Virus record (IMG/VR): IMGVR_UViG_3300042893_001481
Source of the DNA: a virus
Length of the DNA: 64,000 nucleotides
Direction: 5' to 3' (one strand)
Part shown: positions 1-64,000 of the stretch, one piece after another
Position numbering within the stretch: the stretch's first letter is position 1
Layout of the letters: each line of letters begins with the position of its first letter
Program-made: the position numbers and the translations under genes
Notes under the pieces: generated by a model
Databases searched by the model: none
Told to the model about the DNA's origin: nothing
The model's input: the letters and a program-made list of their open reading frames with translations, nothing else

Positions 1-294
1 CTTAGAACACAATGGTATTTAGATATTTGTAATATAAAATACTTTATGTCTTCATTTATGAATATTTTTTCTGATGAAAAAATTATGAATCAACCAGATG
101 TAAAATATCTATATGAAATGGTTGATTTTTCTAAATTTTTACCGATAGAAGGTTTTTACGAATGGAATCGAGAACATTATCCTGTGGATGGTTTTAATGA
201 TTTAAAATTAGACTGGCATCCTAATGAGTTTGGTAATGTAAAACTCACTGAAGAAATAATAATTCCCCATTTAATAAAAAATAACATAATTTAA
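1..294 (+). CDS. SGNH/GDSL-like protein, 5'-truncated by window edge (paralog of next gene)
   Basis: Frame open from base 1 (LRTQWYLDICNIKYFMSSF) matches ILRTQWFLNKLGIKYFMTSY in 297..1097; C-terminal DWHPNEFG = SGNH block V (DxHP). Confidence 0.6.
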   Translation, partial: LRTQWYLDICNIKYFMSSFMNIFSDEKIMNQPDVKYLYEMVDFSKFLPIEGFYEWNREHYPVDGFNDLKLDWHPNEFGNVKLTEEIIIPHLIKNNII

Positions 295-296
295 TA

Positions 297-1097
297 ATGA
301 GTGAAAATAAGATTTTTATTGCGGCGGGGGGTGAGTTTGTTAATGACAAAAATAGTTGGCAACATATCTGTAAAGAAAAGTTAAATTATGAACTTCACGA
401 TTTAACAGAAGTAAAAATAAGTAACGCCATAATATCAAGAAAAATAATATATAAAGTCAATGAATTAATTAAAACACATAAAACAGAAGATATTATTGTT
501 GGAATTGTGTGGACAATACCTATGATACATGAAAGGTATATATCCAATGGTAAAAATGATGATTATATGGGTAAATCTGAAACGGGGTTTACAAGTGTGG
601 TGGACAATGTAAAAAATTGGAGAATTTTAAATCATGATAGTATTTCATCTTCTGAAGATTGTGAATTATATTTTAAAATTATATACAATAAACTGCAATC
701 ATATGTTTTAAGTTTGGAACACATATTAAGAACACAATGGTTTTTAAATAAGTTAGGAATTAAGTATTTTATGACATCATATGTAGATATTTTTCATTAT
801 GAAAAGAACTTTTTAAAAATGTATGATTTTTCAAAATTAACGGATTATAAAAGAGAATGTTATAGATTAAACATATTAGGTTATAATGAAGTCACTTACC
901 TACATGGAATGATAGATACAAGACAATTTTTACCCATATATAGTATGTTAGATTGGTTACAGGAAAATTGTGCAGATAATGGATTTAAGGATTCTGAAAA
1001 ATTAATTCCAAATGGTTTTGGACACGAGAAATTTGCAACTGAAGTCATAATTCCATACCTAAAAGAAAAAAACATAATTCATAATGAAATTATCTAA
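297..1097 (+). CDS. SGNH-like protein, probably catalytically degenerate
   Basis: FIAAGGEF at the G-[DC]-S position, SNAIISR, LIPNGFGH at the HP position; paralog of upstream gene. Confidence 0.55.
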   Translation: MSENKIFIAAGGEFVNDKNSWQHICKEKLNYELHDLTEVKISNAIISRKIIYKVNELIKTHKTEDIIVGIVWTIPMIHERYISNGKNDDYMGKSETGFTSVVDNVKNWRILNHDSISSSEDCELYFKIIYNKLQSYVLSLEHILRTQWFLNKLGIKYFMTSYVDIFHYEKNFLKMYDFSKLTDYKRECYRLNILGYNEVTYLHGMIDTRQFLPIYSMLDWLQENCADNGFKDSEKLIPNGFGHEKFATEVIIPYLKEKNIIHNEII

Positions 1098-1118
1098 AAT
1101 TTTTATTATATTATACCT

Positions 1119-1259
1119 ATGAAACTAATTTGTTTTGGAGATAGTTGGACTGCAGGACACGGAGGGGAATATAATGAAGGTGGATTTCATCCTAATTTAT
1201 TAGGATATAAAATAATTTCCGATTTTATTTACAATAAAATTGGATTTCAAACTAATTAA
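1119..1259 (+). pseudogene. 46-aa internally deleted SGNH hydrolase remnant (or mini-protein)
   Basis: Translates MKLICFGDSWTAGHGGEYNEGGFHPNLLGYKIISDFIYNKIGFQTN: block I and block V joined directly; both ends resemble 10485..11306. Confidence 0.65.
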
Positions 1260-1275
1260 AATAAAAGAATTTTAA

Positions 1276-2943
1276 ATGTACATAATTGGAATTTCAGCAT
1301 TTTATCACGATTCGTCTGTTTCTTTGTTTAGAGACAATCAATTGATATTTGCTTGTGAGGAGGAGAAATTTACAGGGATTAAACACGATAGTTCATTTCC
1401 CGTAATGGCTTTAGATTATATCTATAAAAACTACAAAATTACAGACAAAAATCTACAAGCTGTGTGTTACTATGAAGACCCTAAATTAAAACACGAAAGG
1501 GTAATTCAGAACATTAAACCCCAATGGTTTAAAAACCCACTATATTCTTTAAGGTCTTATTTAAAAATAAAGAATAACGCAAAGGAGATTGATAAAAGAT
1601 TAAAAGAATTATCACCAAATGTGTTTTATTCAACACATCACGAAGCTCATCTTTATTATTCATATTACACTTCTCATTATGAGAAAGCTATGTGTTTATC
1701 TGTTGACGGTGTGGGTGAACACGATACACTTTCATTAGGAATATGTGATTATGGTGGAATTGAATATGGTAGTATGGCTAAATATCCTCACTCATTGGGT
1801 TTATATTACACCGCAATGACTACATTCCTTGGATTCAGACCAAATGAAGGTGAATACAAATTGATGGGTTTAGCATCTTACGGAGACCCAAACATTTACT
1901 TAGATAAGGTGAGAAAATTAATTTCATACAAAAATTCAAGTTTACAATGTAATATGGATGTATTTGTTTGGAATAAGTCAGATAAAATAATGTTCAATGA
2001 AAAATTACCAGAACTACTTGGGATTGAACAAAGATTACCTGAAGAGAAAATTGAAACGATACATGAAAATTTAGCCGCTTCAATACAAAAAGTATATGAA
2101 GAGGTTTTATTTGAAATATTAAAAACTGTATCAATTATTAGTAACAGTAGTAATTTATGTTTGGGTGGGGGTTGTGCATACAATGGAACCGCTAACGGAA
2201 AGATTTTAGAAAATTCTACTTTTAAAAGTTTATGGATTCCACCAGCACCATCGGATGCGGGGTCTGCAATCGGTGCCGTGGTTCACTACCTTGTTAAAGA
2301 AAAAAAGATTAGAAGTAAAATAACAAGAAACCCATTTTTAGGACCTGAATATCTTTATAACGATATTAAAAAGTCAATACACGGATTAAATTATAAAAAT
2401 TTTGTTAGTGAGAAAGGTTTAGTGGAATATGTTGCAAAAAAATTAAATGAAGGTAAAGTTGTTGGTTGGTTTCATGGTCATATCGAATTTGGGTCTAGAG
2501 CTTTAGGTAACAGATCAATATTAGCGAACCCAACCTTAGACGACATGAAGGACAGGATTAATAGAGTTATTAAGAAAAGAGAAGGGTTTAGACCATTCGC
2601 ACCAATGGTTATTAAAGACGAACAAGAGGTCTATTTTGAGATGAATGGTGACATACCATACATGAACCAAGTGGTACAGGTTAAACCCGAATATAGGTCT
2701 AAATTAAAGGCGGTAACTCATGTTGACGGAACCGCAAGAGTACAAACGGTATTCAAACATTCTATGATGTATAAGTTATTGGAAGAGTTCAAAAAACATA
2801 GCGGATTTCCAATACTTTTGAACACATCGTTCAATGTTAAAGATAAGACCATGGTTCTAACCCCAAAAGACGCAATCGATACATTTTTCGATACGGAAAT
2901 GGATTTATTGGTTATGGGAAATTACGTAATATATAAAAAATAA
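1276..2943 (+). CDS. Carbamoyltransferase, NodU/CmcH family
   Basis: HDSS, EEEKFTGIKH, HHEAH, DGVGE, EYKLMGLASYG, GGCAYN, EFGSRALGNRS, FRPFAP, HVDGTARVQTV, LNTSFN. Confidence 0.95.
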   Translation: MYIIGISAFYHDSSVSLFRDNQLIFACEEEKFTGIKHDSSFPVMALDYIYKNYKITDKNLQAVCYYEDPKLKHERVIQNIKPQWFKNPLYSLRSYLKIKNNAKEIDKRLKELSPNVFYSTHHEAHLYYSYYTSHYEKAMCLSVDGVGEHDTLSLGICDYGGIEYGSMAKYPHSLGLYYTAMTTFLGFRPNEGEYKLMGLASYGDPNIYLDKVRKLISYKNSSLQCNMDVFVWNKSDKIMFNEKLPELLGIEQRLPEEKIETIHENLAASIQKVYEEVLFEILKTVSIISNSSNLCLGGGCAYNGTANGKILENSTFKSLWIPPAPSDAGSAIGAVVHYLVKEKKIRSKITRNPFLGPEYLYNDIKKSIHGLNYKNFVSEKGLVEYVAKKLNEGKVVGWFHGHIEFGSRALGNRSILANPTLDDMKDRINRVIKKREGFRPFAPMVIKDEQEVYFEMNGDIPYMNQVVQVKPEYRSKLKAVTHVDGTARVQTVFKHSMMYKLLEEFKKHSGFPILLNTSFNVKDKTMVLTPKDAIDTFFDTEMDLLVMGNYVIYKK

Positions 2944-2948
2944 AACAT

Positions 2949-3065
2949 ATGATGAAGTTAATTAATTGGATTAAGAAGTATTTTGCCGACCGAAAAAGAA
3001 AAAAAGAATTTAAGAAGAAATTAGAGGAACTACGTAAAAGAGACCCATTTACCTACAACCACTAA
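2949..3065 (+). CDS. Small basic protein (38 aa) downstream of carbamoyltransferase
   Basis: MMKLINWIKKYFADRKRKKEFKKKLEELRKRDPFTYNH; fills the gap after the carbamoyltransferase. Confidence 0.6.
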   Translation: MMKLINWIKKYFADRKRKKEFKKKLEELRKRDPFTYNH

Positions 3066-3128
3066 GATGATAAAAATCATCTATTAATTATTTGATTTTT
3101 TAGATTTTTTTACCTATATTATAGTATT

Positions 3129-3563
3129 ATGATATATTGGTTTACAGGTCAACCCGGTGCAGGAAAAACTACATTGGCTAAACATTTAGTCACGTATTTT
3201 GAAAATAAAAATGTGATTCACATTGATGGAGATGATTTGCGTGACATCTTTCAAAATAAAGATTACTCAGAATTCGGTAGAAGAAAAAATATCGAAAGAG
3301 CCCAAGATATTGCTCGATTCATGAGTCAAAAAGGATTCAACGTTATTGTTTCGTTGGTGTCACCATACCGCGACCAACGAGAAGAATTCAAAGAAAATAA
3401 TCAAGTTAAAGAAATATATGTTCACACGACAGACGAAAGAGGTCGTGAAAATTTTCATGTGACCGATTATGAAACCCCTAATAATAATTTCATAGATATT
3501 GATACCACCAATAAAAAAGAGGTGGATTCATTCATCGAACTAACAGTTAAATTAGATATATGA
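3129..3563 (+). CDS. cysC: Adenylylsulfate (APS) kinase
   Basis: WFTGQPGAGKTT P-loop, IDGDDLR, GRRKNIER, SLVSPYRDQR. Confidence 0.9.
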   Translation: MIYWFTGQPGAGKTTLAKHLVTYFENKNVIHIDGDDLRDIFQNKDYSEFGRRKNIERAQDIARFMSQKGFNVIVSLVSPYRDQREEFKENNQVKEIYVHTTDERGRENFHVTDYETPNNNFIDIDTTNKKEVDSFIELTVKLDI

Positions 3564-3940
3564 GTAAAAAATACGCAATGTACATCGGAAGATGGCAAAA
3601 TTGGCACAAAGGACATGAGTGGTTAATCAACCAACAATTAAATCAAGGTAAAAATGTTTGGGTTGCAATTAGAAATGTTGACCAAGACGAGAATAATCCT
3701 AAAACGGCACAAGAAATTTTAAAGGAATTATCAAATGAACCTTTCTTTACAAATAATTTTGATAAAATTTTATTATCAATTATACCCGACATTGAATCGG
3801 TAAATTATGGTAGAGGAGTTGGTTATGATGTAATTTACCATGAACCACCTGCAGATGTTGCAGTTATAAGTGGAACGGCCATTAGGACTGGTCACATGAC
3901 ACCTGATGGTGAAATTAAATATGACCAAACTAAAGGATAA
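3560..3940 (+). CDS. HxGH-type nucleotidyltransferase (cytidylyltransferase-like)
   Basis: IGRWQNWHKGH, YGRGVGY, ISGTAIR. Confidence 0.75.
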   Translation: MSKKYAMYIGRWQNWHKGHEWLINQQLNQGKNVWVAIRNVDQDENNPKTAQEILKELSNEPFFTNNFDKILLSIIPDIESVNYGRGVGYDVIYHEPPADVAVISGTAIRTGHMTPDGEIKYDQTKG

Positions 3941-4149
3941 TGATAGTAGAACGTAAGAGACACATAGCAAAAACCATCTCATATCGTATTGTAAGTACGT
4001 TAATTGGTTTCCTATTAATGTGGTTGATAAGTGGATCAATTAAAGTCGGTGCTGCGTTTGGTGTTGCGGAATTGATTTATAAACCGATACAATACTATTT
4101 TCATGAGAGAATTTGGTATAAATGGATCAAGTACGGACTTAAAAAATAA
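3940..4149 (+). CDS. DUF2061-like small membrane protein
   Basis: KTISYRI...YYFHERIW with hydrophobic helices. Confidence 0.75.
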   Translation: MIVERKRHIAKTISYRIVSTLIGFLLMWLISGSIKVGAAFGVAELIYKPIQYYFHERIWYKWIKYGLKK

Positions 4150-4154
4150 AATAT

Positions 4155-4718
4155 ATGATTGGTAATATAGATATATTTGAAAACTTCCTGTCACCTGAAG
4201 AGTGTGATTCCATTTTAAATAAATGCAAACAAGAATTAATATTATCAGGTGCGGAGGTATATACTGGTGATTCTAATACCATACCTACTAAAAAAAATAG
4301 AAAATCATCAGTTGGTTGGATATCCGATTTAGGATTTTTAAATGAGAGATTAACAAATAAATTACGAGAAACTTTCAATATAAATGGTATGGAAGTTACG
4401 GGATTGGGAGATTACCAATTTACCGAATATAAAGAAGGTGAATATTTTGACTGGCACACCGATAGTACTGATGTTATATATAGAGATAGATTTACATCAA
4501 TAGTAATTCAGTTAAATGACACATACAAAGGTGGTGTATTAGAAATTAAAAATATTAAAGGTGAAATAGTACCAGTAGAAAATAAAATTGGAACGTTGTA
4601 TATTTTTAATTCAAGGTTACTTCATAGAGTAGTTCCAGTAATTGAGGGTGTACGTTATTCGTTAGTTAATTGGATATCATTGGTTAAAACCGATTTTAAA
4701 AAACAAAATTTAATATGA
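4155..4718 (+). CDS. 2OG-Fe(II) oxygenase (prolyl-hydroxylase-like)
   Basis: FLSPEEC, WHTD, GGVL, LHRVVPV, GVRYSLVNW. Confidence 0.9.
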   Translation: MIGNIDIFENFLSPEECDSILNKCKQELILSGAEVYTGDSNTIPTKKNRKSSVGWISDLGFLNERLTNKLRETFNINGMEVTGLGDYQFTEYKEGEYFDWHTDSTDVIYRDRFTSIVIQLNDTYKGGVLEIKNIKGEIVPVENKIGTLYIFNSRLLHRVVPVIEGVRYSLVNWISLVKTDFKKQNLI

Positions 4719-5332
4719 TAAACGGGTACCACATATTTGATGATATAATTCCAGAATTAAATCAAAATAAATTAGAAGAGTATGTAAAACTTTCAAATTT
4801 AAAGTGGAATTATCAACACAATATTACCGGTCAATATGGAGGAACGGAATCATTAAAATTACCTGCAAATGTTTTAAAAGGTATTGACATTAATGATAAT
4901 GATATTGTTAATATTATAAATTCAATAAAATTAAACTTATTGAATAAACTTAATGTTGAATTTCTGAGGGATTATAGATGTAAGATAAATTGGACTGTAC
5001 CGATAATTGAAAATTATGATTTTAAAAATTTAATACATGTTGACATGGATGTTAATCATATTGCGATTGTTTACTACATAAATAATTCCGATGGAAATAC
5101 TATTTTTTTAAACAATAAAAATGGTATTTCATCAGAATCTCGACAAAGTAATTTTATGAATATTAATATGGATGAATTTGAGATAGTAAATAGTGTACCC
5201 CCCAAAAAAGGAAGAGCAGTCATATTCAATGGTAACATTTATCACTATGGTGAATACCCAACTACAACCGATAGATTCGTAATTAATTTTGATTTAGTTG
5301 GTAAAGATAAGAATAAAAATAATTTATTATAA
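4715..5332 (+). CDS. 2OG-Fe(II) oxygenase
   Basis: IHVD, YYINNSDGNT, PKKGRAVIFNG.IYH, RFVINF. Confidence 0.8.
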   Translation: MINGYHIFDDIIPELNQNKLEEYVKLSNLKWNYQHNITGQYGGTESLKLPANVLKGIDINDNDIVNIINSIKLNLLNKLNVEFLRDYRCKINWTVPIIENYDFKNLIHVDMDVNHIAIVYYINNSDGNTIFLNNKNGISSESRQSNFMNINMDEFEIVNSVPPKKGRAVIFNGNIYHYGEYPTTTDRFVINFDLVGKDKNKNNLL

Positions 5333-5796
5333 TGGAAAAACGAGTTACACTTTTTAAAAATTTTTTATCCGTTGAGGAATGTGATACTCTTTTAAACACA
5401 TATAAAAACGAAACATTTGTGGATAGTGAATTTCTAAATAAAAAATTAAAAAATTATTTAGAAAAAATAAAATTTAATGGAAGTAGTGTAAGTGTAAATG
5501 AAATAAAAATTTACAATATATCTACCGAAAATACAAATGCATCATTTTTAGAAGAACCCAAATATGATATTACATTACTAATATCATTAAATTCCGATTT
5601 TGAAGGTGGAAGATTTATTTTCTTAAACAAAGATATTGATAAAAATATGCATATGGACAATTCACCAGGAGACATGATAGTTTTCTTTTCAAACATTAAT
5701 TATGGAAGTGGTAAAATAATCAATGGTACAAAATATTATTTAAAAATTGGCACTAACAATGTTTTAGATTCACAAATAACCAAATCACTTATTTAA
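5332..5796 (+). CDS. 2OG-Fe(II) oxygenase fold, metal ligands apparently lost
   Basis: FLSVEEC, LNSDFEGG, GDMIVF, GTKYYL retained; no HxD and distal His replaced. Confidence 0.6.
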   Translation: MEKRVTLFKNFLSVEECDTLLNTYKNETFVDSEFLNKKLKNYLEKIKFNGSSVSVNEIKIYNISTENTNASFLEEPKYDITLLISLNSDFEGGRFIFLNKDIDKNMHMDNSPGDMIVFFSNINYGSGKIINGTKYYLKIGTNNVLDSQITKSLI

Positions 5797-5801
5797 TTTT
5801 T

Positions 5802-6446
5802 ATGGAAAAAGTAATGTACGATACGAAAACATATCTTTACAGAGATATATTAAATCTTTCAGATTTTAAAGATGAGATTTTAAAAAAGTGTAATGAAATT
5901 ATAGAAAGTCTACCAAATGTTACTCAAGATGGTTATGGGTATTTTGAAGAAAGTAAAGATTTAAATTTCATAGGTGAAATTGAAATTAAAAATAAATTAG
6001 ATGAAATTTTAAAGTTTGGAATTCAATCATGTATTGATGTGTACCAACTTGAGTATAATTTACCATTTAATAAAATTAGTACAGATTGTTGGGTAAATGT
6101 GGTTAGAGCTAAAAATCCTGTACAATTTGATGACATTGAAAGTGAATTACATCAATATCATATACACACTGAGATAAATGAAAAAAATAAAAAATTCATA
6201 CCACATTTTACGTGGGTGTATTATATTCAAATGCCCGATAATTTAAAAGATGATGATGGTACTTTATATATTAAAGGTGAAAATGATATTGAATATTTTA
6301 TTTTACCAAAAGAAGGTGATTTTATAATAATGAAATCAGATTTACCTCACTCACCACAACATGCGTTAGACTCAACAAAAGATAGAATGGTATTGGCTGG
6401 AAATGTTGGATTTGAATTTATTAAAAAACAAAAATCATTGATATAA
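5802..6446 (+). CDS. 2OG-Fe(II) oxygenase-like protein (HxH type)
   Basis: WVN, HIH, VYYIQMP, PKEGDFIIM..DLPH, DRMVLAGN. Confidence 0.75.
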   Translation: MEKVMYDTKTYLYRDILNLSDFKDEILKKCNEIIESLPNVTQDGYGYFEESKDLNFIGEIEIKNKLDEILKFGIQSCIDVYQLEYNLPFNKISTDCWVNVVRAKNPVQFDDIESELHQYHIHTEINEKNKKFIPHFTWVYYIQMPDNLKDDDGTLYIKGENDIEYFILPKEGDFIIMKSDLPHSPQHALDSTKDRMVLAGNVGFEFIKKQKSLI

Positions 6447-6447
6447 T

Positions 6448-7677
6448 ATGGAATATAGTTTAGATAAAATTGTTATAGTTGGGGGAGGTACGGCGGGATG
6501 GTTATCCGCATTGTACTTAAATAGTAAATTTAAAAATTCAAAAATAACATTAATTGAGAGTGATGAAATTGGAATATTAGGGGCAGGAGAAGGAACAACT
6601 GGCAATATAGTAAAATTTTTAAATAATTTAGGAATTTCGCCTGATGATATGATTAATAACTGTGAGGCAACATTTAAAACAGGTATCGATTTTGAAAATT
6701 GGACAAAGCCCGGTTCGATATTTACTCACCCAATAGATTATAAACCAAAGGGTGATGGATATGCATATCATTTTAATGCTAGGTTATTAGTAAAATATCT
6801 TAAATCATTAGCAATAGAACGAGGTGTTAATTGGATTGAAGGAATTGTAACTGAACCAATTTTAAATGATACGAATCAAATTATTGGACTTAAAACAATT
6901 GATACAATGATTGATGCTAGCTTTGTTATTGATTGTAGTGGATTTAAACGATTATTGATTGGTAATCATTATAAATCAAATTGGATTTCATATGAAGAAC
7001 ATCTAAAAGTAAATACAGCAATTCCATTTTTTTTACCAACCAATAGTATAAACATCCGTACAACAACCAAATCTATTGCAATGAAATATGGATGGATGTG
7101 GCAAATCCCATTACAAAGTAGAAGGGGATGTGGGTATATATTCGATTCAACTGAAATTAGTGAGGATGAAGCTAAAAAAGAAATAATTGAATTCTTAGGT
7201 GCCGATGTTGATATTCAGTTTAATAAACCAATTAAATTTAAACCGGGTTCATATGAAAATGTATGGATTGAAAATTGTTTAGCAATCGGTTTAAGTGGAG
7301 GGTTTTTAGAACCATTAGAGGCAACATCAATAATGACTACAATTTTACAATTAGAGGCATTTTATGATACTACTTTAAAAAAAATGACATTGAAAAAATA
7401 TAATAAATTTGTAAATACAATCAATACTCAAAATATGATTTTTATTTATTATCATTATTTAACAAATAGAACCGATAGTACTTTTTGGAAAAAAGTTTCA
7501 GCTGCCGCAGCTGACTTACCATATCCGTTGGATTTATTAATAGATTCATCATATAATTTTAAACCAAAAAAACAATTGGTCGAATTATTTGAAAAGGACT
7601 CAACTATTATATTTGGTTCGTTTTCATATAATAAAATAAATAAAGGTATTAAACAAACCCAACCCCCATTGATATAA
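6448..7677 (+). CDS. Flavin-dependent tryptophan-halogenase-family protein
   Basis: GGGTAGW, GAGEGT, ATFKTGI (catalytic Lys), IDCSGF, WMWQIP, GFLEPLEAT. Confidence 0.9.
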   Translation: MEYSLDKIVIVGGGTAGWLSALYLNSKFKNSKITLIESDEIGILGAGEGTTGNIVKFLNNLGISPDDMINNCEATFKTGIDFENWTKPGSIFTHPIDYKPKGDGYAYHFNARLLVKYLKSLAIERGVNWIEGIVTEPILNDTNQIIGLKTIDTMIDASFVIDCSGFKRLLIGNHYKSNWISYEEHLKVNTAIPFFLPTNSINIRTTTKSIAMKYGWMWQIPLQSRRGCGYIFDSTEISEDEAKKEIIEFLGADVDIQFNKPIKFKPGSYENVWIENCLAIGLSGGFLEPLEATSIMTTILQLEAFYDTTLKKMTLKKYNKFVNTINTQNMIFIYYHYLTNRTDSTFWKKVSAAAADLPYPLDLLIDSSYNFKPKKQLVELFEKDSTIIFGSFSYNKINKGIKQTQPPLI

Positions 7678-8406
7678 ATGTTAATAGAAAACAAATTTTT
7701 ATTTATTAGTTTACCAAGATGTGCCTCCACATCCTTTTATATTTCCTGTTTAAGAAATGGTTTGGATGTAAAACATGTTGACCAAAATTTTGTAAATGGA
7801 TATAGTAATAGAATTGATTTAAGTTTAGATAATGAATCTCTTGCCGATAGATTGGTACATTTACATGAGACTATATACGATTTAAAAAACCATTTTGGGA
7901 ATGATTATGAGGTAATTACAATAAAAAGAAATAGACATGAAAGATTTATTTCGGTTTGGAAACATTTAATTGATATGATTTACATGGATTATGGTAAAAA
8001 ATATGGTGACATATTAAAAGAGTTAAATGAAGAAGATATTTTTTTTTATAAAAATACCGATATTATCAATATTAATGACATGTATAAAATGATTGATAAG
8101 TTTATAAAAAAAATTGGTTTGAATGAAATATATGATGAATATATACAAAATATGTTTAAAATAACATTTCACCCAACATCACATTGGCATAATAATGACT
8201 CAAATATAAAATGGTTTGAGTTTGGAAAATTTGATGAATTAGAAGAATGGGTTTCAAATAAAATTGGTAAACCATTTAAAATGGAAAAATCAAATGGAAG
8301 TCAACATTTCGAGTGCAATTTAAAAATGAATGATAAGTTTGTCACCCATTACAATTCTATTTATGATAGGTATGATATTTTTAAATCAAACAAAACATTG
8401 ATATGA
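7678..8406 (+). CDS. Sulfotransferase-family protein
   Basis: FISLPRCASTS (5'-PSB-like) and RNRHERFISVW (3'-PB-like). Confidence 0.7.
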   Translation: MLIENKFLFISLPRCASTSFYISCLRNGLDVKHVDQNFVNGYSNRIDLSLDNESLADRLVHLHETIYDLKNHFGNDYEVITIKRNRHERFISVWKHLIDMIYMDYGKKYGDILKELNEEDIFFYKNTDIININDMYKMIDKFIKKIGLNEIYDEYIQNMFKITFHPTSHWHNNDSNIKWFEFGKFDELEEWVSNKIGKPFKMEKSNGSQHFECNLKMNDKFVTHYNSIYDRYDIFKSNKTLI

Positions 8407-8708
8407 TAGATTTTAAAGATATTTATGAATCTTGGAAAAAATCAGGAAACCCCACCGATATTGAAAAGCAACATGCGTTCGAAAGGTTGTCAATATGTAA
8501 GGGTACCACCACCGCACCAAAATGTGAATATTATGTTGAAATTGTTAAGAATAAAAAGTGGTCATCTTTATGTGTAAGTTGTGGATGTCCCATACCTAAA
8601 AAAATATTTACAAATAAAACACCATCCTGTCCAAAAAATAAATGGGACATCATCGACCTTAATTACAACACTAATATTGTGATAAAAAACAAAAAAACCA
8701 TTTTATAA
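8403..8708 (+). CDS. Small Cys-rich putative metal-binding protein
   Basis: RLSIC...C...CVSCGC...K...CPKNKW. Confidence 0.65.
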   Translation: MIDFKDIYESWKKSGNPTDIEKQHAFERLSICKGTTTAPKCEYYVEIVKNKKWSSLCVSCGCPIPKKIFTNKTPSCPKNKWDIIDLNYNTNIVIKNKKTIL

Positions 8709-8771
8709 CGTATATACATATATATTATAAATAAATTTTTGAAAATGAATATTTATTATTCCCTTTTAAGA

Positions 8772-8779
8772 TATTTATA
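8772..8779 (+). promoter_or_regulatory. TATTTATA putative late-promoter motif upstream of ATP-grasp-Hint gene
   Basis: Same motif precedes the tail fibre and putative head-protein genes in this window. Confidence 0.5.
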
Positions 8780-8805
8780 AGTATATTTAAAATAAATAAA
8801 GATTT

Positions 8806-10308
8806 ATGAAAGCAACAATAATTGGTAGTGATTTACTACAACAAGGTGATTCGGTAAAGATTTTAGAAATAAACACTAATACCACCATATATAACGAAGG
8901 GGCTGATTTATTGGATTATGTTGCATTATTTGACATGTTAATCCAAAATAATATTACGGAATTCCACTATATATATACGGATTTAGAGGCGTTTTTACCA
9001 TTAAAATTCCCACATAGATTTGAAGAAATCTTAAAAGAAAAATGTGTTGAAAATGGAATGACATACACACCACATTTAGTGGCTCAAAATTCTGTAACAG
9101 TTCCTTACATTGAGGACGCTGTTAATAAATTTATTCTAAGACAATCTTTTGACACAACCGCTTTGGTGGACGAAACATATTGTGCGGATAAGTATGAATT
9201 TTTTAATTTAATGAGTGGTTCCACGTTTATTCCAAATACGTACTTTAACACTACCGAATTGTCATTAGATACTTTGTCTGAATTAAATTTCACAAATGGG
9301 TTGGAACCAAACTTAGTAAAAAAACATAGATATCCCTCATATGATGCAAAACAATTACCCGCATTATATTCAATTGAAAATCAATTAGATTTTGATACGT
9401 TTAAAACAACAATAGATAATACAGAAAATAATTTAATACAGGAATTCATATATGACACACAAAACATTGTTGATGGTAGATATTGTGTTATTAGAGGTAT
9501 CGATATAATATATGGTTCTAATTTAGATGTGATTAATTTAGGTGGGTATAGACAATCTACATTGTTACCATTATCTTTTGCCACAAATGAATTTAAAACG
9601 GACAGTAGAGAATTAAAACAAAAAAGTAGATATAAATATATAACTAAAGCCTTAGGTAAATGGGGTATGGTTGACTATCACGTAGAAGACGATAGTAATA
9701 TTTTAAAATACGATGGATCACTTGCAGACCTTAGTACCATTCAAATTGGTGACTACATGCGTTCAATAGATTTTACCGATTATAATGGAAATAAAGCTGG
9801 AGAAGCTGATGTTACAAATATGCAAGCATTTGGTTGGGATTGTGATTTAGTACAAGCGAATGCGACATTGACACAATTAAGTACAACTTTACAAGAAGTT
9901 GTCTCCGCCGTTGTTGACACAATTCACATTAGAATTACATTAGATAATGGGTTGAGTTGGGTCGATTCACCTAGTTGTAAGTACCTTATTGAAGAATCTG
10001 GATCAACTGAAACCAGATTTGATAATGTTAATAATTTATATATTGGTGATAAATTAGTGGTTACCGATTCCAACACCAATCAATTAACAACGGTAGCAAT
10101 TACGGGATTGGAAATGGAATATGCTTCTAAAACAATTTATGGTTTAGATTTTGCTCCATCTGATTTGTTCTTAGTTGATGTTGGAGAAGGATTATATAGT
10201 GTAATGCACAACCCGACATGTTGGTGTAGTTATTCATATTGTGGTAATTGGTGTTACGAATCGTGGTGCCCAACTTGTAGGTGGGGTGGTGGTCCTGCGA
10301 AACTTTAA
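8806..10308 (+). CDS. Circularly permuted ATP-grasp domain + Hint domain + C-terminal Cys/Trp-rich peptide
   Basis: N-terminal GSDLL..VKILEINTN (ATP-grasp ExN motif moved to the N-terminus), DKYEF..IPNT, LVKK, IQEFI; Hint-like DGS..IQIGD, LYIGD, IYGL..VMHN; tail PTCWCSYSYCGNWCYESWCPTCRWGGGPAKL. Confidence 0.7.
   Translation: MKATIIGSDLLQQGDSVKILEINTNTTIYNEGADLLDYVALFDMLIQNNITEFHYIYTDLEAFLPLKFPHRFEEILKEKCVENGMTYTPHLVAQNSVTVPYIEDAVNKFILRQSFDTTALVDETYCADKYEFFNLMSGSTFIPNTYFNTTELSLDTLSELNFTNGLEPNLVKKHRYPSYDAKQLPALYSIENQLDFDTFKTTIDNTENNLIQEFIYDTQNIVDGRYCVIRGIDIIYGSNLDVINLGGYRQSTLLPLSFATNEFKTDSRELKQKSRYKYITKALGKWGMVDYHVEDDSNILKYDGSLADLSTIQIGDYMRSIDFTDYNGNKAGEADVTNMQAFGWDCDLVQANATLTQLSTTLQEVVSAVVDTIHIRITLDNGLSWVDSPSCKYLIEESGSTETRFDNVNNLYIGDKLVVTDSNTNQLTTVAITGLEMEYASKTIYGLDFAPSDLFLVDVGEGLYSVMHNPTCWCSYSYCGNWCYESWCPTCRWGGGPAKL
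9679..10212 (+). other. Hint (intein-like) domain, predicted C-terminal cleavage only
   Basis: HVEDDSNILKYDGSLADLSTIQIGDYMRS (block A, His at position 1 instead of Cys); DSPSCKYL at block B (no TxxH); IYGLDFAPSDLFLV...MHN (blocks F/G intact). Confidence 0.7.
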
Positions 10309-10335
10309 AATAAAACAAATTAAATAAAAAATAAC

Positions 10336-10476
10336 ATGGCAAAGAAAGAAAGAGTAGAAAGACCGTTACAAACAATAAAAACGAACATAACCCCAATTAC
10401 AACCGATTTAAAAGTTAAAGTGGCAAATGCCTTCCAATCATTTGTAACGGCAATCAAAGTAAAACACCTTTCATAG
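10336..10476 (+). CDS. Small basic protein (46 aa), not in ORF track
   Basis: MAKKERVERPLQTIKTNITPITTDLKVKVANAFQSFVTAIKVKHLS; A-rich leader; fills the gap between 10308 and 10485. Confidence 0.65.
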   Translation: MAKKERVERPLQTIKTNITPITTDLKVKVANAFQSFVTAIKVKHLS

Positions 10477-10484
10477 TATGTATT

Positions 10485-11306
10485 ATGAAATTAGTTACAT
10501 TTGGGGATAGTTGGACTGAAGGGGTTGGGGGCAATATTAGTGAGGAATCGGCAACAGATATACCTGAAGAAAAAACAAACATAAGACAAAAATATTGTTG
10601 GCCAAAACACTTATCGGAATTACTCACTTGTGAAGTTAAAAATGTTGGGGTCGGATCATTTTCTAACAACTCCATATTCAATTCAATTTCTCGTCAATTA
10701 AAAAATGGAATCATCACTCAAGATGATTTCGTTGTTATTATGTGGTCATCATCTTTACGGGATTCATTACCTTTTTTCCCTACTGAAGATGATTTTTTTA
10801 TTTGGGGTAAACGATATAAAAGTAAAGAACACCTTTTAAAGTATATTTTTGATGGAGTTAATAGTGATAATATAAACTATAATAGGGCAGAAAAAAACTT
10901 TAGAGATTATTACATTAATAATTTATTTAGTGATACCTACTACGATATAGTAAATCAAAATTACATATTACATCTTCAATTTATGTTTAAAGAATTAGGT
11001 ATTAGATACCTTTTTTGTGATGGATTTGATATAATGATTAATAAAAATATTGATACGTTAGTTGACAAATCCCATTTAATTGAGAGTAATAGATATTGGG
11101 GTTATAGAGATAAAACTATGGCAAATTTATTAATTAATACTAATAGAAAAGATGTGTGGCAAGATAATAACCATTGGGTTGATACCACAGCAGGTAAACA
11201 CCCAAGTAGTAATGGATATAAATTGATTGCTGAGGAATTATATAAATTTATAAATGAGGGTAATTTATTAGTACCCATCAAACTAAAAAATTCAAATCTA
11301 TTATGA
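10485..11306 (+). CDS. SGNH/GDSL hydrolase-family protein
   Basis: FGDSWTEG, GVGSFSN, KHPSSNGY. Confidence 0.8.
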   Translation: MKLVTFGDSWTEGVGGNISEESATDIPEEKTNIRQKYCWPKHLSELLTCEVKNVGVGSFSNNSIFNSISRQLKNGIITQDDFVVIMWSSSLRDSLPFFPTEDDFFIWGKRYKSKEHLLKYIFDGVNSDNINYNRAEKNFRDYYINNLFSDTYYDIVNQNYILHLQFMFKELGIRYLFCDGFDIMINKNIDTLVDKSHLIESNRYWGYRDKTMANLLINTNRKDVWQDNNHWVDTTAGKHPSSNGYKLIAEELYKFINEGNLLVPIKLKNSNLL

Positions 11307-11869
11307 ATTATACCATAAATAGTAATTTTTGTAATAGTGAAACTGCTAAAGATATCATTGAGTTCTGTATTAAATTTGGTGAACCGTTTTCATACAACCC
11401 GTCAGAACGATGGGATTGTAGACGAATATATGATTCTGATTTTAAAAAGAGAATAATTGATTTATTAATAACCAATTATAAAAACGGATATTTTAAATTA
11501 TGGTTTGATTACTCTACCTTTAATTTAAAGAATTTTAATATCAGTCTAACTTCATATTATGATGGTAGATATCTCAATTTGCATAAAGATAAATCAAGTG
11601 AATTAACGACCGTGATTGTCCTTTCAGATAACTTTGAAGGTGGTCAGTTTGCTTTATGTGGTGATAAAAATCCACCTATTAATTTTGAAACCCTTGAAGG
11701 TATAAGTACATTTGACTTAAAATTGGGTGATTTAATTTCATTTAATGGTTCCGAAACCTATCACGGAGTGTTACCGGTAACAAATGGAACGAGGTATGCC
11801 TTGAATATTTGGATGACAGAAACTGATTTTGATTACCCTAAATTAAAATCTAATAAAACTGTTATATAA
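11303..11869 (+). CDS. 2OG-Fe(II) oxygenase
   Basis: LHKD, FEGGQF, YHGVLPVTNGTRYALNIW. Confidence 0.9.
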   Translation: MNYTINSNFCNSETAKDIIEFCIKFGEPFSYNPSERWDCRRIYDSDFKKRIIDLLITNYKNGYFKLWFDYSTFNLKNFNISLTSYYDGRYLNLHKDKSSELTTVIVLSDNFEGGQFALCGDKNPPINFETLEGISTFDLKLGDLISFNGSETYHGVLPVTNGTRYALNIWMTETDFDYPKLKSNKTVI

Positions 11870-11903
11870 TGTTAACTAAAAAAAATAATACAAATAAACT
11901 AAT

Positions 11904-12422
11904 ATGAAACTATCAATCGATGATTTAGTTTTTTTAAAATCTGAATTAAATAACACTCGAATAATGAATGAAGAAGATTTAAGCTATATAAAATCAGCAC
12001 ATCCCCAATTATATCATACCACAAATCCAGAAAAAGCCGATATTCTATCTCTCTTTCCAAATGATAGTTGGGTTTATACTTTAGAAAATAAAAATTTAAA
12101 TGAATTTATTTGTAATAAATTTGAAGAACCCATTGATAATTTATACATAATGCATAGATTAATATATGGTGAAAATGGTTATGCTAAAAAACATAAAGAT
12201 AGATTTACAACACATAAGACCGTTAGTATTTTATTGTCATCCGATTTTACAGGTGGTGAAATGTATATAAATGATAAAGATCTATCATTGACAAATGAAG
12301 GAGATTATATTGTATTCAATGGGGGTAATGAATCCCACGAAGTAAAAAAGATAATTAATGGGGAACGAGATGTATTAATAATATGGTTTTCAAAAAAGAA
12401 AGCAGAATTTAGTATCATATGA
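11904..12422 (+). CDS. 2OG-Fe(II) oxygenase
   Basis: KHKD, FTGGEM, HEVKKIINGERDVLIIW. Confidence 0.85.
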   Translation: MKLSIDDLVFLKSELNNTRIMNEEDLSYIKSAHPQLYHTTNPEKADILSLFPNDSWVYTLENKNLNEFICNKFEEPIDNLYIMHRLIYGENGYAKKHKDRFTTHKTVSILLSSDFTGGEMYINDKDLSLTNEGDYIVFNGGNESHEVKKIINGERDVLIIWFSKKKAEFSII

Positions 12423-12898
12423 AAATATTAATAATAGCATTACCCAGAACCGGCTCAACTTCTCTTTTAAAAAAAATATCTAAAGATAGAAATCTAAAAC
12501 CATTCTTTGAACCATTTGATGGGACTGGTAGAGTTATCTATAACAATGAAGATAATTCGGTTGTTAAAACAATTATATCACACTACCAAAATAATTTAGA
12601 ACTTATTAATAACTTTGATGAAATTATACTTCTTAATAGAAAAAATATAAAAGAGTTAATAGAATCTCACTCATATCAAACGTATTTTTTAAAAACAGGT
12701 TATAATTCTAATAATCCATATGTCTATAAAGAACCACCACAAGAAATAATAAATTTGTGTACGTCTGATATACTAAATTGGAATGAGGAAATCAACCAGC
12801 TTTCAAAAATTACTAAAATACCAATTACATACTATGAAGATATTTTTGATAATAATTCAGCGGATAGGTTACGAATGTCAATAACTAATATAATTTAA
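12419..12898 (+). CDS. Sulfotransferase-like P-loop protein
   Basis: IIALPRTGSTSL, FEPF, YYEDIF; paralog of 62079..62636. Confidence 0.65.
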   Translation: MKILIIALPRTGSTSLLKKISKDRNLKPFFEPFDGTGRVIYNNEDNSVVKTIISHYQNNLELINNFDEIILLNRKNIKELIESHSYQTYFLKTGYNSNNPYVYKEPPQEIINLCTSDILNWNEEINQLSKITKIPITYYEDIFDNNSADRLRMSITNII

Positions 12899-13944
12899 TG
12901 ATAGATTTAAAACAATATACGTGTAGTAATCCATTTACCACTTTAGAAATACATGATAATGTTGGGTTTGTTTGTTGTCCATCTTGGTTACCAAATAAAA
13001 TAGAACTTAATGATACATCTTTAAAAAATGTATATAATAGTGAACCGGTTGTGGATATTAGAAATTCCATTTTAGATGGTTCATTTAAATATTGTAACAA
13101 AGAATTATGTCCACATTTAAGTAGATTGTTAAACTATGGTGTCACCTCTGGCCCTATTCACTTAAAATCAAATTCAAAATATACAACACCAATTATTGAA
13201 CCAACCACACCGACCACAATTTTAATGAATTTTGATAGGACCTGCAATTATAAATGTCCATCGTGTAGAGTCGACTTAATTGTTGAAAGTAGTAAAGGTA
13301 TAGAACGAATAGAAAAAACAATAGACGAGATTGATACCTATTATTCGGCAAACGTAAAAACTTTATACATTACTGGTACTGGAGATCCCTTTGTTTCAGT
13401 TAGTTTTAGAAATTATTTAAGAAACTTTAATCCAAAAAAATACCCAAAATTAACAAGTATACATTTTCATACAAATGCATCAATGTGGACAAAGGAAATG
13501 TGGGACAGTATGCCAAATGTTCATAAGTATGTAACAACGTGTGAGATATCAATAGATGCAGGAACACAAAACACCTATGAAAATAAAACCAGATTAGGTG
13601 GTAAGTGGGATACCTTAATAAATAATTTAAAATTTATTTCTACAATAGAAACATTGAAATCAGTAAAAACATCGTTTGTTGTTCAAGATAGTAACTATAT
13701 GGAAATGGAAACCTTTTATAATTTAATGTATTCTATTTTTGGAAAAAAGGTAAATGTGTTTTTTGGTAAAATAGTTAATTGGGGTACATTCTCAGATGGT
13801 GAATTTAAATTAAAACAGGTTTGGGATACCAATCACCCTGAGCATGAGTTATTTAAAAAAGAATTTAATAGGATATGGAAAAACACTAATCTATTTCATA
13901 ATTTATATGAATTTGTCGACACCACACAAAAAACTTTAATATAA
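12898..13944 (+). CDS. Radical SAM enzyme with N-terminal SPASM/twitch-like domain
   Basis: CNYKCPSC, GTGDPF, HTNA, ISIDAG, RLGGKW; N-terminal CSNPF...CC...C...CP. Confidence 0.9.
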   Translation: MIDLKQYTCSNPFTTLEIHDNVGFVCCPSWLPNKIELNDTSLKNVYNSEPVVDIRNSILDGSFKYCNKELCPHLSRLLNYGVTSGPIHLKSNSKYTTPIIEPTTPTTILMNFDRTCNYKCPSCRVDLIVESSKGIERIEKTIDEIDTYYSANVKTLYITGTGDPFVSVSFRNYLRNFNPKKYPKLTSIHFHTNASMWTKEMWDSMPNVHKYVTTCEISIDAGTQNTYENKTRLGGKWDTLINNLKFISTIETLKSVKTSFVVQDSNYMEMETFYNLMYSIFGKKVNVFFGKIVNWGTFSDGEFKLKQVWDTNHPEHELFKKEFNRIWKNTNLFHNLYEFVDTTQKTLI

Positions 13945-14630
13945 TGTCCAATATAAGAAGTGTGGGATTTATTGAAAAACATTTTGATGAACATTCAGAA
14001 TTTATTATAAGTAAAATAAATGAATCATCAATATCTTTAAGTAGAATATCAAATAAAGATTTAAATGAATTAATTTATCCGATTGTACATTTAATTGATT
14101 TTGAATTCAACGGAGATTCTAAATTTTTATTGAATAAAACAATAGATGAAATGGATTTGATGTATTCAAATTGGTATAAGTTGCACGAAAAAATGTTTAC
14201 AACATTTAATTATGTGGAAAAAAATAATATAATTTTAGACTATAGAAAAAATGGAGTTGGGTATTATTGGGTTGATTTAAATTGTTATTATAGTTATGAA
14301 ATGTTATTTAGATTACATAACTGTGGTAGAGTCAACTCCCATCAAAATCTTTTGGAACTTAGAGAATATGATATAAATGGATACAACTATAGTAGGGTTG
14401 TTGTTGTCATATGTAACAATGGATTTATAAATCAAATTAAAGGAGATTATAATCTGAAACCTGATTTTATTTATAAAGATTATATATATGATTTATTTTT
14501 AAATTATAAAGAATTAAAGGGATTTAAAATATTAACTCCAAATAATAATAATTTTACCCATATGGATTTAAATGATACAGAGTTATCTAATTTAAAAAGA
14601 ACACGTCCAGAATTCTTTTTCCTAATATAA
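13944..14630 (+). CDS. Hypothetical protein
   Basis: 228-aa ORF coupled to radical SAM gene (TAATG overlap); HNCGR, QIKG..N.KP. Confidence 0.6.
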   Translation: MSNIRSVGFIEKHFDEHSEFIISKINESSISLSRISNKDLNELIYPIVHLIDFEFNGDSKFLLNKTIDEMDLMYSNWYKLHEKMFTTFNYVEKNNIILDYRKNGVGYYWVDLNCYYSYEMLFRLHNCGRVNSHQNLLELREYDINGYNYSRVVVVICNNGFINQIKGDYNLKPDFIYKDYIYDLFLNYKELKGFKILTPNNNNFTHMDLNDTELSNLKRTRPEFFFLI

Positions 14631-14679
14631 TTTTTCAATTTATTTGATATTTTCGTGGATTTTCTCTATATTATCTATA

Positions 14680-17400
14680 ATGAAAATCTTAGCACACGCC
14701 CCCTTTATTGGTACTACTGGTTATGCCAATCATGCACGTTCATTCTTCACGGCACTTAACAAATACCACCAAGTTAAAGTTAGAAATTTAACCGTTGGGG
14801 GTAGTTGGTCAGGTTATAACAACACCCCACATGACGGGGAATCCTACATTACGGATGAGATGAAGGAAATGTTACACCAACAAACACTAATTAATGGGGA
14901 TAACTCAAGAACCGATTATCCAATTTACGGACACGACCCCAACTTTATACCCGATGTTCACATTGTATTGATGGAGAATAACAGTCATTACTATTATGAC
15001 AATTACGAGGGTTATAAAATCGCATATTGTGTTTGGGAGTCAACAAGATTTAGTGATGGTTTCTTTAAAAGATTACTCACGTTTGATGAGATGTGGGTAC
15101 CATCACAATGGCAGTATGATTGTATTGTGGAACAAGGTTATCCCAAAGAAAAAGTCTTTATAGTACCCGAAGGGGTTGATGTTGATACCTTTAAACCTAC
15201 AAACAAAACAATAAAAACAAAGAAGACTAAATTTGTATTGTTTGGTAGATGGGAATGGAGAAAAGGGACTACCGAAATTTTACAAGCATTCTCAGAAGAA
15301 TTTAAAGATACTGACAATGTTGAATTAATCGCTTCGGTTGAAAATCCATATCCTTCGGACGGCTTAAAAACAACTGAGGAAAGAATTAAACATTATGGTA
15401 TTGACACTAAGAAGATTAAGTTCATAAATTTTCCATCAAGAGATGAATATGTTAGATATCTACAAGAAGCTAACGTGTTTGTTTCGTGTGCAAGAAGTGA
15501 GGGTTGGAACTTACCATTAATAGAAGCTATGGCTTGTGGTACACCCTCCATATACTCAAATTGGGGTGGACAATTACAATTTACATCAGATGGTGGTCTA
15601 CCCGTGGATATTAAAGGTTTAACACCCGCAAATCACGAACACAAAGACTTTCCAGGTGATTACTGTGAACCCGATTGGGAAAATTTAAAATCTCAATTAA
15701 GAAATGCTTACGAGAATAGTAAACAACATAAAGTTTTGGCTCTAACCGAATCTAAAACCATTCATGAAAATTTTAATTGGGACACTATAGCTAAAGGTGC
15801 TACTGATATATTAGAAAGAACCAATGAACATTTTGCATTTGTAACCACAGGTAATTTACAATATATGCCGGTCATTGAAAAATTAGTTCAATCATTGTTA
15901 CAATTCTCAAGACATAAAATTATAGTGTATGGTGTTGATTGTGAAGTACCATTTGATTATCCAAACGTGATTAAAAAAACAATTAACCCACCAAAAATAT
16001 CTGAACATGATAAGTGGTATTGGAAACAACATGCATGTTTAGAATCATTGGATTATGGTTTTGATAACTATGTGTGGATTGATGGTGATGTAGTTGTGAA
16101 TCATAATGTTGATAATGTAAAAGAATATTTCTCACAATTAACAACATACCCAATTCCCGACATTCATGTTCAAACGGAATTTTTTGGAACCTACAATGAT
16201 GGTAAGGACTCACAACTATTCAATGAACAATTAGCTAACGAATGGAAAATTACTAAAAGAAATCCTTATGCACATATTTGTTTCTACATTTATAATTCAA
16301 ATTGTCATAAATGGTTTACGGAAATTCTTGAACATTACACAAAAGTAATTGAGAATAATCCTAAAGATTATAAACGTCTATATCTCTGGAATGATGAGGG
16401 TATCGATAACGCAATGAGATGGAAATATGGATGTGATAAGTTCTTACCACTATCAAACTTTGACACATCGGGTTATGATGGTGACTTAGGTAACACTAAT
16501 GAAATGTTACATCACTTTTATAAGTTTTGGAATGAAGAAGGTCCACAAAATTTCAATAGGATATTTGGTTATCAATTCATACCAAAAGATAAATCTAAAA
16601 TCATTTATTTTCATGGTAATAAACATGCTGAAATATCTGACAAGATGATTGAATTCATTACAATGATGAAAAACAATTCATTTTATAAATCAGAACAATT
16701 CTACACCGATGTTTACAAAGTTGAAAATTTAGGAGACATTAAAGATGTTCAAGGAGGTACGATTGAAATAGCAAACAAGTATGGTTGGTTCAGAGCCATT
16801 TATCACGAAATATTTAATCTGTTAGATTATTATAAGGACAGACAAAAAACAATCAATGAAGGAGATGTGGTTGTTGATTTAGGTGGTAATGTTGGAATAT
16901 TCAACAGATGGGCATATAGTCAAGGTGCTAGTAAAGTAATTTCATTTGAACCTGATAAACGATACTTCAAATTACTATCATTAAATGCCGACCCACGTTC
17001 CATATTGTTTAATGCCGCAATGGCCGATACCATTGATGAATTTATATTGTATCAATCAGAACACTTAGGTGGATCAACATTACTCGGTTCAGGTGATAGT
17101 GTGAATTATCCCGTTAGAACATATACTTTAAACTATCTTTTTGAAACTGGTTTAGTTGACAAGATTGATTTTCTTAAAGTTGATATTGAGGGTGCCGAAC
17201 TACATGCTTTTGCTGGTATATCGGATGATAATTTAATGAAAGTTAAAAACATTGCAATGGAATATCACCACGGTCAATTGAACTACAATGAAGAACTAAG
17301 GCAAGGATTAATAGATAGAATGAATGGATTGGGGTTCCAATCATATCTTTTATTTATGGGTGGAAATAACAAATTACAAATGATATATTTTACAAGATGA
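14680..17400 (+). CDS. Multidomain GT4 glycosyltransferase + GT-A-like domain + FkbM methyltransferase
   Basis: TGYANH, RKG, SEGWNLPLIEAMACG; WIDGD; VVDLGGNVG, FEP, FLKVDIEGAE; start moved to ATG 14680. Confidence 0.85.
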   Translation: MKILAHAPFIGTTGYANHARSFFTALNKYHQVKVRNLTVGGSWSGYNNTPHDGESYITDEMKEMLHQQTLINGDNSRTDYPIYGHDPNFIPDVHIVLMENNSHYYYDNYEGYKIAYCVWESTRFSDGFFKRLLTFDEMWVPSQWQYDCIVEQGYPKEKVFIVPEGVDVDTFKPTNKTIKTKKTKFVLFGRWEWRKGTTEILQAFSEEFKDTDNVELIASVENPYPSDGLKTTEERIKHYGIDTKKIKFINFPSRDEYVRYLQEANVFVSCARSEGWNLPLIEAMACGTPSIYSNWGGQLQFTSDGGLPVDIKGLTPANHEHKDFPGDYCEPDWENLKSQLRNAYENSKQHKVLALTESKTIHENFNWDTIAKGATDILERTNEHFAFVTTGNLQYMPVIEKLVQSLLQFSRHKIIVYGVDCEVPFDYPNVIKKTINPPKISEHDKWYWKQHACLESLDYGFDNYVWIDGDVVVNHNVDNVKEYFSQLTTYPIPDIHVQTEFFGTYNDGKDSQLFNEQLANEWKITKRNPYAHICFYIYNSNCHKWFTEILEHYTKVIENNPKDYKRLYLWNDEGIDNAMRWKYGCDKFLPLSNFDTSGYDGDLGNTNEMLHHFYKFWNEEGPQNFNRIFGYQFIPKDKSKIIYFHGNKHAEISDKMIEFITMMKNNSFYKSEQFYTDVYKVENLGDIKDVQGGTIEIANKYGWFRAIYHEIFNLLDYYKDRQKTINEGDVVVDLGGNVGIFNRWAYSQGASKVISFEPDKRYFKLLSLNADPRSILFNAAMADTIDEFILYQSEHLGGSTLLGSGDSVNYPVRTYTLNYLFETGLVDKIDFLKVDIEGAELHAFAGISDDNLMKVKNIAMEYHHGQLNYNEELRQGLIDRMNGLGFQSYLLFMGGNNKLQMIYFTR

Positions 17401-18056
17401 GTACATTAAACAAAATAGCACAAAGTTATGGAACTGATAAAAGTTCCGATTGTCACAATTATTGTGATAAATACTCTAATTATCTTCCATTCAAAAGATA
17501 TGATAAACTAAACATCATGGAGATTGGTGTATTAGACGGACAATCTGTAAAAACATGGAAAGAATATTTCTATCGTTCCAATATATTAGGTATCGATATT
17601 AACCCTGATTGTAAGAAGTATGAGGAATCAGGTATATCAGTTGAGATAGGTTCACAAGCTGACGGTAACTTCCTATCAAGAATTTGGCAACAATACGGAC
17701 CATTTGACATGATATTAGATGATGGTTCACATATGAATAGTCACGTGATATTTTCATTTGAACATTTATTTCAATCTGTAAAATCGGGTGGTATATATAT
17801 TGTTGAAGATTGTGCAACATCATATTGGAGTCATTGGGAAGGTGGTTATCTTAAAGAAACAACAATGATGGAATATTTTAAAAGATTAACCGATGATGTA
17901 AATTTTAGAGGGGTAATGAATCTCGATAAACCAAATGTTCATGCAAGAAGAGAAGATTGGTGTACGGAAACATTATTAAAAGAACAATCAGATTGTAGAA
18001 CGGACATTGAATCCATAACATTCCTTAATGGAATAATATTAATTAGAAAACGTTAA
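17397..18056 (+). CDS. Class I SAM-dependent (sugar) O-methyltransferase
   Basis: GTDK..HNY, MEIGV, GIDI, GSQ, ILDDGSH, GGIYIVED. Confidence 0.85.
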   Translation: MSTLNKIAQSYGTDKSSDCHNYCDKYSNYLPFKRYDKLNIMEIGVLDGQSVKTWKEYFYRSNILGIDINPDCKKYEESGISVEIGSQADGNFLSRIWQQYGPFDMILDDGSHMNSHVIFSFEHLFQSVKSGGIYIVEDCATSYWSHWEGGYLKETTMMEYFKRLTDDVNFRGVMNLDKPNVHARREDWCTETLLKEQSDCRTDIESITFLNGIILIRKR

Positions 18057-18066
18057 AATATAATAC

Positions 18067-20202
18067 ATGATTTTTGAAGATGATATTTTTGTTATCGATT
18101 GTTGGACTGACACGGTAAGTAAAGAGAATGACTTAATTAGTTTAATTAAAATATTAAAAGAATTTAATATTCCAATCTTATTAACCGGTCACTATGCGGT
18201 TAAACCTGAAATACAAAAAATGGTCGATTACTATTTGTTCGATAAAAATAATGATTTATTAATGGAATCTGAATTTGAACAATATGGTGTAAACAGTGGT
18301 CGATGGACTGACATGGGTTTATGGAAAGCAGAAAATAAAAACGAATTTCATCATGATTATGCTATATGGTGTACAATGAGAAACGCGTTTAAGTTTGTTA
18401 AAACACTTGGTAAAAAACATATCCATTTCTTTGAATATGATAACATACCTGACCCCATACAATATAGACAAGCATTTTTAGAGTACAGTAGAAATTACGA
18501 TGCTATATTATATGAATATAACGAGGGTTCAAGTAAAGACAAACATTTTGCTGAATATTGTGCAACATTCATATTCTCAATTAAAACTGACATTGCAATT
18601 CAGGTAATTGATAAAGTTAATTCAAAGTACGAATATTTTGCAAATAGACCAAAGGGATGGCAGTTAGAAAGAGTTTTCCTACAACATCTAAAAGAGGTTA
18701 CAGATAGTATATTCATATCAAAATATATTGCAAACAGTAATGAATTAAACACCCAAGCGGTTTGGAACAGAGACGGTATGGATAGAGGTGGTGCTCGTTT
18801 TCAAATCTATTTAGTTGGTGACGAACAAGAAAACCTATACTTCCACTTTCTTTCTGGATTTCATGAAAAACCAGCAGACAAAGATTATTTGATTGAAGTA
18901 AATTATGGTGATTTTAAATCTTTCTATACAATTAAAAGGGGTGAGTCATCAATTTTAAAGGTTGGGAAATATAATAAAGGAGAAAGAGCCAAAGTATTTT
19001 ACCAAGGACTCAACGTTTTTGATGAATACCTAAAAGACGATTATGATGAATTTAGAAGAAAGAATAAATTAACAAGAAAAAACATCAACACAAATAGACA
19101 AGTGTCAATTCATAATATTGATGGACCATTTGTTGAAATTAAAGAAGATGGTGATTATTTGTACGAAGTTAAATTTATTAATTTAAAAAATAATAAAGTT
19201 GAATATCAAACAAACCTAAAAAGTAATCATTGGTCTAGATGTGCTATAAAATATTATGTTGATTGGAAAATAACCATTAAGGGTGTTGATAATGATTTTT
19301 ACGGAGAGTATCCGATAGTGGTTAAAGGAGGAAGAGTGTTTATTTGTTTTGAAAGTAAATCACTTGGTGACACGTTAGCCTTCATGCCATATGTTGAAAA
19401 ATTCAAAATAGATAAAGAGGTAAGGGTTATTTGTTCTACTTTCCACAATTACTTATTTAAGGACCAATATCCTGACATTGAATTTGTTGAACCGGGTTCT
19501 AGTGTTTCAAACATAAATGCATTATATAGATTGGGTGTTTTTTATAAAGGAAATGGACAAAATAGGGAGATTGATTTGACATATCACCCATACGACCCAA
19601 AAAGTTTACCATTGTTAAAAATACCATCCGATATTTTAGGATTAAAATATGTGGAGAAAAAACCAAAATTAAAGAAATTTAAAGTTAAAAAACAAAAAAG
19701 GGTTTGTATAGCCATACATTCGACCGCACAGGCAAAATATTGGAATAATCCACTTGGTTGGCAAGAAGTTGTTGATTATTTAACAGAGAAAGGGTATGAG
19801 GTTAGATTATTATCAAAAGAAGAAGATGGGTATATGGGTAATATAAACCCCAAAGGAGTCACTCAACAACCTGTTGGGTCTTTAGAAACCATTATGAAAA
19901 CACTACAAGAGTCTGAATTATTTATTGGAATTAGTAGTGGTTTAAGTTGGTTATCTTGGGCCACAGATACTCCTACAATAATAATTTCAGGATTCACAGA
20001 TATCGACTTAGAACCTTTAGAGGGTGGAGTGTCACGTATTATTAATAAAGAAGTTTGTCATGGTTGTTGGTCAACCCATGAATTTAATCCAGGAGATTGG
20101 AATTGGTGCCCAATTCACAAAGGAACTGAGAGAGAATTTGAATGTTCTAAAAAAATAACATCAAAAAGTGTAATCGACAAAATAAATTTTATATTATTTT
20201 AG
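18067..20202 (+). CDS. Aah/TibC-type (autotransporter O-heptosyltransferase family) glycosyltransferase with extra N-terminal domain
   Basis: SKSLGDTLAFMPY, FIGISSGLSWLSWA, IISGFT, CHGCW...WNWCP.H...FECSKKI cysteine motif. Confidence 0.8.
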   Translation: MIFEDDIFVIDCWTDTVSKENDLISLIKILKEFNIPILLTGHYAVKPEIQKMVDYYLFDKNNDLLMESEFEQYGVNSGRWTDMGLWKAENKNEFHHDYAIWCTMRNAFKFVKTLGKKHIHFFEYDNIPDPIQYRQAFLEYSRNYDAILYEYNEGSSKDKHFAEYCATFIFSIKTDIAIQVIDKVNSKYEYFANRPKGWQLERVFLQHLKEVTDSIFISKYIANSNELNTQAVWNRDGMDRGGARFQIYLVGDEQENLYFHFLSGFHEKPADKDYLIEVNYGDFKSFYTIKRGESSILKVGKYNKGERAKVFYQGLNVFDEYLKDDYDEFRRKNKLTRKNINTNRQVSIHNIDGPFVEIKEDGDYLYEVKFINLKNNKVEYQTNLKSNHWSRCAIKYYVDWKITIKGVDNDFYGEYPIVVKGGRVFICFESKSLGDTLAFMPYVEKFKIDKEVRVICSTFHNYLFKDQYPDIEFVEPGSSVSNINALYRLGVFYKGNGQNREIDLTYHPYDPKSLPLLKIPSDILGLKYVEKKPKLKKFKVKKQKRVCIAIHSTAQAKYWNNPLGWQEVVDYLTEKGYEVRLLSKEEDGYMGNINPKGVTQQPVGSLETIMKTLQESELFIGISSGLSWLSWATDTPTIIISGFTDIDLEPLEGGVSRIINKEVCHGCWSTHEFNPGDWNWCPIHKGTEREFECSKKITSKSVIDKINFILF

Positions 20203-20232
20203 ATTTCTTTGTCCCAAATAAAAATATTGAAG

Positions 20233-20239
20233 TATTTAT
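20233..20239 (+). promoter_or_regulatory. TATTTAT putative late-promoter motif
   Basis: Upstream of tail fibre gene; recurrent motif. Confidence 0.5.
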
Positions 20240-20262
20240 TGTTGTATAATACAATATAAGAT

Positions 20263-22059
20263 ATGAATATATTTGATCCAGTAGTAACCGGTTCCTTAAT
20301 GGTATCAGGTTCAGCAACAATAACAGGTGATTTGATTGTAACGGGTACGTTACGAGCAAACATTGAAGGTAGCGTTGGTGGTGGAGCAACCACGGGTTCC
20401 AACACTTTTCAAGGAAACCAAACAATAAACGGTGATTTATTTGTTACGGGAAACTTAACAGCTCAACAATATATTGTGAGTTCATCTGTTTATTATGTGA
20501 CAGAGTCTACATTGAGCGGTTCGAATACATTCGGTAACGATTCTTTAGACTTTCATAATTTTACAGGTTCCGTTAATATCCTTGGTGATTTAAAATTAAA
20601 CGGACAAACATATACATCACAAACTTCAGGAACGTCAGGTTCTAGTGGTTCTTCAGGAACAGCTGGTTCTTCAGGAACAGCGGGAACTTCAGGTTCTAGT
20701 GGTTCATCAGGAACGGCTGGTACTTCAGGTTCTAGTGGTTCATCAGGAACTTCAGGTTCTAGTGGTTCATCAGGAACTTCAGGTTCTAGTGGTTCATCAG
20801 GAACGGCTGGTACTTCAGGTTCTAGTGGTTCATCAGGAACAGCCGGTACTTCAGGTTCTAGTGGTTCATCAGGAACGGCTGGTACTTCAGGTTCTAGTGG
20901 TTCTTCAGGAACTTCAGGTTCTAGTGGTTCTTCAGGAACGGCAGGTACATCAGGTACGTCGGTAACAGTATCGGGTACAAACAACGTACTTGGTAAATTC
21001 AGTTCAGGAACTATGGTTAACTCATTAGTAACTGATGATGGTACAACAGTTACAATTGGTGGTAATTTAACTGTTAATGGTACAACAACTACGGTTAATT
21101 CAAATACGGTTAATATTGGAGATAACATTTTAATTCTTAATTCAGATGAAATAGGTACCCCATCACAAAATGGTGGTATTGAAATTGAAAGAGGAACATC
21201 TACAAATGCAAGTTTAATATGGGACGAAACTGCGGATGTGTGGGAAGCTGGTTTGACTGGTGCCGAAGTACCAATTGTTACAACAACTGGTACACAAACA
21301 CTTACAAACAAAACAATAAATGCATCTCAATTAGTTGACGCATCGGTTGCTAACGGTAAATTAACTAACTCATCTGTAACGGTTTCAGCAGGAACAGGTA
21401 TGAGTGGTGGTGGTGCGGTATCGTTAGGAGGTACTGTGACATTAACAAACGCAGGTGTAACGTCAATCACAACAAATACAGGTTTAAGTTCAAACGTAAG
21501 TGCAACAGGAGCAGTTACAATCACAAATACTATTACTAACAATAACCAATTAACCAATGGTGCTGGATATCTTTCAACCGCTGTAACATCGGCGGTAGCG
21601 GGTACAGGTGTTGGTGTAAGTGCTGCAACAGGAGCAGTTACGTTCTCAATCGGTCAAGCGGTGGCAACATCATCAAATGTTCAATTTAACGCTTTAGGTG
21701 TTGGAACGGCAGCAGGTGCAACAGCAGGTCTCATTAGAGCAACCAACGACGTTATTGCATTCTACAGTTCTGATGAAAGATTAAAGGAGAATGTGTTGAC
21801 AATACCAAATTCTTTAGATATATTAAAACAAATCAATGGATACTCTTTCGATTGGATTCCAATGGAAGGAGTTCATGAGAATGAAGGTCACGACATAGGG
21901 GTGATAGCTCAAGAAGTTGAGAAAGTTCTACCTGAAGTTGTAACAACAAGAGATAATGGTTATAAAGCTGTTAAATATGAAAAATTGGTCGCTTTGTTAA
22001 TCCAAACAAATAAAGAATTGTTAGAGAGAGTTGAGGCACTTGAAGCCAAAATAAAATAA
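20263..22059 (+). CDS. Tail fibre-like virion protein with Ser/Gly/Thr repeat and C-terminal peptidase S74 chaperone domain
   Basis: FTGS motifs, (GTSGSS)n tract, YSSDERLKENV, GVIAQEVEKVLPEVV, YEKLVALLI, terminal coiled coil. Confidence 0.85.
   Translation: MNIFDPVVTGSLMVSGSATITGDLIVTGTLRANIEGSVGGGATTGSNTFQGNQTINGDLFVTGNLTAQQYIVSSSVYYVTESTLSGSNTFGNDSLDFHNFTGSVNILGDLKLNGQTYTSQTSGTSGSSGSSGTAGSSGTAGTSGSSGSSGTAGTSGSSGSSGTSGSSGSSGTSGSSGSSGTAGTSGSSGSSGTAGTSGSSGSSGTAGTSGSSGSSGTSGSSGSSGTAGTSGTSVTVSGTNNVLGKFSSGTMVNSLVTDDGTTVTIGGNLTVNGTTTTVNSNTVNIGDNILILNSDEIGTPSQNGGIEIERGTSTNASLIWDETADVWEAGLTGAEVPIVTTTGTQTLTNKTINASQLVDASVANGKLTNSSVTVSAGTGMSGGGAVSLGGTVTLTNAGVTSITTNTGLSSNVSATGAVTITNTITNNNQLTNGAGYLSTAVTSAVAGTGVGVSAATGAVTFSIGQAVATSSNVQFNALGVGTAAGATAGLIRATNDVIAFYSSDERLKENVLTIPNSLDILKQINGYSFDWIPMEGVHENEGHDIGVIAQEVEKVLPEVVTTRDNGYKAVKYEKLVALLIQTNKELLERVEALEAKIK
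20623..20958 (+). repeat. Coding tandem repeat of 9-bp units (TCAGGTTCT/AGTGGTTCA/TCAGGAACG/GCTGGTACT) encoding SGS-SGS-SGT-AGT
   Basis: Directly visible; 27-bp and 36-bp higher-order units. Confidence 0.95.
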
Positions 22060-22132
22060 TAGAAGAATATAATACCTATCATGTTGATAAAAAGATATGA
22101 TAGGTATTTATAAAATATAATTTAAATAAGAA

Positions 22133-22357
22133 ATGGCTTTAGTTAGTGTTATACCAGCAACAGGATCAGAAATAAGTATGGGTAGAATTGCGGGAGCGAT
22201 GGGTCTAGCCACTACAAACGTTGGTTTAAATTCAACATTAGGTGTAAATCGTTCTAAATTATCAGGTTCAGTAGCACAAAACACAAATATTGCAGCCTCA
22301 GGTACAACACAAGAAGGTACCGATTTTGGTGGAATGTCATCTTCATTCACATATTAA
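22133..22357 (+). CDS. Small putative virion protein
   Basis: Gly/Ser/Thr-rich, IPATGSEISM; preceded by TATTTATA at 22105. Confidence 0.55.
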   Translation: MALVSVIPATGSEISMGRIAGAMGLATTNVGLNSTLGVNRSKLSGSVAQNTNIAASGTTQEGTDFGGMSSSFTY

Positions 22358-22398
22358 TTTTACATTTTCAATTTTTTTACTTATATTAATATCAGATT

Positions 22399-22845
22399 AT
22401 GGATATTAATTATAAAAATTTCCCAAGTAAATACGAACTATATTACATTAAATGGAATGGTATTGGATTTGATAAAGACAAACTAATACTATTCGTTAAA
22501 CGTATTAAATGGTTAAAATTCCTATCTATCTTCTCATCATCTAAAAGAGAAGAGTTACAAATCCTATTAGAAATTTATAGTCAATATAATGAAGATACCT
22601 TAAAGGGTATCCTTAACAACGACGAAACCATATCAAGATGGGCACTCATTGAAAAATGGGCTCGAATTGCCGCAATTGATATTCTATTAACCAATTCCTT
22701 TTCAAGAGGTACATACACAATAATCAGTAACTTCCCTATTAAAGATTTTCAATTGGTCATGAAACGAATTGAAGAGATGGTTAAATTGGGTAGAGAGGTT
22801 ACACATCAATCAGATGACATTTCAAACGACATTCCAGGACTATGA
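22399..22845 (+). CDS. Hypothetical protein
   Basis: 148-aa ORF, ATGA overlap with next gene. Confidence 0.6.
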   Translation: MDINYKNFPSKYELYYIKWNGIGFDKDKLILFVKRIKWLKFLSIFSSSKREELQILLEIYSQYNEDTLKGILNNDETISRWALIEKWARIAAIDILLTNSFSRGTYTIISNFPIKDFQLVMKRIEEMVKLGREVTHQSDDISNDIPGL

Positions 22846-23483
22846 GTAAATCATTCTATAACAGTTCCATATGGGACGGTAAAACTTGCAAATTATCAAT
22901 TTTAGTACCAACAAGAGACATGGTACATGCACACTTTTCATATTGTTTAGCTCAATTAATGAAGACAACATCAGAAATGGGGATTGATACTTATTTGTTT
23001 TACGATTCAAGTACAATTCTATTAAACCAAAGGGAAAAATTAATAGAAAAAGCTAAAGAAGTTAAATCTGACTATGTGTTGTGGTTAGATAGTGATATGA
23101 TGTTCCCATCAACCACCGCATTACGTCTTTTAGAACACAATAAGGACATCATTGCATGTAACTATATGAAACGTACCAAAGGAGATAAAACGGTCGCATA
23201 CACGGACGTAAGTGATTGGGATACGTGGTTACCACTAGATAAGATAGATGGACTTGTTAAAGTCGAAGGAGTTGGTATGGGATGTATGTTAATGAAAACA
23301 AATGTGTTCAGTAAATTGATTAAACCATACTTTGAGTTCACATATAAAGAGGACAGTCAAGATTGGTATGGTGAAGATTTTAATCTTCTTGCTAAACTTA
23401 GGAAGTTAGGATACGATGTTTATATCGACACTGTATTAAGTAAAGATATTAAACACATTGGTAATTACGCTTTCGGAGTCTGA
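22842..23483 (+). CDS. GT-A fold glycosyltransferase-like protein
   Basis: VLWLDSDM, GVGMGCMLM, GEDF, HIG. Confidence 0.75.
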   Translation: MSKSFYNSSIWDGKTCKLSILVPTRDMVHAHFSYCLAQLMKTTSEMGIDTYLFYDSSTILLNQREKLIEKAKEVKSDYVLWLDSDMMFPSTTALRLLEHNKDIIACNYMKRTKGDKTVAYTDVSDWDTWLPLDKIDGLVKVEGVGMGCMLMKTNVFSKLIKPYFEFTYKEDSQDWYGEDFNLLAKLRKLGYDVYIDTVLSKDIKHIGNYAFGV

Positions 23484-24583
23484 AAATCTTTCTTTATAAC
23501 AATTTTCATATTACCAATCTCATACTCACCTGGTTCATAATGTGGAATGGACAATCGTAACGTATAGAGGGTGTATATGTCTTGGTCAGTAAACTCATTT
23601 ATCTCATATATCAATACATCAGATATGTTAACAAACGTGAATTTTGATTTTAAATCGTAATTCGTGTTAGGTTGTTCTTCATTAATATAATCTTCTGGAA
23701 TATCACCAACAAAAATCTTATCAAAAAAAGGTTCTAATTGACCTAACCTATTTTTATTACGAGTGATTAAACTCATATTAAAAGTTTCAAATTTAAATAT
23801 AGAATCCTCCCAATATCTTAACTCATTAAATGATTTGATTGGTATACCCCATTTTCTAATAAAATTTTTATTAGAGTTGAATTCAATTTTATGTCTATCA
23901 TTTTTAATCTCATCATTGAACCTTGAAGTTTGGGAAACAAAATGATATGTGATTGCACTTTCACAAGTCATTAACTTATAACCTTTAAGTTTTGCTCTAA
24001 TTAAGAAATCGTCATCTTCACAAAAACATGGTTTAAAACTAAACCCATCAAATCCCCCCACATCCTCAAACATTTTTTTATAACCACTCATAAAGAAAAC
24101 TGCACCTGAATATAGGGTATCACTATCTTTCCATTGATGAACATATTCATTAAACTTACGGTCATCAAAATCCAAAAAGTTAGAACCTAAATCTAATATC
24201 ACTTTACCTGGTCTTTTATGACCTTCAAATATTGGTGGCTCAATTGTGGTATATGATAATAACATATCAGGAGTAAGTAATCTTTCAATTGATTCTAAAA
24301 ATCCTTCACCAATTACCATGTCATTATGTATAAGAACTAATTTTTCAGTATCAACAAGTTTTATACCTGAATTGTAATTGTCTGAAAACGTCAATCTCTC
24401 ATCATCATGAATATATGAAAGGTTATCATCATCCAAAGATTCTAACCATTCTTTAGTTCCATCAGATGAACCACCACTACTAATCACCAACGGAGCACTC
24501 GGATAGATTTTGCGTAACCTACTATAACATTCTTTTGTTAATTCTAATCTATTATAAACCGCCAAAACAAAACTAATATTCAT
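23465..24583 (-). CDS. GT2 family glycosyltransferase
   Basis: VLAVYN, GSSDGT, HNDM, GGFD, EDDD. Confidence 0.85.
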   Translation of the reverse strand: MNISFVLAVYNRLELTKECYSRLRKIYPSAPLVISSGGSSDGTKEWLESLDDDNLSYIHDDERLTFSDNYNSGIKLVDTEKLVLIHNDMVIGEGFLESIERLLTPDMLLSYTTIEPPIFEGHKRPGKVILDLGSNFLDFDDRKFNEYVHQWKDSDTLYSGAVFFMSGYKKMFEDVGGFDGFSFKPCFCEDDDFLIRAKLKGYKLMTCESAITYHFVSQTSRFNDEIKNDRHKIEFNSNKNFIRKWGIPIKSFNELRYWEDSIFKFETFNMSLITRNKNRLGQLEPFFDKIFVGDIPEDYINEEQPNTNYDLKSKFTFVNISDVLIYEINEFTDQDIYTLYTLRLSIPHYEPGEYEIGNMKIVIKKDFQTPKA

Positions 24584-24588
24584 TATTT

Positions 24589-24732
24589 TTAAATTCTACT
24601 ATATAAATTATTTTGACGCTCTTGTCTTTCAATTGTTTTATGGTGTTGAATACAATATTCTTCATCATCAGGTAATGACGCAAATTTACTACCACCGATA
24701 ATTCTTTCATGTACTCTATTATACCAACTCAT
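24589..24732 (-). pseudogene. Duplicated 3' end (47 aa) of the 25340..25960 glycosyltransferase
   Basis: MSWYNRVHERIIGGSKFASLPDDEEYCIQHHKTIERQERQNNLYSRI vs MTWYGKVHERIVGGQKFSSLPLDEEYCIQHHKTIERQEKQNNLYNSL. Confidence 0.85.
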
Positions 24733-25343
24733 ACTTTATAATAATTTTCTTTTAAATCGTTTTCATTTATATAATTTATTTTTTTCATAATAACTTGGTA
24801 ACCATTGTGTACTATTTCTAAATATTTGTGATAACCATGATAAAATGCATCCGCCCCTGTTTTAACCTGTAAATATTGTTCTTGTTCAAGTCCACCACCA
24901 TAGTCGTCGAATATAATGTAACCATTATTTTTTAAACAGTAAAATGCATTTACAGCATCTTCTAAAACATATTTTGACATATGGTTACCATCAATATAAA
25001 CAAAATCTAAAAATTCTTTTGTTTCACCATTATGATTAAACATTTTAAAACTATCGGCCGATTCCCCTAAAATGTATGTAACCTTATTATCGTATGGTTT
25101 AATGTTATTTTCAATAAACTCATTTGTATTAATATCCATGATATAATGTTGAGAACCATTCATTTTACAAAAGTTCTCTAGAATATAAACTGAAGATCCA
25201 CCATATAACGCACCAATTTCTAAACACACTCTTGGTTCATCACCATAGTTAGGTAAAAAATGTTCCCACGCATCTACATGATTTAAAAAGAAATAACGTT
25301 CTCCTTCGGGATATTTAAAATGTTCCGGATATTGATAACTCAT
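24729..25343 (-). CDS. Class I SAM methyltransferase (Methyltransf_24-like)
   Basis: LEIGALYGGS, YIDGNH, IIFDDY. Confidence 0.85.
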   Translation of the reverse strand: MSYQYPEHFKYPEGERYFFLNHVDAWEHFLPNYGDEPRVCLEIGALYGGSSVYILENFCKMNGSQHYIMDINTNEFIENNIKPYDNKVTYILGESADSFKMFNHNGETKEFLDFVYIDGNHMSKYVLEDAVNAFYCLKNNGYIIFDDYGGGLEQEQYLQVKTGADAFYHGYHKYLEIVHNGYQVIMKKINYINENDLKENYYKV

Positions 25344-25960
25344 AATGAATTGTATAAATTGTTTTGTTTTTCTTGACGTTCAATTGTCTTATGATGTTGA
25401 ATACAATATTCTTCATCCAATGGTAATGATGAGAATTTCTGACCACCAACTATTCGTTCATGAACTTTACCGTACCATGTCATTCCTTTACGATATACTC
25501 GTCCCTGTGCGTCCGGAAAGTTAACCCATCCATTTTCATTAACTCTCCAACCCCACTTAACAACATGTTCATATGTGATACCTGAAACAGTATTAATTCT
25601 TGGTACAAATATTAAATCAACGTTGGGATTCAATTCTAATATTTCATGAAGATTTTTAACCATGTACTCACTAATCATTTCATCAGCATCAATTTGATAA
25701 ATGTAATCACCAGTACAGTAATCATTTAATTTATTCTTCCAATCGGCAAAGTTGTTGTTCCAATCAATACTTCTCCAAGTTTGTACATTTGGTTTGATAT
25801 TATATGGTAATAAGAAATCTAATATTTCTTTATTACCATTATTTTCATCATATAATATTACTATCTCGTCATGAATTCTCTTGTGTTCTAATAGGAACGG
25901 AACTAATCTCTTTATCTCCTCCAGTTCATTACAAACTGTTATTGCGTAACTTATTTTCAT
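25340..25960 (-). CDS. GT2 family glycosyltransferase
   Basis: ITVCNE, FADWKN, QIDADE, PD.Q.R, VHE. Confidence 0.85.
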   Translation of the reverse strand: MKISYAITVCNELEEIKRLVPFLLEHKRIHDEIVILYDENNGNKEILDFLLPYNIKPNVQTWRSIDWNNNFADWKNKLNDYCTGDYIYQIDADEMISEYMVKNLHEILELNPNVDLIFVPRINTVSGITYEHVVKWGWRVNENGWVNFPDAQGRVYRKGMTWYGKVHERIVGGQKFSSLPLDEEYCIQHHKTIERQEKQNNLYNSL

Positions 25961-26904
25961 AAACTATTAATATATTGTTTTAATCTATCTTGAGGTTTCC
26001 AATTTAATTTATTTAATGCATCATTATTCTCTCTTAAAGTTTCTTGGTAGTTACCTTTTTGATTGGGAATATATTTTACCTCACACCCAAACCTATCCAC
26101 CAACATATGGGAAATTTCATTGATGGAATAATTAAATCCAGTACCAAATTCCCAACCGTCTTCGTGTTTCTCATTAGTAAATCCAAGTTTATATAACCCA
26201 TCAACAATATCATCTATGTGAGTGAAATCTCTACGTTGTTCACCATCACCTACAATTGTTATTGGTTGACCATCTCTAATTTGTCTTCTCCACAGTCCAA
26301 TAACCGCAGCCCAATCACCATCCATAATTTCATTTGGACCATACACATTATAAAATCTAGCAATTTCTATGTTTAATTTATAAACCTCTTTATACATTTT
26401 ACATATCTCCTCACCCATATGTTTATAACATGCGTATGGTGATATATGTGGATTGTGCCAACGAGATGATGAACCTGAGTAAATAACTTTACTATTAATT
26501 TTTTTAGCAAAATCACAAACAAGTTGTGTACCTGTCACATTAACTCTAAACGTTTCAGATGGATTGTTAAATGAGGGTTGAATTCTACTTAATGCTGCAA
26601 AATGGTATATCAAATCAAAGTCTTTATCCATTAAATCAATTTGTTCTATATCACCATTATGGTAATTACAACCAATGATTTCATTCTCATGTAATCCACT
26701 ATTGTAATTGTCTAATGAATGAACAATATATCCTTCTTTAATTAAAAGCTTAATTAAACTTGAACCAATAAAACCCGCACCGCCAGTTACAAGTATCTTC
26801 ATAGTTTTTTTAAGATTTTTTTTATATTCATTTGCTGTCAATTCTTCACACCTCCAACACCATTCTATATCATCCGTGTCCCAAATATGTCTGTCACATT
26901 TCAT
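25957..26904 (-). CDS. NAD-dependent sugar epimerase/dehydratase (extended SDR); conserved domain begins at 26802
   Basis: ILVTGGAGFIGS, YACYK, RFYNVYGP, GDGEQRRDFTH. Confidence 0.9.
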   Translation of the reverse strand: MKCDRHIWDTDDIEWCWRCEELTANEYKKNLKKTMKILVTGGAGFIGSSLIKLLIKEGYIVHSLDNYNSGLHENEIIGCNYHNGDIEQIDLMDKDFDLIYHFAALSRIQPSFNNPSETFRVNVTGTQLVCDFAKKINSKVIYSGSSSRWHNPHISPYACYKHMGEEICKMYKEVYKLNIEIARFYNVYGPNEIMDGDWAAVIGLWRRQIRDGQPITIVGDGEQRRDFTHIDDIVDGLYKLGFTNEKHEDGWEFGTGFNYSINEISHMLVDRFGCEVKYIPNQKGNYQETLRENNDALNKLNWKPQDRLKQYINSL

Positions 26905-27209
26905 GCTCTATTGTCTCCTATTCTTAACCAATGATTTAGATAATCAATACCATGATTATCACCACCATTTATTCTTCTTGTTATTGTTCTTATTACATCT
27001 TCATCAATACCTCTCGCAATTTCTTCTGACATTATTCTTGTTAGTTCGGCTTCCGCGTCAATTCCATGATGTTGATTTAAATCTTCATTCGCCTCACGAG
27101 TCCACATTGCCCTTAATGTCCTTACACCACCAGCAACGTTAACAGTATCTATGTTATTAAACACATAGGTATCTTTAACCATCCCTTCAAAAAATATAAA
27201 TTTTTTCAT
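26901..27209 (-). CDS. Small protein containing a fragment of gp23-type major capsid protein; N-terminal FxFFxG motif
   Basis: RTLRAMWTREANEDLNQHHGIDAEAELTRIMSEEI aligns without gaps to the T4 gp23 segment RQLKAAYSIELAQDLRAVHGMDADAELSGILATEI (recalled from memory). Confidence 0.75.
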   Translation of the reverse strand: MKKFIFFEGMVKDTYVFNNIDTVNVAGGVRTLRAMWTREANEDLNQHHGIDAEAELTRIMSEEIARGIDEDVIRTITRRINGGDNHGIDYLNHWLRIGDNRA

Positions 27210-27451
27210 GATAGTTTTTCTCTAGCAAATAATTTAAAAAACTTACCTGTGTTTGGATCTGTAAATTTTATATATGAATTACTATCATTACCTAATGTGA
27301 TTATAACTTCTTTGTTCGTTGAGTTTTCATCCGCCTCGGTAAAGACAACTGGTTCGTCGTTGTCAAATTGTACTACCCATTCACATGGACTAAAATATTG
27401 AATGGTGTTTTCAAGTTCAACCTTAGTTGATGTCTTTTTTTTCCTTGGCAT
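27206..27451 (-). CDS. Hypothetical protein
   Basis: 81-aa ORF coupled within minus-strand operon. Confidence 0.6.
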   Translation of the reverse strand: MPRKKKTSTKVELENTIQYFSPCEWVVQFDNDEPVVFTEADENSTNKEVIITLGNDSNSYIKFTDPNTGKFFKLFAREKLS

Positions 27452-27452
27452 A

Positions 27453-28700
27453 TTATTTAATTTTATTTAATTTAGGTAACATCAAATTAATTTGTTTTGA
27501 AATAATTGAATGTGGTTCCATATAAGATTTTAAAAGTTCTTTCATTTTGTCTAATGTAAATTTTTCTGAATTCATAATTCTTAATTTTTCAGACTTAATC
27601 AAAAACTCATCATAGTTCGATTTGACTAATTTTAATACATGAATAAATTCATCGTAATTTGCAGTAAACCATTTTGAATCCTTTATTATAAAATTGTCCT
27701 GTGCACTTACATCCACATCTGTTAATTTACCACCAATCATTGCGGCATAATCCATCGGTAAAAAATCTTTGTGACCCGACCAATTAGATGCAATCACAGG
27801 TTTACCTGTCATTGTAAATTCTAATAGAGGTCTACCAAAACCTTCTCCTTTAGTTATGGAAACCATTGCCTTTACCTTTGGGTGGTTATATAAATCATTC
27901 ATCTCTTCATCCTTTAAATCACCAAATAAAAGATATACCGGTACTTTATCGTCACCAACTATTTTTTGAATCCTATTGATTAAATTTTCACGTTCTTTAA
28001 CCGAGAATGATGCTGAAGATGTTTTTAATATTAAAGCCGGTTTATCTATTTCATCTTTAAAAGAATTAGCAAAACACTTAATTAACATACCAACATCTTT
28101 TCTATCTTGACCAATACTTCCTTTTAACCAGTGACCTACAAAAAGATAAGCGAAATCCTCTTCAATATCTAATTTAAAAGTATCATTTACATTATTGTTA
28201 TAAATTTTTTTATCTACACCTTCAAATAAAACATTAATAGGTTTATCGATTCTATGTTGTTTAATTAATCTATTTGTGTTTTTATCATTTTCATTATAAA
28301 CAGTTGACAATAAAACCTCTTTTGAAAAATTTGATGTTGTAATAATCATATCCATTACATTACAACCGTCAATCCAATCTTTTGGTGCGACCGTTGTTTC
28401 GATACCCGCAGTTACACCTATATTAAATTTACCAAGTCTTTTAAATTCATTTGGTACAGTTACTTGAATGTAAATTTCGGGAAGACCATTAAATTGTGTA
28501 ACGGTATTCTCTTCAATCCATTCATGAAACTCATTACCATCCTCCAATGCGGTTAATGGTGTTGACCCCCATAAACAACTATCTATTTTAATATCAAACA
28601 AATCTATTTCTTTTAATGCCCACAGTAAATCTCTTGAATGTGCACCATAACCACTTCTTGTTTTAACTGGTCCTCTAAATAAAATTATCGGTTTACTCAT
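27453..28700 (-). CDS. GT4-like glycosyltransferase
   Basis: SGYGAH, DRKD, KGEGFGRPLLE, WSGH. Confidence 0.85.
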   Translation of the reverse strand: MSKPIILFRGPVKTRSGYGAHSRDLLWALKEIDLFDIKIDSCLWGSTPLTALEDGNEFHEWIEENTVTQFNGLPEIYIQVTVPNEFKRLGKFNIGVTAGIETTVAPKDWIDGCNVMDMIITTSNFSKEVLLSTVYNENDKNTNRLIKQHRIDKPINVLFEGVDKKIYNNNVNDTFKLDIEEDFAYLFVGHWLKGSIGQDRKDVGMLIKCFANSFKDEIDKPALILKTSSASFSVKERENLINRIQKIVGDDKVPVYLLFGDLKDEEMNDLYNHPKVKAMVSITKGEGFGRPLLEFTMTGKPVIASNWSGHKDFLPMDYAAMIGGKLTDVDVSAQDNFIIKDSKWFTANYDEFIHVLKLVKSNYDEFLIKSEKLRIMNSEKFTLDKMKELLKSYMEPHSIISKQINLMLPKLNKIK

Positions 28701-30049
28701 ATTACTTTATATAAATTAAATCTTTCTTTTGGTTTATAGTTTTTTAACGTTGTTTCAATACCTTCGGACATTTTATCACACATGATTTTTGATGATAAAT
28801 TTTCAATTGCCCATTCTCTACCTTTTTTTCCTCTTTCTTTTCTTTCCTTACGACCCCAATTATATACTGTCATAATTGCATCGGCAACTTCATCATCATT
28901 CACTCTATCGTCGAATATATAAGGAGTTATTGGTGAACCGTTTAAATTAATTGCTGATGGCCAAACAGGTACTACCCATTCACCAGTCACCCCGCTGTTT
29001 GTTTGATGTAACGAACCAACCTCAATATAATCATCTGCAGTTAAAGGAAATCCACATTGATCTTGTAGACCACCAGTGACATTAACAATGATTGGTGTTC
29101 CCGACATTAAACTTTCAGTTGTACCCAAACCAAACCCTTCATTATTTGAAATGTTTATTGTACAATCAGAAATATTATACAATTCATTTAATGTCTCTTG
29201 TTCTATTTTATTTTCAAAAATTTTAACATCATAATCCTTACATAATGTATCAACCACAGCACCTAAATCAGTACCGTTATTATCCACTTGATTCGTTTTC
29301 ATTAATAAAAGACACTTACTTGATTGTTCTTTAGTTAATTTATCACAAAACTTTCTGTATGAATAAATTACGTCAGATGGTTGTTTTCTTCTTATGTTTC
29401 TACTGTTATAAAATAAAATAAAATCATATTCTTTATCCCCATTCACAAGTGTTTTAACATCATCAGATATTTTATCCAATGGTTTAAAAAGATTTTGATT
29501 AATACCATGTGGTACATAACTAACTTGCCATTTTTCTAGTGGTTTAAAAGAAGGTTTGGTTGTCAAACCCCCAACCCTACTAACAATACCATATGTTAGT
29601 TTAGAAATACACCCTAACCAATCACAACTTTCGTAATAATTTCTATTATAAGATGGGTCTGGTAAGTTATCCCAAATGTGATAATATAGAATTGGTACGA
29701 GTTGTCTTATTTCATGTTCAGAATCGTATAACCATTCCCAATAATGTGGATCTGTAAAATGTAAAATTGCATCTGGTTTCTCATCTTTAATTAATTTTCG
29801 TAATAAAAAAATGTCACCATATGAATTATTGGCATAAATTTTAACATTAGCATCATTAACACCAGTTCGTTTTCTTACATCATCATTTAAATCTACAACC
29901 TTTCCACTTTCAGGATGGTTAATACCTGCACCTAATTGTACCCAATCAAATTTATCAACAGTACCAAGTACTATCTCTTTTGACATGGTGGCAATACCAC
30001 TTGTCATTCTTAAATCATCTGATAATAATAAAATTTTCTTTTTACTCAT
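28697..30049 (-). CDS. GT4-like glycosyltransferase
   Basis: SDD..SG, VPHGI, RNIRRKQ, NEGFGLGTTES. Confidence 0.85.
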   Translation of the reverse strand: MSKKKILLLSDDLRMTSGIATMSKEIVLGTVDKFDWVQLGAGINHPESGKVVDLNDDVRKRTGVNDANVKIYANNSYGDIFLLRKLIKDEKPDAILHFTDPHYWEWLYDSEHEIRQLVPILYYHIWDNLPDPSYNRNYYESCDWLGCISKLTYGIVSRVGGLTTKPSFKPLEKWQVSYVPHGINQNLFKPLDKISDDVKTLVNGDKEYDFILFYNSRNIRRKQPSDVIYSYRKFCDKLTKEQSSKCLLLMKTNQVDNNGTDLGAVVDTLCKDYDVKIFENKIEQETLNELYNISDCTINISNNEGFGLGTTESLMSGTPIIVNVTGGLQDQCGFPLTADDYIEVGSLHQTNSGVTGEWVVPVWPSAINLNGSPITPYIFDDRVNDDEVADAIMTVYNWGRKERKERGKKGREWAIENLSSKIMCDKMSEGIETTLKNYKPKERFNLYKVI

Positions 30050-30050
30050 A

Positions 30051-30248
30051 TTAATATTTTGAACCACTTACTGCTAAATCAGTATAGTTATTAATCGTGT
30101 CTCTAAATTTTTCATCTTTAACATATAAATCCAAAGAACGATTTACTAATTTTTGAAGATTTATGCTACCATCTATTGCGTTTATTTTAAATTTTTTGTA
30201 AATACCATCTAAGACATGTACACTTGTTAATTTCATTTCTACTTTCAT
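30051..30248 (-). CDS. Small protein, possibly ribbon-helix-helix DNA-binding
   Basis: LTSVHV beta-like start followed by two predicted helices (LQKLVNRSLDLY). Confidence 0.45.
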   Translation of the reverse strand: MKVEMKLTSVHVLDGIYKKFKINAIDGSINLQKLVNRSLDLYVKDEKFRDTINNYTDLAVSGSKY

Positions 30249-30324
30249 ATTGTATTATATATATAAATTTTTATATACCCTTATTATAAAAAATATCACC
30301 TAAGAATAGATGATATAATATTAA

Positions 30325-30453
30325 TTATTGATTATTAGTACTTGTTGCTTGTGGAGTTGGTTGACTCGCAGTTTGTTGTACTTCTGTTAACCTAATCGAA
30401 ACCGGAGGTTGAGTAGGTTGTTCTTGTTTTGGTTTTTTACATCCGCATCCCAT
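30325..30453 (-). CDS. Small MGCGCKK-start protein (42 aa)
   Basis: MGCGCKKPKQEQPTQPP...; TATTTATA on minus strand at 30468-30475 just upstream. Confidence 0.55.
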   Translation of the reverse strand: MGCGCKKPKQEQPTQPPVSIRLTEVQQTASQPTPQATSTNNQ

Positions 30454-30550
30454 AGTTGTTGTTTTTTTATAAATATTTTGTTTTATTGAAATTTATTCTC
30501 TATATTTTAATAAAGTATAAACAATTTTAAACAAAAAATCAATAGAAGTA

Positions 30551-31240
30551 ATGGATAAAGATTTCAAACCAGTAAAAAGTGTCTACAATTCAAATTTTGA
30601 CACGATTAAAAACATTATGTTTTTATATAATATAGAACAATTCGATTTGGATTGTACCTATTCTAAGGGAGCATTTTGGAAAGACCTACCATCCCCAAAG
30701 TTTAAATCTGATTTGTATCCTGTGAATGAAGACGTAGTTCAAGCAAGTTCTGAGAATTTACCATTTGGGGACGGATCAATGAAAAATATAATGTACGACC
30801 CTCCATTTGTTATTGCTGGTAAAACCTATAGAGATAATAAAGATGGTAGTTCTATTATGGCTAAAAGGTTTGAGGGTTACAACACATATAACGACCTCAC
30901 AGTCAACTATTACAACACGTTGAAGGAATTATACAGAATTTGTGAGAAAGGTGGTCATGTGGTCATGAAATGTCAAGACACGGTATCCGGTGGTAAGAAC
31001 CACTTCTCACATTGTTTGATTATGAATATGGCCATGGAAATAGGGTTCTACCCAAGAGATTTGTTTATTTTAAATTCAAACGTGAGAATTAATAGTTTTG
31101 GTACCAAATGGACTAAACAAGAACACGCAAGAAAATACCATAGTTATTTTTGGGTGTTTGAAAAGGTAAAACCAAGAGTGAAGTATGAGTTTATGAATAA
31201 GATGGTCGTACTGGATTCTGAGGAGTCCCCAAATACATAG
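30551..31240 (+). CDS. Amino (N6-A/N4-C) DNA methyltransferase-like protein
   Basis: DCTYSKG, YDPPF catalytic motif, HARKYHSYF. Confidence 0.75.
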   Translation: MDKDFKPVKSVYNSNFDTIKNIMFLYNIEQFDLDCTYSKGAFWKDLPSPKFKSDLYPVNEDVVQASSENLPFGDGSMKNIMYDPPFVIAGKTYRDNKDGSSIMAKRFEGYNTYNDLTVNYYNTLKELYRICEKGGHVVMKCQDTVSGGKNHFSHCLIMNMAMEIGFYPRDLFILNSNVRINSFGTKWTKQEHARKYHSYFWVFEKVKPRVKYEFMNKMVVLDSEESPNT

Positions 31241-31565
31241 CAACTCGGTCACCAACTCTCCAATTTTTGGATGTTCCCGCGGGGAATTCAATAATGTGGT
31301 CACCCATACCAGTGTATTTCGGCGGGTTCATTCTATGTGAATCAGGAACTTCACAATTCGGGTGTATGTGACTGATTCGATTATTCATAACAAACACAAT
31401 ATCAAGTGGTATTAAACAATTTTTCATCCAAAACGTATGGTGGCCTCTACCCATTTTGAATACCATACAACCCTCTAAACTATCTCTACCCATCATACCT
31501 CTTTGTTTCTCTTCTGATGTGGTTAGATATTCGGCTGGAAAACTTTGATTATTAATGTGTACCAT
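31191..31565 (-). CDS. DUF192 family protein
   Basis: RGMMGR, FWMKNCLIPLDIVF, IIEFPAG, GD. Confidence 0.85.
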   Translation of the reverse strand: MVHINNQSFPAEYLTTSEEKQRGMMGRDSLEGCMVFKMGRGHHTFWMKNCLIPLDIVFVMNNRISHIHPNCEVPDSHRMNPPKYTGMGDHIIEFPAGTSKNWRVGDRVAMYLGTPQNPVRPSYS

Positions 31566-31622
31566 ATTGATAATTATTTGGATTTTTAATAATAATTCCG
31601 TATATTAGTAAAAATATTGAAT

Positions 31623-31799
31623 ATGAAAATAAAACAAGTCATTTATGTGATGTTGATTCTTACGGGAATCTTAATTGAAAAATATGGATTAAAAGGTGCT
31701 GACCCTGAATTGGTTAAATATTTTGGGTGGGGAGTAATTAGTCTTGGGTCATTTAACATTATATTGGATTACATTAGAAAACCTAAAAAAAATAAATAA
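31623..31799 (+). CDS. Small membrane protein
   Basis: Two hydrophobic stretches. Confidence 0.5.
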   Translation: MKIKQVIYVMLILTGILIEKYGLKGADPELVKYFGWGVISLGSFNIILDYIRKPKKNK

Positions 31800-31800
31800 G

Positions 31801-32499
31801 ATGGATACAATTACAAGTTATGAAGATTTGATAAAACATCTAATTGATAACAAAATTACGATGGTTCGCCCCGATGAATTTAAAACGATATTCAACCATC
31901 ATTCTGAAATATCCAAAGTAGATGGGGATATAGTAGAGTGTGGTGTTTGGAGGGGTGGATTTTCAATATTTTTAAGTCATGTTTTTCAGGATAAAAATAT
32001 TTGGGTATGTGATTCATATGAAGGGTTCCAACCTATTGAAATTGCTAAACATAGTTATGATAGGGAAAGACATACAGATCAATACACACACAATTCTGTT
32101 GGTCCGATAGCCATTAGTTTAGAGGAAGTTCAATCACACTTTAAAACATACGGATTAGGTGATGACAAACGAATTAAATTTTTAAAAGGATTTGTTAAAG
32201 ATACTCTACCAACATCTGGAATAGAAAAAGTATCATTATTAAGAATAGATGTGGATGCATTTTCCGCCACACTAGAAACTTTAGAAGAATTATACGATAA
32301 GGTACAACCAGGTGGATACATTATATTTGATGATTCTGGTCTATATGAATCCTTAGATGCAATTAGAGTATTTTTTAAACAAAGAGACATACCTGAATTC
32401 TTAAACCATCCCGTAACCAATCAACAATTAGACATTAATTTAAGGTATACAAATGATGACTCGGGTTTACCTCCAGGTTGTTACATTATAAAAAAATAA
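31801..32499 (+). CDS. TylF/MycF-family sugar O-methyltransferase
   Basis: GDIVECGVWRGG, DSYEG, KGFVKDTLP, LRIDVD, GGYIIFDD. Confidence 0.9.
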   Translation: MDTITSYEDLIKHLIDNKITMVRPDEFKTIFNHHSEISKVDGDIVECGVWRGGFSIFLSHVFQDKNIWVCDSYEGFQPIEIAKHSYDRERHTDQYTHNSVGPIAISLEEVQSHFKTYGLGDDKRIKFLKGFVKDTLPTSGIEKVSLLRIDVDAFSATLETLEELYDKVQPGGYIIFDDSGLYESLDAIRVFFKQRDIPEFLNHPVTNQQLDINLRYTNDDSGLPPGCYIIKK

Positions 32500-32504
32500 A
32501 TAAA

Positions 32505-32696
32505 ATGAAGAAAAAAATATATCTTAAAGATTTCTTTGTTTATAACAAGAAGCATCATTGGTTTATCTTACCAACAATTGTTTTCTTTCATAATAAAGAA
32601 ACGTTTCTTGAGACTGGTGTCTACTCACCATCTTGGGGGTTAACTGTTAGGTGGTTAACATATATGGTTGGATTTCAAATACAAGAAGGGTATTAA
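32505..32696 (+). CDS. Hypothetical protein
   Basis: Packed ORF in operon. Confidence 0.5.
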   Translation: MKKKIYLKDFFVYNKKHHWFILPTIVFFHNKETFLETGVYSPSWGLTVRWLTYMVGFQIQEGY

Positions 32697-32697
32697 T

Positions 32698-33063
32698 ATG
32701 GAAAATAGAGATACAAGTATATTAGCATTCGGGGCGATTATTTCCCTATTTGGTGTATTAGTTTCGTTAATGTATTTTAATGATAAACCCATACCCGTTG
32801 TGACAACCACAATCTGTAAGGAAGATTCATTACAAAACGTCATTAATGAATTACAAATGGATTTGAAAATGCAATCAGATGGATTTGATTCTAAAGAAAA
32901 AAGATATTCCGAAATTTTATTTGAGTATGAATATGGGGTTGACCATTTAAAAAACTATCAGCCACAAGCATATAGAGAGTTTCACAGAATTTTATCTCAT
33001 AAAGAAATTTTTAATAGACAAGACGAACAAGAAAATATAAAAAGGTTGGAATCACCAAAATAA
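32698..33063 (+). CDS. Membrane-anchored coiled-coil protein
   Basis: N-terminal TM segment then DSLQ coiled coil; architecture like 38464..38748. Confidence 0.55.
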   Translation: MENRDTSILAFGAIISLFGVLVSLMYFNDKPIPVVTTTICKEDSLQNVINELQMDLKMQSDGFDSKEKRYSEILFEYEYGVDHLKNYQPQAYREFHRILSHKEIFNRQDEQENIKRLESPK

Positions 33064-33075
33064 TAAATATAAATT

Positions 33076-33294
33076 ATGTTAATATTGTTTAGAAAATTCA
33101 TTTCACTTTTCATAAGAGAACCAAAAGAATGCTTTGGTTGGTCCGTTAAGGATTTTAATAGTGCCAAGAGATACTGTAAATACAAAAATCACCCTGTTTC
33201 AAAAGATTTAACCCTTTGGGATTTTATCTATAATCAACAGGATGATTCAGTTTGGACTTTACACAAACTTAATTCATACTTAGGTCTTAATTAA
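33076..33294 (+). CDS. Hypothetical protein
   Basis: 72-aa ORF. Confidence 0.5.
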   Translation: MLILFRKFISLFIREPKECFGWSVKDFNSAKRYCKYKNHPVSKDLTLWDFIYNQQDDSVWTLHKLNSYLGLN

Positions 33295-33422
33295 CGACCT
33301 TGACCCTTGTACTTCTTAGGTTTTTGTGCTTTAGGACCCCAACTCTTTTGAGCCTTACCGGTCTTTCTTTTACCGAAAGTAACCTTGATTGATGAAGAGG
33401 AACCTTTACTTTTTGCTGCCAT
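33291..33422 (-). CDS. Small basic protein ending KKYKGQGR (43 aa)
   Basis: MAAKSKGSSSSIKVTFGKRKTGKAQKSWGPKAQKPKKYKGQGR; not in ORF track. Confidence 0.65.
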   Translation of the reverse strand: MAAKSKGSSSSIKVTFGKRKTGKAQKSWGPKAQKPKKYKGQGR

Positions 33423-33495
33423 AATTTGTGTGTTTTATACTAATAAGTATTTTATAATACTTTTTCGTATATTTGTATTCTAACAATTAACTTAC

Positions 33496-35388
33496 ATGGA
33501 AACCTTAATAACTCAGAAATTCACCTTTGCGACCATAACCCCATATAAGGACTACTCAAAACTATCGGACAAAAAATCGTCGTTAAATACCTTTGAATTA
33601 AATGAGGTTGATGTGTTGGACCCAAATAATGAGGACTATATTAGGGGTGTTTTTACCAAAGACATAACAGGAAGAACTTATTCACTTCCAGATAAATTAT
33701 CGTACCATAAAAGAAAACTTAATTTTTTTTATGATAATACGGAAGTACATGAAACATTTAAAATACAATACGCATATCAGAACGTTAAAAGTGATTTTTC
33801 TTTTGACACAACAAAAGATCACCAAATTAAAAGACATTTTGGTAGACCCTTCAGTTCAATTGGTATTCAAACAATTGAACGTTCGATAAGAAAATTTGGT
33901 GATAAAGTGACCATTAAAATTTACCACGGATATAAAAGAAGAAAGTTCAATTCAATATATTTCACTAAGTCTTTTTATGTAATATCGTTAACTATAAATC
34001 TAAAAACGGGGAACTTCACGGTTTTAGAAAAAGAAAAAAGTGGTAAGAAAAACGTCCAAAGGTTTGTTACAAATGGTTTTCAAACGTTGAATAATGCCGT
34101 TTCAAAAACACACTCTTTTTTCAACCCAATGAAGAGTATTAATAAAACATCCAGACTTTATGAAGAAATATCTGAAACATTTAATAATGTAGAATTTAGT
34201 ATTAAAATACAGGAAGCGTTAGATGTCGATTTTGGTTGTATTAACTATTCAAATACACCAGAACAATTCATTAGAGATTTAATGGGTATGTTTATCAAAA
34301 AGAAACAAATTAAAGTTCCCGATGGTGACGTTTCATATTGGTTATATAGATTCTATCCAACCGAAAAATATCTAAAAAAGAATGATAGGAAGTTACTAGC
34401 ATCAATATTAGATATGTTGGGTATTAAAAGTAAATTTGCAGTTAAAATTCTACACCTAAATCCAAATATTGAGATTGAGGGGTTTGTTAGATTTTGTAAC
34501 ATGTTAGGCTCTAATTATTCAAAATACATTGCAAATATTAAGGATGAAGTTATTAACTTATCAGACAGAAGAAAAAATAGTAACGATACTTACGACGGTG
34601 TCAACAAAACCCTTTTAAGTAAAAAAAATTATACATTTAATTATGAATTAAAGGATATTGAAAGGGAGAATATAATTAAAATTATTAATTCTACAGTTAG
34701 TATGGAATCTTACATACCAAATAATCTAATCAGAGGGGCATTTTCGGCGGACACATTTAGATTATTTGAGGATCATTTTAATATGATTACGAAGATACGA
34801 CCCTATGACCCTAATTTATTTATGAAGGCTAAAACTATGTCGGAGTTTAATGAAGAACATAGGGAACTCTCAAAGATGGTTTCGGCGATTAGAAAGGGTT
34901 GGGTATTAGAATACAAGTACGACGATGAAACCACTAAGGTTGTTGAAGAACCTTTAGAGTTTGTGGATGATAATGTTGGAGAAATTGAACAACTGTATCC
35001 ACATATATTGAAAAGGGAAGAAGAATATGTTGAGGAGGGTTCATTCATGCACCATTGTGTTGCAACTTATGCGGATAAAGATAAATCAATGGTTATATCT
35101 GTAAGAAACAAAGATAGTTCAAATAGGGTTACATGTGAATTTGATATACAAACGGGTAGATGTCTTCAACAACGTCATTTCTGTAATGCAAACCCACCAG
35201 ACTATTTCAAAGACGCTTTATTATTATTAGAAGATAGGATTAGTAAACGAGCGAGATGGGGATTATTAAATTGGAAAGAAAAACAAAAGGTTCCTGTTTT
35301 GATAAATGGAAAACCAATTGTCCCCGAACAAAAGATTGTTAGGGCTGGAGACATCTTTGAAGGACATCGACTTCCATTTGAATTTTAA
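33496..35388 (+). CDS. PcfJ-like domain protein
   Basis: C-terminal EEGSFMHHCVATY, SVR, RVTCEF, Q...FCN. Confidence 0.7.
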   Translation: METLITQKFTFATITPYKDYSKLSDKKSSLNTFELNEVDVLDPNNEDYIRGVFTKDITGRTYSLPDKLSYHKRKLNFFYDNTEVHETFKIQYAYQNVKSDFSFDTTKDHQIKRHFGRPFSSIGIQTIERSIRKFGDKVTIKIYHGYKRRKFNSIYFTKSFYVISLTINLKTGNFTVLEKEKSGKKNVQRFVTNGFQTLNNAVSKTHSFFNPMKSINKTSRLYEEISETFNNVEFSIKIQEALDVDFGCINYSNTPEQFIRDLMGMFIKKKQIKVPDGDVSYWLYRFYPTEKYLKKNDRKLLASILDMLGIKSKFAVKILHLNPNIEIEGFVRFCNMLGSNYSKYIANIKDEVINLSDRRKNSNDTYDGVNKTLLSKKNYTFNYELKDIERENIIKIINSTVSMESYIPNNLIRGAFSADTFRLFEDHFNMITKIRPYDPNLFMKAKTMSEFNEEHRELSKMVSAIRKGWVLEYKYDDETTKVVEEPLEFVDDNVGEIEQLYPHILKREEEYVEEGSFMHHCVATYADKDKSMVISVRNKDSSNRVTCEFDIQTGRCLQQRHFCNANPPDYFKDALLLLEDRISKRARWGLLNWKEKQKVPVLINGKPIVPEQKIVRAGDIFEGHRLPFEF

Positions 35389-35424
35389 CTACACAATGTA
35401 AATGAATCCATATATATTTTATAT

Positions 35425-36843
35425 ATGGATTTATTATTTAGACACGAACAAAAGAAAATAGATAAGAGGTATGGTGCGGTATCTGAATGTACTCTAATGT
35501 TATTTTTTGATGATAACAATTTAGAATTCCAATCCAAATTTCAATTTGATTATAATAGGTATGGTACAAGAAAGTTAATTGAATTTACCCATTCATTTAA
35601 TTTAAACATTAATAACGGTGACTTCACTGTAACATATAAAATCATCAACGATAATTTAACCGAAGAAAAGATGTTTAGGAATATAACTAAACATAAGAAG
35701 AACGATTTTAAATTACTATTTGATTTATCTGAAAATGGTTTTGTTAGAGGAGAAAAAAGAAAAGGATATTGGGGAGTTAAGTATAATAGGGCAACAGCGG
35801 AATTACTTCAGATAATATACTCTAAAGTGAATTCTAAAATTAAACTTGATTCAATAAGAAACAAAAAGTACATTGACAAGTACCAAATAAATCCATTATA
35901 TGATTTAATAGTTGATTATCATTTGGATGTGAAAGGAATTAAAGGTCACGACACCGTATACTACGACATTCAAAACGAATACCCAAGAAAAAAGTTTTTA
36001 GAAAAGAACGATTATAAATTCTTACCGTCTGTGTTGGATTATTATGGTATTAAATCAAAATATCTTGTAAGTGAATTAAATAAAAATTTAGGAAAACCTA
36101 TTAATATTGCATCTTTAAATTACATATGTAAATTGTTTGGCGATAATCATCTTGAATATATAAAACTAATACCTTGGGAAATGCATTGTTTTGACGTACC
36201 ACCAAACAAAAGGATTCACGAATTAAAAAATGAATCTGAAAAAAAATGTATGGTTAGTGTCATTAACAAATGGGAATGTGACACATTAAAATCAGATTCT
36301 TTAGTTTATAGTCTTAACAAATTATTATCGACAAGAGAATTATTGGAAAACAGGGGATTATATTTGAAATTTAAACCCAAGAACGATTCGGAATTTGAAA
36401 ACACATCTGAAATGTGGTATGGAATTAAATTTCACTTTGCACGTGGTTACAGAGTTAAGTACGATATATCTGAAGATTTTGTTAATATGATTGAGAAAGA
36501 TATCTTGATTGAAGGTGTTGTATATAAACCTAAATTAATATTAACCGAAGAGGAGTTTAGAATTGAGGGGTTTACTATGAAAAATTGTATGAGTAAACAA
36601 TTTCCACATGGTGTTATATACCTATATGTTGCACTTCAAACAGGTCGTAAACGAATCAATCTACAATATAAGAGAGGATCTTTAATTCAATCATTTGGTA
36701 AGGCGAACACAACAGTTCAAGAAGAACTCTTTGGTAAGGCCACTCAAATCCTATCTGACAGGTTTAAAAGTGACCCAAACATCGTATGGAAAAAAGAAAA
36801 ATACGATTTCATAACTAACTCATTTCCAACAGGTTACAATTAG
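35425..36843 (+). CDS. PcfJ-like domain protein (paralog)
   Basis: EGFTMKNCM, QSFGKAN; shares YP.KK.L.KND.K.L.S.LD..GIKSK with upstream gene. Confidence 0.65.
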   Translation: MDLLFRHEQKKIDKRYGAVSECTLMLFFDDNNLEFQSKFQFDYNRYGTRKLIEFTHSFNLNINNGDFTVTYKIINDNLTEEKMFRNITKHKKNDFKLLFDLSENGFVRGEKRKGYWGVKYNRATAELLQIIYSKVNSKIKLDSIRNKKYIDKYQINPLYDLIVDYHLDVKGIKGHDTVYYDIQNEYPRKKFLEKNDYKFLPSVLDYYGIKSKYLVSELNKNLGKPINIASLNYICKLFGDNHLEYIKLIPWEMHCFDVPPNKRIHELKNESEKKCMVSVINKWECDTLKSDSLVYSLNKLLSTRELLENRGLYLKFKPKNDSEFENTSEMWYGIKFHFARGYRVKYDISEDFVNMIEKDILIEGVVYKPKLILTEEEFRIEGFTMKNCMSKQFPHGVIYLYVALQTGRKRINLQYKRGSLIQSFGKANTTVQEELFGKATQILSDRFKSDPNIVWKKEKYDFITNSFPTGYN

Positions 36844-36919
36844 TATAAAAAAATATCAAAAAGTTTATTGCTATTTCACGAATTATTCTTAAATTTGTGT
36901 CAACAAATAAACTTAAGAA

Positions 36920-37909
36920 ATGGAAATTACTAAAAATCAGACTAACAAAGGTCGTAAAGAAATTGTCATGTTAAACCTATTTTCAGGTTTAGGTGGGGGT
37001 AGGTTATCTGCTGAACGAGCAGGTTTAAAAGTTAAAACCGAATACTATAGTGAAGTTGACCCTCATGCACTTAAAGTGATGAAAAAAAGATTTCCCGATT
37101 CGATTCCTGTAGGTGATGTTAGAAATTTAAAAGCAATTGATTTTGTACATGTCACTATGATTACGGCGGGTTCTCCTTGTCAGAATTTTTCTTTGATGGG
37201 TAGTCGAAATGGAATGGCTACAAAAATTAAGGAACTTACAGATCTTAAAAGTTACACAGAACTTAAAAAGAATAATCACGTATTCACTAAAGATGATGGT
37301 GATTCATATTTGTTTTGGGAGTTTGTGAGATTATATCGTGAGATTAAAGCATTACAAATTAAAATGGGTTTACCTGTATTAGACTTCTTATTAGAAAATG
37401 TTAAGATGGCAACTAAATGGGAAAATGTAATCACCAAGGCGATGGGTGTCAACCCTATTGTGATTGATGCGGCATTAGTATCGGCACAAAATAGAGTTCG
37501 TTTGTTTTGGACAAGTTTGGAAGGGGTGACACAACCAAAGGATTTAAATATTAAATTGGGTGATGTGATTAAAAATGCCATTTGTGGAGCAGGGTTTAGA
37601 GGAAGAAAGATAAATGGTGTGTATGAATACTTTAAAACATATACTAAACAATTAAAATCAAATACGATTGTAACTTCATTGGGGAACAACGGAAAAAAAT
37701 CAGGTACTGATAAGAGATACGGTACTGGTTATTATCTAACCAAGAAAGGTAATGTTGAACTTTTAAAGATTGAACATATAGAAGTTCTTCAATGTTTAGA
37801 GAAGGGATATACCAATGTTAAAGGTGTATCAAATACACAAAGAATCCGTATGATTGGAAATGCTTGGTGTATCGGAGTAACATCTCACATCATGAAATTT
37901 TACAAGTAA
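36920..37909 (+). CDS. C5 cytosine DNA methyltransferase
   Basis: LFSGLGG, SEVD, GDV, GSPCQ, LENV, QNRVR, IGNAW. Confidence 0.92.
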   Translation: MEITKNQTNKGRKEIVMLNLFSGLGGGRLSAERAGLKVKTEYYSEVDPHALKVMKKRFPDSIPVGDVRNLKAIDFVHVTMITAGSPCQNFSLMGSRNGMATKIKELTDLKSYTELKKNNHVFTKDDGDSYLFWEFVRLYREIKALQIKMGLPVLDFLLENVKMATKWENVITKAMGVNPIVIDAALVSAQNRVRLFWTSLEGVTQPKDLNIKLGDVIKNAICGAGFRGRKINGVYEYFKTYTKQLKSNTIVTSLGNNGKKSGTDKRYGTGYYLTKKGNVELLKIEHIEVLQCLEKGYTNVKGVSNTQRIRMIGNAWCIGVTSHIMKFYK

Positions 37910-37948
37910 TTTTGAATTATCAACATAATTTCTTAAATTAGTACTATT

Positions 37949-38110
37949 ATGCAAGAGAAAGAATCAAAAACAAATTGGCACTTTAAAATCAGTATTGCTA
38001 AGTCAATACTTAGAATTGGTGCGGGTGGGGCTTTAGTCCAACAATATTTTATCACTGCGGGTATTTTATTTATACTTGCAGAATTTTTAGGAATCGTAGA
38101 AGAATTATAA
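37949..38110 (+). CDS. Small membrane protein (53 aa)
   Basis: HFKISIAKSILRI...AEFLGIVEEL; not in ORF track. Confidence 0.55.
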   Translation: MQEKESKTNWHFKISIAKSILRIGAGGALVQQYFITAGILFILAEFLGIVEEL

Positions 38111-38165
38111 ATTATGAATAGTTTTCTAATCAGTGCTTTTGTTAAAAGTTTAAAAAATCAAAAAA

Positions 38166-38462
38166 ATGCAAACAAAGATAAGACCGGTAAACAACGTAAA
38201 TCCGACAACGTTCAACGAATTGATATTCCAACCTCATCCAATGGGAGTAGGAAATCAATGTATAGTACAATTTCCAAATGGTTACGGGGCTAGTATCGTA
38301 AAGGGTGACCATACCTATGGTGGTAAAGATGGTTTATACGAATTGGCGGTCTTTGGTAAAGACGGTCACATAACATATGACACACCAATCACAGATGATG
38401 TACTTGGTTATTTAACAGAACAAGATGTTGAGGACACATTAAATAAAATCAAAGATTTATAA
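38166..38462 (+). CDS. Hypothetical phage protein
   Basis: [31 protein letters not shown]. Confidence 0.7.
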
Positions 38463-38463
38463 T

Positions 38464-38748
38464 ATGAAAAATGGAAATTGGTTAAAAACGTTATTAGTTT
38501 TTTTATCTTTAACGTCTTTTATTTTAACGTTTTTATTATATACAACCAATACAAGATATAATAAATTTGAGACTACGTATAAACTTGAAACTGATAGTTT
38601 ACAAGCTATAACAGATAGTTTACGTGAGGAAAATTTCATTTTAAATGTTGAAATTATGAGACATGAAATGTCGAGAGAAGGGGTGTTAGTAAAATACCCA
38701 AAGGTGAATAGTGAGTATCAAAAATTTTACGGACACGAAACAGAATAA
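38464..38748 (+). CDS. Membrane-anchored coiled-coil protein
   Basis: N-terminal TM segment, DSL repeats. Confidence 0.55.
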   Translation: MKNGNWLKTLLVFLSLTSFILTFLLYTTNTRYNKFETTYKLETDSLQAITDSLREENFILNVEIMRHEMSREGVLVKYPKVNSEYQKFYGHETE

Positions 38749-38749
38749 C

Positions 38750-39049
38750 ATGAATAAAAAAGAGACTGATTTACATATGGGTAATGGATATTTTATGAAT
38801 ATCAAAACCAGTAATAATGTGACGTTATATGAAGCATTTACAATTGACGATGACGGAACACCAATAAGGTTAAATGTACAAATAACGGCAGACTTTGCGG
38901 AAATACCCGAAAAATACCATGAAATATTTTTCAATGTTCTATCTTCAAAGTATTTAAATAAAGTAACCTTTACTGATAATCCATTCTCAATGTGTAAAAC
39001 CAATGAGAAAAGAAAGTGGTATCAATTTTGGAAACCAAAAAACACATGA
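38750..39049 (+). CDS. Hypothetical protein with KWYQFWK C-terminal motif
   Basis: Packed ORF. Confidence 0.55.
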   Translation: MNKKETDLHMGNGYFMNIKTSNNVTLYEAFTIDDDGTPIRLNVQITADFAEIPEKYHEIFFNVLSSKYLNKVTFTDNPFSMCKTNEKRKWYQFWKPKNT

Positions 39050-39210
39050 CAATGAAAACATATGAAATTATTGGGGGTTTTATGATTATTTCGGGTATAC
39101 TTATGGCGTATTTTATGTATGCCGCACCTGAAATGGATGAACAAGGAAGAATAACTAAACCAGGTAAAAAGTTTAGTGACCTGTTTAAAAAGAAAAAACG
39201 ATATTTATAA
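39046..39210 (+). CDS. Small membrane protein
   Basis: TM segment then APEMDE. Confidence 0.5.
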   Translation: MTMKTYEIIGGFMIISGILMAYFMYAAPEMDEQGRITKPGKKFSDLFKKKKRYL

Positions 39211-39213
39211 CAT

Positions 39214-39675
39214 ATGTCATATTCAGAAAAAGTGTTGGATCACTACTCAAATCCAAAAAATGTAGGAACTCTTGATAAGAGTAAACAAAATGTTGGAACG
39301 GGGTTGGTTGGTGCACCAGAATGTGGTGACGTAATGAGGTTACAGATTGAGGTGGTGGACAACATTATATTTGATGCTAAATTTAAAACTTTTGGGTGTG
39401 GTTCAGCGATAGCATCTTCGTCGGTGGCAACCGAATGGTTAAAAGGTAAAAGTATAGATGAGGCGTTAACGATTGATAACATGGATTTGGTTGAGGAATT
39501 AAATCTCCCACCAGTTAAAATACACTGTTCGGTATTGGCGGAGGACGCTATTAAATCCGCAATAAATGACTATAAAAAGAAGCAAGGATTACAAGAAATT
39601 AAATTCGAGGATATCTTTAATGAGGAAAAAAAAGAAAGTGTTAAACAGTTCATTTTAGAACACAAACAAAAATAA
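39214..39675 (+). CDS. iscU: Fe-S cluster scaffold IscU
   Basis: YSEKVLDHY.NPKNVG, GAPECGDVMRLQI, FKTFGCGSAIASSS, LPPVKIHCSVLAEDAI. Confidence 0.97.
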   Translation: MSYSEKVLDHYSNPKNVGTLDKSKQNVGTGLVGAPECGDVMRLQIEVVDNIIFDAKFKTFGCGSAIASSSVATEWLKGKSIDEALTIDNMDLVEELNLPPVKIHCSVLAEDAIKSAINDYKKKQGLQEIKFEDIFNEEKKESVKQFILEHKQK

Positions 39676-39688
39676 AAAAATATAAATC

Positions 39689-39997
39689 ATGAGTTTTATT
39701 ATTGGGGGGGCTTGTGTTGATTGTATGGATACCGCTTGTGCAAATGTATGTCCGGTTGATTGTATTCACGGACCTATTGATATAGATGGATCAGGTTCAG
39801 AAGTGGGTAAACAAGGTAAAGATGCATTTCCTGGTGGACAGTTATATATAAATCCTGATACATGTATCAATTGTGGAGCGTGTGTTCCTGAATGTCCTGT
39901 TAGTGCAATTTATGAAGATGAAGATATTGCAATTAAAGCGGGTGATGAAGTATCAGTACATAAAAATTATGAGTTCTTTGGTTTAAAGTATAATTAA
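39689..39997 (+). CDS. 4Fe-4S dicluster ferredoxin
   Basis: CVDCMDTACANVCPVDCI and CINCGACVPECPVSAI. Confidence 0.93.
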   Translation: MSFIIGGACVDCMDTACANVCPVDCIHGPIDIDGSGSEVGKQGKDAFPGGQLYINPDTCINCGACVPECPVSAIYEDEDIAIKAGDEVSVHKNYEFFGLKYN

Positions 39998-39998
39998 T

Positions 39999-40328
39999 AT
40001 GATTACAATTGGTGATAATGCTCTTGAGCATGTCGTTGAATTAATGATGAGTCAAGGGTTAACTCCCGAGACTCATTTTTTGCGTGTAGGTGTTAAGGGA
40101 GGTGGGTGTAGTGGTTTATCATATGTTATGGATTTTGATGACACAACAACCGACATGGATGAGGTTATTGATTTGACTGTGTTGAGAGTTGTTGTTGACA
40201 AAAAATCTGTCTTGTACCTATATGGTACACAATTAGAATATTCCGACGGTCTGAACGGAAAGGGGTTCCATTGGGTGAATCCAAACGCATCACGTACTTG
40301 TGGATGTGGTGAAAGTTTTTCTTTATAA
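39999..40328 (+). CDS. iscA: A-type Fe-S carrier (IscA/HesB)
   Basis: LRVGVKGGGCSGLSY, NPNASRTCGCGESF. Confidence 0.95.
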   Translation: MITIGDNALEHVVELMMSQGLTPETHFLRVGVKGGGCSGLSYVMDFDDTTTDMDEVIDLTVLRVVVDKKSVLYLYGTQLEYSDGLNGKGFHWVNPNASRTCGCGESFSL

Positions 40329-40365
40329 TTTTTTTTTATCGTTTATTTTATTTATAATTTAAGAT

Positions 40366-40701
40366 ATGGAATACATCTTAACTTACGTTATTTTCATTGC
40401 GGGTTTATACTACATTGTTGGGTATAAAAAAATATGGAGTAAACTATTGATGTTTAAGTCACGAGAATATTGGATTAATTATAACACAATTGAATTTGCA
40501 TCTTGGATGGCAAAAGCAATCATCATTGTACCGGGGTTAATTTTTGGTATTGAATTATGGTACATGCATTTCTTTACATTACTAACATCATCATTATTGA
40601 TTTGGGCAAGTATGAGGAAGTCATTACCCACATTAATCTTATTCAACACAATATGGATTGTGATTTCTTTAACAATAATATTAAGACACATTTTAAATTA
40701 A
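40366..40701 (+). CDS. Integral membrane protein
   Basis: About four hydrophobic segments; KSLPTLILFNT. Confidence 0.65.
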   Translation: MEYILTYVIFIAGLYYIVGYKKIWSKLLMFKSREYWINYNTIEFASWMAKAIIIVPGLIFGIELWYMHFFTLLTSSLLIWASMRKSLPTLILFNTIWIVISLTIILRHILN

Positions 40702-40706
40702 AATAT

Positions 40707-40910
40707 ATGCTAGAATTTACAACTGAAACCAACCCAAGTGAGTTTTCTGAAGAAATCAAACGTAAGAATAATCTTGTTAGTAATCCAAATATCAACGACC
40801 AAATATTTTGGGAAAGTCTCGAAAAGTTAACAAAGTGTAGAGACTTGTTATCACTAGAAGAAGAAAATTTTATTAATAACCTTGCTAATAAATTTAAATA
40901 CTTACGTTAA
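40707..40910 (+). CDS. Hypothetical protein
   Basis: ATG at 40707 after previous stop; TAATG coupling to next gene. Confidence 0.5.
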   Translation: MLEFTTETNPSEFSEEIKRKNNLVSNPNINDQIFWESLEKLTKCRDLLSLEEENFINNLANKFKYLR

Positions 40911-41524
40911 TGAAAGTGTTAGAATTATTTGCTGGTAGTCGTTCGGTTGGTAAGATAGCTGAAGGTTTAGGTATGGAGGTATTCTCTTCTGATCTTACAC
41001 CATTTGAAGGTATTCACTACCCTGTGAGTATCCTTGATTTTGATGTAACCAAGGTACCATTTCAACCCGATGTTATTTGGGCATCACCACCATGTACTGG
41101 ATTTAGTGTTGCAGCAATTGGACATCATTGGGCTGGAGGTAAAGGTGCATACATTCCCAAAACAGACACAGCACGATTAGGTATTGAGTTAGTTAAGAAA
41201 ACAATAGAAGTGATAGAACACTTTAATCCAACATACTGGTTCATTGAGAATCCTCGTGGGGTTCTTCGTAAGATGCCGTTCATGGAAGGTTATAAAAGAA
41301 ATACCGTTACATATTGTCAGTATGGTGATGAACGTATGAAACCAACCGACATATGGACCAATAGTGATTTGTGGACTCCTCGTAAAATGTGTAAGAATGG
41401 TGACCCTTGTCACGTCGCGGCACCAAGAGGATCACGAACTGGAACACAAGGTAGAGCCAATGCTTATGAGAGAAGTAAGATACCTGCCGAATTATGTTTA
41501 GAAATATTAAAAAGTTGTTTATGA
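40910..41524 (+). CDS. Compact C5 cytosine DNA methyltransferase
   Basis: VLELFAGS, WASPPC, IENP, YCQYG..KPT. Confidence 0.85.
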   Translation: MKVLELFAGSRSVGKIAEGLGMEVFSSDLTPFEGIHYPVSILDFDVTKVPFQPDVIWASPPCTGFSVAAIGHHWAGGKGAYIPKTDTARLGIELVKKTIEVIEHFNPTYWFIENPRGVLRKMPFMEGYKRNTVTYCQYGDERMKPTDIWTNSDLWTPRKMCKNGDPCHVAAPRGSRTGTQGRANAYERSKIPAELCLEILKSCL

Positions 41525-41620
41525 TTGAAATGTTAACAATTATTGGATTTGTATTATTTGCAACACTATCGGTGTTCGGATTAATAAACATGTTGATACA
41601 AATTAAAAGATTACCAAATA

Positions 41621-42301
41621 ATGAAGATTAAACACCCACTAGTTAAAGGTGTAGTTAAAGAAGTATCCCCAAGAATATATTGTGTAACTGTCGATGATGA
41701 TTACGACAGGGCAATGTTATTTTGTCGTTACCAAGAGTTTTACGAATCACCATATAAGAAGTTCAGAGGTAAACCATTTACTTGGATGGAATATATGAGA
41801 CATTATAAATCGGCATGGAAGAAAAGAACATTTACATATCCCGACGATTGGTCTGGATATAATATTCCATGTAATATAGTTCAACGAGCTAATGGTATTT
41901 TTTGTAAAGACACAGAGTATGATGAAATAATGAATGACATTTATTTTTATTGTGCAATTGACTCACAAAATAAAAATAATGGAACAAGATGTGATTGGTA
42001 TTTGATTGGGGCAAGTAGTAAGGATTTAAAAACAATGGATCATGAAATTGCACATGGTTTATATTTCACCAACAAGGATTATAAGAAAAAGGTAAATAAA
42101 ATCATTGGTAATGTTAAACCAACCCATTACACAAAATTAAAAAATAAATTAATCAAAATGGGTTATGTGAATGATAAGAAAATCATAGATGATGAAATTC
42201 AAGCGTTTATGTCAACAGGGTTATATAACGGTTTAGATATAAAAGAATTAAAAATATATCAAAACGAATTTAAAAAGAATTTTCGTAACTTTACAAAATA
42301 A
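41621..42301 (+). CDS. Hypothetical protein with HExxH zincin-like motif
   Basis: HEIAH, DEIQAF. Confidence 0.55.
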   Translation: MKIKHPLVKGVVKEVSPRIYCVTVDDDYDRAMLFCRYQEFYESPYKKFRGKPFTWMEYMRHYKSAWKKRTFTYPDDWSGYNIPCNIVQRANGIFCKDTEYDEIMNDIYFYCAIDSQNKNNGTRCDWYLIGASSKDLKTMDHEIAHGLYFTNKDYKKKVNKIIGNVKPTHYTKLKNKLIKMGYVNDKKIIDDEIQAFMSTGLYNGLDIKELKIYQNEFKKNFRNFTK

Positions 42302-42445
42302 AACAGATGATATGAAAAATATAGTTGAAAACATATTTAAAGTATTCTTGTTCGTGGTGATGATTTCATTAGGAACTTTTTTATTTATTATGATGTCCAT
42401 TTTAATGTATACAATTGCAACAGGAGTTTACCACGAATTATTTAA

Positions 42446-42976
42446 ATGATACAAATGAGAGGTAAAGTAATTTTTATAGATGTTGATGGTCCATTATCGT
42501 GGGGGACTTGGGATGAAGGTAAGGTAAAAATATTGGAAGGAACTAAAAGTGAATTCACAATACCATACCCGTGGGTTAAAGAAGATTGTGATGCATTGGC
42601 TGAAATTATAAAACAAACTGATGCCAGTTTAGTGGTATCATCTGATTGGAAAAAGCATTTTGGTATTCTTAACTTAGCTATGATATTCGAACATTATGGT
42701 ATTGGTAGATGGAACGTATTAGATACTACAACCCACTTCAATCCCAAAAAGAAAATGAGTTCATCAAATCAATGGGATAGGGCGTGTGAAATTGAGACAT
42801 GGGTTAAATCATTCAAACCTACCAATTGGATTTCTATTGATGATATGCAACTAAACTTTGGATATAAATCATTAGGTATCCCACAATTTCATCACGTACA
42901 AGTTGATGGTGATTGGGGTAAAGGTGGTAAGTTGAGAGATAAGATTGATGAATGCGTTAAAAAATTAAACAGATAA
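42446..42976 (+). CDS. HAD-superfamily protein (Swiss Army Knife RNA-repair-like HAD)
   Basis: FIDVDG, VVSSDW, SIDD. Confidence 0.75.
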   Translation: MIQMRGKVIFIDVDGPLSWGTWDEGKVKILEGTKSEFTIPYPWVKEDCDALAEIIKQTDASLVVSSDWKKHFGILNLAMIFEHYGIGRWNVLDTTTHFNPKKKMSSSNQWDRACEIETWVKSFKPTNWISIDDMQLNFGYKSLGIPQFHHVQVDGDWGKGGKLRDKIDECVKKLNR

Positions 42977-42979
42977 ATT

Positions 42980-43147
42980 ATGGGATTATTAATTGGTATT
43001 GGTTGTAGTTTCGTATTGGCGGCAATTGTTTCATTCTTTTGGGTTAGGGGTATTGACTACATGCATAAGAATCACCCTGATTACACAGGAGACGATTTAT
43101 TCGGGATTTTTGATGAAGATGATAAAAACAACACCGGTCAGAAGTAA
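42980..43147 (+). CDS. Small membrane-anchored protein (55 aa)
   Basis: MGLLIGIGCSFVLAAIVSFFWVRGIDYMHKNHPDY...; better-supported frame than the 42993 ORF. Confidence 0.55.
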   Translation: MGLLIGIGCSFVLAAIVSFFWVRGIDYMHKNHPDYTGDDLFGIFDEDDKNNTGQK

Positions 43148-43176
43148 AAGTTCGATTTTCATATATTTATATTAAT

Positions 43177-44712
43177 ATGAAGAATAACTTAATTGAAGAA
43201 TTAAAAAGGATTCACACAATCACTTACGGTGAAAATGTGGTGAATGAATCATTTATGTCTGATTTATTATCTAAATCAAATAAAGAACCTGAAGAGGTAA
43301 AAAAAGTAGATAATCAAAAAACAGCCGATTACGTAACTAATGATGTTACTAAATTTTTAGATACATTAAAAAATATAGACCAACCTTTATTCCAACAAAG
43401 AGTTGGAAGTATGGAATATCAAACCGATGTTGAGTCAGTTCAAATAGGTTTAATGTTATTAGGTTATAACTTACCATTGCACGGTGTTGATGGTTTATTT
43501 GGTCCTGAAACGGCAAAAGCGGTAAATCAATACAAGAAAGATAACAATATTACAGATAAAGATACAATTGAAGAATCATCAATCCCGATGAGGATATTAA
43601 TAGAATCCGCCTTAATTCATGAGGCAGCATTAATGGAACCTGTTCCTATCGATTCTAATAGTGTTAATTCTCCATTTGGTGAAAAAAGAAGTTATGAAAC
43701 CCACCCTGGTGTGGATTTAAGGGCTAAATCGGGAACACCCGTTAAGTCACCAGCTGAAGGTGTAGTGACAAAAGCAGGAGAAACACCAAGATGTGGAGGA
43801 ACGATAATTATTAAACACGGAAGTGGATTTCAATCTGGATTTTGTCATATTAAAGATATTAAAGTAACTCAAGGACAAAATGTTAATGCGGGAGATATTG
43901 TGGGTTTAAGTGGTGGAGATGCTAACGACTCTGGTAAAGGTAATTCTAGAGGGGCTCACCTACATTTTACATTAAGAAAAGATGGACAATTAGTTAACCC
44001 AATGAATTTTATAGGTAAAGGTGGTTATGATTTCTCAACACCTAACCAATCAAGTAACGGAAGTGAGTCGGTTATAAGTCCCGAAATGGTTGATTCAATG
44101 GTCTCTAAATTGTTAGTTAAAAATTTAAAACCTAGTGACTTAGACCCATATATAGATAAGGCATCCACAACAGGTGGTGGTATATTATTTACAGATTTAG
44201 ATTTAACAACCAATGAGGGTCAAAATGCATATTCTGAAATATGTGATAAATTTATTAAAACCAGACCACCTAACTTATTGGGTATTAAAGGTAATATGTT
44301 AACCCAAGGAGCTAAAAACGCCTTCCAAAAGTATAATAAGTATGTTCCACCTGAATTGGCTTTAGCTCAATTGGCTACCGAAGGAGGTATTGGAAACTCG
44401 GACCCTAAAAGTAGACCAATTAGAACAAACAATCCATTTAACGTAGGAAATACAGATTCAGGAGCAAACGTTCAACATGGTACCGTTCAGAGTGGTATTG
44501 ACACATATTATAATTTAATTGCAAGGAGTTACTTGGTAAAAGGTAAAACCGCTAATGATTTATTGGCAAACTTTGTCAATAAAAACAACCAAAGATATGC
44601 AAGTGGTGGATATGAGAAGTCTATTAATAAAATTGCGGCTCAAGCAAATAGAATCGCGGCTCCAATTTATGCTTCTCTTAATAAGAACAAATCAACCGAT
44701 ACTTACGTGTAA
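43177..44712 (+). CDS. Cell-wall hydrolase: peptidoglycan-binding domain + M23 peptidase + lysozyme-like domain
   Basis: GVDGLFGPET..AV, HPGVD and HLHF M23 motifs, ALAQLATEGG..NNPFNVG..RYA. Confidence 0.85.
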   Translation: MKNNLIEELKRIHTITYGENVVNESFMSDLLSKSNKEPEEVKKVDNQKTADYVTNDVTKFLDTLKNIDQPLFQQRVGSMEYQTDVESVQIGLMLLGYNLPLHGVDGLFGPETAKAVNQYKKDNNITDKDTIEESSIPMRILIESALIHEAALMEPVPIDSNSVNSPFGEKRSYETHPGVDLRAKSGTPVKSPAEGVVTKAGETPRCGGTIIIKHGSGFQSGFCHIKDIKVTQGQNVNAGDIVGLSGGDANDSGKGNSRGAHLHFTLRKDGQLVNPMNFIGKGGYDFSTPNQSSNGSESVISPEMVDSMVSKLLVKNLKPSDLDPYIDKASTTGGGILFTDLDLTTNEGQNAYSEICDKFIKTRPPNLLGIKGNMLTQGAKNAFQKYNKYVPPELALAQLATEGGIGNSDPKSRPIRTNNPFNVGNTDSGANVQHGTVQSGIDTYYNLIARSYLVKGKTANDLLANFVNKNNQRYASGGYEKSINKIAAQANRIAAPIYASLNKNKSTDTYV

Positions 44713-44775
44713 TTCCCCAAAAACACTTTTTAATACAAAATAATAAGTTTATATTCATATTATAAATTTATTATT

Positions 44776-45138
44776 ATGCCAAACGAAATTTGTATTTTAT
44801 GTGGTAAAGAAACCACAACCAACATTAACACACACGTAGATTTTAGAACTGGTTACATAGAGGGTGCTGGTCAACTATGTTTAGAATGTCACCTTAAAGG
44901 TGGTCCTGAGAGTAGAGACATGATTACCATCCCAAAACATTACGTGACAACGTACCCCAACAATTTTGAGTTAGGGGGTAAAATTAGACAATATTTTTAC
45001 GAAAATTATGGTATGGAAAAGATTGACACAACGAGTCAATGGGTTTGTGAATATTGTGGTGGAGACACCTCAAATGTGGATACCGACTATTTGGTTAATA
45101 CCAACCATCTCGAATGTGTTCTTAAAATGAATGTGTAA
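44776..45138 (+). CDS. Cys-rich (Zn-finger-like) phage protein
   Basis: CILCG, YIEGAGQLCLEC, CEYCG. Confidence 0.65.
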   Translation: MPNEICILCGKETTTNINTHVDFRTGYIEGAGQLCLECHLKGGPESRDMITIPKHYVTTYPNNFELGGKIRQYFYENYGMEKIDTTSQWVCEYCGGDTSNVDTDYLVNTNHLECVLKMNV

Positions 45139-45193
45139 TGATACAAATACTATAATTGGAGTATTTATATACATATAAGAAATTTTAACAGAT

Positions 45194-46576
45194 ATGAGAG
45201 AATTTAAAAAAAGTGAATTGATAACGATGTTGAACGAAAACTCGTTAGAAATGGACATAGACGAATTAGCTGACTTTAAAAAACAACAAGGAACTGAAAA
45301 GTCTTGGGAACCAATCATGAGTGAACCTCAAGATAGTAAAGGTTACGAGGGTTCATATAAAGCCAGAGGTTCTGAGTTAAGATCAGGTAAGGCTAAAGGT
45401 AGTCATATTGGACACAAAATCTTAGACAAAACCACTAAACAACCAATTGTTATTATTTACCCATGTCTTAGTCAAATTGATGAGTTTATTCAAACACATC
45501 AATCGGCAATTAATGCGTTAAAAGAAGAATATGGTAAATTTTACATATCAAAAAAGAAAACAAACCCAACTTGCGAACCTCGAGTAACAACCGGAGAATT
45601 TGAAGTATATGAACCAGAAGGTGAACGTCAAACAATTGATGCAAGAGTAAGATTTGATAGTGAGATAGCTGACGCCGAGTACATCAAAAGGTATATGTTA
45701 TATCCAATTGCTCAACGGACAATTAATAGTCAAGTTCAAGATTATTTAGAAAAAAATAGTATTCCAAAAATCAGTATTAATGAAAGAGCTTTCTTAGATA
45801 GACATAGTAAATTTACTAATAATGCATTTACATATCAAACACTTTCATTTAATTCATATGAAAATGTTAGGGATTACTACAATTCAGCGGTAAGAAATGT
45901 AAATGGTGTAACAAGTGCCGATGAAAAATTTTATAGAGAACACCATTTAGGTCGTCAATTTAATAAAGTTTATGACAACTGGGATAAAACTAAAAAGAGT
46001 TCTGGTCGATGGGAAGGGTTTACTGAATTGTACAATTTAGAAAAATATGGTTTATCACCAACAACGTTTGATACTTGTGTGACTTCATTGTTAACTATCG
46101 ATGGTATGTTAGGTCAAGGTGTTACTCAATATTATAAAATCAATGCAACGTTTAAAACCGAACATGGTAAAAACATTAGAAACAATGGTCAAATAGAGAG
46201 AGCAAAATTGGCTGAAGATTATAATTTTACCGCTTCAAGAACTATTGATTTGGAAGAAAATCCATTGAGTGGTGACATATCGAGTAAAGATACAATTGCA
46301 AACAACGAGGCAATCAGACAAGGATTACAAGAAGTTCTAAGTGAGATTGTACAACAAATCATGGAAATACCAATCCCTGAACAATTAACAAGAGCTAAGA
46401 TTGTAAACTACGAATTGAGTGATGAACAACGTGCAGAAATCAGATCAAATAGAGCGGCACGTTTAGCGGCGTTTAACGATGATGAAGAACAAACACAAGG
46501 ACAAGAAGAACCACAACTTAATGAAAGTTATGTTAATTCAATTGTTCAAAATGTAATGAAGAGAATAATTAAATAA
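45194..46576 (+). CDS. Hypothetical protein, possibly head-associated
   Basis: TATTTATA upstream; N-terminal KKSELITMLNE and C-terminal LNES..IV..V. Confidence 0.55.
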   Translation: MREFKKSELITMLNENSLEMDIDELADFKKQQGTEKSWEPIMSEPQDSKGYEGSYKARGSELRSGKAKGSHIGHKILDKTTKQPIVIIYPCLSQIDEFIQTHQSAINALKEEYGKFYISKKKTNPTCEPRVTTGEFEVYEPEGERQTIDARVRFDSEIADAEYIKRYMLYPIAQRTINSQVQDYLEKNSIPKISINERAFLDRHSKFTNNAFTYQTLSFNSYENVRDYYNSAVRNVNGVTSADEKFYREHHLGRQFNKVYDNWDKTKKSSGRWEGFTELYNLEKYGLSPTTFDTCVTSLLTIDGMLGQGVTQYYKINATFKTEHGKNIRNNGQIERAKLAEDYNFTASRTIDLEENPLSGDISSKDTIANNEAIRQGLQEVLSEIVQQIMEIPIPEQLTRAKIVNYELSDEQRAEIRSNRAARLAAFNDDEEQTQGQEEPQLNESYVNSIVQNVMKRIIK

Positions 46577-46631
46577 TTGGACCCATCCTTGGTAAGTATT
46601 CAAGGATTGACACACTAGTGTTTCAGTTAAC

Positions 46632-46662
46632 AATCCCTACAGAAATGTGGGGATTTTTTTTT
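46632..46662 (+). terminator. Rho-independent terminator
   Basis: AATCCCTAC-AGAAAT-GTGGGGATT followed by T-run. Confidence 0.8.
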
Positions 46663-46668
46663 ACATAT

Positions 46669-46699
46669 TTTGTTATATCATAAAAAATACGTAAATTTG
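46669..46699 (+). promoter_or_regulatory. Bacteroidota-type housekeeping promoter
   Basis: TTTG-N19-TAAATTTG. Confidence 0.7.
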
Positions 46700-46716
46700 C
46701 ATATAAACTTACTAAA

Positions 46717-47217
46717 ATGTCAACAAACTATTATCGAATACCCACAAAAGAAGAGATGTTAAAGAGACAACAGACTCTAATTCAACAAGTTACATCAATG
46801 GATATGTCTGTTGAAAACCTTGAAAGAGAAATGAAATATATTTCACCAACAAAAGATTGGGAATGGTTTTCACCTTGGGAAATGTTTATCAATGGAACAA
46901 ATATTCATTTAGGTAAAAGAAGTTCAGGTTGGAAGTTCTGTTGGAATTTTCACAAAGACAAATACTATCAAGATAAAGAAAGTCTACTTGAATTTATTCG
47001 TTCGGGTCGAGTGGTTAACGAATATGGGGAAGAATTAGAGGTGAATGAGTTTATTGTGATGGCACTTAATTGGGGTGAACCCGACGGTTTGGTTGTGGAC
47101 CAAGAATATAGAAAAGAACAACGTTCAAAAGGTATGGGTTCATTTTTTGATGACCCAAAATATGACGATAGAATTGTAGATGGACTTAGGGTTTCATCAT
47201 CAGATGATTTTTGTTAA
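46717..47217 (+). CDS. Hypothetical phage protein
   Basis: MSTNYY..IHLGKRSSGWKF..VNEYGE. Confidence 0.7.
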   Translation: MSTNYYRIPTKEEMLKRQQTLIQQVTSMDMSVENLEREMKYISPTKDWEWFSPWEMFINGTNIHLGKRSSGWKFCWNFHKDKYYQDKESLLEFIRSGRVVNEYGEELEVNEFIVMALNWGEPDGLVVDQEYRKEQRSKGMGSFFDDPKYDDRIVDGLRVSSSDDFC

Positions 47218-47234
47218 AATTATAAACATTTAAT

Positions 47235-47891
47235 ATGATATATGTATCAATAGACATCGAGACATCAGGTCTTGATCACGAGAAACACAAAGTATTATCT
47301 ATCGGTGCAATCATTGAAGATACCGAAAAGAAATTACCTTACGAGGAATGTCCTAAGTTCAATGCGATAGTTCTTCAAAATGAAATCATCGGTTCACCAA
47401 GGGCAATCACGATGAATGGAGGAATCATTCAAATGGTTGGTGAATATCTTGAGGGTACCGATGAGACTAAACATCTTATGCAAACACATTCCGATTATAG
47501 TTTTTATCATGAAGACGAGGTAACCAAAGAATTCTATATGTTTCTATGGTGTAATGGATTTTCACTTTTAGATTCACAATCAACTCATGTGAATGGAAAA
47601 TTAACACCAATCATTGATGGTAAAACTAAACCAATCACATTAAATGTTGCAGGTAAAAACTTTGGAACGTTTGATAAACTATTCTTACAAGAATTACCTT
47701 GGTGGCAAAAATTAATCCGTACTCGTCAAAGAGTATTGGACCCTGCAATATTAATGGTTGATTGGACAAATGATAAGTCATTACCAAACTTAACACAATG
47801 TAAAGAACGTGCGGGTGTTAATGGAATTGTTACCCACAACGCATTGGAAGATGCTTGGGATGTTATTGAAGTACTTAGAAAATTTTATTAA
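47235..47891 (+). CDS. DEDDh 3'-5' exonuclease
   Basis: SIDIETSG, NFGTFD, HNALEDA. Confidence 0.85.
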   Translation: MIYVSIDIETSGLDHEKHKVLSIGAIIEDTEKKLPYEECPKFNAIVLQNEIIGSPRAITMNGGIIQMVGEYLEGTDETKHLMQTHSDYSFYHEDEVTKEFYMFLWCNGFSLLDSQSTHVNGKLTPIIDGKTKPITLNVAGKNFGTFDKLFLQELPWWQKLIRTRQRVLDPAILMVDWTNDKSLPNLTQCKERAGVNGIVTHNALEDAWDVIEVLRKFY

Positions 47892-47892
47892 T

Positions 47893-48159
47893 ATGAAAAA
47901 AATCGTTTTATTAGTGGTATCGATAATGGGAGTGTTGTCGGTACAGTCATGTGTTAATTATAAAGTCAAAGTCGTTCGTCACGATGATAATAATGTTTTC
48001 TATATACCAACACAAAGAGTTGGGTTTGTATGGAAGGAATCTTATTTTGCTCACTCATCATTGAGTAGTGCAAACAGGGAAATAAAAGAATGGATTACAA
48101 AGAAACAATTTATTAAAGAAATAAAACACCCAAAATATATTAACCATGAGAACCTCTAA
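47893..48159 (+). CDS. Putative lipoprotein
   Basis: MKKIVLLVVSIMGVLSVQSC lipobox-like. Confidence 0.55.
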   Translation: MKKIVLLVVSIMGVLSVQSCVNYKVKVVRHDDNNVFYIPTQRVGFVWKESYFAHSSLSSANREIKEWITKKQFIKEIKHPKYINHENL

Positions 48160-48448
48160 ACTTTTATTATTACTTTTAATTTCAATCACATTTGTTTCTT
48201 GCTATGGAGATGGTGTTGAAAAATTAAAAACAAATAATGATGATTATTCCGTTACATATCTTTTTGAAAAAGATGGTGTCAAGATTTATCGATTTTATGA
48301 TGGAACACATTTTCATTATTTTACAAGTCGAGGTGAAACAATGACAACACAACAATCAGGTAAAACCAATTACGAAGAAAACATTAAAGATGTTATTAAA
48401 AGTAAAAGGGGAATATTAAATGATCCTGATATGTTACCCGATAATTAA
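48146..48448 (+). CDS. Putative lipoprotein (DUF4884-like)
   Basis: FVSC lipobox; YLFEKDGVKIYRFYDG..HYFT. Confidence 0.65.
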   Translation: MRTSKLLLLLLISITFVSCYGDGVEKLKTNNDDYSVTYLFEKDGVKIYRFYDGTHFHYFTSRGETMTTQQSGKTNYEENIKDVIKSKRGILNDPDMLPDN

Positions 48449-48464
48449 AAATAAATTTTATTAA

Positions 48465-48848
48465 ATGAGTACGTTATTAATTGTTTTTTTAATATTGGTT
48501 TGGATAATGTCATCAACATATGTAATGTATTATCATAATAAACATTACACATTGGGTTTGGATATGATAATAGGTGCAATATTGTTAGGGCCAATATTAG
48601 CTTTAATAGTGGGAAAGGATGTTGAAGAGAAGAAGAAATATTATGGAGTAATGGAAAGTAATGAAAGACATAGGAAATGGTTTCAAACCTTGGGATTAAT
48701 TAACAGAGAAAGAACAAGTAATATTGGACAAAGAATACCACCTCATGTATATTCTAATAGAACTATTCCACCCCCACCACCAATATCAAGAGTAGAACCA
48801 CCAAATAGAAGATTTAATAATAAAGATTTTAAATTTTTTCAGAAATAA
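48465..48848 (+). CDS. Membrane protein with Pro-rich tail and C-terminal FKFF motif
   Basis: Two TM segments, PPPPP, ends DFKFFQK. Confidence 0.6.
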   Translation: MSTLLIVFLILVWIMSSTYVMYYHNKHYTLGLDMIIGAILLGPILALIVGKDVEEKKKYYGVMESNERHRKWFQTLGLINRERTSNIGQRIPPHVYSNRTIPPPPPISRVEPPNRRFNNKDFKFFQK

Positions 48849-49501
48849 TGTTAAAGATTCCAAACGATAGGAAAGTATGGGTGACTTCGGACACACACTA
48901 TTCACACACAAATATATGTCGTGGAATAACTAATTGGAGATTGCCGAATGGTGAGGTACCAGAAAAACAAACACGCCCATTTGAAACGTTGGATAAGATG
49001 AACGCATCAATAGTTAATAACATTAATGAGGTTGTTGGTCAAGATGATGTGTTGATACATTTTGGTGATTGGTCATTTGGTGGATTTGAAAACATTGAAG
49101 AGTTACGTAATAGAATTACATGTAAAGAGATACATTTAATTTATGGTAACCACGACCATCATATTGTGAACAATAGGGAGAACTGTCAAAGTTTGTTCAC
49201 AAGTACACAATGGTTTTTACAATTAAATCACATGGGTGAAACGATGGAATGTATGCACTTTCCAATACTATCTTGGAACAGTCTTGCTAAGGGTCGTATC
49301 CATCTTCATGGACACTCTCATCTCCCAAATGAAAAGAAGATATTGTTTAGAAGAATGGATGTTGGTATGGACGGACATCTTGAATTTAGACCATATGATT
49401 TACATCATGAAATATTAAACCCAATGAAGAAACAACCGATAGGTTCTGAACTTGGGCCTGATGATCATCATGTAGATGGAATGAAAAATGTTGTGGGATA
49501 A
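48848..49501 (+). CDS. Calcineurin-like metallophosphoesterase
   Basis: SDTH, GDW, GNHD, HLHGHSH. Confidence 0.9.
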   Translation: MLKIPNDRKVWVTSDTHYSHTNICRGITNWRLPNGEVPEKQTRPFETLDKMNASIVNNINEVVGQDDVLIHFGDWSFGGFENIEELRNRITCKEIHLIYGNHDHHIVNNRENCQSLFTSTQWFLQLNHMGETMECMHFPILSWNSLAKGRIHLHGHSHLPNEKKILFRRMDVGMDGHLEFRPYDLHHEILNPMKKQPIGSELGPDDHHVDGMKNVVG

Positions 49502-49548
49502 TTTTTTTATCCCATTTTTTTTATTTACATTTTATCAAAACTAATATT

Positions 49549-49830
49549 ATGTTATTATTTATGGTTATTTTATTTGTGGTTATATTATTAATAGGGATTG
49601 TTTTTTGGACTGAAAAAATATCTTTAACAAATGATAGTTTACTATTGTTAGAAGAAAGATTAACTAAGTTGGAAAAGGATGCTGTTAAGATTACATTTCA
49701 ATCAAAACCAAATCCAAAACAATTTGATGGAATTAAAAGTGAAGAACCATTTGTAAAAACTAGAACCAAACGCAAACCCAAAACAACTAAGGATTGGGAA
49801 GATGAATTTGATTTAGGAGGAAACCAATAA
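49549..49830 (+). CDS. Membrane-anchored hypothetical protein
   Basis: N-terminal TM segment. Confidence 0.55.
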   Translation: MLLFMVILFVVILLIGIVFWTEKISLTNDSLLLLEERLTKLEKDAVKITFQSKPNPKQFDGIKSEEPFVKTRTKRKPKTTKDWEDEFDLGGNQ

Positions 49831-50369
49831 TGAAATTTAATAAGACAGATATTGAGGGTTGTTACGTAATAACCCACGACACATATGTGGACGAACGTGG
49901 TTACTTCGCCGTGCCATATAATAAAGATATATTCAATCAAAATGTGGGGTATGAAGTGGAGTTCATTCAGGATAATATGTCATTTTCTCATTTAGGGACC
50001 ATTAGAGGACTTCATTTTCAAACTGGTGACTATGAACAGGCTAAACTTGTTACGTGTATCACCGGACGAGTATTGGATGTTATCGTTGATATTAGAAAGG
50101 GTTCCCCAAGTTATGGTAAGGTTGTTGAGGTTGAACTTGGTTGGGGAAAAAACAAACAAGTGTTCGTACCAAGAGGATGTGCTCACGGATTCTCAGCATT
50201 AAGTGATAATACAATATTCCAATATAAAGTTGATAACCCATACAACAAAGAAAGTGAAGGTGGAATTATATACAACGACCCAACTTTGAATATCAAATGG
50301 AGAGTGAGTGGTTATTTAGAAAGAATATCAAGTAAGGACTTAGAACTACCCACTTTTTTATCTTTATAG
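49830..50369 (+). CDS. rmlC: dTDP-4-dehydrorhamnose 3,5-epimerase
   Basis: DERGYF, QDNMS, GTIRGLHFQ, QAKLV, VDIRKGSP, AHGF, YKVD. Confidence 0.95.
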   Translation: MKFNKTDIEGCYVITHDTYVDERGYFAVPYNKDIFNQNVGYEVEFIQDNMSFSHLGTIRGLHFQTGDYEQAKLVTCITGRVLDVIVDIRKGSPSYGKVVEVELGWGKNKQVFVPRGCAHGFSALSDNTIFQYKVDNPYNKESEGGIIYNDPTLNIKWRVSGYLERISSKDLELPTFLSL

Positions 50370-50423
50370 TGTATTTATAAGAATAAAACCTAATAACAAG
50401 TATTTATATATAAAACAGGAATC

Positions 50424-50645
50424 ATGTCAAAAACTATTAAGATAAAACAATCAGATATTGAAAGAATTGTAACTAAGATTGTTACTGAAAATATGAACGC
50501 TAATTTGGACGAAATTGACGGTGTCGATGACAGTTCAGAAGGTGGAATGGAATTAAAATTAGGATTGGTTGGTGCGACAGGTTATGTTCTTTACAAAACC
50601 AATCCCGATGGTACCGAAGAGGTTGTTAAGAAATTCGATAAATAA
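50424..50645 (+). CDS. Small acidic protein, putative head-internal
   Basis: TATTTATA at 50372 and 50401; IKQSDIERIVTKIVTE leader. Confidence 0.55.
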   Translation: MSKTIKIKQSDIERIVTKIVTENMNANLDEIDGVDDSSEGGMELKLGLVGATGYVLYKTNPDGTEEVVKKFDK

Positions 50646-50662
50646 TAAAAAATTATAATACG

Positions 50663-50691
50663 AACCTCACAGAAATGTGAGGTTTTTTTTT
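50663..50691 (+). terminator. Rho-independent terminator
   Basis: AACCTCAC-AGAAAT-GTGAGGTT then T-run; same loop as terminator at 46632. Confidence 0.85.
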
Positions 50692-50733
50692 ATTCAATTA
50701 TTTTAGTATATTTGATTATAAAGAACAAGATAT

Positions 50734-50976
50734 ATGTTATTTAAATACACAATCACTTTAGAAATGGAAGTTGAATTTGAGGCACCATTATTGGGTGTTG
50801 ATAATACAAAACACAAAAGAAAATATGTTGGCTCAATTGCAAAGAAAACACTTCAAGAAATGGTAAGTCTTGATAGTACCGTTGTAGTCGTTGATAGAAA
50901 AATTGAGGAAGATAATTTAAATGGAACAATTAAAGGTCACATACATTTAGGTAAATCAGAGAAAAATAAATACTAA
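50734..50976 (+). CDS. Hypothetical protein
   Basis: TATATTTG at 50707 upstream. Confidence 0.55.
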   Translation: MLFKYTITLEMEVEFEAPLLGVDNTKHKRKYVGSIAKKTLQEMVSLDSTVVVVDRKIEEDNLNGTIKGHIHLGKSEKNKY

Positions 50977-51054
50977 TAAATTTTGTGATTTCACAAAAAA
51001 TCACTATCTTTGTGAACAATTAAACTTTTTTGTAAATTATTAAAATTTCATAAT

Positions 51055-52089
51055 ATGTCGAAAGCAAGGGAACTAAGAACTAATCAAGAAAACAATCTAA
51101 ACTTCTATGAACTATTTGAGAAGTTTGTACCCGAAAAAAAATCAAAATATGTCGACACCTTGTTGAGGTTAATGAAAAAAACCAGAAATATTGATGACCA
51201 TGTTGATGAGATTAAAGAAAAGCTGTCCACCGAATTTAACATACCAAAAGAAGAATGGGAAGGATTTGGTAAATTACAAATCGTTTTCTTTTATAGATTA
51301 ATTGATACAATGTTTAATGTTTCAGATCTTCAAACATTTCAAAAGTTTTGTGAGTTTAATGAAAGAAATCTAATTAAACAAAATGATTTATCTAAGTATA
51401 ATTCATTTGAAGACATAACAAATTCAGTTAGTGTTGCTGAAATGATTTCCCAAGGTAAAGATTTAGAAAAACAAGTTAAAGTAGTTTTGGATACTGAAGA
51501 ATGGTTATTACTTAGACCATTAACATTTCAATCATCTCGGAAGTATGGTTCTAATACTAAATGGTGCACAACTCAAGAGAATAATCCTGACTACTTTATG
51601 AAGTACTCAAACAAAGGTGTGTTGATTTATTGTATCAACAAAAAAACAGGTTATAAAGTTGCGAGTTTTTATTCATTAGATAAAGGAGATCCAGAGTTTT
51701 CATTTTGGAATCAAAAAGACACTCGTGTTGACTCGTTAGATACTGATTTGACAGATGATTTAAGATTGGTAATTTACAACGAATCTAAAGGTAAGGGTGC
51801 TAAAACAAATAGATTTCTACTTTCGGATGAGGAGAGAAGAAAAGAAGAAAAGAATTTAAAAATAGGTTATTCTTATAAAAGTGGTTCGGTTCCGATTGAA
51901 GAACTTGGTGAAAATAGAGCGGAAAGAATTAGAAATAGAATTGAGAGAGTTCAGGAAGAAGAAACTGAAGAAATGCCGATGTTAGAACAACAAATGGAGG
52001 AAGAAAGACTTGAGGAATCACTTTATGAGAATAGAGAAAATCTTGATGTGGTAACTCAAACCCCCTCTTCGTTTAATTTTGGTAATTAA
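51055..52089 (+). CDS. Hypothetical phage protein with acidic tail
   Basis: PLT..SS.KYGSNTKWCT motif; promoter TTTG-N19-TATCTTTG upstream. Confidence 0.65.
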   Translation: MSKARELRTNQENNLNFYELFEKFVPEKKSKYVDTLLRLMKKTRNIDDHVDEIKEKLSTEFNIPKEEWEGFGKLQIVFFYRLIDTMFNVSDLQTFQKFCEFNERNLIKQNDLSKYNSFEDITNSVSVAEMISQGKDLEKQVKVVLDTEEWLLLRPLTFQSSRKYGSNTKWCTTQENNPDYFMKYSNKGVLIYCINKKTGYKVASFYSLDKGDPEFSFWNQKDTRVDSLDTDLTDDLRLVIYNESKGKGAKTNRFLLSDEERRKEEKNLKIGYSYKSGSVPIEELGENRAERIRNRIERVQEEETEEMPMLEQQMEEERLEESLYENRENLDVVTQTPSSFNFGN

Positions 52090-52193
52090 TCCTATCCAGT
52101 ATCTACTAGTATTGTTTTCTAGATTTAAGCAACTAGTTCTAGTATACTAGATAAATACTGGAAAAAAAGAAAAAATACCTGATATTTATTGGT

Positions 52194-52427
52194 ATGAAAT
52201 TAATCCTAACTGAAAGTCAATACAAAACAATTTTGAACGAATATTATAATCCTGAAAAGCTTTACTCAAAGCGACATATTGTTTCTCAGTTGAACAACGC
52301 ACCTAATTATATGAAGAAATATATTAATACGTTACCTTCATTGGAATGTACTGATTCTCAAGGAGAACCACACATTTGTACCAGAATCCCACAAGTAGTT
52401 TACCAATATCTTTTTGGTAATTTCTAA
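52194..52427 (+). CDS. Small protein with MKLILTESQ..ILNE leader, putative head-internal
   Basis: TATTTAT at 52183 directly upstream. Confidence 0.6.
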   Translation: MKLILTESQYKTILNEYYNPEKLYSKRHIVSQLNNAPNYMKKYINTLPSLECTDSQGEPHICTRIPQVVYQYLFGNF

Positions 52428-52432
52428 ATATA

Positions 52433-52464
52433 TTTGGAATATTCCAAAAAAACCCGTACCTTTG
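52433..52464 (+). promoter_or_regulatory. Bacteroidota-type promoter overlapped by 16-bp palindrome
   Basis: TTTGGAATATTCCAAA (perfect palindrome) ... TACCTTTG, 20-nt spacer. Confidence 0.7.
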
Positions 52465-52481
52465 TACTCTAAAATTACTTA

Positions 52482-52862
52482 ATGATATTGTCTAAAATAA
52501 GTCCATACGTATATCCTGGTATTAAAGATACCGCCGACTATGTTAAAGTAAAGAAATTTGATAGAGATAAAATATCCAAAGAAGAAATCTTATTAATAGT
52601 GTCCCAACATTGTTCGGTAAGTTCGACAAGGATACTAACAAGAATTAGGAAAAGAGAAGTAGTTGACGCTCGTCATATGTACATAGCAGTCATGAGAAAG
52701 ATATTCAGATATCCTGTAACTGAAATTGGTAGAATGGTTGACAGGGACCACACAACAATTTTAGATTCACTCAAAAAATTTAACAATCGTTATAAATGTT
52801 ATGATGATTATAAAGATGTTGCAGACTCAATTTTTAACAAAATAAAATCAAAAATAGAATAA
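52482..52862 (+). CDS. Stand-alone DnaA C-terminal (domain IV) HTH protein
   Basis: RKREVVDARH, EIGRMVDRDHTTI. Confidence 0.8.
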   Translation: MILSKISPYVYPGIKDTADYVKVKKFDRDKISKEEILLIVSQHCSVSSTRILTRIRKREVVDARHMYIAVMRKIFRYPVTEIGRMVDRDHTTILDSLKKFNNRYKCYDDYKDVADSIFNKIKSKIE

Positions 52863-52863
52863 T

Positions 52864-53421
52864 ATGAAAACATTAATTATACATCCTTCGGATGAAAGCA
52901 CAACGTTTTTGGAAATTGTTTATAAAAACGTCCCTAACAAAACAGTTGTAACAGGTGGTATGAGTAAAATGGAGGTGATTAAATTAATTGAATCACATGA
53001 CCGAGTTATGATGATGGGACACGGCAGTCCTGGCGGACTTTTCAATATAGGTCAATTTACTGATTGTGGGTCGAAATACGGAGGTTACATCATTGACCAA
53101 TCGATTGTACCACTTTTGAAACAAAAGGACAACAGCGTCTTTATTTGGTGTAATGCTGACAAATTTGTAGACACCTTCCAACTTGAGGGATTCTATTCTG
53201 GTATGTTCATCAGCGAAGTTGGTGAGGCATTGTATTGTGGATTACCTGGTACCGAACAAGACCAAGTTGATGAATCTAATTACGGATTTGTAAACATCAT
53301 TAGTAAGTACATCAATGAAGATAAGAAAGTGATTCACGAAAAGGTGACGGGTGAGTATGGTTTAATTGCGGAGGATAATCCTGTAGCACTCTACAATAAT
53401 TTAAGATTATACATCAACTAA
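52864..53421 (+). CDS. Hypothetical protein (GHGS...WC, possibly caspase/CHAT-like fold)
   Basis: MMGHGSPGGL, FIWCNAD. Confidence 0.5.
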   Translation: MKTLIIHPSDESTTFLEIVYKNVPNKTVVTGGMSKMEVIKLIESHDRVMMMGHGSPGGLFNIGQFTDCGSKYGGYIIDQSIVPLLKQKDNSVFIWCNADKFVDTFQLEGFYSGMFISEVGEALYCGLPGTEQDQVDESNYGFVNIISKYINEDKKVIHEKVTGEYGLIAEDNPVALYNNLRLYIN

Positions 53422-53426
53422 AACAT

Positions 53427-53456
53427 AAACCCCCACTTAAGTGGGGTTTTTTATTT
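53427..53456 (+). terminator. Rho-independent terminator
   Basis: AAACCCCCAC-TTAA-GTGGGGTTTT TTATTT. Confidence 0.85.
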
Positions 53457-53483
53457 CAAGAAATTTTTCTTACATTATAACAT

Positions 53484-53831
53484 ATGAATTATAATAAAAT
53501 ATTATTGGGAATCCTATTCGGTATTATAGGACAGGTAGGAACCTTCCTTCAATTACAAGGATCTTATAAGTATGGATGGTACGAGAAATACCAATGGTTG
53601 GTTATCTTAGCAAGTGTTCCACTTGGTTGGGTGTACATTTTATCAGTTAATAACTTTATCGTAGGATTTGGTGGTCAAATTTGGCCAAGTAGATTGGTTG
53701 GTTTTGGTGTTGGCGTTATCATTTTTACATTAATGTCCCACTTCCTGTTCAAAGAACCATTAGATTTAAAAAATGCAATCTGTTTGATGTTAGGGTTTAC
53801 AATAGTTCTTATACAACTATTTGTAAAATAA
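53484..53831 (+). CDS. Four-TM small membrane protein (SMR/DMT-like size)
   Basis: Four hydrophobic helices, LFKEP. Confidence 0.6.
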   Translation: MNYNKILLGILFGIIGQVGTFLQLQGSYKYGWYEKYQWLVILASVPLGWVYILSVNNFIVGFGGQIWPSRLVGFGVGVIIFTLMSHFLFKEPLDLKNAICLMLGFTIVLIQLFVK

Positions 53832-53880
53832 TTTGGAATATACTAGAAATATTCGTATATTTGTATTCAAATATTATAGT

Positions 53881-55176
53881 ATGAAAAAATTCTATTTAAT
53901 TCTTTTAGTTTCATTTTTTCTTTTCTCTTGTGAGAAAGAAGATATTTTACCTATTAAACAATTAACGGATGTTGTAACGTTTAAAGGATATGTTGTTGAC
54001 CCTAAGGCTCGTCAACTAGGAACTGATTATTGGGAGAATACACCAGTATTAAGTGATTTAATGATTGGTGTGTTTCAAAAGAATTTTGAAGTTTATGCAC
54101 TACCACAAGGTGATGCCTATTGTGCGTGGACTCAAGCTATTTGTAATGGTGATTTTAACAATGATGGTTACATTGATGTTTTTAATGGGGGTAGTGCATT
54201 CGGAGGACAAAAATCTAGATTAAGTTTTTTAATATGGGACCCTGTTGATACTACATTCGTAGAAAAGAATCTAATAAATAATAAAACAAATTTTATTGGT
54301 GCACCGACTAAAGTGTCACCAATATATTTGAATGGTGACAATTATGTTGATTTGGTAATTTTTGGTCATCAAGATGAATCCTCACCGAAAAATAGAATCG
54401 AACCTATTACCATTTGTTTAAGTGACGGTAAAGGTGGATACGATTTAACTGAGTTAGATTTACAACCCCCTTTACCAAATGAAAATGTTGTTTATGAACA
54501 TGGTTCGGTGGGTGATTTAAACGGGGATAAAATTCCTGATTTGTTAATTATGGCAAATCCAAGAGTTTACGTTTTTTGGGGAACATCCACACCCCCATAT
54601 TTTACCAACAAAGATTTTTTGGTATCAGAAAGGAACGATTTACCATTTTATTGTAAAATAAAAGACATCAATAAGGACGGTATAAATGATGCAATCATTG
54701 CAACCAATATTGAGAATCAAATATTTTTAAATGATGGAAAAGGAACGGTATTAACTAATAAAATAACAACACCATACGTAACCCAAGGTAATGTATTCGA
54801 CTACATAGTTGATGATTTGAATTTAGATGGTCTTAATGATTATATTAACATTAGTGCAACGAATCATTTAGAATGGTCAATAGATGCGTACATTCAACAG
54901 AAAGACGGGTCATTTATAAGAGATGTTAGTTGGATAGAAAATATATCGGGTACTAAAAGGGGCAATTATCGAAACAAACTTATTTATTATGATTTTAATG
55001 GTGATGGAAAAAAAGACATTACCTATTCAGATACGGGAATGGACCCATACACAAGCCCCACAAATGAGATTAAAAATAAAACCGTTTTTATAAGGAGGGG
55101 TAATAAATTCATAGAGGAAGATTACTATCAATATGATTCTTACGCGAAGCGATTAAAGGAAAAATATTATAAATAA
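53881..55176 (+). CDS. Lipoprotein with FG-GAP/VCBS (DxNxDG) repeats
   Basis: MKKFYLILLVSFFLFSC lipobox; DFNNDG, DLNGDK, DINKDG, DLNLDG, DFNGDG. Confidence 0.85.
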   Translation: MKKFYLILLVSFFLFSCEKEDILPIKQLTDVVTFKGYVVDPKARQLGTDYWENTPVLSDLMIGVFQKNFEVYALPQGDAYCAWTQAICNGDFNNDGYIDVFNGGSAFGGQKSRLSFLIWDPVDTTFVEKNLINNKTNFIGAPTKVSPIYLNGDNYVDLVIFGHQDESSPKNRIEPITICLSDGKGGYDLTELDLQPPLPNENVVYEHGSVGDLNGDKIPDLLIMANPRVYVFWGTSTPPYFTNKDFLVSERNDLPFYCKIKDINKDGINDAIIATNIENQIFLNDGKGTVLTNKITTPYVTQGNVFDYIVDDLNLDGLNDYINISATNHLEWSIDAYIQQKDGSFIRDVSWIENISGTKRGNYRNKLIYYDFNGDGKKDITYSDTGMDPYTSPTNEIKNKTVFIRRGNKFIEEDYYQYDSYAKRLKEKYYK

Positions 55177-55232
55177 ATTATAATTTTAATTTATAAAACC
55201 AAAAAAATTATTTAAATTATATAAAAAAGAAT

Positions 55233-55475
55233 ATGCTATTAAAAGAATTAAGAGATTGGGTTAATAAATTACCCGTAGAAATGGATGAATTTGTGGTGGT
55301 GACAAGAGAAATAAAAATGGACGAAGAAGATTTAGATAAAATGTTATTTAAGGACTTTCCATTGGTGTCGGGTATTCCTGATGAAAATACGAAAAGAATA
55401 GTATTGCACGATTACGAGTCACAGGTGGTTATTAATGAAATTAGAGAAAAAACTAAACCCAAGGAAGTTGAATAA
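55233..55475 (+). CDS. Hypothetical protein
   Basis: 80-aa ORF. Confidence 0.55.
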   Translation: MLLKELRDWVNKLPVEMDEFVVVTREIKMDEEDLDKMLFKDFPLVSGIPDENTKRIVLHDYESQVVINEIREKTKPKEVE

Positions 55476-55537
55476 TCCTTAATTTATTTGGAATATTATA
55501 AAAATATTAGTAATTTTGTATTCTAAAATTCAATGAT

Positions 55538-55846
55538 ATGTCAAAAGAAATGGGGTTACGTCAGATGATGGAAATGTATAGGGCTTTAGTTAGTAGAGCC
55601 AATTTAAGAGGTAAATCATCGGGTGAAACCAGAAAAAGGTTTATGGATAAAATTTTTGAGGTTTTCCAAAACTACGCAATCCAATATAGTGAAGTTGGGA
55701 AAGGTGAAAGTATCGAAAACGATTTCCTACCAACATTTATAGATGAGGTCATTTCACATTTTGAATCCCTTGAAGAGTATGAAAAATGTGATTACCTTAT
55801 AAAATACAAACAGAAATTTCTTACTCCTCACTTAGATAAAGTCTAA
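55538..55846 (+). CDS. Hypothetical protein (EEYEKC UVR-like motif)
   Basis: Promoter TTTG-N20-TAATTTTG upstream. Confidence 0.55.
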   Translation: MSKEMGLRQMMEMYRALVSRANLRGKSSGETRKRFMDKIFEVFQNYAIQYSEVGKGESIENDFLPTFIDEVISHFESLEEYEKCDYLIKYKQKFLTPHLDKV

Positions 55847-55865
55847 TTGGGGAGTATTTATTTAC

Positions 55866-56126
55866 ATGAAGTCATTCCTATCTGAAGATGAAATAAAGAG
55901 TTTAGTTAAATCCACCATCAATGAGATGGGACCCAAGGATTGGAGACTCAAAGCCATTATGCAAATGTTCGATGACTCCAAGTCTAACCACGAAAGACGT
56001 AAAATATCCCTCATAGTTGCTAATAATAACAATTCTAACAGAGACGAAATTCTTAGTACTCTACAGGACTTTGGACACGATGATATGTCAGAAGTCGCCG
56101 AACGTTTAGGACTTTATAACGACTAA
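55866..56126 (+). CDS. Small protein with LSEDEIKSLVKSTINE leader
   Basis: TATTTAT at 55855 upstream. Confidence 0.55.
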   Translation: MKSFLSEDEIKSLVKSTINEMGPKDWRLKAIMQMFDDSKSNHERRKISLIVANNNNSNRDEILSTLQDFGHDDMSEVAERLGLYND

Positions 56127-56164
56127 ATTTTGTTTTTTCGAACTAATTATTTATATTAGTTCAT

Positions 56165-56551
56165 ATGTTACCCTTCACTTTTTTTCACGGAACATCCTTT
56201 TGTATTGAACAACCCACAGCACCATTTTTTGGAGTTGGGTTGGTAAATGATTTTAATGAAAATGGAATCAATACCTTGGGATATGAACCATATTATATGG
56301 AAAGAGGAGATATGATTTTTCAATCAGATATATGTCACCGAAGTTATGTGGAATGGAGACATTTGATTGATAATAATCCTGGTGATGTAACATATTATTT
56401 ATATGCTGTGTTAAGACCTGATGAAGATTATAGAGAACAAGAAGTTATTAATCTTCATGGAGCAACCGACGTGTTCCCGTTGTTTGTTTTAGAAAATCCT
56501 CGCACAGAATTTGTATTTGAATTTATAATGATACCCAATGAAGAAGTTTAA
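56165..56551 (+). CDS. Hypothetical protein, N-terminal FTFFHG motif
   Basis: ORF track. Confidence 0.6.
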   Translation: MLPFTFFHGTSFCIEQPTAPFFGVGLVNDFNENGINTLGYEPYYMERGDMIFQSDICHRSYVEWRHLIDNNPGDVTYYLYAVLRPDEDYREQEVINLHGATDVFPLFVLENPRTEFVFEFIMIPNEEV

Positions 56552-56840
56552 ATTTTTTTATGATGAGTTTTTGAATTTAACAGAAAACGATGTTAATGAA
56601 ATCCATACACAAATGGAATTATTCGCTCGTGAGTTAGTTACAAGTGGCGAATATGAAACAACAATATTTCCAAAAAAATATGATTTTTTGGGTTACTCAT
56701 ATTACGTATCAAGTGTAACAGAAGGAATAAAAATTAACGATGGTGGAATGATGCCATATCTTGAGGATTATCATAGAGTGATAATGAATTACACTACAAA
56801 CGATTTAATAAACCAAATAAGATTTCAATTTATAATATAA
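56538..56840 (+). CDS. Hypothetical protein, N-terminal FKFF motif
   Basis: ORF track. Confidence 0.6.
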   Translation: MKKFKFFYDEFLNLTENDVNEIHTQMELFARELVTSGEYETTIFPKKYDFLGYSYYVSSVTEGIKINDGGMMPYLEDYHRVIMNYTTNDLINQIRFQFII

Positions 56841-57625
56841 TGGTAAAAATAATTTCAGGATATTCAGGTGAGGGAGGATCCACAACTATCTTAATCAACT
56901 TAACAAATTTATTTAACGAAAAGGGGGTTGAGACAATTTTTTATGGTCCTAATGATTTTCATTTAAATAAATGTAAATCAGGTAAGTCAAATAACATAAA
57001 AGTAGACAAGGATGATATTTTATTAACACATTTTATAAAATTAGAAAAAAGACCAGATGTGAAAAATATTGTATTATGTTGTCATGAAAAATGGTGGTTT
57101 GAAGTTGCGGACATACCAAATTATTGGGATAATTTAGTTTTTAGTCATGAAGAACATAGAAAATATCATAACAGATATGATGGACCCTATATGGTCATCC
57201 CAAATCCAAAAGAACCATTGACACCAATCGATAAACCTGAATTAAATTTGGTTGCTGGTGTTATTGGAACCGTTGAGCGAAGGAAACAAACACATGTTTC
57301 AATTGAAAGAGCGTTGGAGGATGGATGTACAAAAATTTACATTTATGGTAAAATATTAAAGGACGAATATTATAATGAAAATGTAAAGAAATATGAAAAT
57401 CACCCATGTGTTGAATTTGTGGGTTATGTAAATACAAAACAAGATATGTATAATAGTATAGGTAGAGTCTATCATTCATCAAATGGTGAAGTGGCTTGTT
57501 TGGTTAAAGATGAATGTCATTACACAAACACAAAGTTTTTCGGTAACGAACAAACAACACATGAAGTCTCTACACTAAATAATGATGAAATCTTTCTGTT
57601 ATGGAAAGAGGTTTTAAAATTTTAA
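56840..57625 (+). CDS. GT-B (GT4-like) glycosyltransferase
   Basis: GGS, CHE, VIPN, IGTVERRKQ, FVGY, YHSS.GE. Confidence 0.65.
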   Translation: MVKIISGYSGEGGSTTILINLTNLFNEKGVETIFYGPNDFHLNKCKSGKSNNIKVDKDDILLTHFIKLEKRPDVKNIVLCCHEKWWFEVADIPNYWDNLVFSHEEHRKYHNRYDGPYMVIPNPKEPLTPIDKPELNLVAGVIGTVERRKQTHVSIERALEDGCTKIYIYGKILKDEYYNENVKKYENHPCVEFVGYVNTKQDMYNSIGRVYHSSNGEVACLVKDECHYTNTKFFGNEQTTHEVSTLNNDEIFLLWKEVLKF

Positions 57626-57629
57626 TGTT

Positions 57630-58004
57630 ATGAGAGAATTTAAATTATTACGAGGTTATCAAGAAATAAACCCATTAACAAATATTGATTGGAGTACAAT
57701 TAATAGAATAAATGATTTAAATACAATTGTCACCCCATACACACCACATTGGAATGGGATAAACTATACACCTACATGGGTAACTAATCCAGGTTACATA
57801 ATTCCACAACCATATACAATAACAACAACACCTGGTTATGGTACATTTACAATACCAAGTTACGGAACAATAACAACAGGAACCATAACAAGTTCTACTT
57901 TAACAACATCAAACCCAAATGGGATAACTTACACAACGGGAGGTTTCGGTGGAACTTTAACAACAGGCACAGCAAACACATTTTACACCTCAAATATTAA
58001 GTAA
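57630..58004 (+). CDS. Thr-rich low-complexity protein, N-terminal FKLLRG motif
   Basis: ORF track. Confidence 0.6.
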   Translation: MREFKLLRGYQEINPLTNIDWSTINRINDLNTIVTPYTPHWNGINYTPTWVTNPGYIIPQPYTITTTPGYGTFTIPSYGTITTGTITSSTLTTSNPNGITYTTGGFGGTLTTGTANTFYTSNIK

Positions 58005-58429
58005 TGACCAAGTTCAAATTTTTCAGAGGATATGTTGGGACATTAAATGTAATGGATGGACAAACATATGCCACCGCATCGTTTAATGATGACACTCCTG
58101 AAGGTCATATGGGTAGAAGAAGATTGTACCACACTAGAGAGATGTATCAAAGACCTATAGAAGGTGAAGTTATTACTCAACAACAATGGAATTTGAATAG
58201 AGACGCAGCTGCCGAACAAGGGGAAAGATTACATAGAGATTTAAATGATAACCCAATAAGATTATTTCAATCAACAAGAGTAACAACCGTTAACCCAAAG
58301 TTTTGGACGAAGGTAAAGATAGTTCTTCAAGAAAGTTGGAGGTTAGAACCTGTTGGTGTTGTTGTTGTGAGTATATTGTTAACAATGGTTACAATCATTG
58401 GAATTGCTAAATTACTAAATGCGTTTTAA
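58004..58429 (+). CDS. Tail-anchored membrane protein, N-terminal FKFFRG motif
   Basis: C-terminal TM segment. Confidence 0.6.
   Translation: MTKFKFFRGYVGTLNVMDGQTYATASFNDDTPEGHMGRRRLYHTREMYQRPIEGEVITQQQWNLNRDAAAEQGERLHRDLNDNPIRLFQSTRVTTVNPKFWTKVKIVLQESWRLEPVGVVVVSILLTMVTIIGIAKLLNAF

Positions 58430-64000: not shown

Follow-up and report, generated by a model that had tools for sequence, protein, structure and literature searches.

In the genome of a large uncultured water phage, of which 64,000 nucleotides (the window) were analysed, a block of tailoring genes surrounds a 500-aa ligase-Hint protein, designated PRE. This block is a real and undescribed module of tagged enzymes. Nearly all of its tailoring enzymes end in the same short C-terminal label, with the consensus K-x-[ST]-[LI]-[IL], and therefore look like one undescribed machine that decorates a protein or peptide. 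The arrangement is far beyond chance, since it was found again in hundreds of related contigs.

Gene content and setting of the block

The genes of the block all lie on the plus strand and most of them are joined by overlaps of 1-4 nt or gaps of less than 15 nt, in agreement with the original prediction of co-oriented, coupled genes flanking a precursor. The following features were assigned.

46-294 and 297-1097 (+): two SGNH-like ORFs, labelled (..NNII, ..NEII; island-SGNH family profile, tag scan), located upstream of the range 1276-14630; no Pfam match for the second
1119..1259 (+): 46-aa fragment with the SGNH N-terminal GDSWTAG motif (translation, family profile), probably a remnant
1276..2943 (+): NodU/CmcH-type carbamoyltransferase, unlabelled (Pfam Carbam_trans_N 4e-60, Carbam_trans_C 8e-65)
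3129..3563 (+): APS kinase, no canonical label (Pfam APS_kinase 1.8e-18)
3560..3940 (+): 126-aa HIGH-motif nucleotidyltransferase-like protein (NCBIfam NMN-adenylyltransferase/cyt_tran_rel 5e-06 to 3e-04, below cut-offs)
3940..4149 (+): DUF2061 small membrane protein, unlabelled (Pfam 2.8e-17)
4155..4718 (+): 2OG-Fe(II) oxygenase, P4H-like, labelled (..KKQNLI; Pfam 2OG-FeII_Oxy_3 1.6e-13)
4715..5332 (+): 2OG-Fe(II) oxygenase, labelled (..NKNNLL; Pfam 1.7e-04, below cut-off)
5332..5796 (+): degenerate 2OG-fold paralogue, labelled (..TKSLI; BLASTP to 4155-4718, 2e-08)
5802..6446 (+): 2OG-Fe(II) oxygenase of the "OG4" family, labelled (..KQKSLI; Pfam 3.7e-04, family profile)
6448..7677 (+): flavin-dependent Trp-type halogenase, 409 aa, labelled (..QPPLI; Pfam Trp_halogenase 3.6e-93)
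7678..8406 (+): ST1, sulfotransferase-like, PRCASTS P-loop, labelled (..SNKTLI; profile A7)
8403..8708 (+): Cys101, 101-aa Cys-rich protein, labelled (..NKKTIL; alignment A6)
8771..8780 (+): ATATTTATAA motif, 26 nt 5' of the PRE start (alignment of 57 upstream regions)
8806..9651 (+): PRE residues 1-282, ATP-grasp of the glutathionylspermidine-synthetase/YgiC (GspS) type (AF2 model, VIA)
9667..10212 (+): PRE residues 288-469, Hint domain (VIA, Foldseek)
10213..10305 (+): PRE residues 470-500, 31-aa tail with 6 Cys (sequence, AF2)
10336..10476 (+): 46-aa protein following PRE in the close clade, unlabelled (synteny, label scan)
10485..11306 (+): SGNH/GDSL-like hydrolase or acyltransferase, labelled (..NSNLL; GDSWTEG motif; Pfam Lipase_GDSL 1.4e-03 and DUF6071 1.2e-04, both below cut-off)
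11303..11869 (+): 2OG-Fe(II) oxygenase, labelled (..SNKTVI; Pfam 4.9e-10)
11904..12422 (+): 2OG-Fe(II) oxygenase, labelled (..EFSII; Pfam 3.2e-06)
12419..12898 (+): ST2, sulfotransferase-like, PRTGSTS P-loop, labelled (..ITNII; profile A8)
12898..13944 (+): radical SAM enzyme, labelled (..TQKTLI; Pfam Radical_SAM 7.5e-06, CNYKCPSC motif)
13944..14630 (+): 228-aa protein ending ..FFFLI, with 23 relatives among the loci and no Pfam or NCBIfam match
14644..22059 (+): GT4 + FkbM-methyltransferase fusion, methyltransferase, GT9 (heptosyltransferase-like) and tail fibre, unlabelled (Pfam, PHROGs)
60926..62636 (+): satellite pair, labelled, consisting of a 383-aa protein (..YKTLI) and an ST2 paralogue (..TQDLI; whole-window profile/tag scan)

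The gene content as reported was confirmed, with clear Pfam support for the carbamoyltransferase, APS kinase, DUF2061, 2OG oxygenase, flavin halogenase and radical SAM families. Five of the six predicted 2OG-Fe(II) oxygenases are intact; in 4715..5332, HxD and the distal His are visible in the sequence. The sixth, 5332..5796, is a degenerate paralogue that has lost both iron-binding His residues, as H-T-D of 4155-4718 is aligned to S-T-E and the distal H to Y. The "OG4" oxygenase is the usual neighbour of the halogenase, which shares 32-40% identity with the halogenases that cultured cyanomyophages and one pelagimyophage encode. The two predicted sulfotransferases are suggested by weak matches: profile A7 of ST1 matches heparan-sulfate 2-O-sulfotransferase (E 5e-04), profile A8 of ST2 matches NodH (E 8e-04), and sub-threshold Pfam Sulfotransfer matches were seen in 3/24 ST1 and 11/29 ST2 orthologues. 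The radical SAM assignment stood, but the SPASM domain claimed with it was ruled out at the C-terminus because the last ~130 residues contain no Cys; the best model is the NCBIfam N-terminal-twitch family NF033640 (1.2e-15, 57 bits vs a cut-off of 170), and a Cys-rich twitch-like region is found at the N-terminus. For the predicted nucleotidyltransferase, the HIGH-type match scores below the cut-off. The protein is invariably paired with the APS kinase (in the synteny APS kinase, nucleotidyltransferase, DUF2061) and possibly catalyzes the sulfate-adenylylating step. The APS kinase itself is part of the PAPS supply. Cys101 is nearly always the immediate neighbour of PRE and has invariant Cys residues (C..C, CxxCGCP, C), and its AF2 model (pLDDT 80, tag tail disordered) gave no match in a comparison with PDB folds (Z <=3.5). 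A recognisable RRE, protease or exporter was not found.

The proposed end of the island at 14630 did not hold: glycosyl-/methyltransferases and the tail fibre, which carries (G-S/T-S/A)n repeats and an S74 chaperone domain, continue up to ~30 kb. More GTs, an epimerase and methyltransferases lie on the opposite strand, and in many relatives the block stops at a fibre or at a gene of >1000 aa; some PRE relatives are terminated by the fibre-type S74 chaperone. This setting speaks for an island for decoration of the virion or host surface (a "host recognition cluster", HRC, of aquatic T4-like myophages; PMC7029224), in which the tail fibre or a glycan would be hydroxylated, sulfated, acylated, carbamoylated and glycosylated. 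PRE would then be one more enzyme, a ligase, and its tail either incidental or a decoration of the virion in its own right. The resemblance of ST1 and ST2 to sugar sulfotransferases and the sugar-acting NodU/CmcH type of the carbamoyltransferase point in the same direction, as do the bacterial clusters of 2OG, sulfotransferase and PAPS genes for which Iyer et al. 2010 (PMC2938197) predicted tail-collar or collagen-like proteins as substrates. However, the fibre repeats lack the Pro, Lys, Trp and Tyr residues on which P4H-type hydroxylases or a halogenase would act, and we consider this explanation rather unlikely for the block as a whole.

PRE, its linkage to the enzymes and the C-terminal label

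The ATP-grasp region of PRE aligns with 7uka (VIA Z 9.8, 203 residues aligned, rmsd 3.9) and 2io7 (Z 9.0); among 46 diverse members, K173 is almost and D9, E21, N23, R112 and R230 are fully invariant. The Hint domain is closest to the BIL domain 2lwy (VIA Z 15.8, 136 aligned, rmsd 2.0; Foldseek E 8e-08). Its terminal His-Asn (H468, N469) is invariant in every clade, and position 1 is a His in place of the N-terminal Cys/Ser. The domain is predicted to cleave exclusively on the C-terminal side, cutting at its own C-terminal Asn. The tail comprises 6 Cys, 4 Trp, 3 Tyr and one Lys and is predicted to be disordered (AF2 pLDDT ~30). Among relatives the tails are hypervariable with a fixed Cys frame and have a single Lys in 127/155 cases; in some, the tail is bracketed by a second Hint domain or an S74 autocleaving chaperone. 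The ATATTTATAA motif upstream of PRE is kept in the relatives (57 aligned upstream regions) and is not enriched in the window, where it occurs in 3 copies; it is possibly a promoter or translation signal.

PRE adjoins the same enzyme families in 202 non-identical loci, at identities down to ~25%, with co-occurrence retained and gene order shuffled. Among well-flanked loci, 77 with and 31 without a Cys-rich PRE tail were compared. Of the former, 95% contain Cys101, 90% contain ST1 and 95% contain a 2OG oxygenase. Conversely, loci seeded with Cys101 contained PRE in 40/40 cases, at a distance of <=300 nt in 37. Together with the common label, these data support the view that the enzymes and the ATP-grasp-Hint gene form one conserved functional neighbourhood. 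PRE, Cys101 and ST1 remain neighbours in loci without any GT or fibre gene within 10 kb, e.g. in L004 beside replication genes, which argues against decoration of a fibre or glycan as their common purpose.

Among orthologues, the label was detected in 97% of the halogenases, 98% of ST1, 95% of ST2, 63-95% of the 2OG families, 80% of the radical SAM enzymes, 75% of Cys101 and 44-72% of the SGNH proteins. In contrast, it reaches 0-8% in the carbamoyltransferase (8% of 63 orthologues), APS kinase, nucleotidyltransferase, DUF2061, GT4-methyltransferase, methyltransferase and fibre. In the window, 13/15 genes within 4155-14630 are labelled vs 7/89 outside. The Leu residues of the label use the same synonymous codons as the gene bodies, all three stop codons follow it, and one fifth of the labelled genes have >=16 nt before the next gene; therefore, the label is selected at the protein level. 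None of the 9 halogenase and 2OG proteins examined from three cultured phages that lack PRE bears the label. Of note, the labelled satellite pair lies 46 kb from the main block. As the label sets the tailoring enzymes apart from the genes for glycosyl, methyl and carbamoyl transfer, one shared pathway is unlikely, which likewise weighs against the decoration island.

The label could also be a packaging or trafficking signal, by which the enzymes would be loaded into virions, or into a different compartment, to attack host targets after injection; PRE would be co-located and not their substrate. Its nature as a flexible C-terminal peptide, disordered in the Cys101 model, and its occurrence on unrelated folds, a property of cargo-loading and PTS1-type signals too, would fit, as would its presence on the distant satellite pair and the position of the genes in a late, structural region. 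However, no link to a receptor, capsid or portal was found, the enzymes require cytoplasmic cofactors (2OG, FADH2, PAPS, SAM), and the phage's own PAPS module suggests action during infection. Since it also leaves the tight adjacency to PRE unexplained, we regard a packaging signal as improbable.

Substrate of the labelled enzymes

According to the original prediction, the chemistry of the enzymes matches the peptide released from PRE. This was not borne out. The 31 loci without Cys-rich tail retain a 2OG oxygenase (100%), ST2 (58%), radical SAM (42%) and SGNH (71%), and the label itself is still found in the clade whose PRE lacks this tail. Hence, the tail cannot be the sole substrate, and persistence of most enzymes also favours the decoration island. 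Cys101, ST1, halogenase and APS kinase frequently accompany Cys-rich tails and hardly ever occur where these are missing, a contrast that amounts to one single event on the PRE tree. None of 63 tests relating enzymes to tail composition was consistent in independent contrasts. The tail contains Trp in 28/28 halogenase-positive loci, a link that rests on ~3 changes of the halogenase on the tree; 18 halogenase-negative loci have >=2 Trp in the tail, and in L168 a halogenase accompanies a Trp-free tail. The proposed RiPP pathway is thus supported in part, by the conserved enzyme-PRE neighbourhood and the label.

The enzymes are also not tied to PRE throughout: homologues of the halogenase and the 2OG proteins are present in 83 records of cultured cyanomyophages and pelagimyophages, and PRE is encoded in none of them. 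Such halogenase-2OG pairs would suit a small-molecule pathway of secondary or host metabolism that modifies free amino acids or a non-ribosomal product, a role already proposed for the cyanophage 2OG/halogenase arrays, and we know of no natural substrate of a viral halogenase, which counts in its favour. Halogenated metabolites were indeed proposed by Iyer et al. 2010 (PMC2938197). Against it, NRPS, PKS and transporter genes are absent from the block and its vicinity, the label and the fixed PRE/Cys101 partnership are specific to PRE-bearing phages, and P4H-like and, in relatives and by eye, SET-like families suggest protein substrates. We give this pathway little weight.

The reading we tentatively prefer, at somewhat under even chances, takes the stretch as the core of a module that is conserved among large T4-like phages of aquatic habitats and whose labelled enzymes meet at PRE. 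From the observed families, folds, linkage and label we infer docking, substrate, cleavage and product as follows. PRE unites a GspS-type ATP-grasp ligase, an Asn-cutting Hint domain and a fast-evolving tail with six Cys and a single Lys, surrounded by a changeable set of modifiers (P4H-like 2OG hydroxylases, halogenase, ST1/ST2, radical SAM, SGNH, Cys101). The flexible label would recruit these unrelated enzymes to a common partner, most plausibly PRE, where they would decorate its tail or another polypeptide bound to it; Asn cyclisation would then free the tail. The unlabelled APS kinase and nucleotidyltransferase would provide PAPS. The unlabelled carbamoyltransferase and glycosyl/methyltransferases probably form a separate adjacent fibre or glycan module, and the earlier suggestion of virion or glycan decoration probably applies to these untagged genes. 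Counting against the preferred reading are the tail-fibre region, usually read as fibre or glycan decoration (PMC7029224, PMC2938197), the weak resemblance of ST1/ST2 to carbohydrate sulfotransferases, the lack of a halogenase beside many Trp-rich tails and its presence beside a Trp-free one, the missing RRE, protease and exporter, and the results given above for loci without Cys-rich tail and for tail composition.

Comparison with known systems

The module resembles RiPP clusters in that PRE combines a conserved N-terminal part with a hypervariable, core-like C-terminal segment and a built-in core release, and in that hydroxylase, halogenase, radical SAM and sulfotransferase-type genes are clustered. 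RiPP clusters with large enzyme-like or fused leaders include proteusins (NHLP leaders) and borosins (enzyme and core in one chain). Unlike in RiPP clusters, the "leader" of PRE is a 470-aa ATP-grasp + Hint unit without RRE, release would use Asn cyclisation and not a protease, and the enzymes bear a common C-terminal label and in many cases remain when the core is absent. With the bacterial intein-like (BIL) and pretoxin-Hint domains, which set C-terminal modules of polymorphic toxins free, PRE shares the Hint fold (that of C. thermocellum 2lwy), the His-Asn and a variable C-terminal payload. However, its Hint domain lacks the N-terminal nucleophile, the payload is a Cys-rich peptide of 20-100 aa or missing and not a toxin domain, and PRE is fused to a ligase and encoded by lytic-type large phages.

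Short C-terminal signals are known from PTS1 (-SKL, read by PEX5), class I PDZ ligands and encapsulin cargo-loading peptides. Like these, the label consists of a few C-terminal residues in a flexible tail on unrelated enzymes; unlike these, it is phage-encoded, and its consensus matches none of theirs.

Arrays of 2OG and Trp-halogenase genes are present in cyanophages and pelagimyophages such as Syn9, P-SSM2 and HTVC008M (Iyer et al. 2010, PMC2938197; Sullivan et al. 2010, PMC3037559). They share with the block a homologous halogenase (32-40% identity) beside P4H/PhyH-like oxygenases and, within the genomes of aquatic T4-like phages, a place in the structural or hypervariable region, but lack PRE, Cys101, the PAPS/sulfotransferase set and the label. 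The HRC of pelagimyophages and cyanomyophages is a large, non-syntenic island within the structural module that contains tail-fibre and glycosyltransferase genes, described without PRE, the label or this enzyme set (PMC7029224). The block likewise abuts genes of these kinds; in contrast to the HRC, however, it is conserved in content and not hypervariable.

Domains and C-terminal tail of PRE

The 500-aa protein PRE, encoded at 8806-10308 (+), was modelled with AlphaFold from an alignment of 57 relatives (pLDDT 77). Residues 288–469 have a Hint fold, which aligns with a bacterial intein-like domain (2lwy; Z 15.8, rmsd 2.0, 136 residues aligned) and reaches Z >10 to >25 inteins, Hedgehog and BIL structures. 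The His-Asn pair closing this domain, H468 and N469, is invariant in all clades, i.e. in PRE alignments A1, A2, A3, A4 and A5. Inteins need an N-terminal nucleophile for splicing or N-terminal cleavage, and their terminal Asn cyclises. No Cys, Ser or Thr nucleophile is present in the sequence at the aligned start of the PRE Hint domain: the structural alignments begin at about residue 288–291, and H292, invariant in the close clade, occupies the nucleophile position. Lack of the nucleophile and presence of His-Asn exclude a splicing intein and leave at most C-terminal cleavage, which, judged by established intein chemistry, is the sole plausible reaction of this domain.

Residues 1–282 resemble the ATP-grasp domain of YgiC/glutathionylspermidine synthetase (Z 9.8 for 7uka, 203 residues aligned, rmsd 3.9; Z 9.0 for 2io7) and score Z 7–8 with glutathione synthetases, a moderate match overall. 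D9, E21-x-N23, R112 and R230 are invariant in all clades, K173 nearly so, and these are candidate Mg-ATP residues. Searching the PDB with the PRE profile gave no sequence match.

The model shows no structure for the final 31 residues. This tail is hypervariable within a fixed frame of six Cys, whereas conservation extends over residues 1–469 (mean column identity 72% in the close clade); PRE thus has the layout of a RiPP precursor, a conserved part followed by a variable, core-like tail. The family is large, with 597 or more near-length homologues and 268 clusters at 50% identity. In IMG/VR, a search with the single protein came back empty and alignment-based searches were productive; in cultured phages, tblastn found no match to PRE or to Cys101, the Cys-rich 101-aa protein encoded beside it. 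In most members, His-Asn is followed by a Cys-rich segment of 20–100 aa; others end after only 2–7 residues or continue directly with one to three Hint domains. In some members the Cys-rich segment is followed by another complete Hint or by an S74 autocleaving chaperone of the fibre type, so that self-cutting modules can flank it on both sides. Exactly one Lys occurs in 127 of 155 non-identical Cys-rich tails (82%) and none in only four, at a proteome Lys content of 8%; in the close clade this single Lys is the second-last residue.

Several relatives deserve separate mention. Among those numbered P0122–P0269 (loci L223–L289), some have one to three extra complete Hints (CF.AGT...VHNK) past the first His-Asn, and others end in S74. 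A single 211-kb contig (IMGVR_UViG_3300042892_005961) carries two PRE paralogues about 38 kb apart (L111 and L143), with different tails and both accompanied by a Cys101 and an ST1 of their own, ST1 being one of two sulfotransferase-like proteins. The closest relative (L007, IMGVR_UViG_GVMAG-M-3300009164-63_000001; 85% identity) is, like L169 and L328, recorded as a contig of a giant-virus MAG bin; the gene content of all three matches this phage group, which makes mis-binning probable.

Enzyme families around PRE and their linkage

The original prediction had placed PRE in a RiPP-like tailoring cluster at 1276-14630 whose chemistry would match the released peptide. All genes of this block lie on the + strand, most of them joined by small overlaps, and most of the enzyme families named in the prediction are backed by Pfam/NCBIfam:

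1276-14630, + strand: carbamoyltransferase, APS kinase, HIGH-type nucleotidyltransferase-like protein, DUF2061 protein (Pfam/NCBIfam)
1276-14630, + strand: five 2OG-Fe(II) oxygenases, flavin Trp-type halogenase, weak SGNH protein, radical SAM enzyme (Pfam/NCBIfam)

The halogenase scores 313 bits against PF04820 (curated cut-off 21) and has GGGTAGW and a W-x-W-x-I-P-like motif. Six 2OG oxygenases had been counted; five stand, and the sixth (5332-5796) is a paralogue without both iron-binding histidines. This 2OG-fold protein, in which the His-x-Asp...His iron site is gone, nevertheless carries the C-terminal ending described below and may be a non-catalytic binding subunit. For the two sulfotransferase-like proteins, ST1 (7678..8406) and ST2 (12419..12898), a PSB-like P-loop is visible in sequence, but all profile matches are sub-threshold and to sugar sulfotransferases (HS 2-O-sulfotransferase, 5e-04; NodH, 8e-04), with sub-threshold Pfam Sulfotransfer_1/2/3/4 matches in 3/24 ST1 and 11/29 ST2 orthologues. 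The radical SAM enzyme has its CX3CX2C cluster as CNYKCPSC (Pfam Radical_SAM, 7.5e-06), but its assignment to the SPASM type had to be given up: there is no Cys beyond about residue 215 and hence no C-terminal SPASM cluster, and the top NCBIfam model is the N-terminal-twitch family NF033640, under its cut-off. APS kinase, the 126-aa nucleotidyltransferase-like protein and DUF2061 (3129-4149) form a fixed triad in all clades, which suggests a role of DUF2061 in sulfate uptake or activation. Cys101 (8403..8708) has no structural match (Z at most 3.5), only weak, zinc-ribbon-like profile matches and a weak atlas lead to DUF6171. Among the island proteins, neither an RRE nor a leader peptidase was matched in Pfam or NCBIfam; the Hint domain could stand in for the latter.

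The window is AT-rich (GC about 30%), and by megablast the block has no DNA-level match in cultured phages. At 8771-8780, 26 nt 5' of the PRE start, lies ATATTTATAA, which shows 70–90% column conservation upstream of PRE in 57 relatives, distant ones included; the window contains just three copies, and one of these stands 4 nt ahead of the ORF at 39214. For the T4 late-promoter word TATAAATA, the 16 copies found in the window against 19 expected show no enrichment, and it precedes PRE in only 16% of loci; sigma-70 and terminator scans remained at chance level.

To follow the block across relatives, about 290 loci were taken from IMG/VR and metagenomes, using four PRE alignments spanning distant clades as seeds, and annotated by profiles made from the window proteins. 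Known lineages number roughly 570 Cys101-bearing and 47 tail-less ones. In the close clade, gene order is nearly invariant: OG4-(2OG)-ST1-Cys101-PRE-46aa-(SGNH)-2OG-ST2, where OG4 is a 2OG oxygenase family (5802..6446 in the window). In clades only 25–45% identical to PRE the same families still adjoin it in different orders, and some of these blocks lie beside replication genes instead of fibres.

Presence of gene families at well-flanked PRE loci with a Cys-rich tail (n=77) and without one (n=31)
Family; Cys-rich tail; no Cys-rich tail
Cys101; 95%; 6%
ST1; 90%; 3%
2OG; 95%; 100%
SGNH; 83%; 71%
ST2; 78%; 58%
APS kinase; 62%; 3%
Carbamoyltransferase; 55%; 29%
Radical SAM; 49%; 42%
Halogenase; 36%; 6%

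Independence from the precursor, which would have spoken against the prediction, was not borne out for Cys101 and ST1: new loci seeded with Cys101 contained PRE in 40 of 40 cases, in 37 of them less than 300 nt away, in a set that overlaps the same clade. For the halogenase and 2OG oxygenases, independence from the precursor was partly borne out, as 83 cultured cyanomyophage/pelagimyophage records, all without PRE, contain homologues with 32–40% identity.

Where the Cys-rich tail is missing, Cys101, ST1, halogenase and APS kinase are nearly gone, and 2OG, ST2, radical SAM and SGNH persist. The association of Cys101, ST1 and halogenase with Cys-rich tails is strong in counts; however, tail class changes only once on the PRE tree, so that the contrast amounts to one event and was dropped as statistical support. 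As regards the predicted co-variation of enzymes with peptide composition, the raw counts for halogenase and Trp do agree: tail Trp is present at 28/28 halogenase-positive loci (mean 3.1), and 27/49 halogenase-negative loci have no tail Trp. But the tree shows just three changes of the halogenase, 18 of the negative loci have two or more tail Trp, and at L168 the halogenase lies beside a Trp-free tail; the comparative signal that it might act on peptidyl-Trp of the PRE tail is weak. Carbamoyltransferase (25 changes), radical SAM (20), APS kinase (20), ST2 (13) and SGNH (12) are more changeable, yet with these five none of nine tail-composition features shifted consistently between independent pairs, and 63 independent-contrast tests gave no signal, a result that means no support rather than refutation, since a gene not seen within 10 kb may lie elsewhere in the genome. 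Chemistry tracking the peptide is the weak point of the RiPP reading. As another reading, a small-molecule pathway seems improbable.

A shared C-terminal ending of the tailoring enzymes

That the tailoring enzymes may form one unit is indicated most strongly by their C-termini, which share the ending K-x-[ST]-[LI]-[IL], here called the label. Over 1252 non-identical genes, its consensus has K/N at -3, T/S/K/N at -2, L/I at -1 and I/L at 0, and positions -6 to -3 are enriched in Lys.

Occurrence of the label in orthologues of block proteins
Halogenase and ST1: 97-98%
ST2: 95%
2OG families: 63-95%
Radical SAM: 80%
Cys101: 75%
SGNH: 44-72%
Carbamoyltransferase, APS kinase, nucleotidyltransferase, DUF2061, GT4-MT, methyltransferase, fibre: 0-8%

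Within the window, 13 of the 15 genes of 4155-14630 are labelled vs 7 of 89 elsewhere, and four of these seven are SGNH-like genes just upstream of the block or belong to a satellite pair at 60926-62636. This adjacent pair, 46 kb from the block, ends in ..YKTLI and ..TQDLI, and its second member is a paralogue of ST2; membership is therefore marked by the label irrespective of position. A by-product of gene overlap or of an AT-rich ribosome-binding region was ruled out: Leu codons of the label follow gene-body usage, all stop codons are used and one labelled gene in five is not coupled to the gene downstream, which argues that selection acts on the label as an encoded peptide. In the model of Cys101 the label is disordered. 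Three phages without PRE, HTVC008M, P-SSM2 and Syn1, encode halogenase and 2OG proteins that do not carry it (0/9). The label is kept in the clade without Cys-rich tails, where extra labelled families occur that by eye only appear SET-like and SDR-like: L223, L227, L231 and L238 have labelled proteins of 143–162 aa right after PRE with SET-like motifs (G.GVFA ... GEE.L..Y), and there is in addition a labelled 180-aa Rossmann protein. The label might also serve as a packaging signal, a reading that we consider improbable as well.

As judged by its distribution, the label divides the predicted cluster into a labelled tailoring set apparently tied to PRE and an unlabelled, putative supply/glycan set.

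A proposed PRE-centred module and known systems

Our favoured reading, held tentatively and at somewhat less than even confidence, is a tailoring module centred on PRE. The labels would gather the tailoring enzymes on a common partner, most plausibly PRE; characterised relatives of its ligase type, such as GspS, bind a free C-terminal carboxylate. The gathered enzymes would alter the PRE tail or another polypeptide bound to PRE, with PAPS provided by the phage itself, and Asn cyclisation would then release the tail. More speculatively, and rather unlikely as it stands, PRE may be hub and ligase, not just precursor. Its GspS-type ATP-grasp domain might read the enzymes' free K-x-[ST]-L-I-COOH, for docking or amide formation. 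It could dock a dozen unrelated enzymes around PRE's own Hint-releasable tail, or it could activate the carboxylate to form an amide with the single conserved Lys of the tail or with the new N-terminus; the product could be either a covalent tag or a six-Cys peptide cyclised head to tail. If true, this would be a new organising principle for peptide/protein tailoring, borne by a phage.

Decoration of fibres or glycans is the main alternative. The island does not end at 14630 as predicted, since glycosyl- and methyltransferases, a Ser/Thr-repeat fibre and an other-strand GT/epimerase operon continue beyond, and the sub-threshold sulfotransferase matches are to sugar enzymes. The fibre repeats are without Pro, which excludes collagen prolyl hydroxylation of the fibre, and some distant blocks adjoin replication genes. 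For the block as a whole we regard fibre or glycan decoration as unlikely, if a serious contender; it probably holds at least for the unlabelled genes. The tail fibre of the window is of collagen/S74 type, and the window also encodes a phosphoesterase, a polymerase exonuclease piece and DNA methyltransferases, the latter from three separate genes inside 11 kb (30551-31240, 36920-37909 and 40910-41524).

If the PRE-centred module decorates a Hint-released peptide, it would amount to a peptide natural-product pathway carried by hundreds of abundant lake and sea phages, with a new release mechanism, a new means of assembling unrelated tailoring enzymes in the shared label, and a first substrate for the long-unexplained 2OG/halogenase arrays of aquatic T4-like phages. 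Even with a fibre or host protein as substrate, the label would be a simple handle to list the members of the system and to find its reader.

Searches of open-access text found no description of PRE, of its partnership with the enzymes or of the label. Cyanophage 2OG-oxygenase/halogenase arrays and bacterial clusters of 2OG, sulfotransferase and PAPS genes with tail-collar or collagen-like substrates have been described and read as systems that modify peptides or proteins (Iyer et al. 2010, PMC2938197). The pelagimyophage host recognition cluster, rich in fibres and glycosyltransferases, is also on record (PMC7029224). Like this cluster in aquatic T4-like myophages, the window has a tail fibre and glycosyltransferase island within the structural module, namely the fibre at 20263-22059 and seven GT-type genes at 14.6–30 kb. 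In its working, the module itself would resemble a RiPP cluster whose leader is fused and enzyme-like, and its release would be akin to that of pretoxin-Hint systems; as it does not clearly show several defining features of each known kind, it is related to both but not counted as a member of either.

Follow-up and report, generated by a model that had tools for sequence, protein, structure and literature searches.

Nearly all peptide-modifying enzymes encoded around the gene for a proposed 500-aa precursor protein (8806-10308) carry a common C-terminal tail with the consensus K-x-x-K-[S/T]-[L/I]-[I/L]-COOH in the 64-kb stretch of DNA that we analysed (the window). The tail is under selection at the protein level, and gene comparisons among related phages suggest, with what we consider an even chance of being correct, that it serves as a docking motif through which the enzymes are brought to the precursor.

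In the block from 4155 to 14630, which lies on the plus strand, 13 of the 15 ORFs end in [LIV][LI]. Each of the thirteen endings listed in a preliminary description of this DNA, given below gene by gene, is indeed present, and its two exceptions hold: the precursor, which ends PAKL, and a conserved basic 46-aa ORF (10336-10476), which ends KVKHLS. The ending is rare in the rest of the window, as had been claimed (5 of 79 other ORFs of at least 60 aa). The first two genes of the window (46-294 and 297-1097, plus strand) end NNII and NEII as described; they had no match in Pfam and no relatives among the fetched loci, and are possible outlying members of the tagged set. Two plus-strand genes distant from the block are probable further members: 60926-62077, encoding a 383-aa protein that ends YKTLI, and 62079-62636, encoding a 185-aa sulfotransferase-like paralog of the 12419-12898 product, with an AEPRSGSTN motif and the ending TQDLI. 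Since this pair lies ∼47 kb from the block, the signal would act in trans and the tag is not bound to one operon junction.

Upstream of the precursor gene, the block begins with a 2OG-Fe(II) oxygenase of 187 aa (4155-4718; Pfam 2OG-FeII_Oxy_3, E 1.6e-13), whose tail, ending KKQNLI, is a ∼12-residue extension missing from untagged homologs. Two 2OG-oxygenase-like proteins have Pfam matches below the cut-off, one of 205 aa ending KNNLL (4715-5332; 2OG-FeII_Oxy_3, E 1.7e-4) and one of 214 aa ending QKSLI (5802-6446; E 3.7e-4), for which 92% of orthologs are tagged and the Lys at −6 is nearly invariant. Between them is a 154-aa protein ending TKSLI (5332-5796) that clusters by BLAST with the 2OG oxygenases and is tagged in 5/5 orthologs. 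These genes are followed by a compact homolog of flavin-dependent Trp-halogenases (6448-7677; 409 aa, QPPLI; Pfam Trp_halogenase, E 3.6e-93) and by a sulfotransferase-like protein of 242 aa with the consensus tail KSNKTLI (7678-8406), tagged in 66 of 66 orthologs. The latter assignment comes from a PRCASTS motif at residues 13-19 and from fold matches, the best of which are weak (E 0.05-0.5) and are all sulfotransferases. The last upstream gene encodes a Cys-rich 101-aa protein ending KNKKTIL (8403-8708), with no match in a Pfam search; 89% of its orthologs are tagged and the tail is kept down to 32% identity.

Downstream, the 46-aa ORF, also without a Pfam match, has a recognizable ortholog immediately after the 500-aa gene in at least 26 of 87 loci. 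Next is an SGNH/GDSL-type hydrolase-like protein (10485-11306; 273 aa, NSNLL), with an N-terminal FGDSW block, Pfam matches to DUF6071 and Lipase_GDSL both below the cut-off, and 97% of orthologs tagged. Two 2OG-Fe(II) oxygenases are encoded at 11303-11869 (188 aa, KSNKTVI; E 4.9e-10), tagged in 46/46 orthologs and separated from the next gene by 34 nt, and at 11904-12422 (172 aa, EFSII; E 3.2e-6), tagged in 7/7. The block closes with a P-loop sulfotransferase-like protein with an ALPRTGSTS motif (12419-12898; 159 aa, ITNII; 61 of 62 family members tagged), a radical SAM enzyme with CxxxCxxC at residue 116 (12898-13944; 348 aa, QKTLI; Pfam Radical_SAM E 7.5e-6, just below the cut-off; 12 of 14 orthologs tagged), and a weakly tagged 228-aa protein ending FFFLI (13944-14630), which is assigned to no family, has no Pfam match and belongs to the least consistent family (8 of 13 tagged). 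The tag thus spans several folds, but the earlier count of thirteen unrelated folds was too high: six of the 13 proteins share the 2OG-Fe(II) oxygenase superfamily, which leaves about six distinct folds.

Tail residues −6, −3, −2, −1 and 0 are conserved above the protein body, while −5 and −4 are variable; Ser or Thr occupies −2 in ∼62% of tails, and Ile or Leu occupies the last position in 92%. The proposal of protein-level selection is borne out by codon choice: both AGT and TCN are used for tail Ser, six different codons specify tail Leu, and each of the three stop codons occurs after the tag. The tail was described as short, basic and past the catalytic domain, and comparison with homologs agrees: it is a flexible, unstructured, Lys-rich extension that untagged homologs lack. 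Similarly, in the AF2 model of the 7678-8406 protein (pLDDT 91.6), the last helix (residues 219-233) is followed by coil, with pLDDT ∼50 at the end. The tail is unchanged across lineages of 25-34% GC from many samples, and thus probably across many hosts.

The source of the window is an uncultured T4-like phage, many relatives of which share the tagged block. Among 87 related phage loci that hold the 500-aa gene, with genes dereplicated, the tail is found in 429/481 genes (89%) within ±5 positions of that gene, compared to 63/538 (12%) at ±9 positions or beyond. The tagged share is 80-97% at positions −5 to −1 and +2 to +5 and falls to background past ±8. One relative with a complete genome of 289 kb has 23 such endings among its 395 ORFs, and 11 of these surround the 500-aa gene at 31.6-54.4 kb.

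The 500-aa protein is the sole always-untagged protein inside the tagged block (tagged in 0/87 loci), in agreement with the earlier statement that the signal sits on the enzymes rather than on a leader peptide. It consists of a GspS-like ATP-grasp ligase domain (residues ∼1-285), a Hint domain (291-469) ending in His-Asn, and a disordered 31-aa peptide rich in Cys, Trp and Tyr (470-500); its AF2 model has a pLDDT of 81, with residues 471-500 below 50. Foldseek matches the N-domain to YjfC, YgiC and GspS (7uk6, 7uk8, 2ioa; E 4e-6 to 4e-5), and the ATP-grasp signature is kept, with E21, N23, K173 and Q212 invariant and E213 and F214 nearly so. The Hint fold matches 1at0, 2lwy and 6y75 (Z ∼17, rmsd ∼2 Å, 135-146 residues aligned). 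Its terminal His-Asn is conserved but position 1 is Tyr or His rather than Cys or Ser, so that only C-terminal cleavage would be possible. Both domains are acidic in every homolog (net charge ∼−18 for the N-domain and ∼−20 for Hint), and the C-terminus is K-[ILV]-COOH, and thus tag-like, in 87 of 120 homologs. The protein had no match among 50,697 GenBank phage records, and we found no paper describing this ligase fold fused to a Hint domain and a peptide.

The tag follows the precursor gene rather than the enzyme family. Tagged 2OG oxygenases make up 136/136 in loci with the 500-aa gene but 2/20 in loci without it, halogenases 48/51 versus 2/37, and a second 2OG family (that of 4715-5332) 11/11 versus 0/7. 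Synteny partly confounds this association, since the set of tagged genes is defined by membership of this gene block. Homologs in Pelagibacter phage HTVC008M lack the tail, and some block enzymes are untagged, such as the halogenase of L006-type loci and part of the 228-aa family. Three upstream genes that we propose supply cofactors are almost never tagged: an APS kinase (3129-3563; Pfam APS_kinase, E 1.8e-18; 1/31), a 126-aa protein (3560-3940; 0/32) and a DUF2061 protein (3940-4149; E 2.8e-17; 0/38), all on the plus strand. Enzymes that would touch the peptide are tagged and cofactor suppliers are not, which we count in favor of docking.

Among the options raised earlier, comparative genomics favors docking to a shared scaffold or substrate, which would be the precursor. 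The tail would be a short linear docking motif borne by those enzymes whose common substrate is probably the Cys/Trp/Tyr-rich C-terminal peptide of the 8806-10308 protein. The acidic folded part (ligase and Hint domains) may read the tail and keep each enzyme beside the disordered peptide, which the Hint domain would afterwards free by Asn cyclization. The charge complementarity between the Lys-rich tail and the acidic protein argues for such docking. GspS, YjfC and YgiC ligases act on a peptide C-terminal carboxylate, and the N-domain, which has their fold, may therefore plausibly contain a pocket that accepts a free C-terminus. Precursor subfamilies are 29-85% identical while the tag stays invariant, which leaves no co-variation to read. 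Tagged halogenases are ∼75-95 aa shorter than untagged ones (median 413 versus ∼487-509 aa), a difference that would fit a tail that has taken over from a substrate-binding part.

If the ending were instead a by-product of AT-rich composition, ATGA/TAATG overlaps, translational coupling or junction recombination, it would need no protein function. Overlaps do favor NNA last codons, with ATA over-used at the last position, and far from the block 30% of overlapping genes end [LIV][LI], compared to 10% of non-overlapping genes. However, the near-block enrichment survives in every junction class (P 1e-20 to 3e-31), with 95% versus 30% tagged (near versus far) at 4- or 1-nt overlaps (P 3e-31) and 73% versus 10% at gaps ≥10 nt (Fisher P 6e-26), so the tag does persist where the next gene does not overlap, as had been noted. 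At those gaps codon use at the tag equals the genome background, Ser, Leu and stop codons vary, and the dipeptide occurs inside proteins of related loci at a frequency of 3.7%. Moreover, in a minus-strand operon with the same ATGA overlaps (24729-30067), only one of 7 genes (28697-30067, KVI) ends [LIV][LI] and none of the 7 has the Lys/Ser-Thr pattern. These junction-class and codon controls refute the by-product explanation, to which we give next to no credence. A shared degron or unfoldase signal that times removal of the whole enzyme set is a slim prospect. The ClpX signal of MuA is basic and then hydrophobic, which the tail resembles in being Lys-rich and then closing with two aliphatic residues, and one common signal would coordinate turnover. 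Nevertheless, the tmRNA tag of a related phage ends VAA, which weakens the earlier idea of a shared degron for the ssrA type; the tail is identical in lineages with probably many hosts; degrons are not known to show a strict preference for Ser/Thr at −2 and for Lys at −6; and the need for the tag only beside the precursor is left without explanation.

The tail might also be read by another phage or host partner, such as a scaffold, chaperone, membrane or exporter site or host PDZ-type domain, with the folded part of the precursor uninvolved, which we regard as rather unlikely. Tagged genes do occur outside the block, both in the window and in the 289-kb relative, the tie between tail and 500-aa protein comes from gene comparison, and the ∼62% of tails with Ser/Thr at −2 fit the class I PDZ-ligand pattern, as the preliminary description observed. 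The idea of a PDZ ligand is weakened, however, since three near-complete related phage genomes (245-316 kb) encode no PDZ, PDZ_2 or PDZ_6 domain, and bacterial PDZ proteins are mostly periplasmic while the tagged enzymes need cytoplasmic cofactors. Furthermore, the precursor gene is the only untagged gene that accompanies the tag in each of the four block lineages. It is improbable, though conceivable from the N-domain's shared fold with ligases that activate peptide C-terminal carboxylates, its conserved ATP-grasp signature and the tag-like precursor end, that the tail is a substrate: the GspS-like domain would putatively activate the C-terminal carboxylate of the enzyme and couple it with an amine (for example a polyamine, or the N-terminus or conserved penultimate Lys of the released peptide), covalently modifying or tethering the enzyme. 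Spending a peptide on each enzyme would be wasteful and would fit poorly with ∼10 different enzymes on one peptide, and the enzymes encoded with L006-type long-form precursors are still tagged although those precursors have no Lys-bearing end.

Docking to the precursor, if true, would let interchangeable enzymes plug onto one precursor via a common label, and would invert the usual logic of RiPPs, in which a leader peptide on the substrate is bound by a PqqD-like RiPP recognition element on each tailoring enzyme. We found no paper describing such an organization. The likeness to RiPPs lies in a ribosomally made precursor whose end is disordered and rich in Cys and Trp, in neighboring genes for hydroxylases, halogenases, sulfotransferases and radical SAM enzymes, and in the proposed linking of enzymes and substrate by a short peptide signal. 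Here, however, the short peptide is on the enzymes, in which Pfam searches detected no RiPP recognition element, the substrate bears a folded 470-aa ligase and Hint portion, and release would come from the built-in Hint domain rather than a separate protease. PTS1 (−SKL, read by Pex5) and encapsulin cargo-loading peptides are likewise very short, flexible motifs at the extreme C-terminus that send different folds to one destination, but their consensus motifs are unlike the tail and the setting here is a phage in a bacterium, so they serve as analogies of principle rather than as classes that include the tail. Class I PDZ ligands (x-[S/T]-x-hydrophobic-COOH) share the Ser/Thr at −2, the aliphatic end and the free carboxylate, while the phage tail has additional conserved Lys at −3 and −6. 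The precursor's Hint domain shares its fold and terminal His-Asn with bacterial intein-like (BIL) and Hedgehog Hint domains, from which it differs at position 1, and its N-domain shares the fold of GspS/YjfC/YgiC ligases, here fused to Hint and peptide. Cyanophages such as Syn9 carry tandem dioxygenase/halogenase/sulfotransferase arrays (Iyer et al. 2010, PMC2938197). The arrays of such cyanophages and of HTVC008M, all T4-like marine phages, contain the same enzyme families, without the tail and without the ATP-grasp/Hint precursor, and the 6448-7677 halogenase is 40% identical to that of HTVC008M.

Thirteen of the 15 ORFs in the block at 4155-14630, which surrounds the gene for a 500-aa protein (8806-10308), end in [LIV][LI], and translation of the window ORFs reproduced every C-terminus in the preliminary description, which had claimed that 13 proteins share a C-terminal tag acting as a docking or sorting signal or as a degron. 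In its fuller form the tag reads K-x-x-K-[S/T]-[L/I]-[I/L]-COOH, with the last residue as position 0. The exceptions in the block are the 500-aa protein (PAKL), which we call the precursor, and the 46-aa ORF at 10336-10476. ORFs 46-294 and 297-1097 end NNII and NEII. The tag is rare elsewhere in the window, as had been stated: 5 of the 79 other ORFs of at least 60 aa end in [LIV][LI]. The tagged ORFs outside the block at 60926-62077 (YKTLI) and 62079-62636 (TQDLI) look, by sequence, like real members of the tag group, because 62079-62636 is paralogous to 12419-12898.

The tail is shared by clearly unrelated enzymes, but the thirteen unrelated folds first described come down to about six. Pfam identifies 2OG-Fe(II) oxygenases (ORFs 4155, 11303 and 11904), a Trp halogenase (6448) and, together with a CxxxCxxC motif, a radical SAM protein (12898). 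ORFs 4715 and 5802 are 2OG-Fe(II) oxygenase-like by a weaker Pfam match, and ORF 5332 groups with the 2OG oxygenases on clustering. ORF 10485 is SGNH-like by its GDSW block, and ORFs 7678, 12419 and 62079 contain a PR-x-[GA]-ST motif; sulfotransferases make up all of the top, albeit weak, fold matches of 7678. ORF 8403 encodes a small Cys-rich protein, and the tagged ORF 13944 is unassigned to a family.

To extend these counts, we used a comparison set of 42 halogenase-centred and 80 precursor-centred IMG/VR loci, one NCBI contig and one complete genome, with position statistics taken from the 87 loci in which the 500-aa protein has a homolog. In these 87 loci, genes at positions -5 to -1 and +2 to +5 from the precursor gene are tagged in 80-97%, the precursor itself is tagged in none, and the frequency drops to ∼10% beyond ±8 genes. 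The dereplicated set gives a tagged fraction of 89% for block genes (429 of 481) and 11.7% for distant genes (63 of 538); internally, these proteins show the [LIV][LI] dipeptide at 3.7%. The logo of the 481 dereplicated genes has K at -6 (53%) and -3 (54%), S/T at -2 (62%), L at -1 (73%) and I at 0 (66%), and the pooled ends are L/I at -1 in 91% and I/L at 0 in 92%. The complete 289-kb genome has 395 ORFs, of which 23 are tagged; 11 of the 23 lie at 31.6-54.4 kb, around the precursor gene. The basic 46-aa ORF, which lies directly after the precursor gene and ends KVKHL[S/GE], is kept in at least 26 of the 87 loci and is never tagged.

If the tag were a product of AT bias or of overlap with the next gene, its enrichment should disappear once these are controlled for, as the preliminary description pointed out; instead, the enrichment survives in every junction class. 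With a 4- or 1-nt overlap, 95% of block genes are tagged versus 30% elsewhere (p 3e-31); with a gap of 0-3 nt, 92% versus 13% (p 1e-20); and with a gap of at least 10 nt, where persistence without overlap had already been noted, 73% versus 10% (p 6e-26). Overlaps shift the last codon towards NNA, with an excess of ATA; where there is no overlap, the Ile codons at 0 and the Leu codons at -1 follow genome-wide usage. The mixed codon use reported at the tag is also borne out, since Leu is encoded by six codons, Ser at -2 by AGT and TCN, and all three stops are used. The minus-strand operon at 24729-30067 shares the ATGA overlaps, yet one of its seven genes ends in [LIV][LI] (28697-30067, KVI) and none has the Lys/Ser-Thr pattern. 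Thus, the junction classes, the codon diversity and the minus-strand operon together show that the tag is selected at the protein level.

The tag lies past the enzyme domain, as first described, on a flexible appended extension. Untagged 2OG-oxygenase homologs from other phages end directly after the last strand, whereas the tagged ones run ∼12 residues further. In the AlphaFold model of 7678-8406 (mean pLDDT 91.6), the last helix (219-233) is followed by coil, with confidence of ∼50 at the end. The tag is conserved in orthologs, being kept in 86-100% of the members of 12 of the 13 enzyme families, even at 30-40% identity; the halogenase family retains it in 57% because the ortholog set includes untagged cyanophage-type halogenases. 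Within the tail, positions -6, -3, -2, -1 and 0 are better conserved than the protein body, and -5 and -4 are free.

Where a family occurs in loci of both kinds, with the 500-aa gene and lacking it, the tag is confined to the loci that have the gene. The 2OG oxygenases are tagged in 136 of 136 cases with the 500-aa gene and in 2 of 20 without it, the halogenases in 48 of 51 versus 2 of 37, and a second 2OG family in 11 of 11 versus 0 of 7; homologs in Pelagibacter phage HTVC008M have no tail. At a median of 413 aa, the tagged halogenases (6448-7677 in the window, and relatives) are ∼75-95 aa shorter than their untagged phage counterparts (487-509 aa). Besides the precursor gene, no untagged gene is found alongside the tag in every one of the four block lineages. 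The variation of the tail follows the enzyme family and not the phage, and therefore no co-variation between tail and precursor subfamily can be read. The tail is a protein-level label of one pathway.

Tagging is bimodal by family. By family count, the precursor is tagged in 0 of 66, DUF2061 in 0 of 38, a 126-aa protein in 0 of 32, APS kinase in 1 of 31, a carbamoyltransferase family in 0 of 12, and the downstream glycosyltransferase and methyltransferase genes in 0 of 8 and 0 of 7. The APS kinase group, which in the complete genome is a trio 200 kb from the block, plausibly supplies PAPS and has no need for contact with the peptide; untagged cofactor suppliers agree with a label that marks enzymes having to meet a single macromolecular substrate. 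The window carbamoyltransferase (1276-2943) ends IYKK and, like 12 relatives, has no tag; a copy in the complete genome (67686-69410), ∼15 kb from the block, ends RKKIL. We rejected family 12 of the cyanophage-type loci as an instance of the tag outside the system, as DADIL/NSDVL is the unrelated ending of one conserved family. The tag stops exactly at 14630, and the untagged module downstream (14644-22059), which appears to have a separate function, encodes a 918-aa glycosyltransferase/methyltransferase fusion, a methyltransferase, a 711-aa protein and a fibre protein with tail-fibre PHROG matches.

The 500-aa protein matches no Pfam family, and a PDB sequence-profile search with the precursor alignment gave nothing meaningful. 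At least 597 relatives occur in metagenomes, and the precursor occurs in T4-like phages of 245-316 kb. The 50,697 GenBank phage records contain no match, and the 185,579 genomes of prokaryote species contain one; it lies on a MAG contig of 5 kb, where the upstream gene is tagged too. In the AlphaFold model (pLDDT 81), residues 291-469 form a complete Hint fold (Z ∼17, rmsd ∼2 Å against Hedgehog, BIL and mini-intein structures), with H468-N469 invariant directly before the peptide and intein position 1 aligned to Tyr291/His292, which provide no Cys/Ser/Thr nucleophile. With Tyr/His at position 1 and a terminal His-Asn, only C-terminal cleavage would be possible, and this is, on the model, a predicted cleavage-only Hint domain, not a splicing intein. 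The assignment rests on the fold search, since hhalign aligned this domain with the Pfam-recognised second Hint of L006-type proteins over a local 37 columns at 28% probability. That second Hint domain follows the peptide in one lineage (loci L006:6758-8677, L017:2076-4001, L019:6805-8688 and L023:6764-8689); it is complete, begins C-F-[IV]-G and matches Pfam Intein_splicing (E 3e-10). The peptide of this long form is bracketed by a predicted C-terminal-cleaving and a predicted N-terminal-cleaving Hint domain, a layout that resembles the arrangement used artificially for peptide cyclisation.

Residues 1-285 match GspS/YjfC/YgiC ATP-grasp ligases (Foldseek probability 1.0, E 4e-6 to 4e-5, ∼310-330 columns); the TM is low for a query that is a two-domain model, and the Pfam RimK match reaches only E 0.27. 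In the ligase-like domain of the homologs, four residues (E21, N23, K173, Q212) do not vary and two more (E213, F214) hardly do. Residues 471-500 are disordered (pLDDT ∼30). The 31-aa peptide in the window holds 6 Cys, 4 Trp and 3 Tyr, and the core across 120 homologs is variable, with ∼6 Cys and ∼6 Trp/Tyr in ∼29 residues. Sequence and model thus give the protein the features of a RiPP-like precursor: a gene-encoded, hypervariable, disordered core, neighbouring tailoring enzymes and a putative release mechanism. Fused precursor forms of 876-2500 aa, which could serve as a Rosetta stone, were not found. Shorter forms gave 78 matches, mostly on short contigs; the 11 inspected, the longest contigs included, are all N- or C-terminal pieces, and none is a clean ligase/Hint split that would link one half with the tag. 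In 87 of 120 homologs the precursor itself terminates in K-[ILV]-COOH (C-terminus at 10286-10305 in the window), commonly preceded by a Gly-rich or Pro-rich stretch; this ending looks like a shortened version of the enzyme tag.

We propose that the tail is a docking motif for the folded acidic part of the precursor, a reading to which we give about an even chance. The tail would bring each enzyme to this part, beside the disordered peptide. In every homolog the net charge is ∼-18 in the ligase domain and ∼-20 in the Hint domain, opposite to the Lys-rich tails. GspS-type ligases bind a peptide's free C-terminal carboxylate and the precursor ends K-[ILV]-COOH, which makes the ligase-like domain an attractive candidate for the reader of the tail. 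A role of the tail in supplying an absent Hint strand was discarded, as the model has a complete Hint fold. The reader may lie elsewhere, in another phage- or host-encoded protein, a host PDZ protein being one candidate, which we consider unlikely. The class I PDZ-ligand pattern noted in the preliminary description, with S/T at -2 and position 0 hydrophobic, is indeed present (S/T in 62% of the dereplicated genes and in 7 of the 13 window tails). PF13180, PF17820 and PF00595 matched nothing in the genomes of three related phages, whereas each of the 14 control genomes gave a match.

The same ligase-like domain might instead treat the tail as its substrate, which seems improbable to us. It is quite improbable that the domain joins the C-terminal carboxylate of the enzymes to the Hint-released peptide or another amine, in an ATP-driven, intein-derived protein-peptide conjugation, and we give equally little weight to the enzymes being its clients and K-x-x-K-[ST]-L-I-COOH its acceptor-site signature. 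A role as degron would draw on the resemblance of the tail to the ClpX basic-hydrophobic signal of the MuA type, but the tmRNA tag of the complete relative ends LAVAA and the tails end L-I, so they are not of the ssrA type, and we regard this role as decidedly improbable. That composition or translational coupling produced the tail, with no protein function, is exceedingly improbable, being refuted by the junction and codon controls.

The docking reading differs from classical RiPP pathways, in which an RRE (PqqD-like) on the enzymes reads an N-terminal leader. Here, the tagged enzymes match no such Pfam family (E up to 0.01-5), the peptide is preceded by 470 folded residues in two domains, unlike a leader peptide, and the polarity of recognition, if docking holds, is inverted. 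The logic of the tail is like that of C-terminal client signals such as PTS1, encapsulin loading peptides and PDZ ligands; its sequence fits only the generic class I PDZ pattern. The consensus is [SAC]-[KRH]-[LM]-COOH for PTS1, GSL-rich for the encapsulin loading peptide and QL[SD]LF for clamp binding. The K-x-x-K-[ST]-L-I logo fits none of these three, and the likeness is one of analogy. The literature search found no account of this gene layout or of enzyme-borne docking tails in RiPP pathways; the tail is a C-terminal client motif within a pathway without earlier description. The cyanophage dioxygenase/halogenase/sulfotransferase arrays described by Iyer et al. (PMC2938197) have a similar enzyme set but are without the precursor and the tail, both of which are present here.

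If the tail docks enzymes on the folded part of the precursor, ribosomal peptide tailoring would have a second way of recognising its substrate, inverted relative to the first. A portable seven-residue label would then admit any small enzyme to the pathway, which would account for the way in which the block gains and loses enzymes of the 2OG oxygenase, halogenase, sulfotransferase, radical SAM and SGNH types in these phages, and addition of the tail could recruit a new enzyme, as an engineering handle. The system is widespread in metagenomes and nearly absent from deposited genomes, and therefore represents an uncharacterised class of viral peptide chemistry. For annotation, an ORF of these phages with the ending K-[ST]-L-I is probably a member of the pathway, whatever its location.

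The window has a GC content of 27-33%, and nearly all of its genes lie on one strand; the product of 20263-22059 is of the tail-fibre/baseplate type. Pelagibacter phage HTVC008M (40% identity) and cyanomyoviruses carry the nearest relatives of the window halogenase, and the block has no nucleotide match among the 50,697 GenBank phage records (megablast). A major capsid protein of the T4 gp23 type is encoded by three large IMG/VR relatives (245, 289 and 316 kb; the second carries terminal repeats and is classed as complete), which makes the window part of the genome of a large, uncultured T4-like phage. The 289-kb genome holds a tmRNA gene and 26 tRNA genes in one 11-kb stretch (19030-30272); the window itself has no tRNA gene. 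The 46-aa ORF at 1119-1259 starts MKLICFGDSWT, resembles the N-terminal part of an SGNH hydrolase related as a paralog to 10485-11306, and is probably a gene remnant. A 10-kb contig filed as a giant-virus MAG (IMG/VR GVMAG-M-3300009164-63) carries the block, with 80-85% identity of the proteins and 10 of 12 ORFs tagged, and is probably from a T4-like phage rather than a giant virus.

What the first reader, a model, noticed from the sequence alone, without database searches (positions are those of the whole stretch)
26901..27209. Isolated major-capsid-protein fragment fused to the FxFFxG motif inside a glycosyltransferase operon
Seen: the 102-aa ORF contains IDTVNVAGGVRTLRAMWTREANEDLNQHHGIDAEAELTRIMSEEIARGIDEDVI. 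Established (from memory): the conserved gp23-type capsid segment IDKQVIEAKSRQLKAAYSIELAQDLRAVHGMDADAELSGILATEIMLEINREVV aligns with it ungapped. The ORF is intact, coupled to both neighbours by ATGA overlaps, and no head genes are nearby in this window. Inference: a repurposed capsid piece rather than a relic, e.g. a decoy for capsid-sensing defence systems, an inhibitor of competing phage assembly or an assembly modulator.
Basis: partly seen in the sequence, partly recalled or inferred. Interest (0 to 1): 0.72.

Follow-up and report, generated by a model that had tools for sequence, protein, structure and literature searches.

The report
Tagged capsid-fragment mini-protein in giant phage
A giant uncultured freshwater phage keeps a small, conserved gene made of an end-tag, the best-conserved piece of a T4-type head-shell protein and probably a lysozyme motif; I found no published description of this gene type, and its function is untested.

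Summary
ORF 26901-27209 (minus strand, 102 aa) is intact and overlaps both neighbours by ATGA. Residues 19-78 match Pfam Gp23 (E 1.2e-14, above the curated cut-off), and the segment aligns without gaps to T4 gp23 residues 260-312.

It is not a relic. At least 87 clusters of 57-112 aa homologues exist. In all 14 loci examined the gene sits in the same slot of the same glycosyltransferase operon. dN/dS is 0.45 overall and 0.32 in the helix.

- The fragment is the most invariant block of the Gp23 family. In T4 this block holds the capsomer-to-capsomer contact, the head-length mutation sites and the spine helix.
- The C-terminal tail probably copies the TRRINGG signature of GH19 phage lysozymes, so the protein looks like a mosaic.
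- A 95%-complete 316-kb relative carries the same operon plus its own 575-aa Gp23 capsid gene and a full GH19 lysozyme. The mini is only 50% identical to that capsid gene, so it is an old derivative.
- AlphaFold finds helices but no confident fold, which suggests it needs a partner.

My best guess, at 0.35, is that it mimics the capsomer edge and acts on Gp23-type assembly. A decoy role or a capsid-unrelated role remains open.

Earlier notes from this scan describe the same gene class in other genomes.

The parts
26901..27209 (-). Whole mini-gene: 102 codons plus stop
   Evidence: ORF list. Intact homologues in 87 clusters. dN/dS 0.45.
27183..27209 (-). N-terminal end-tag, residues 1-9 (M-x-x-F-x-F-F-x-G)
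   Evidence: F4, F6, F7 and G9 are invariant in A1 and at least 90% conserved in 124 sequences. 83 of 87 members carry the tag. The same motif starts five other window ORFs. The Gly codon varies (GGG, GGA, GGT, GGC), so selection acts on the protein.
26973..27161 (-). Gp23-derived block, residues 17-79: beta-hairpin, short acidic helix, IDAEAEL turn and spine helix. Equivalent to T4 gp23 residues about 251-313.
   Evidence: Pfam. Ungapped BLASTP to capsid proteins P0201 and the G007 capsid protein. hhalign probability 99.1%, E 5e-19. T4 alignment.
27069..27098 (-). Short acidic helix, residues 38-47. Counterpart of the T4 P-domain short helix that contacts neighbouring capsomers.
   Evidence: AlphaFold helix 38-47. 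Mapping by the +234 offset onto the T4 structure paper PMC9546572.
26970..27062 (-). IDAEAEL turn plus long helix, residues 50-80: the spine-helix counterpart and the constant core of the family
   Evidence: AlphaFold helix 52-80, pLDDT about 73. dN/dS 0.32. D51, E55, L56, S61 and D69 are at least 90% conserved.
26916..26999 (-). Tail, residues 71-98: TRRINGG loop plus a last helix, resembling the C-terminal signature of GH19 phage lysozymes
   Evidence: GH19 ORFs in L012, L013 and L014 end with the same motif. hhalign 96.6% (but the target set was chosen by the motif). The four best PDB hits are GH19-type endolysins or lytic enzymes, E 0.06-0.2. The reverse GH19 profile hits only the mini in 5 contigs and, in G007, only the mini plus the true GH19 gene. 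Against G007's own GH19 the match is weak, E 0.03.
26904..26912 (-). Conserved C-terminal N-R-A end
   Evidence: 67 of 87 members end in RA, including short forms that lack the last helix.
27206..27451 (-). Upstream translationally coupled 81-aa ORF. It belongs to a small-protein family with two paralogue types, both ending FKLFAR.
   Evidence: Alignment A2. At least one paralogue precedes the mini in every locus. No Pfam or PDB match.
25957..26904 (-). Downstream coupled gene: NAD-dependent sugar epimerase. Its first 34 residues are a Cys/His-rich piece that is a separate 60-61 aa ORF in relatives.
   Evidence: Pfam Epimerase, E 1.3e-45. Separate small ORF in L003-L008 and L041.
27453..30067 (-). 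Two upstream glycosyltransferases (415 aa and 450-456 aa) of the conserved operon core
   Evidence: Pfam Glycos_transf_1. Conserved order in all loci.
25340..25960 (-). GT2-type 206-aa gene of the conserved operon core
   Evidence: Orthologues at 63-91% identity follow the mini in all loci. They carry Pfam Glycos_transf_2 in relatives.

Best explanation
Shown: this is a real gene under purifying selection, present in a lineage of roughly 320-340 kb phages that probably infect Bacteroidota. It encodes a mosaic mini-protein with three parts. First comes a short N-terminal tag shared with other small proteins of the phage. Second comes a 63-residue copy of the most conserved block of the T4-type (Gp23) capsid protein. 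Third comes a short tail that probably derives from the conserved C-terminal motif of GH19 phage lysozymes.

Inferred: it works by molecular mimicry. In T4 the copied block holds the basic strand and the short acidic helix through which neighbouring capsomers hold each other at the quasi-threefold axes. It also holds the sites where point mutations change head length, and the spine helix that sets chaperonin dependence. A free copy of that block cannot fold into a shell subunit. It could, however, dock on the edge of Gp23-type capsomers, or on a factor that normally grips that edge. In that way it could cap, delay or redirect shell assembly, either of the phage's own head or of a co-infecting T4-type rival. 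The tag would send it to the same unknown reader as the other tagged proteins.
For: Real and under selection:
- 87 homologue clusters; 605 representatives in the 50% library, with the short forms scoring best.
- The same operon slot in 14 loci, including distant members.
- dN/dS 0.45 overall, 0.34 in the tag and 0.32 in the helix, against 0.15-0.17 for the neighbouring enzymes.

Truly derived from Gp23:
- Pfam E 1.2e-14; hhalign 99.1% to a same-lineage capsid protein.
- 15 of 23 positions invariant in capsid proteins are identical in the mini. W36, D51, E55, L56, S61 and D69 are kept in at least 92% of 124 minis.

It is the most conserved block: nearly all invariant columns of the 13-protein capsid alignment fall inside it.

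Role of the block in T4:
- The alignment offset of +234 reproduces the residue letters at A268, A275, D285, D287, G292, V306 and V307 named in PMC9546572.
- That paper places here the short acidic P-domain helix and basic strand that make the intercapsomer charge contact.
- It also places here one cluster of head-length mutations and three gp31-bypass positions.

Partner dependence: AlphaFold gives helices 38-47, 52-80 and 87-97 but pTM only 0.27 and no tertiary fold, even with 124 sequences.

The lineage uses a Gp23 head: the relative G007 (316 kb, 95% complete) has the same operon and a 575-aa Gp23 capsid gene behind a scaffold-like gene.
Against:
- The gene lies in a sugar-enzyme operon about 180 kb from the head genes in G007, not in a head module.
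- The hairpin and short acidic helix, which are the proposed contact elements, are shortened or missing in some orthologues such as L006 and L004. Only the tag, the long helix and TRRINGG are universal.
- The GH19-like tail has no place in a capsid-edge model.
- The other tagged proteins in the window show no detectable head-protein pieces. The one exception is a weak N-arm-like stretch in 63550-63930.
- Expression, timing and location are unknown.
Confidence: 0.35

Rival explanations
1. Immune decoy or antagonist. The mini-protein displays the most conserved surface blocks of phage proteins (capsid, perhaps lysozyme). It would occupy or blunt host sensors that recognise such conserved proteins, without supplying the full fold or oligomer needed to trigger them.
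For: The protein is a mosaic of the most conserved blocks of two unrelated conserved phage proteins. It evolves about twice as fast as its neighbours at non-synonymous sites and has frequent indels, as conflict genes often do. It lies in an accessory island. Capsid proteins are documented triggers of several defence systems: CapRel, Thoeris, CBASS and Avs families (review PMC13728456; preprint 10.64898/2026.01.04.697583).
Against: The Avs preprint reports that sensors recognise conserved core folds, not linear blocks, and a fragment could just as well trigger a sensor. I found no mention of lysozymes as triggers in that paper. I found no published phage decoy of this kind. Nothing was tested here.
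Confidence: 0.2
2. A tag-addressed small protein whose job has nothing to do with capsids. The Gp23 and GH19 pieces would merely be recycled helical building material. The function would be set by the FKFF-type tag and by the operon, for example as an accessory or specificity factor for the glycosyltransferases that may decorate the neighbouring Ser/Thr-rich fibre.
For: The tag is the most invariant part and is shared with unrelated small ORFs. The slot between the same glycosyltransferases is constant in all loci, with translational coupling. A collagen-like fibre gene lies about 5 kb away. In GH19 enzymes the INGG loop lies in the sugar-binding groove (my own knowledge, not checked here).
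Against: Retention of the capsid family's invariant residues across orthologues that share only about 35-50% identity overall is hard to explain if the capsid-type constraints were gone. Gene order is conserved across this whole region in these phages, so position alone says little.
Confidence: 0.25
3. A minor structural (cement or anchor) protein of the virion. It would sit at the quasi-threefold contacts of the shell by pairing its capsid-like strand and acidic helix with those of the major capsid protein.
For: It rests on the same structural mapping as the best explanation. Large capsids commonly need cement proteins (my own knowledge).
Against: The gene lies far from the head genes. The AlphaFold model is of low confidence. 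The contact elements are dispensable in some orthologues. No proteomic data are available.
Confidence: 0.1
4. A decaying remnant of a duplicated capsid gene, kept open by chance.
For: Only 60 of 376 model positions are present. Selection is weaker than on the neighbours.
Against: The start, stop and length class are conserved in 87 clusters. dN/dS is well below 1 in the tag and helix. A new tag and tail have been added. The slot is the same across relatives whose synonymous sites are close to saturation.
Confidence: 0.03

Closest known systems
T4-type major capsid protein gp23 and vertex protein gp24 (Pfam PF07068; PDB 6uzc, 5vf3, 1yue)
   Same: Residues 17-79 are homologous to the P-domain hairpin, short acidic helix and spine helix (T4 residues about 251-313), and most family-invariant residues are kept.
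   Different: It covers only about one sixth of the family model. It has no A domain, N-arm, insertion domain or P-domain sheet, so it cannot form a shell subunit. It carries a foreign tag and tail and lies outside the head module.
microProteins (miPs) of plants and animals: small single-interface proteins derived from larger ones that act by titrating them (my own knowledge; not found for phage capsids in the literature searches)
   Same: It is small. It derives from an interaction-rich block of a larger protein that the same lineage also encodes (G007). No autonomous fold is predicted.
   Different: No interaction or dominant-negative effect has been shown. It carries an extra tag and a second borrowed motif.
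Capsid-targeting sequence (CTS) proteins of T4: internal proteins IPI-III and Alt (my own knowledge)
   Same: A short N-terminal peptide is shared by several unrelated small proteins of one phage.
   Different: The motif differs. Position 8 varies (E, H, R, G, K, V), so there is no conserved L/I-x-E protease site. Packaging has not been shown.
Capsid-size redirecting proteins of phage satellites: P4 Sid, SaPI CpmB, PLE TcaP (my own knowledge)
   Same: They are small proteins that act at capsomer interfaces and change shell geometry. The copied block is where T4 head-length mutations map.
   Different: There is no sequence relationship. Those proteins are not derived from capsid proteins, and they are encoded by satellites, not by the phage itself.
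GH19 / COG3179 phage lysozymes ('predicted chitinase')
   Same: The tail shares the TRRINGG loop and the pattern of the following helix. This explains the 'predicted chitinase' label that JGI gives some homologues.
   Different: Only about 28 residues are shared. There is no Pfam GH19 match and none of the catalytic domain is present. The match to the lineage's own GH19 is weak.

Membership tests
Gp23 major capsid protein family (PF07068) | Significant match to the family model | tested here: met
   54.9 bits against a cut-off of 24.4, E 1.2e-14. The match covers only model positions 137-196 of 376.
Gp23 major capsid protein family (PF07068) | Complete HK97-type subunit (N-arm, E-loop, P-domain sheet, A domain) able to form capsomers | tested here: not met
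   The protein has 102 residues, and only the hairpin, short helix and spine helix are present. AlphaFold gives three helices and no fold.
Gp23 major capsid protein family (PF07068) | Encoded in the head module next to scaffold and prohead protease genes | tested here: not met
   It lies between glycosyltransferase genes. In G007 the true capsid gene sits behind a scaffold-like gene about 180 kb away.
GH19 lysozyme/chitinase (PF00182, COG3179) | Match to the catalytic-domain model | tested here: not met
   No Pfam hit for the tail at E up to 10. The only PHROG hit is a weak one to a chitinase family, E 0.072.
GH19 lysozyme/chitinase (PF00182, COG3179) | C-terminal TRRINGG loop followed by a terminal helix | tested here: met
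   Significance is uncertain, because part of the evidence used targets picked by the motif.
T4 capsid-targeting-sequence proteins | N-terminal peptide ending in a conserved L/I-x-E prohead-protease site | tested here: not met
   The tag is M-x-x-F-K-F-F-x-G, and the residue before Gly is variable.
T4 capsid-targeting-sequence proteins | Protein is packaged into the head | not testable with these tools
   No proteomic data are available.
microProtein-type regulators | Small protein homologous to an interaction block of a larger protein encoded by the same genome | tested here: met
   In G007 the 70-aa mini and the 575-aa capsid protein share 50% identity over 52 residues. The window itself holds no capsid gene.
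microProtein-type regulators | Binds and titrates the parent protein | not testable with these tools

The most novel reading that the evidence does not exclude
Giant phages carry a previously undescribed class of tagged mosaic micro-proteins, assembled from the most conserved blocks of their own virion and lysis proteins. These would act as molecular mimics in conflicts: either as decoys that blunt host sensors of conserved phage proteins, or as dominant-negative poisons of the heads of co-infecting T4-type phages.
Probability: 0.2. Interest if true: 0.9.

Novelty: categorically new. Interest (0 to 1): 0.66.

Why it matters
Capsid proteins are both the core of virion assembly and a main target of bacterial immune sensors. 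A free-standing, tagged copy of the block that holds capsomers together and governs head length in T4 would be a new kind of phage regulator or weapon. It could control assembly, interfere with rival phages, or evade immunity.

The question is easy to test, because the protein is small and the T4 system is tractable.

The gene is also common in lake metagenomes yet absent from the best-matching records of 50,697 cultured-phage genomes. Current annotation ('hypothetical', 'Gp23 domain protein', 'predicted chitinase') therefore hides a recurrent gene class.

Tried and rejected
Tools that could not be used:
- Complex prediction (mini plus capsid protein) was unavailable.
- The resulting models were too weak (pTM 0.22 and 0.27) for a meaningful fold search, so none was run.

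Searches for the lineage's own capsid gene that failed:
- No Gp23, T4 portal, prohead protease or gp19 tail tube in five related 75-176 kb contigs.
- The candidate capsid protein P0201 (same GC content) could not be linked to the lineage.
- Five further contigs that hold the capsid gene lack both the mini and its operon, so they say nothing either way.

Other dead ends:
- The 'longer' homologue search found nothing.
- The attempt to build an unbiased GH19 profile returned only 90-99% identical orthologues.
- The tail profile found no relative in head-module proteins or elsewhere in the window.
- The 81-aa neighbour and the other tagged ORFs match no Pfam, PHROG or PDB family.
- The promoter and terminator scan was no better than shuffled sequence.

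Readings rejected:
- A decaying relic, because the gene is under selection and persists in relatives.
- An active chitinase, because no catalytic domain is present.
- The T4 Gol peptide, because that lies at gp23 residues about 94-122 (my own knowledge) and this block is 260-312.
- A T4-type capsid-targeting sequence, because there is no conserved cleavage site.

Full report
**The observation.** The window (30.6% G+C) has a 102-codon ORF at 26901-27209 on the minus strand. Its start overlaps the stop of an upstream 81-aa ORF by ATGA, and its stop overlaps the start of the downstream gene in the same way. Residues 19-78 match Pfam Gp23 with E 1.2e-14 and 54.9 bits against a cut-off of 24.4, covering model positions 137-196 of 376. 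They also match PHROG 138, major head protein, with E 1.1e-13. Both flanks are sugar enzymes: a 415-aa and a 450-aa group-1 glycosyltransferase upstream, and an NAD-dependent epimerase and a 206-aa GT2-type gene downstream. There is no second Gp23 match in the window (tblastn). The large ORFs scanned include no head genes; the only structural gene seen is a collagen-like fibre with an S74 chaperone domain at 20263-22059.

**A conserved family, not a relic.** A search of 5.8 billion proteins found 87 clusters of 57-112 aa homologues at 43-96% identity. An exhaustive search of the 50% library gave 605 hits at E up to 0.001. The best of these are short proteins; full-length capsid proteins come lower, at about 34-45% identity over residues 19-80. 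The ESM Atlas holds clusters of such short viral Gp23-domain proteins with 127, 77 and 52 members. Among 50,697 cultured-phage records every match is under 60% identical, and the 40 best rows are all annotated capsid genes.

In every locus I could read, the gene occupies the same slot. These loci are eleven IMG/VR contigs, a 235-kb JGI contig, an NCBI metagenome-assembly contig and an ENA contig. The order is glycosyltransferase (about 450 aa), glycosyltransferase (about 415 aa), one or two small proteins, the mini-gene, a 60-aa Cys/His-rich ORF where present, then the GT2-type gene. This is therefore one orthologous gene of one phage lineage.

Nei-Gojobori estimates over nine orthologues give dN/dS of 0.45 overall. 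By region the values are 0.34 in the tag, 0.68 in residues 11-48, 0.32 in the helix and 0.77 in the tail. The two flanking enzymes give 0.17 and 0.15. The gene is under purifying selection, but it changes about twice as fast as its neighbours and takes indels in its middle.

**Architecture.**
- Of the 87 members, 83 carry the N-terminal F-x-F-F/L tag, 85 the INGG motif, 72 the last helix, and 67 end in RA.
- F4, F6, F7, G9, W36, D51, S61, D69, R78 and G82 are invariant in 29 sequences.
- Some orthologues lack the hairpin and short helix (L006). Others lack the last helix (L008, L009).
- The constant core is therefore the tag, the IDAEAEL turn, the long helix, TRRINGG and the RA end.
- AlphaFold with 29 sequences gave pLDDT 49. 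With 124 sequences it gave pLDDT 61.8 and pTM 0.27, with helices at 38-47, 52-80 and 87-97 and an unstructured first 37 residues.
- The protein does not look like an autonomous domain.

**What was copied from the capsid protein.** In an alignment of 13 full-length Gp23-type proteins, nearly all invariant columns fall in one block, and that block is the one the mini carries. Fifteen of 23 invariant positions are identical in the window's protein. W36, D51, E55, L56, S61 and D69 are kept in at least 92% of 124 minis.

The HMMER alignment fixes an offset of +234 to T4 numbering. That offset reproduces the residue letters of A268, A275, D285, D287, G292, V306 and V307 named in the T4 head structure paper, PMC9546572. 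According to that paper, the region holds three things:
[quoted passage not shown] These act as anchor points and stay fixed during expansion.
- one cluster of head-length mutations (A268V, A275T, D285V, D287V/N).
- the spine-helix positions of a gp31-bypass triple mutant (G292S, V306I, V307I).

The mini therefore carries the capsomer-edge contact elements and the spine helix, and nothing else of the subunit.

**The tail.** JGI labels some homologues 'predicted chitinase'. The pattern search for relatives also pulled out three high-GC viral ORFs that are GH19-type lysozymes (Pfam PF00182 for two of them). Their C-termini carry the same TRRINGG loop, flanked by similar residues on both sides.

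The supporting evidence is as follows:
- Profile-profile comparison gives 96.6% probability over 33 columns. Those targets had been selected by the motif, so this figure is inflated.
- Less biased: a profile of the tail alone ranks four GH19-type endolysins or lytic enzymes first among 177,635 PDB sequences, but at E 0.06-0.2.
- A GH19 profile hits only the mini in five related contigs.
- In the near-complete genome G007, that profile hits only the true GH19 gene and the mini.
- Against G007's own GH19 sequence the match falls in the right place but is weak, E 0.03 over 15 columns.
- An attempt at an unbiased profile returned only near-identical orthologues.

I rate a true GH19 origin at roughly 60%. 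There is no catalytic domain, so the protein is not a chitinase.

**The lineage and its own capsid gene.** No whole genome is held for the window. Five related contigs of 75-176 kb, which CheckV rates 23-53% complete, hold no head or tail genes.

A sixth relative, the IMG/VR contig handled here as G007 (316,007 bp, 95% complete), carries the same operon with a 70-aa mini. It also carries:
- a 575-aa Gp23 capsid gene behind a scaffold-like gene, about 180 kb away;
- a 280-aa GH19 lysozyme;
- a third, weak Gp23 match, which is an N-arm-like piece inside another tagged 155-aa ORF.

The mini is 50% identical to its own genome's capsid protein over 52 residues. The window's mini is 40% identical over 60 residues. 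Two capsid proteins of this type, 46% identical overall, are much more alike in the block. The mini is therefore an old, separately evolving derivative and not a fresh copy. A tree of the block is poorly resolved. It puts 79 of 84 minis on one side and all 11 full-length capsid proteins on the other, with weak support (78).

Contigs of 320-340 kb that carry the lineage's lysozyme suggest the genome size. Two homologues come from a metagenome-assembled genome labelled Bacteroidota, which hints at the host. The 'moraphages' of PMC12619734 may be related: they are aquatic giant phages of Bacteroidota with T4-like head genes and core glycosyltransferases. I did not test this.

**The tag.** Six window ORFs of at least 45 aa start with M, one to four residues, then F-x-F-F/L. 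By my own rough calculation, about 0.2 would be expected by chance. One paralogue of the small upstream protein family also starts with the tag, and both paralogues end in FKLFAR. The codons of that ending include the Shine-Dalgarno-like sequence for the mini. Earlier notes from this scan describe the tag on dozens of proteins of such phages and found no reader for it. I checked only its presence and conservation.

**How it most likely works.** What is shown is the gene's reality, the selection on it, its architecture, the origin of its blocks, and the existence of a Gp23 head in the lineage. What follows is inference.

A free copy of the self-complementary capsomer-edge elements and the spine helix, unable to fold alone, is best suited to dock on Gp23-type capsomers or on something that grips that edge. 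It would thereby cap, delay or bias shell assembly of its own head or a rival's. I put this at 0.35.

The rivals are:
- a decoy for sensors of conserved phage proteins (0.2). Capsid proteins are known triggers, but sensors are reported to read folds.
- a tag-addressed protein working with the sugar operon, with the blocks merely recycled (0.25).
- a cement protein of the virion (0.1).
- a relic (0.03).

**Novelty.** Four literature searches found no description of capsid-fragment mini-proteins in phages. The closest concept is the microProtein of plants and animals. Earlier notes from this scan report the same class in other genomes, including tagged fragments of capsid, protease and portal proteins. 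Those are leads from the same kind of analysis, not independent proof.

Noticed in passing
window 63550-63930 (+): Another tagged ORF (126 aa). Its first 41 residues are 44% identical to a tagged 155-aa ORF of the relative G007. That ORF gives a weak Gp23 match to the N-arm part of the model (positions 7-80, E 8.5e-5) and matches residues 75-99 of G007's capsid protein (E 0.002). The window copy itself has no Pfam hit.
   Followed up: partly
window 27206-27451 (-); L003, L004, L006, L007: The small protein upstream of the mini belongs to a family with two paralogue types. One starts with a basic stretch and the other with the FKFF-type tag; both end in FKLFAR. Relatives carry one or both types. 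The codons of the FKLFAR ending also supply the Shine-Dalgarno-like sequence for the mini-gene. There is no Pfam or PDB match.
   Followed up: partly
window 26803-26904 (-): The epimerase gene starts with a 34-residue Cys/His-rich piece that is a separate 60-61 aa ORF in relatives. In the window's lineage that small gene appears to be fused to, or overwritten by, an inserted epimerase.
   Followed up: partly
window 56165-63930 (+): A cluster of small ORFs (56165, 56538, 58004, 60697, 63550) all start with the same F-x-F-F motif. None has a Pfam or PHROG match.
   Followed up: partly
window 20263-22059 (+): A fibre gene with a long Gly/Ser/Thr collagen-like repeat and an S74 intramolecular chaperone domain lies beside the sugar-enzyme island. 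It is a plausible substrate for glycosylation.
   Followed up: no
window 28697-30049 (-): The 450-aa glycosyltransferase gives a sub-threshold match (24.3 bits, cut-off 26) to Pfam GT4-conflict, a family of glycosyltransferases found in conflict systems.
   Followed up: no
window 26904-26954 (-), residues 85-102 of the mini: Synonymous divergence in the last 18 codons is about half that of the rest of the gene (pS 0.28 against about 0.5). This may reflect a nucleotide-level constraint ahead of the next gene's start.
   Followed up: no
P0105, P0147, P0150, P0179, P0227 (other metagenomic proteins): Other AT-rich viral proteins embed the same Gp23 block in different settings. One carries two copies, and one joins it to an N-arm (Gol-region-like) piece in permuted order. 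Several carry other repeated short motifs.
   Followed up: no
L058:1195-2034 (G007) and P0234-P0353: The lineage's GH19 lysozyme (PG-binding domain plus GH19) is 90-99% identical across 120 clusters, on contigs of up to 340 kb. That is far more conserved than the mini or the glycosyltransferases.
   Followed up: no
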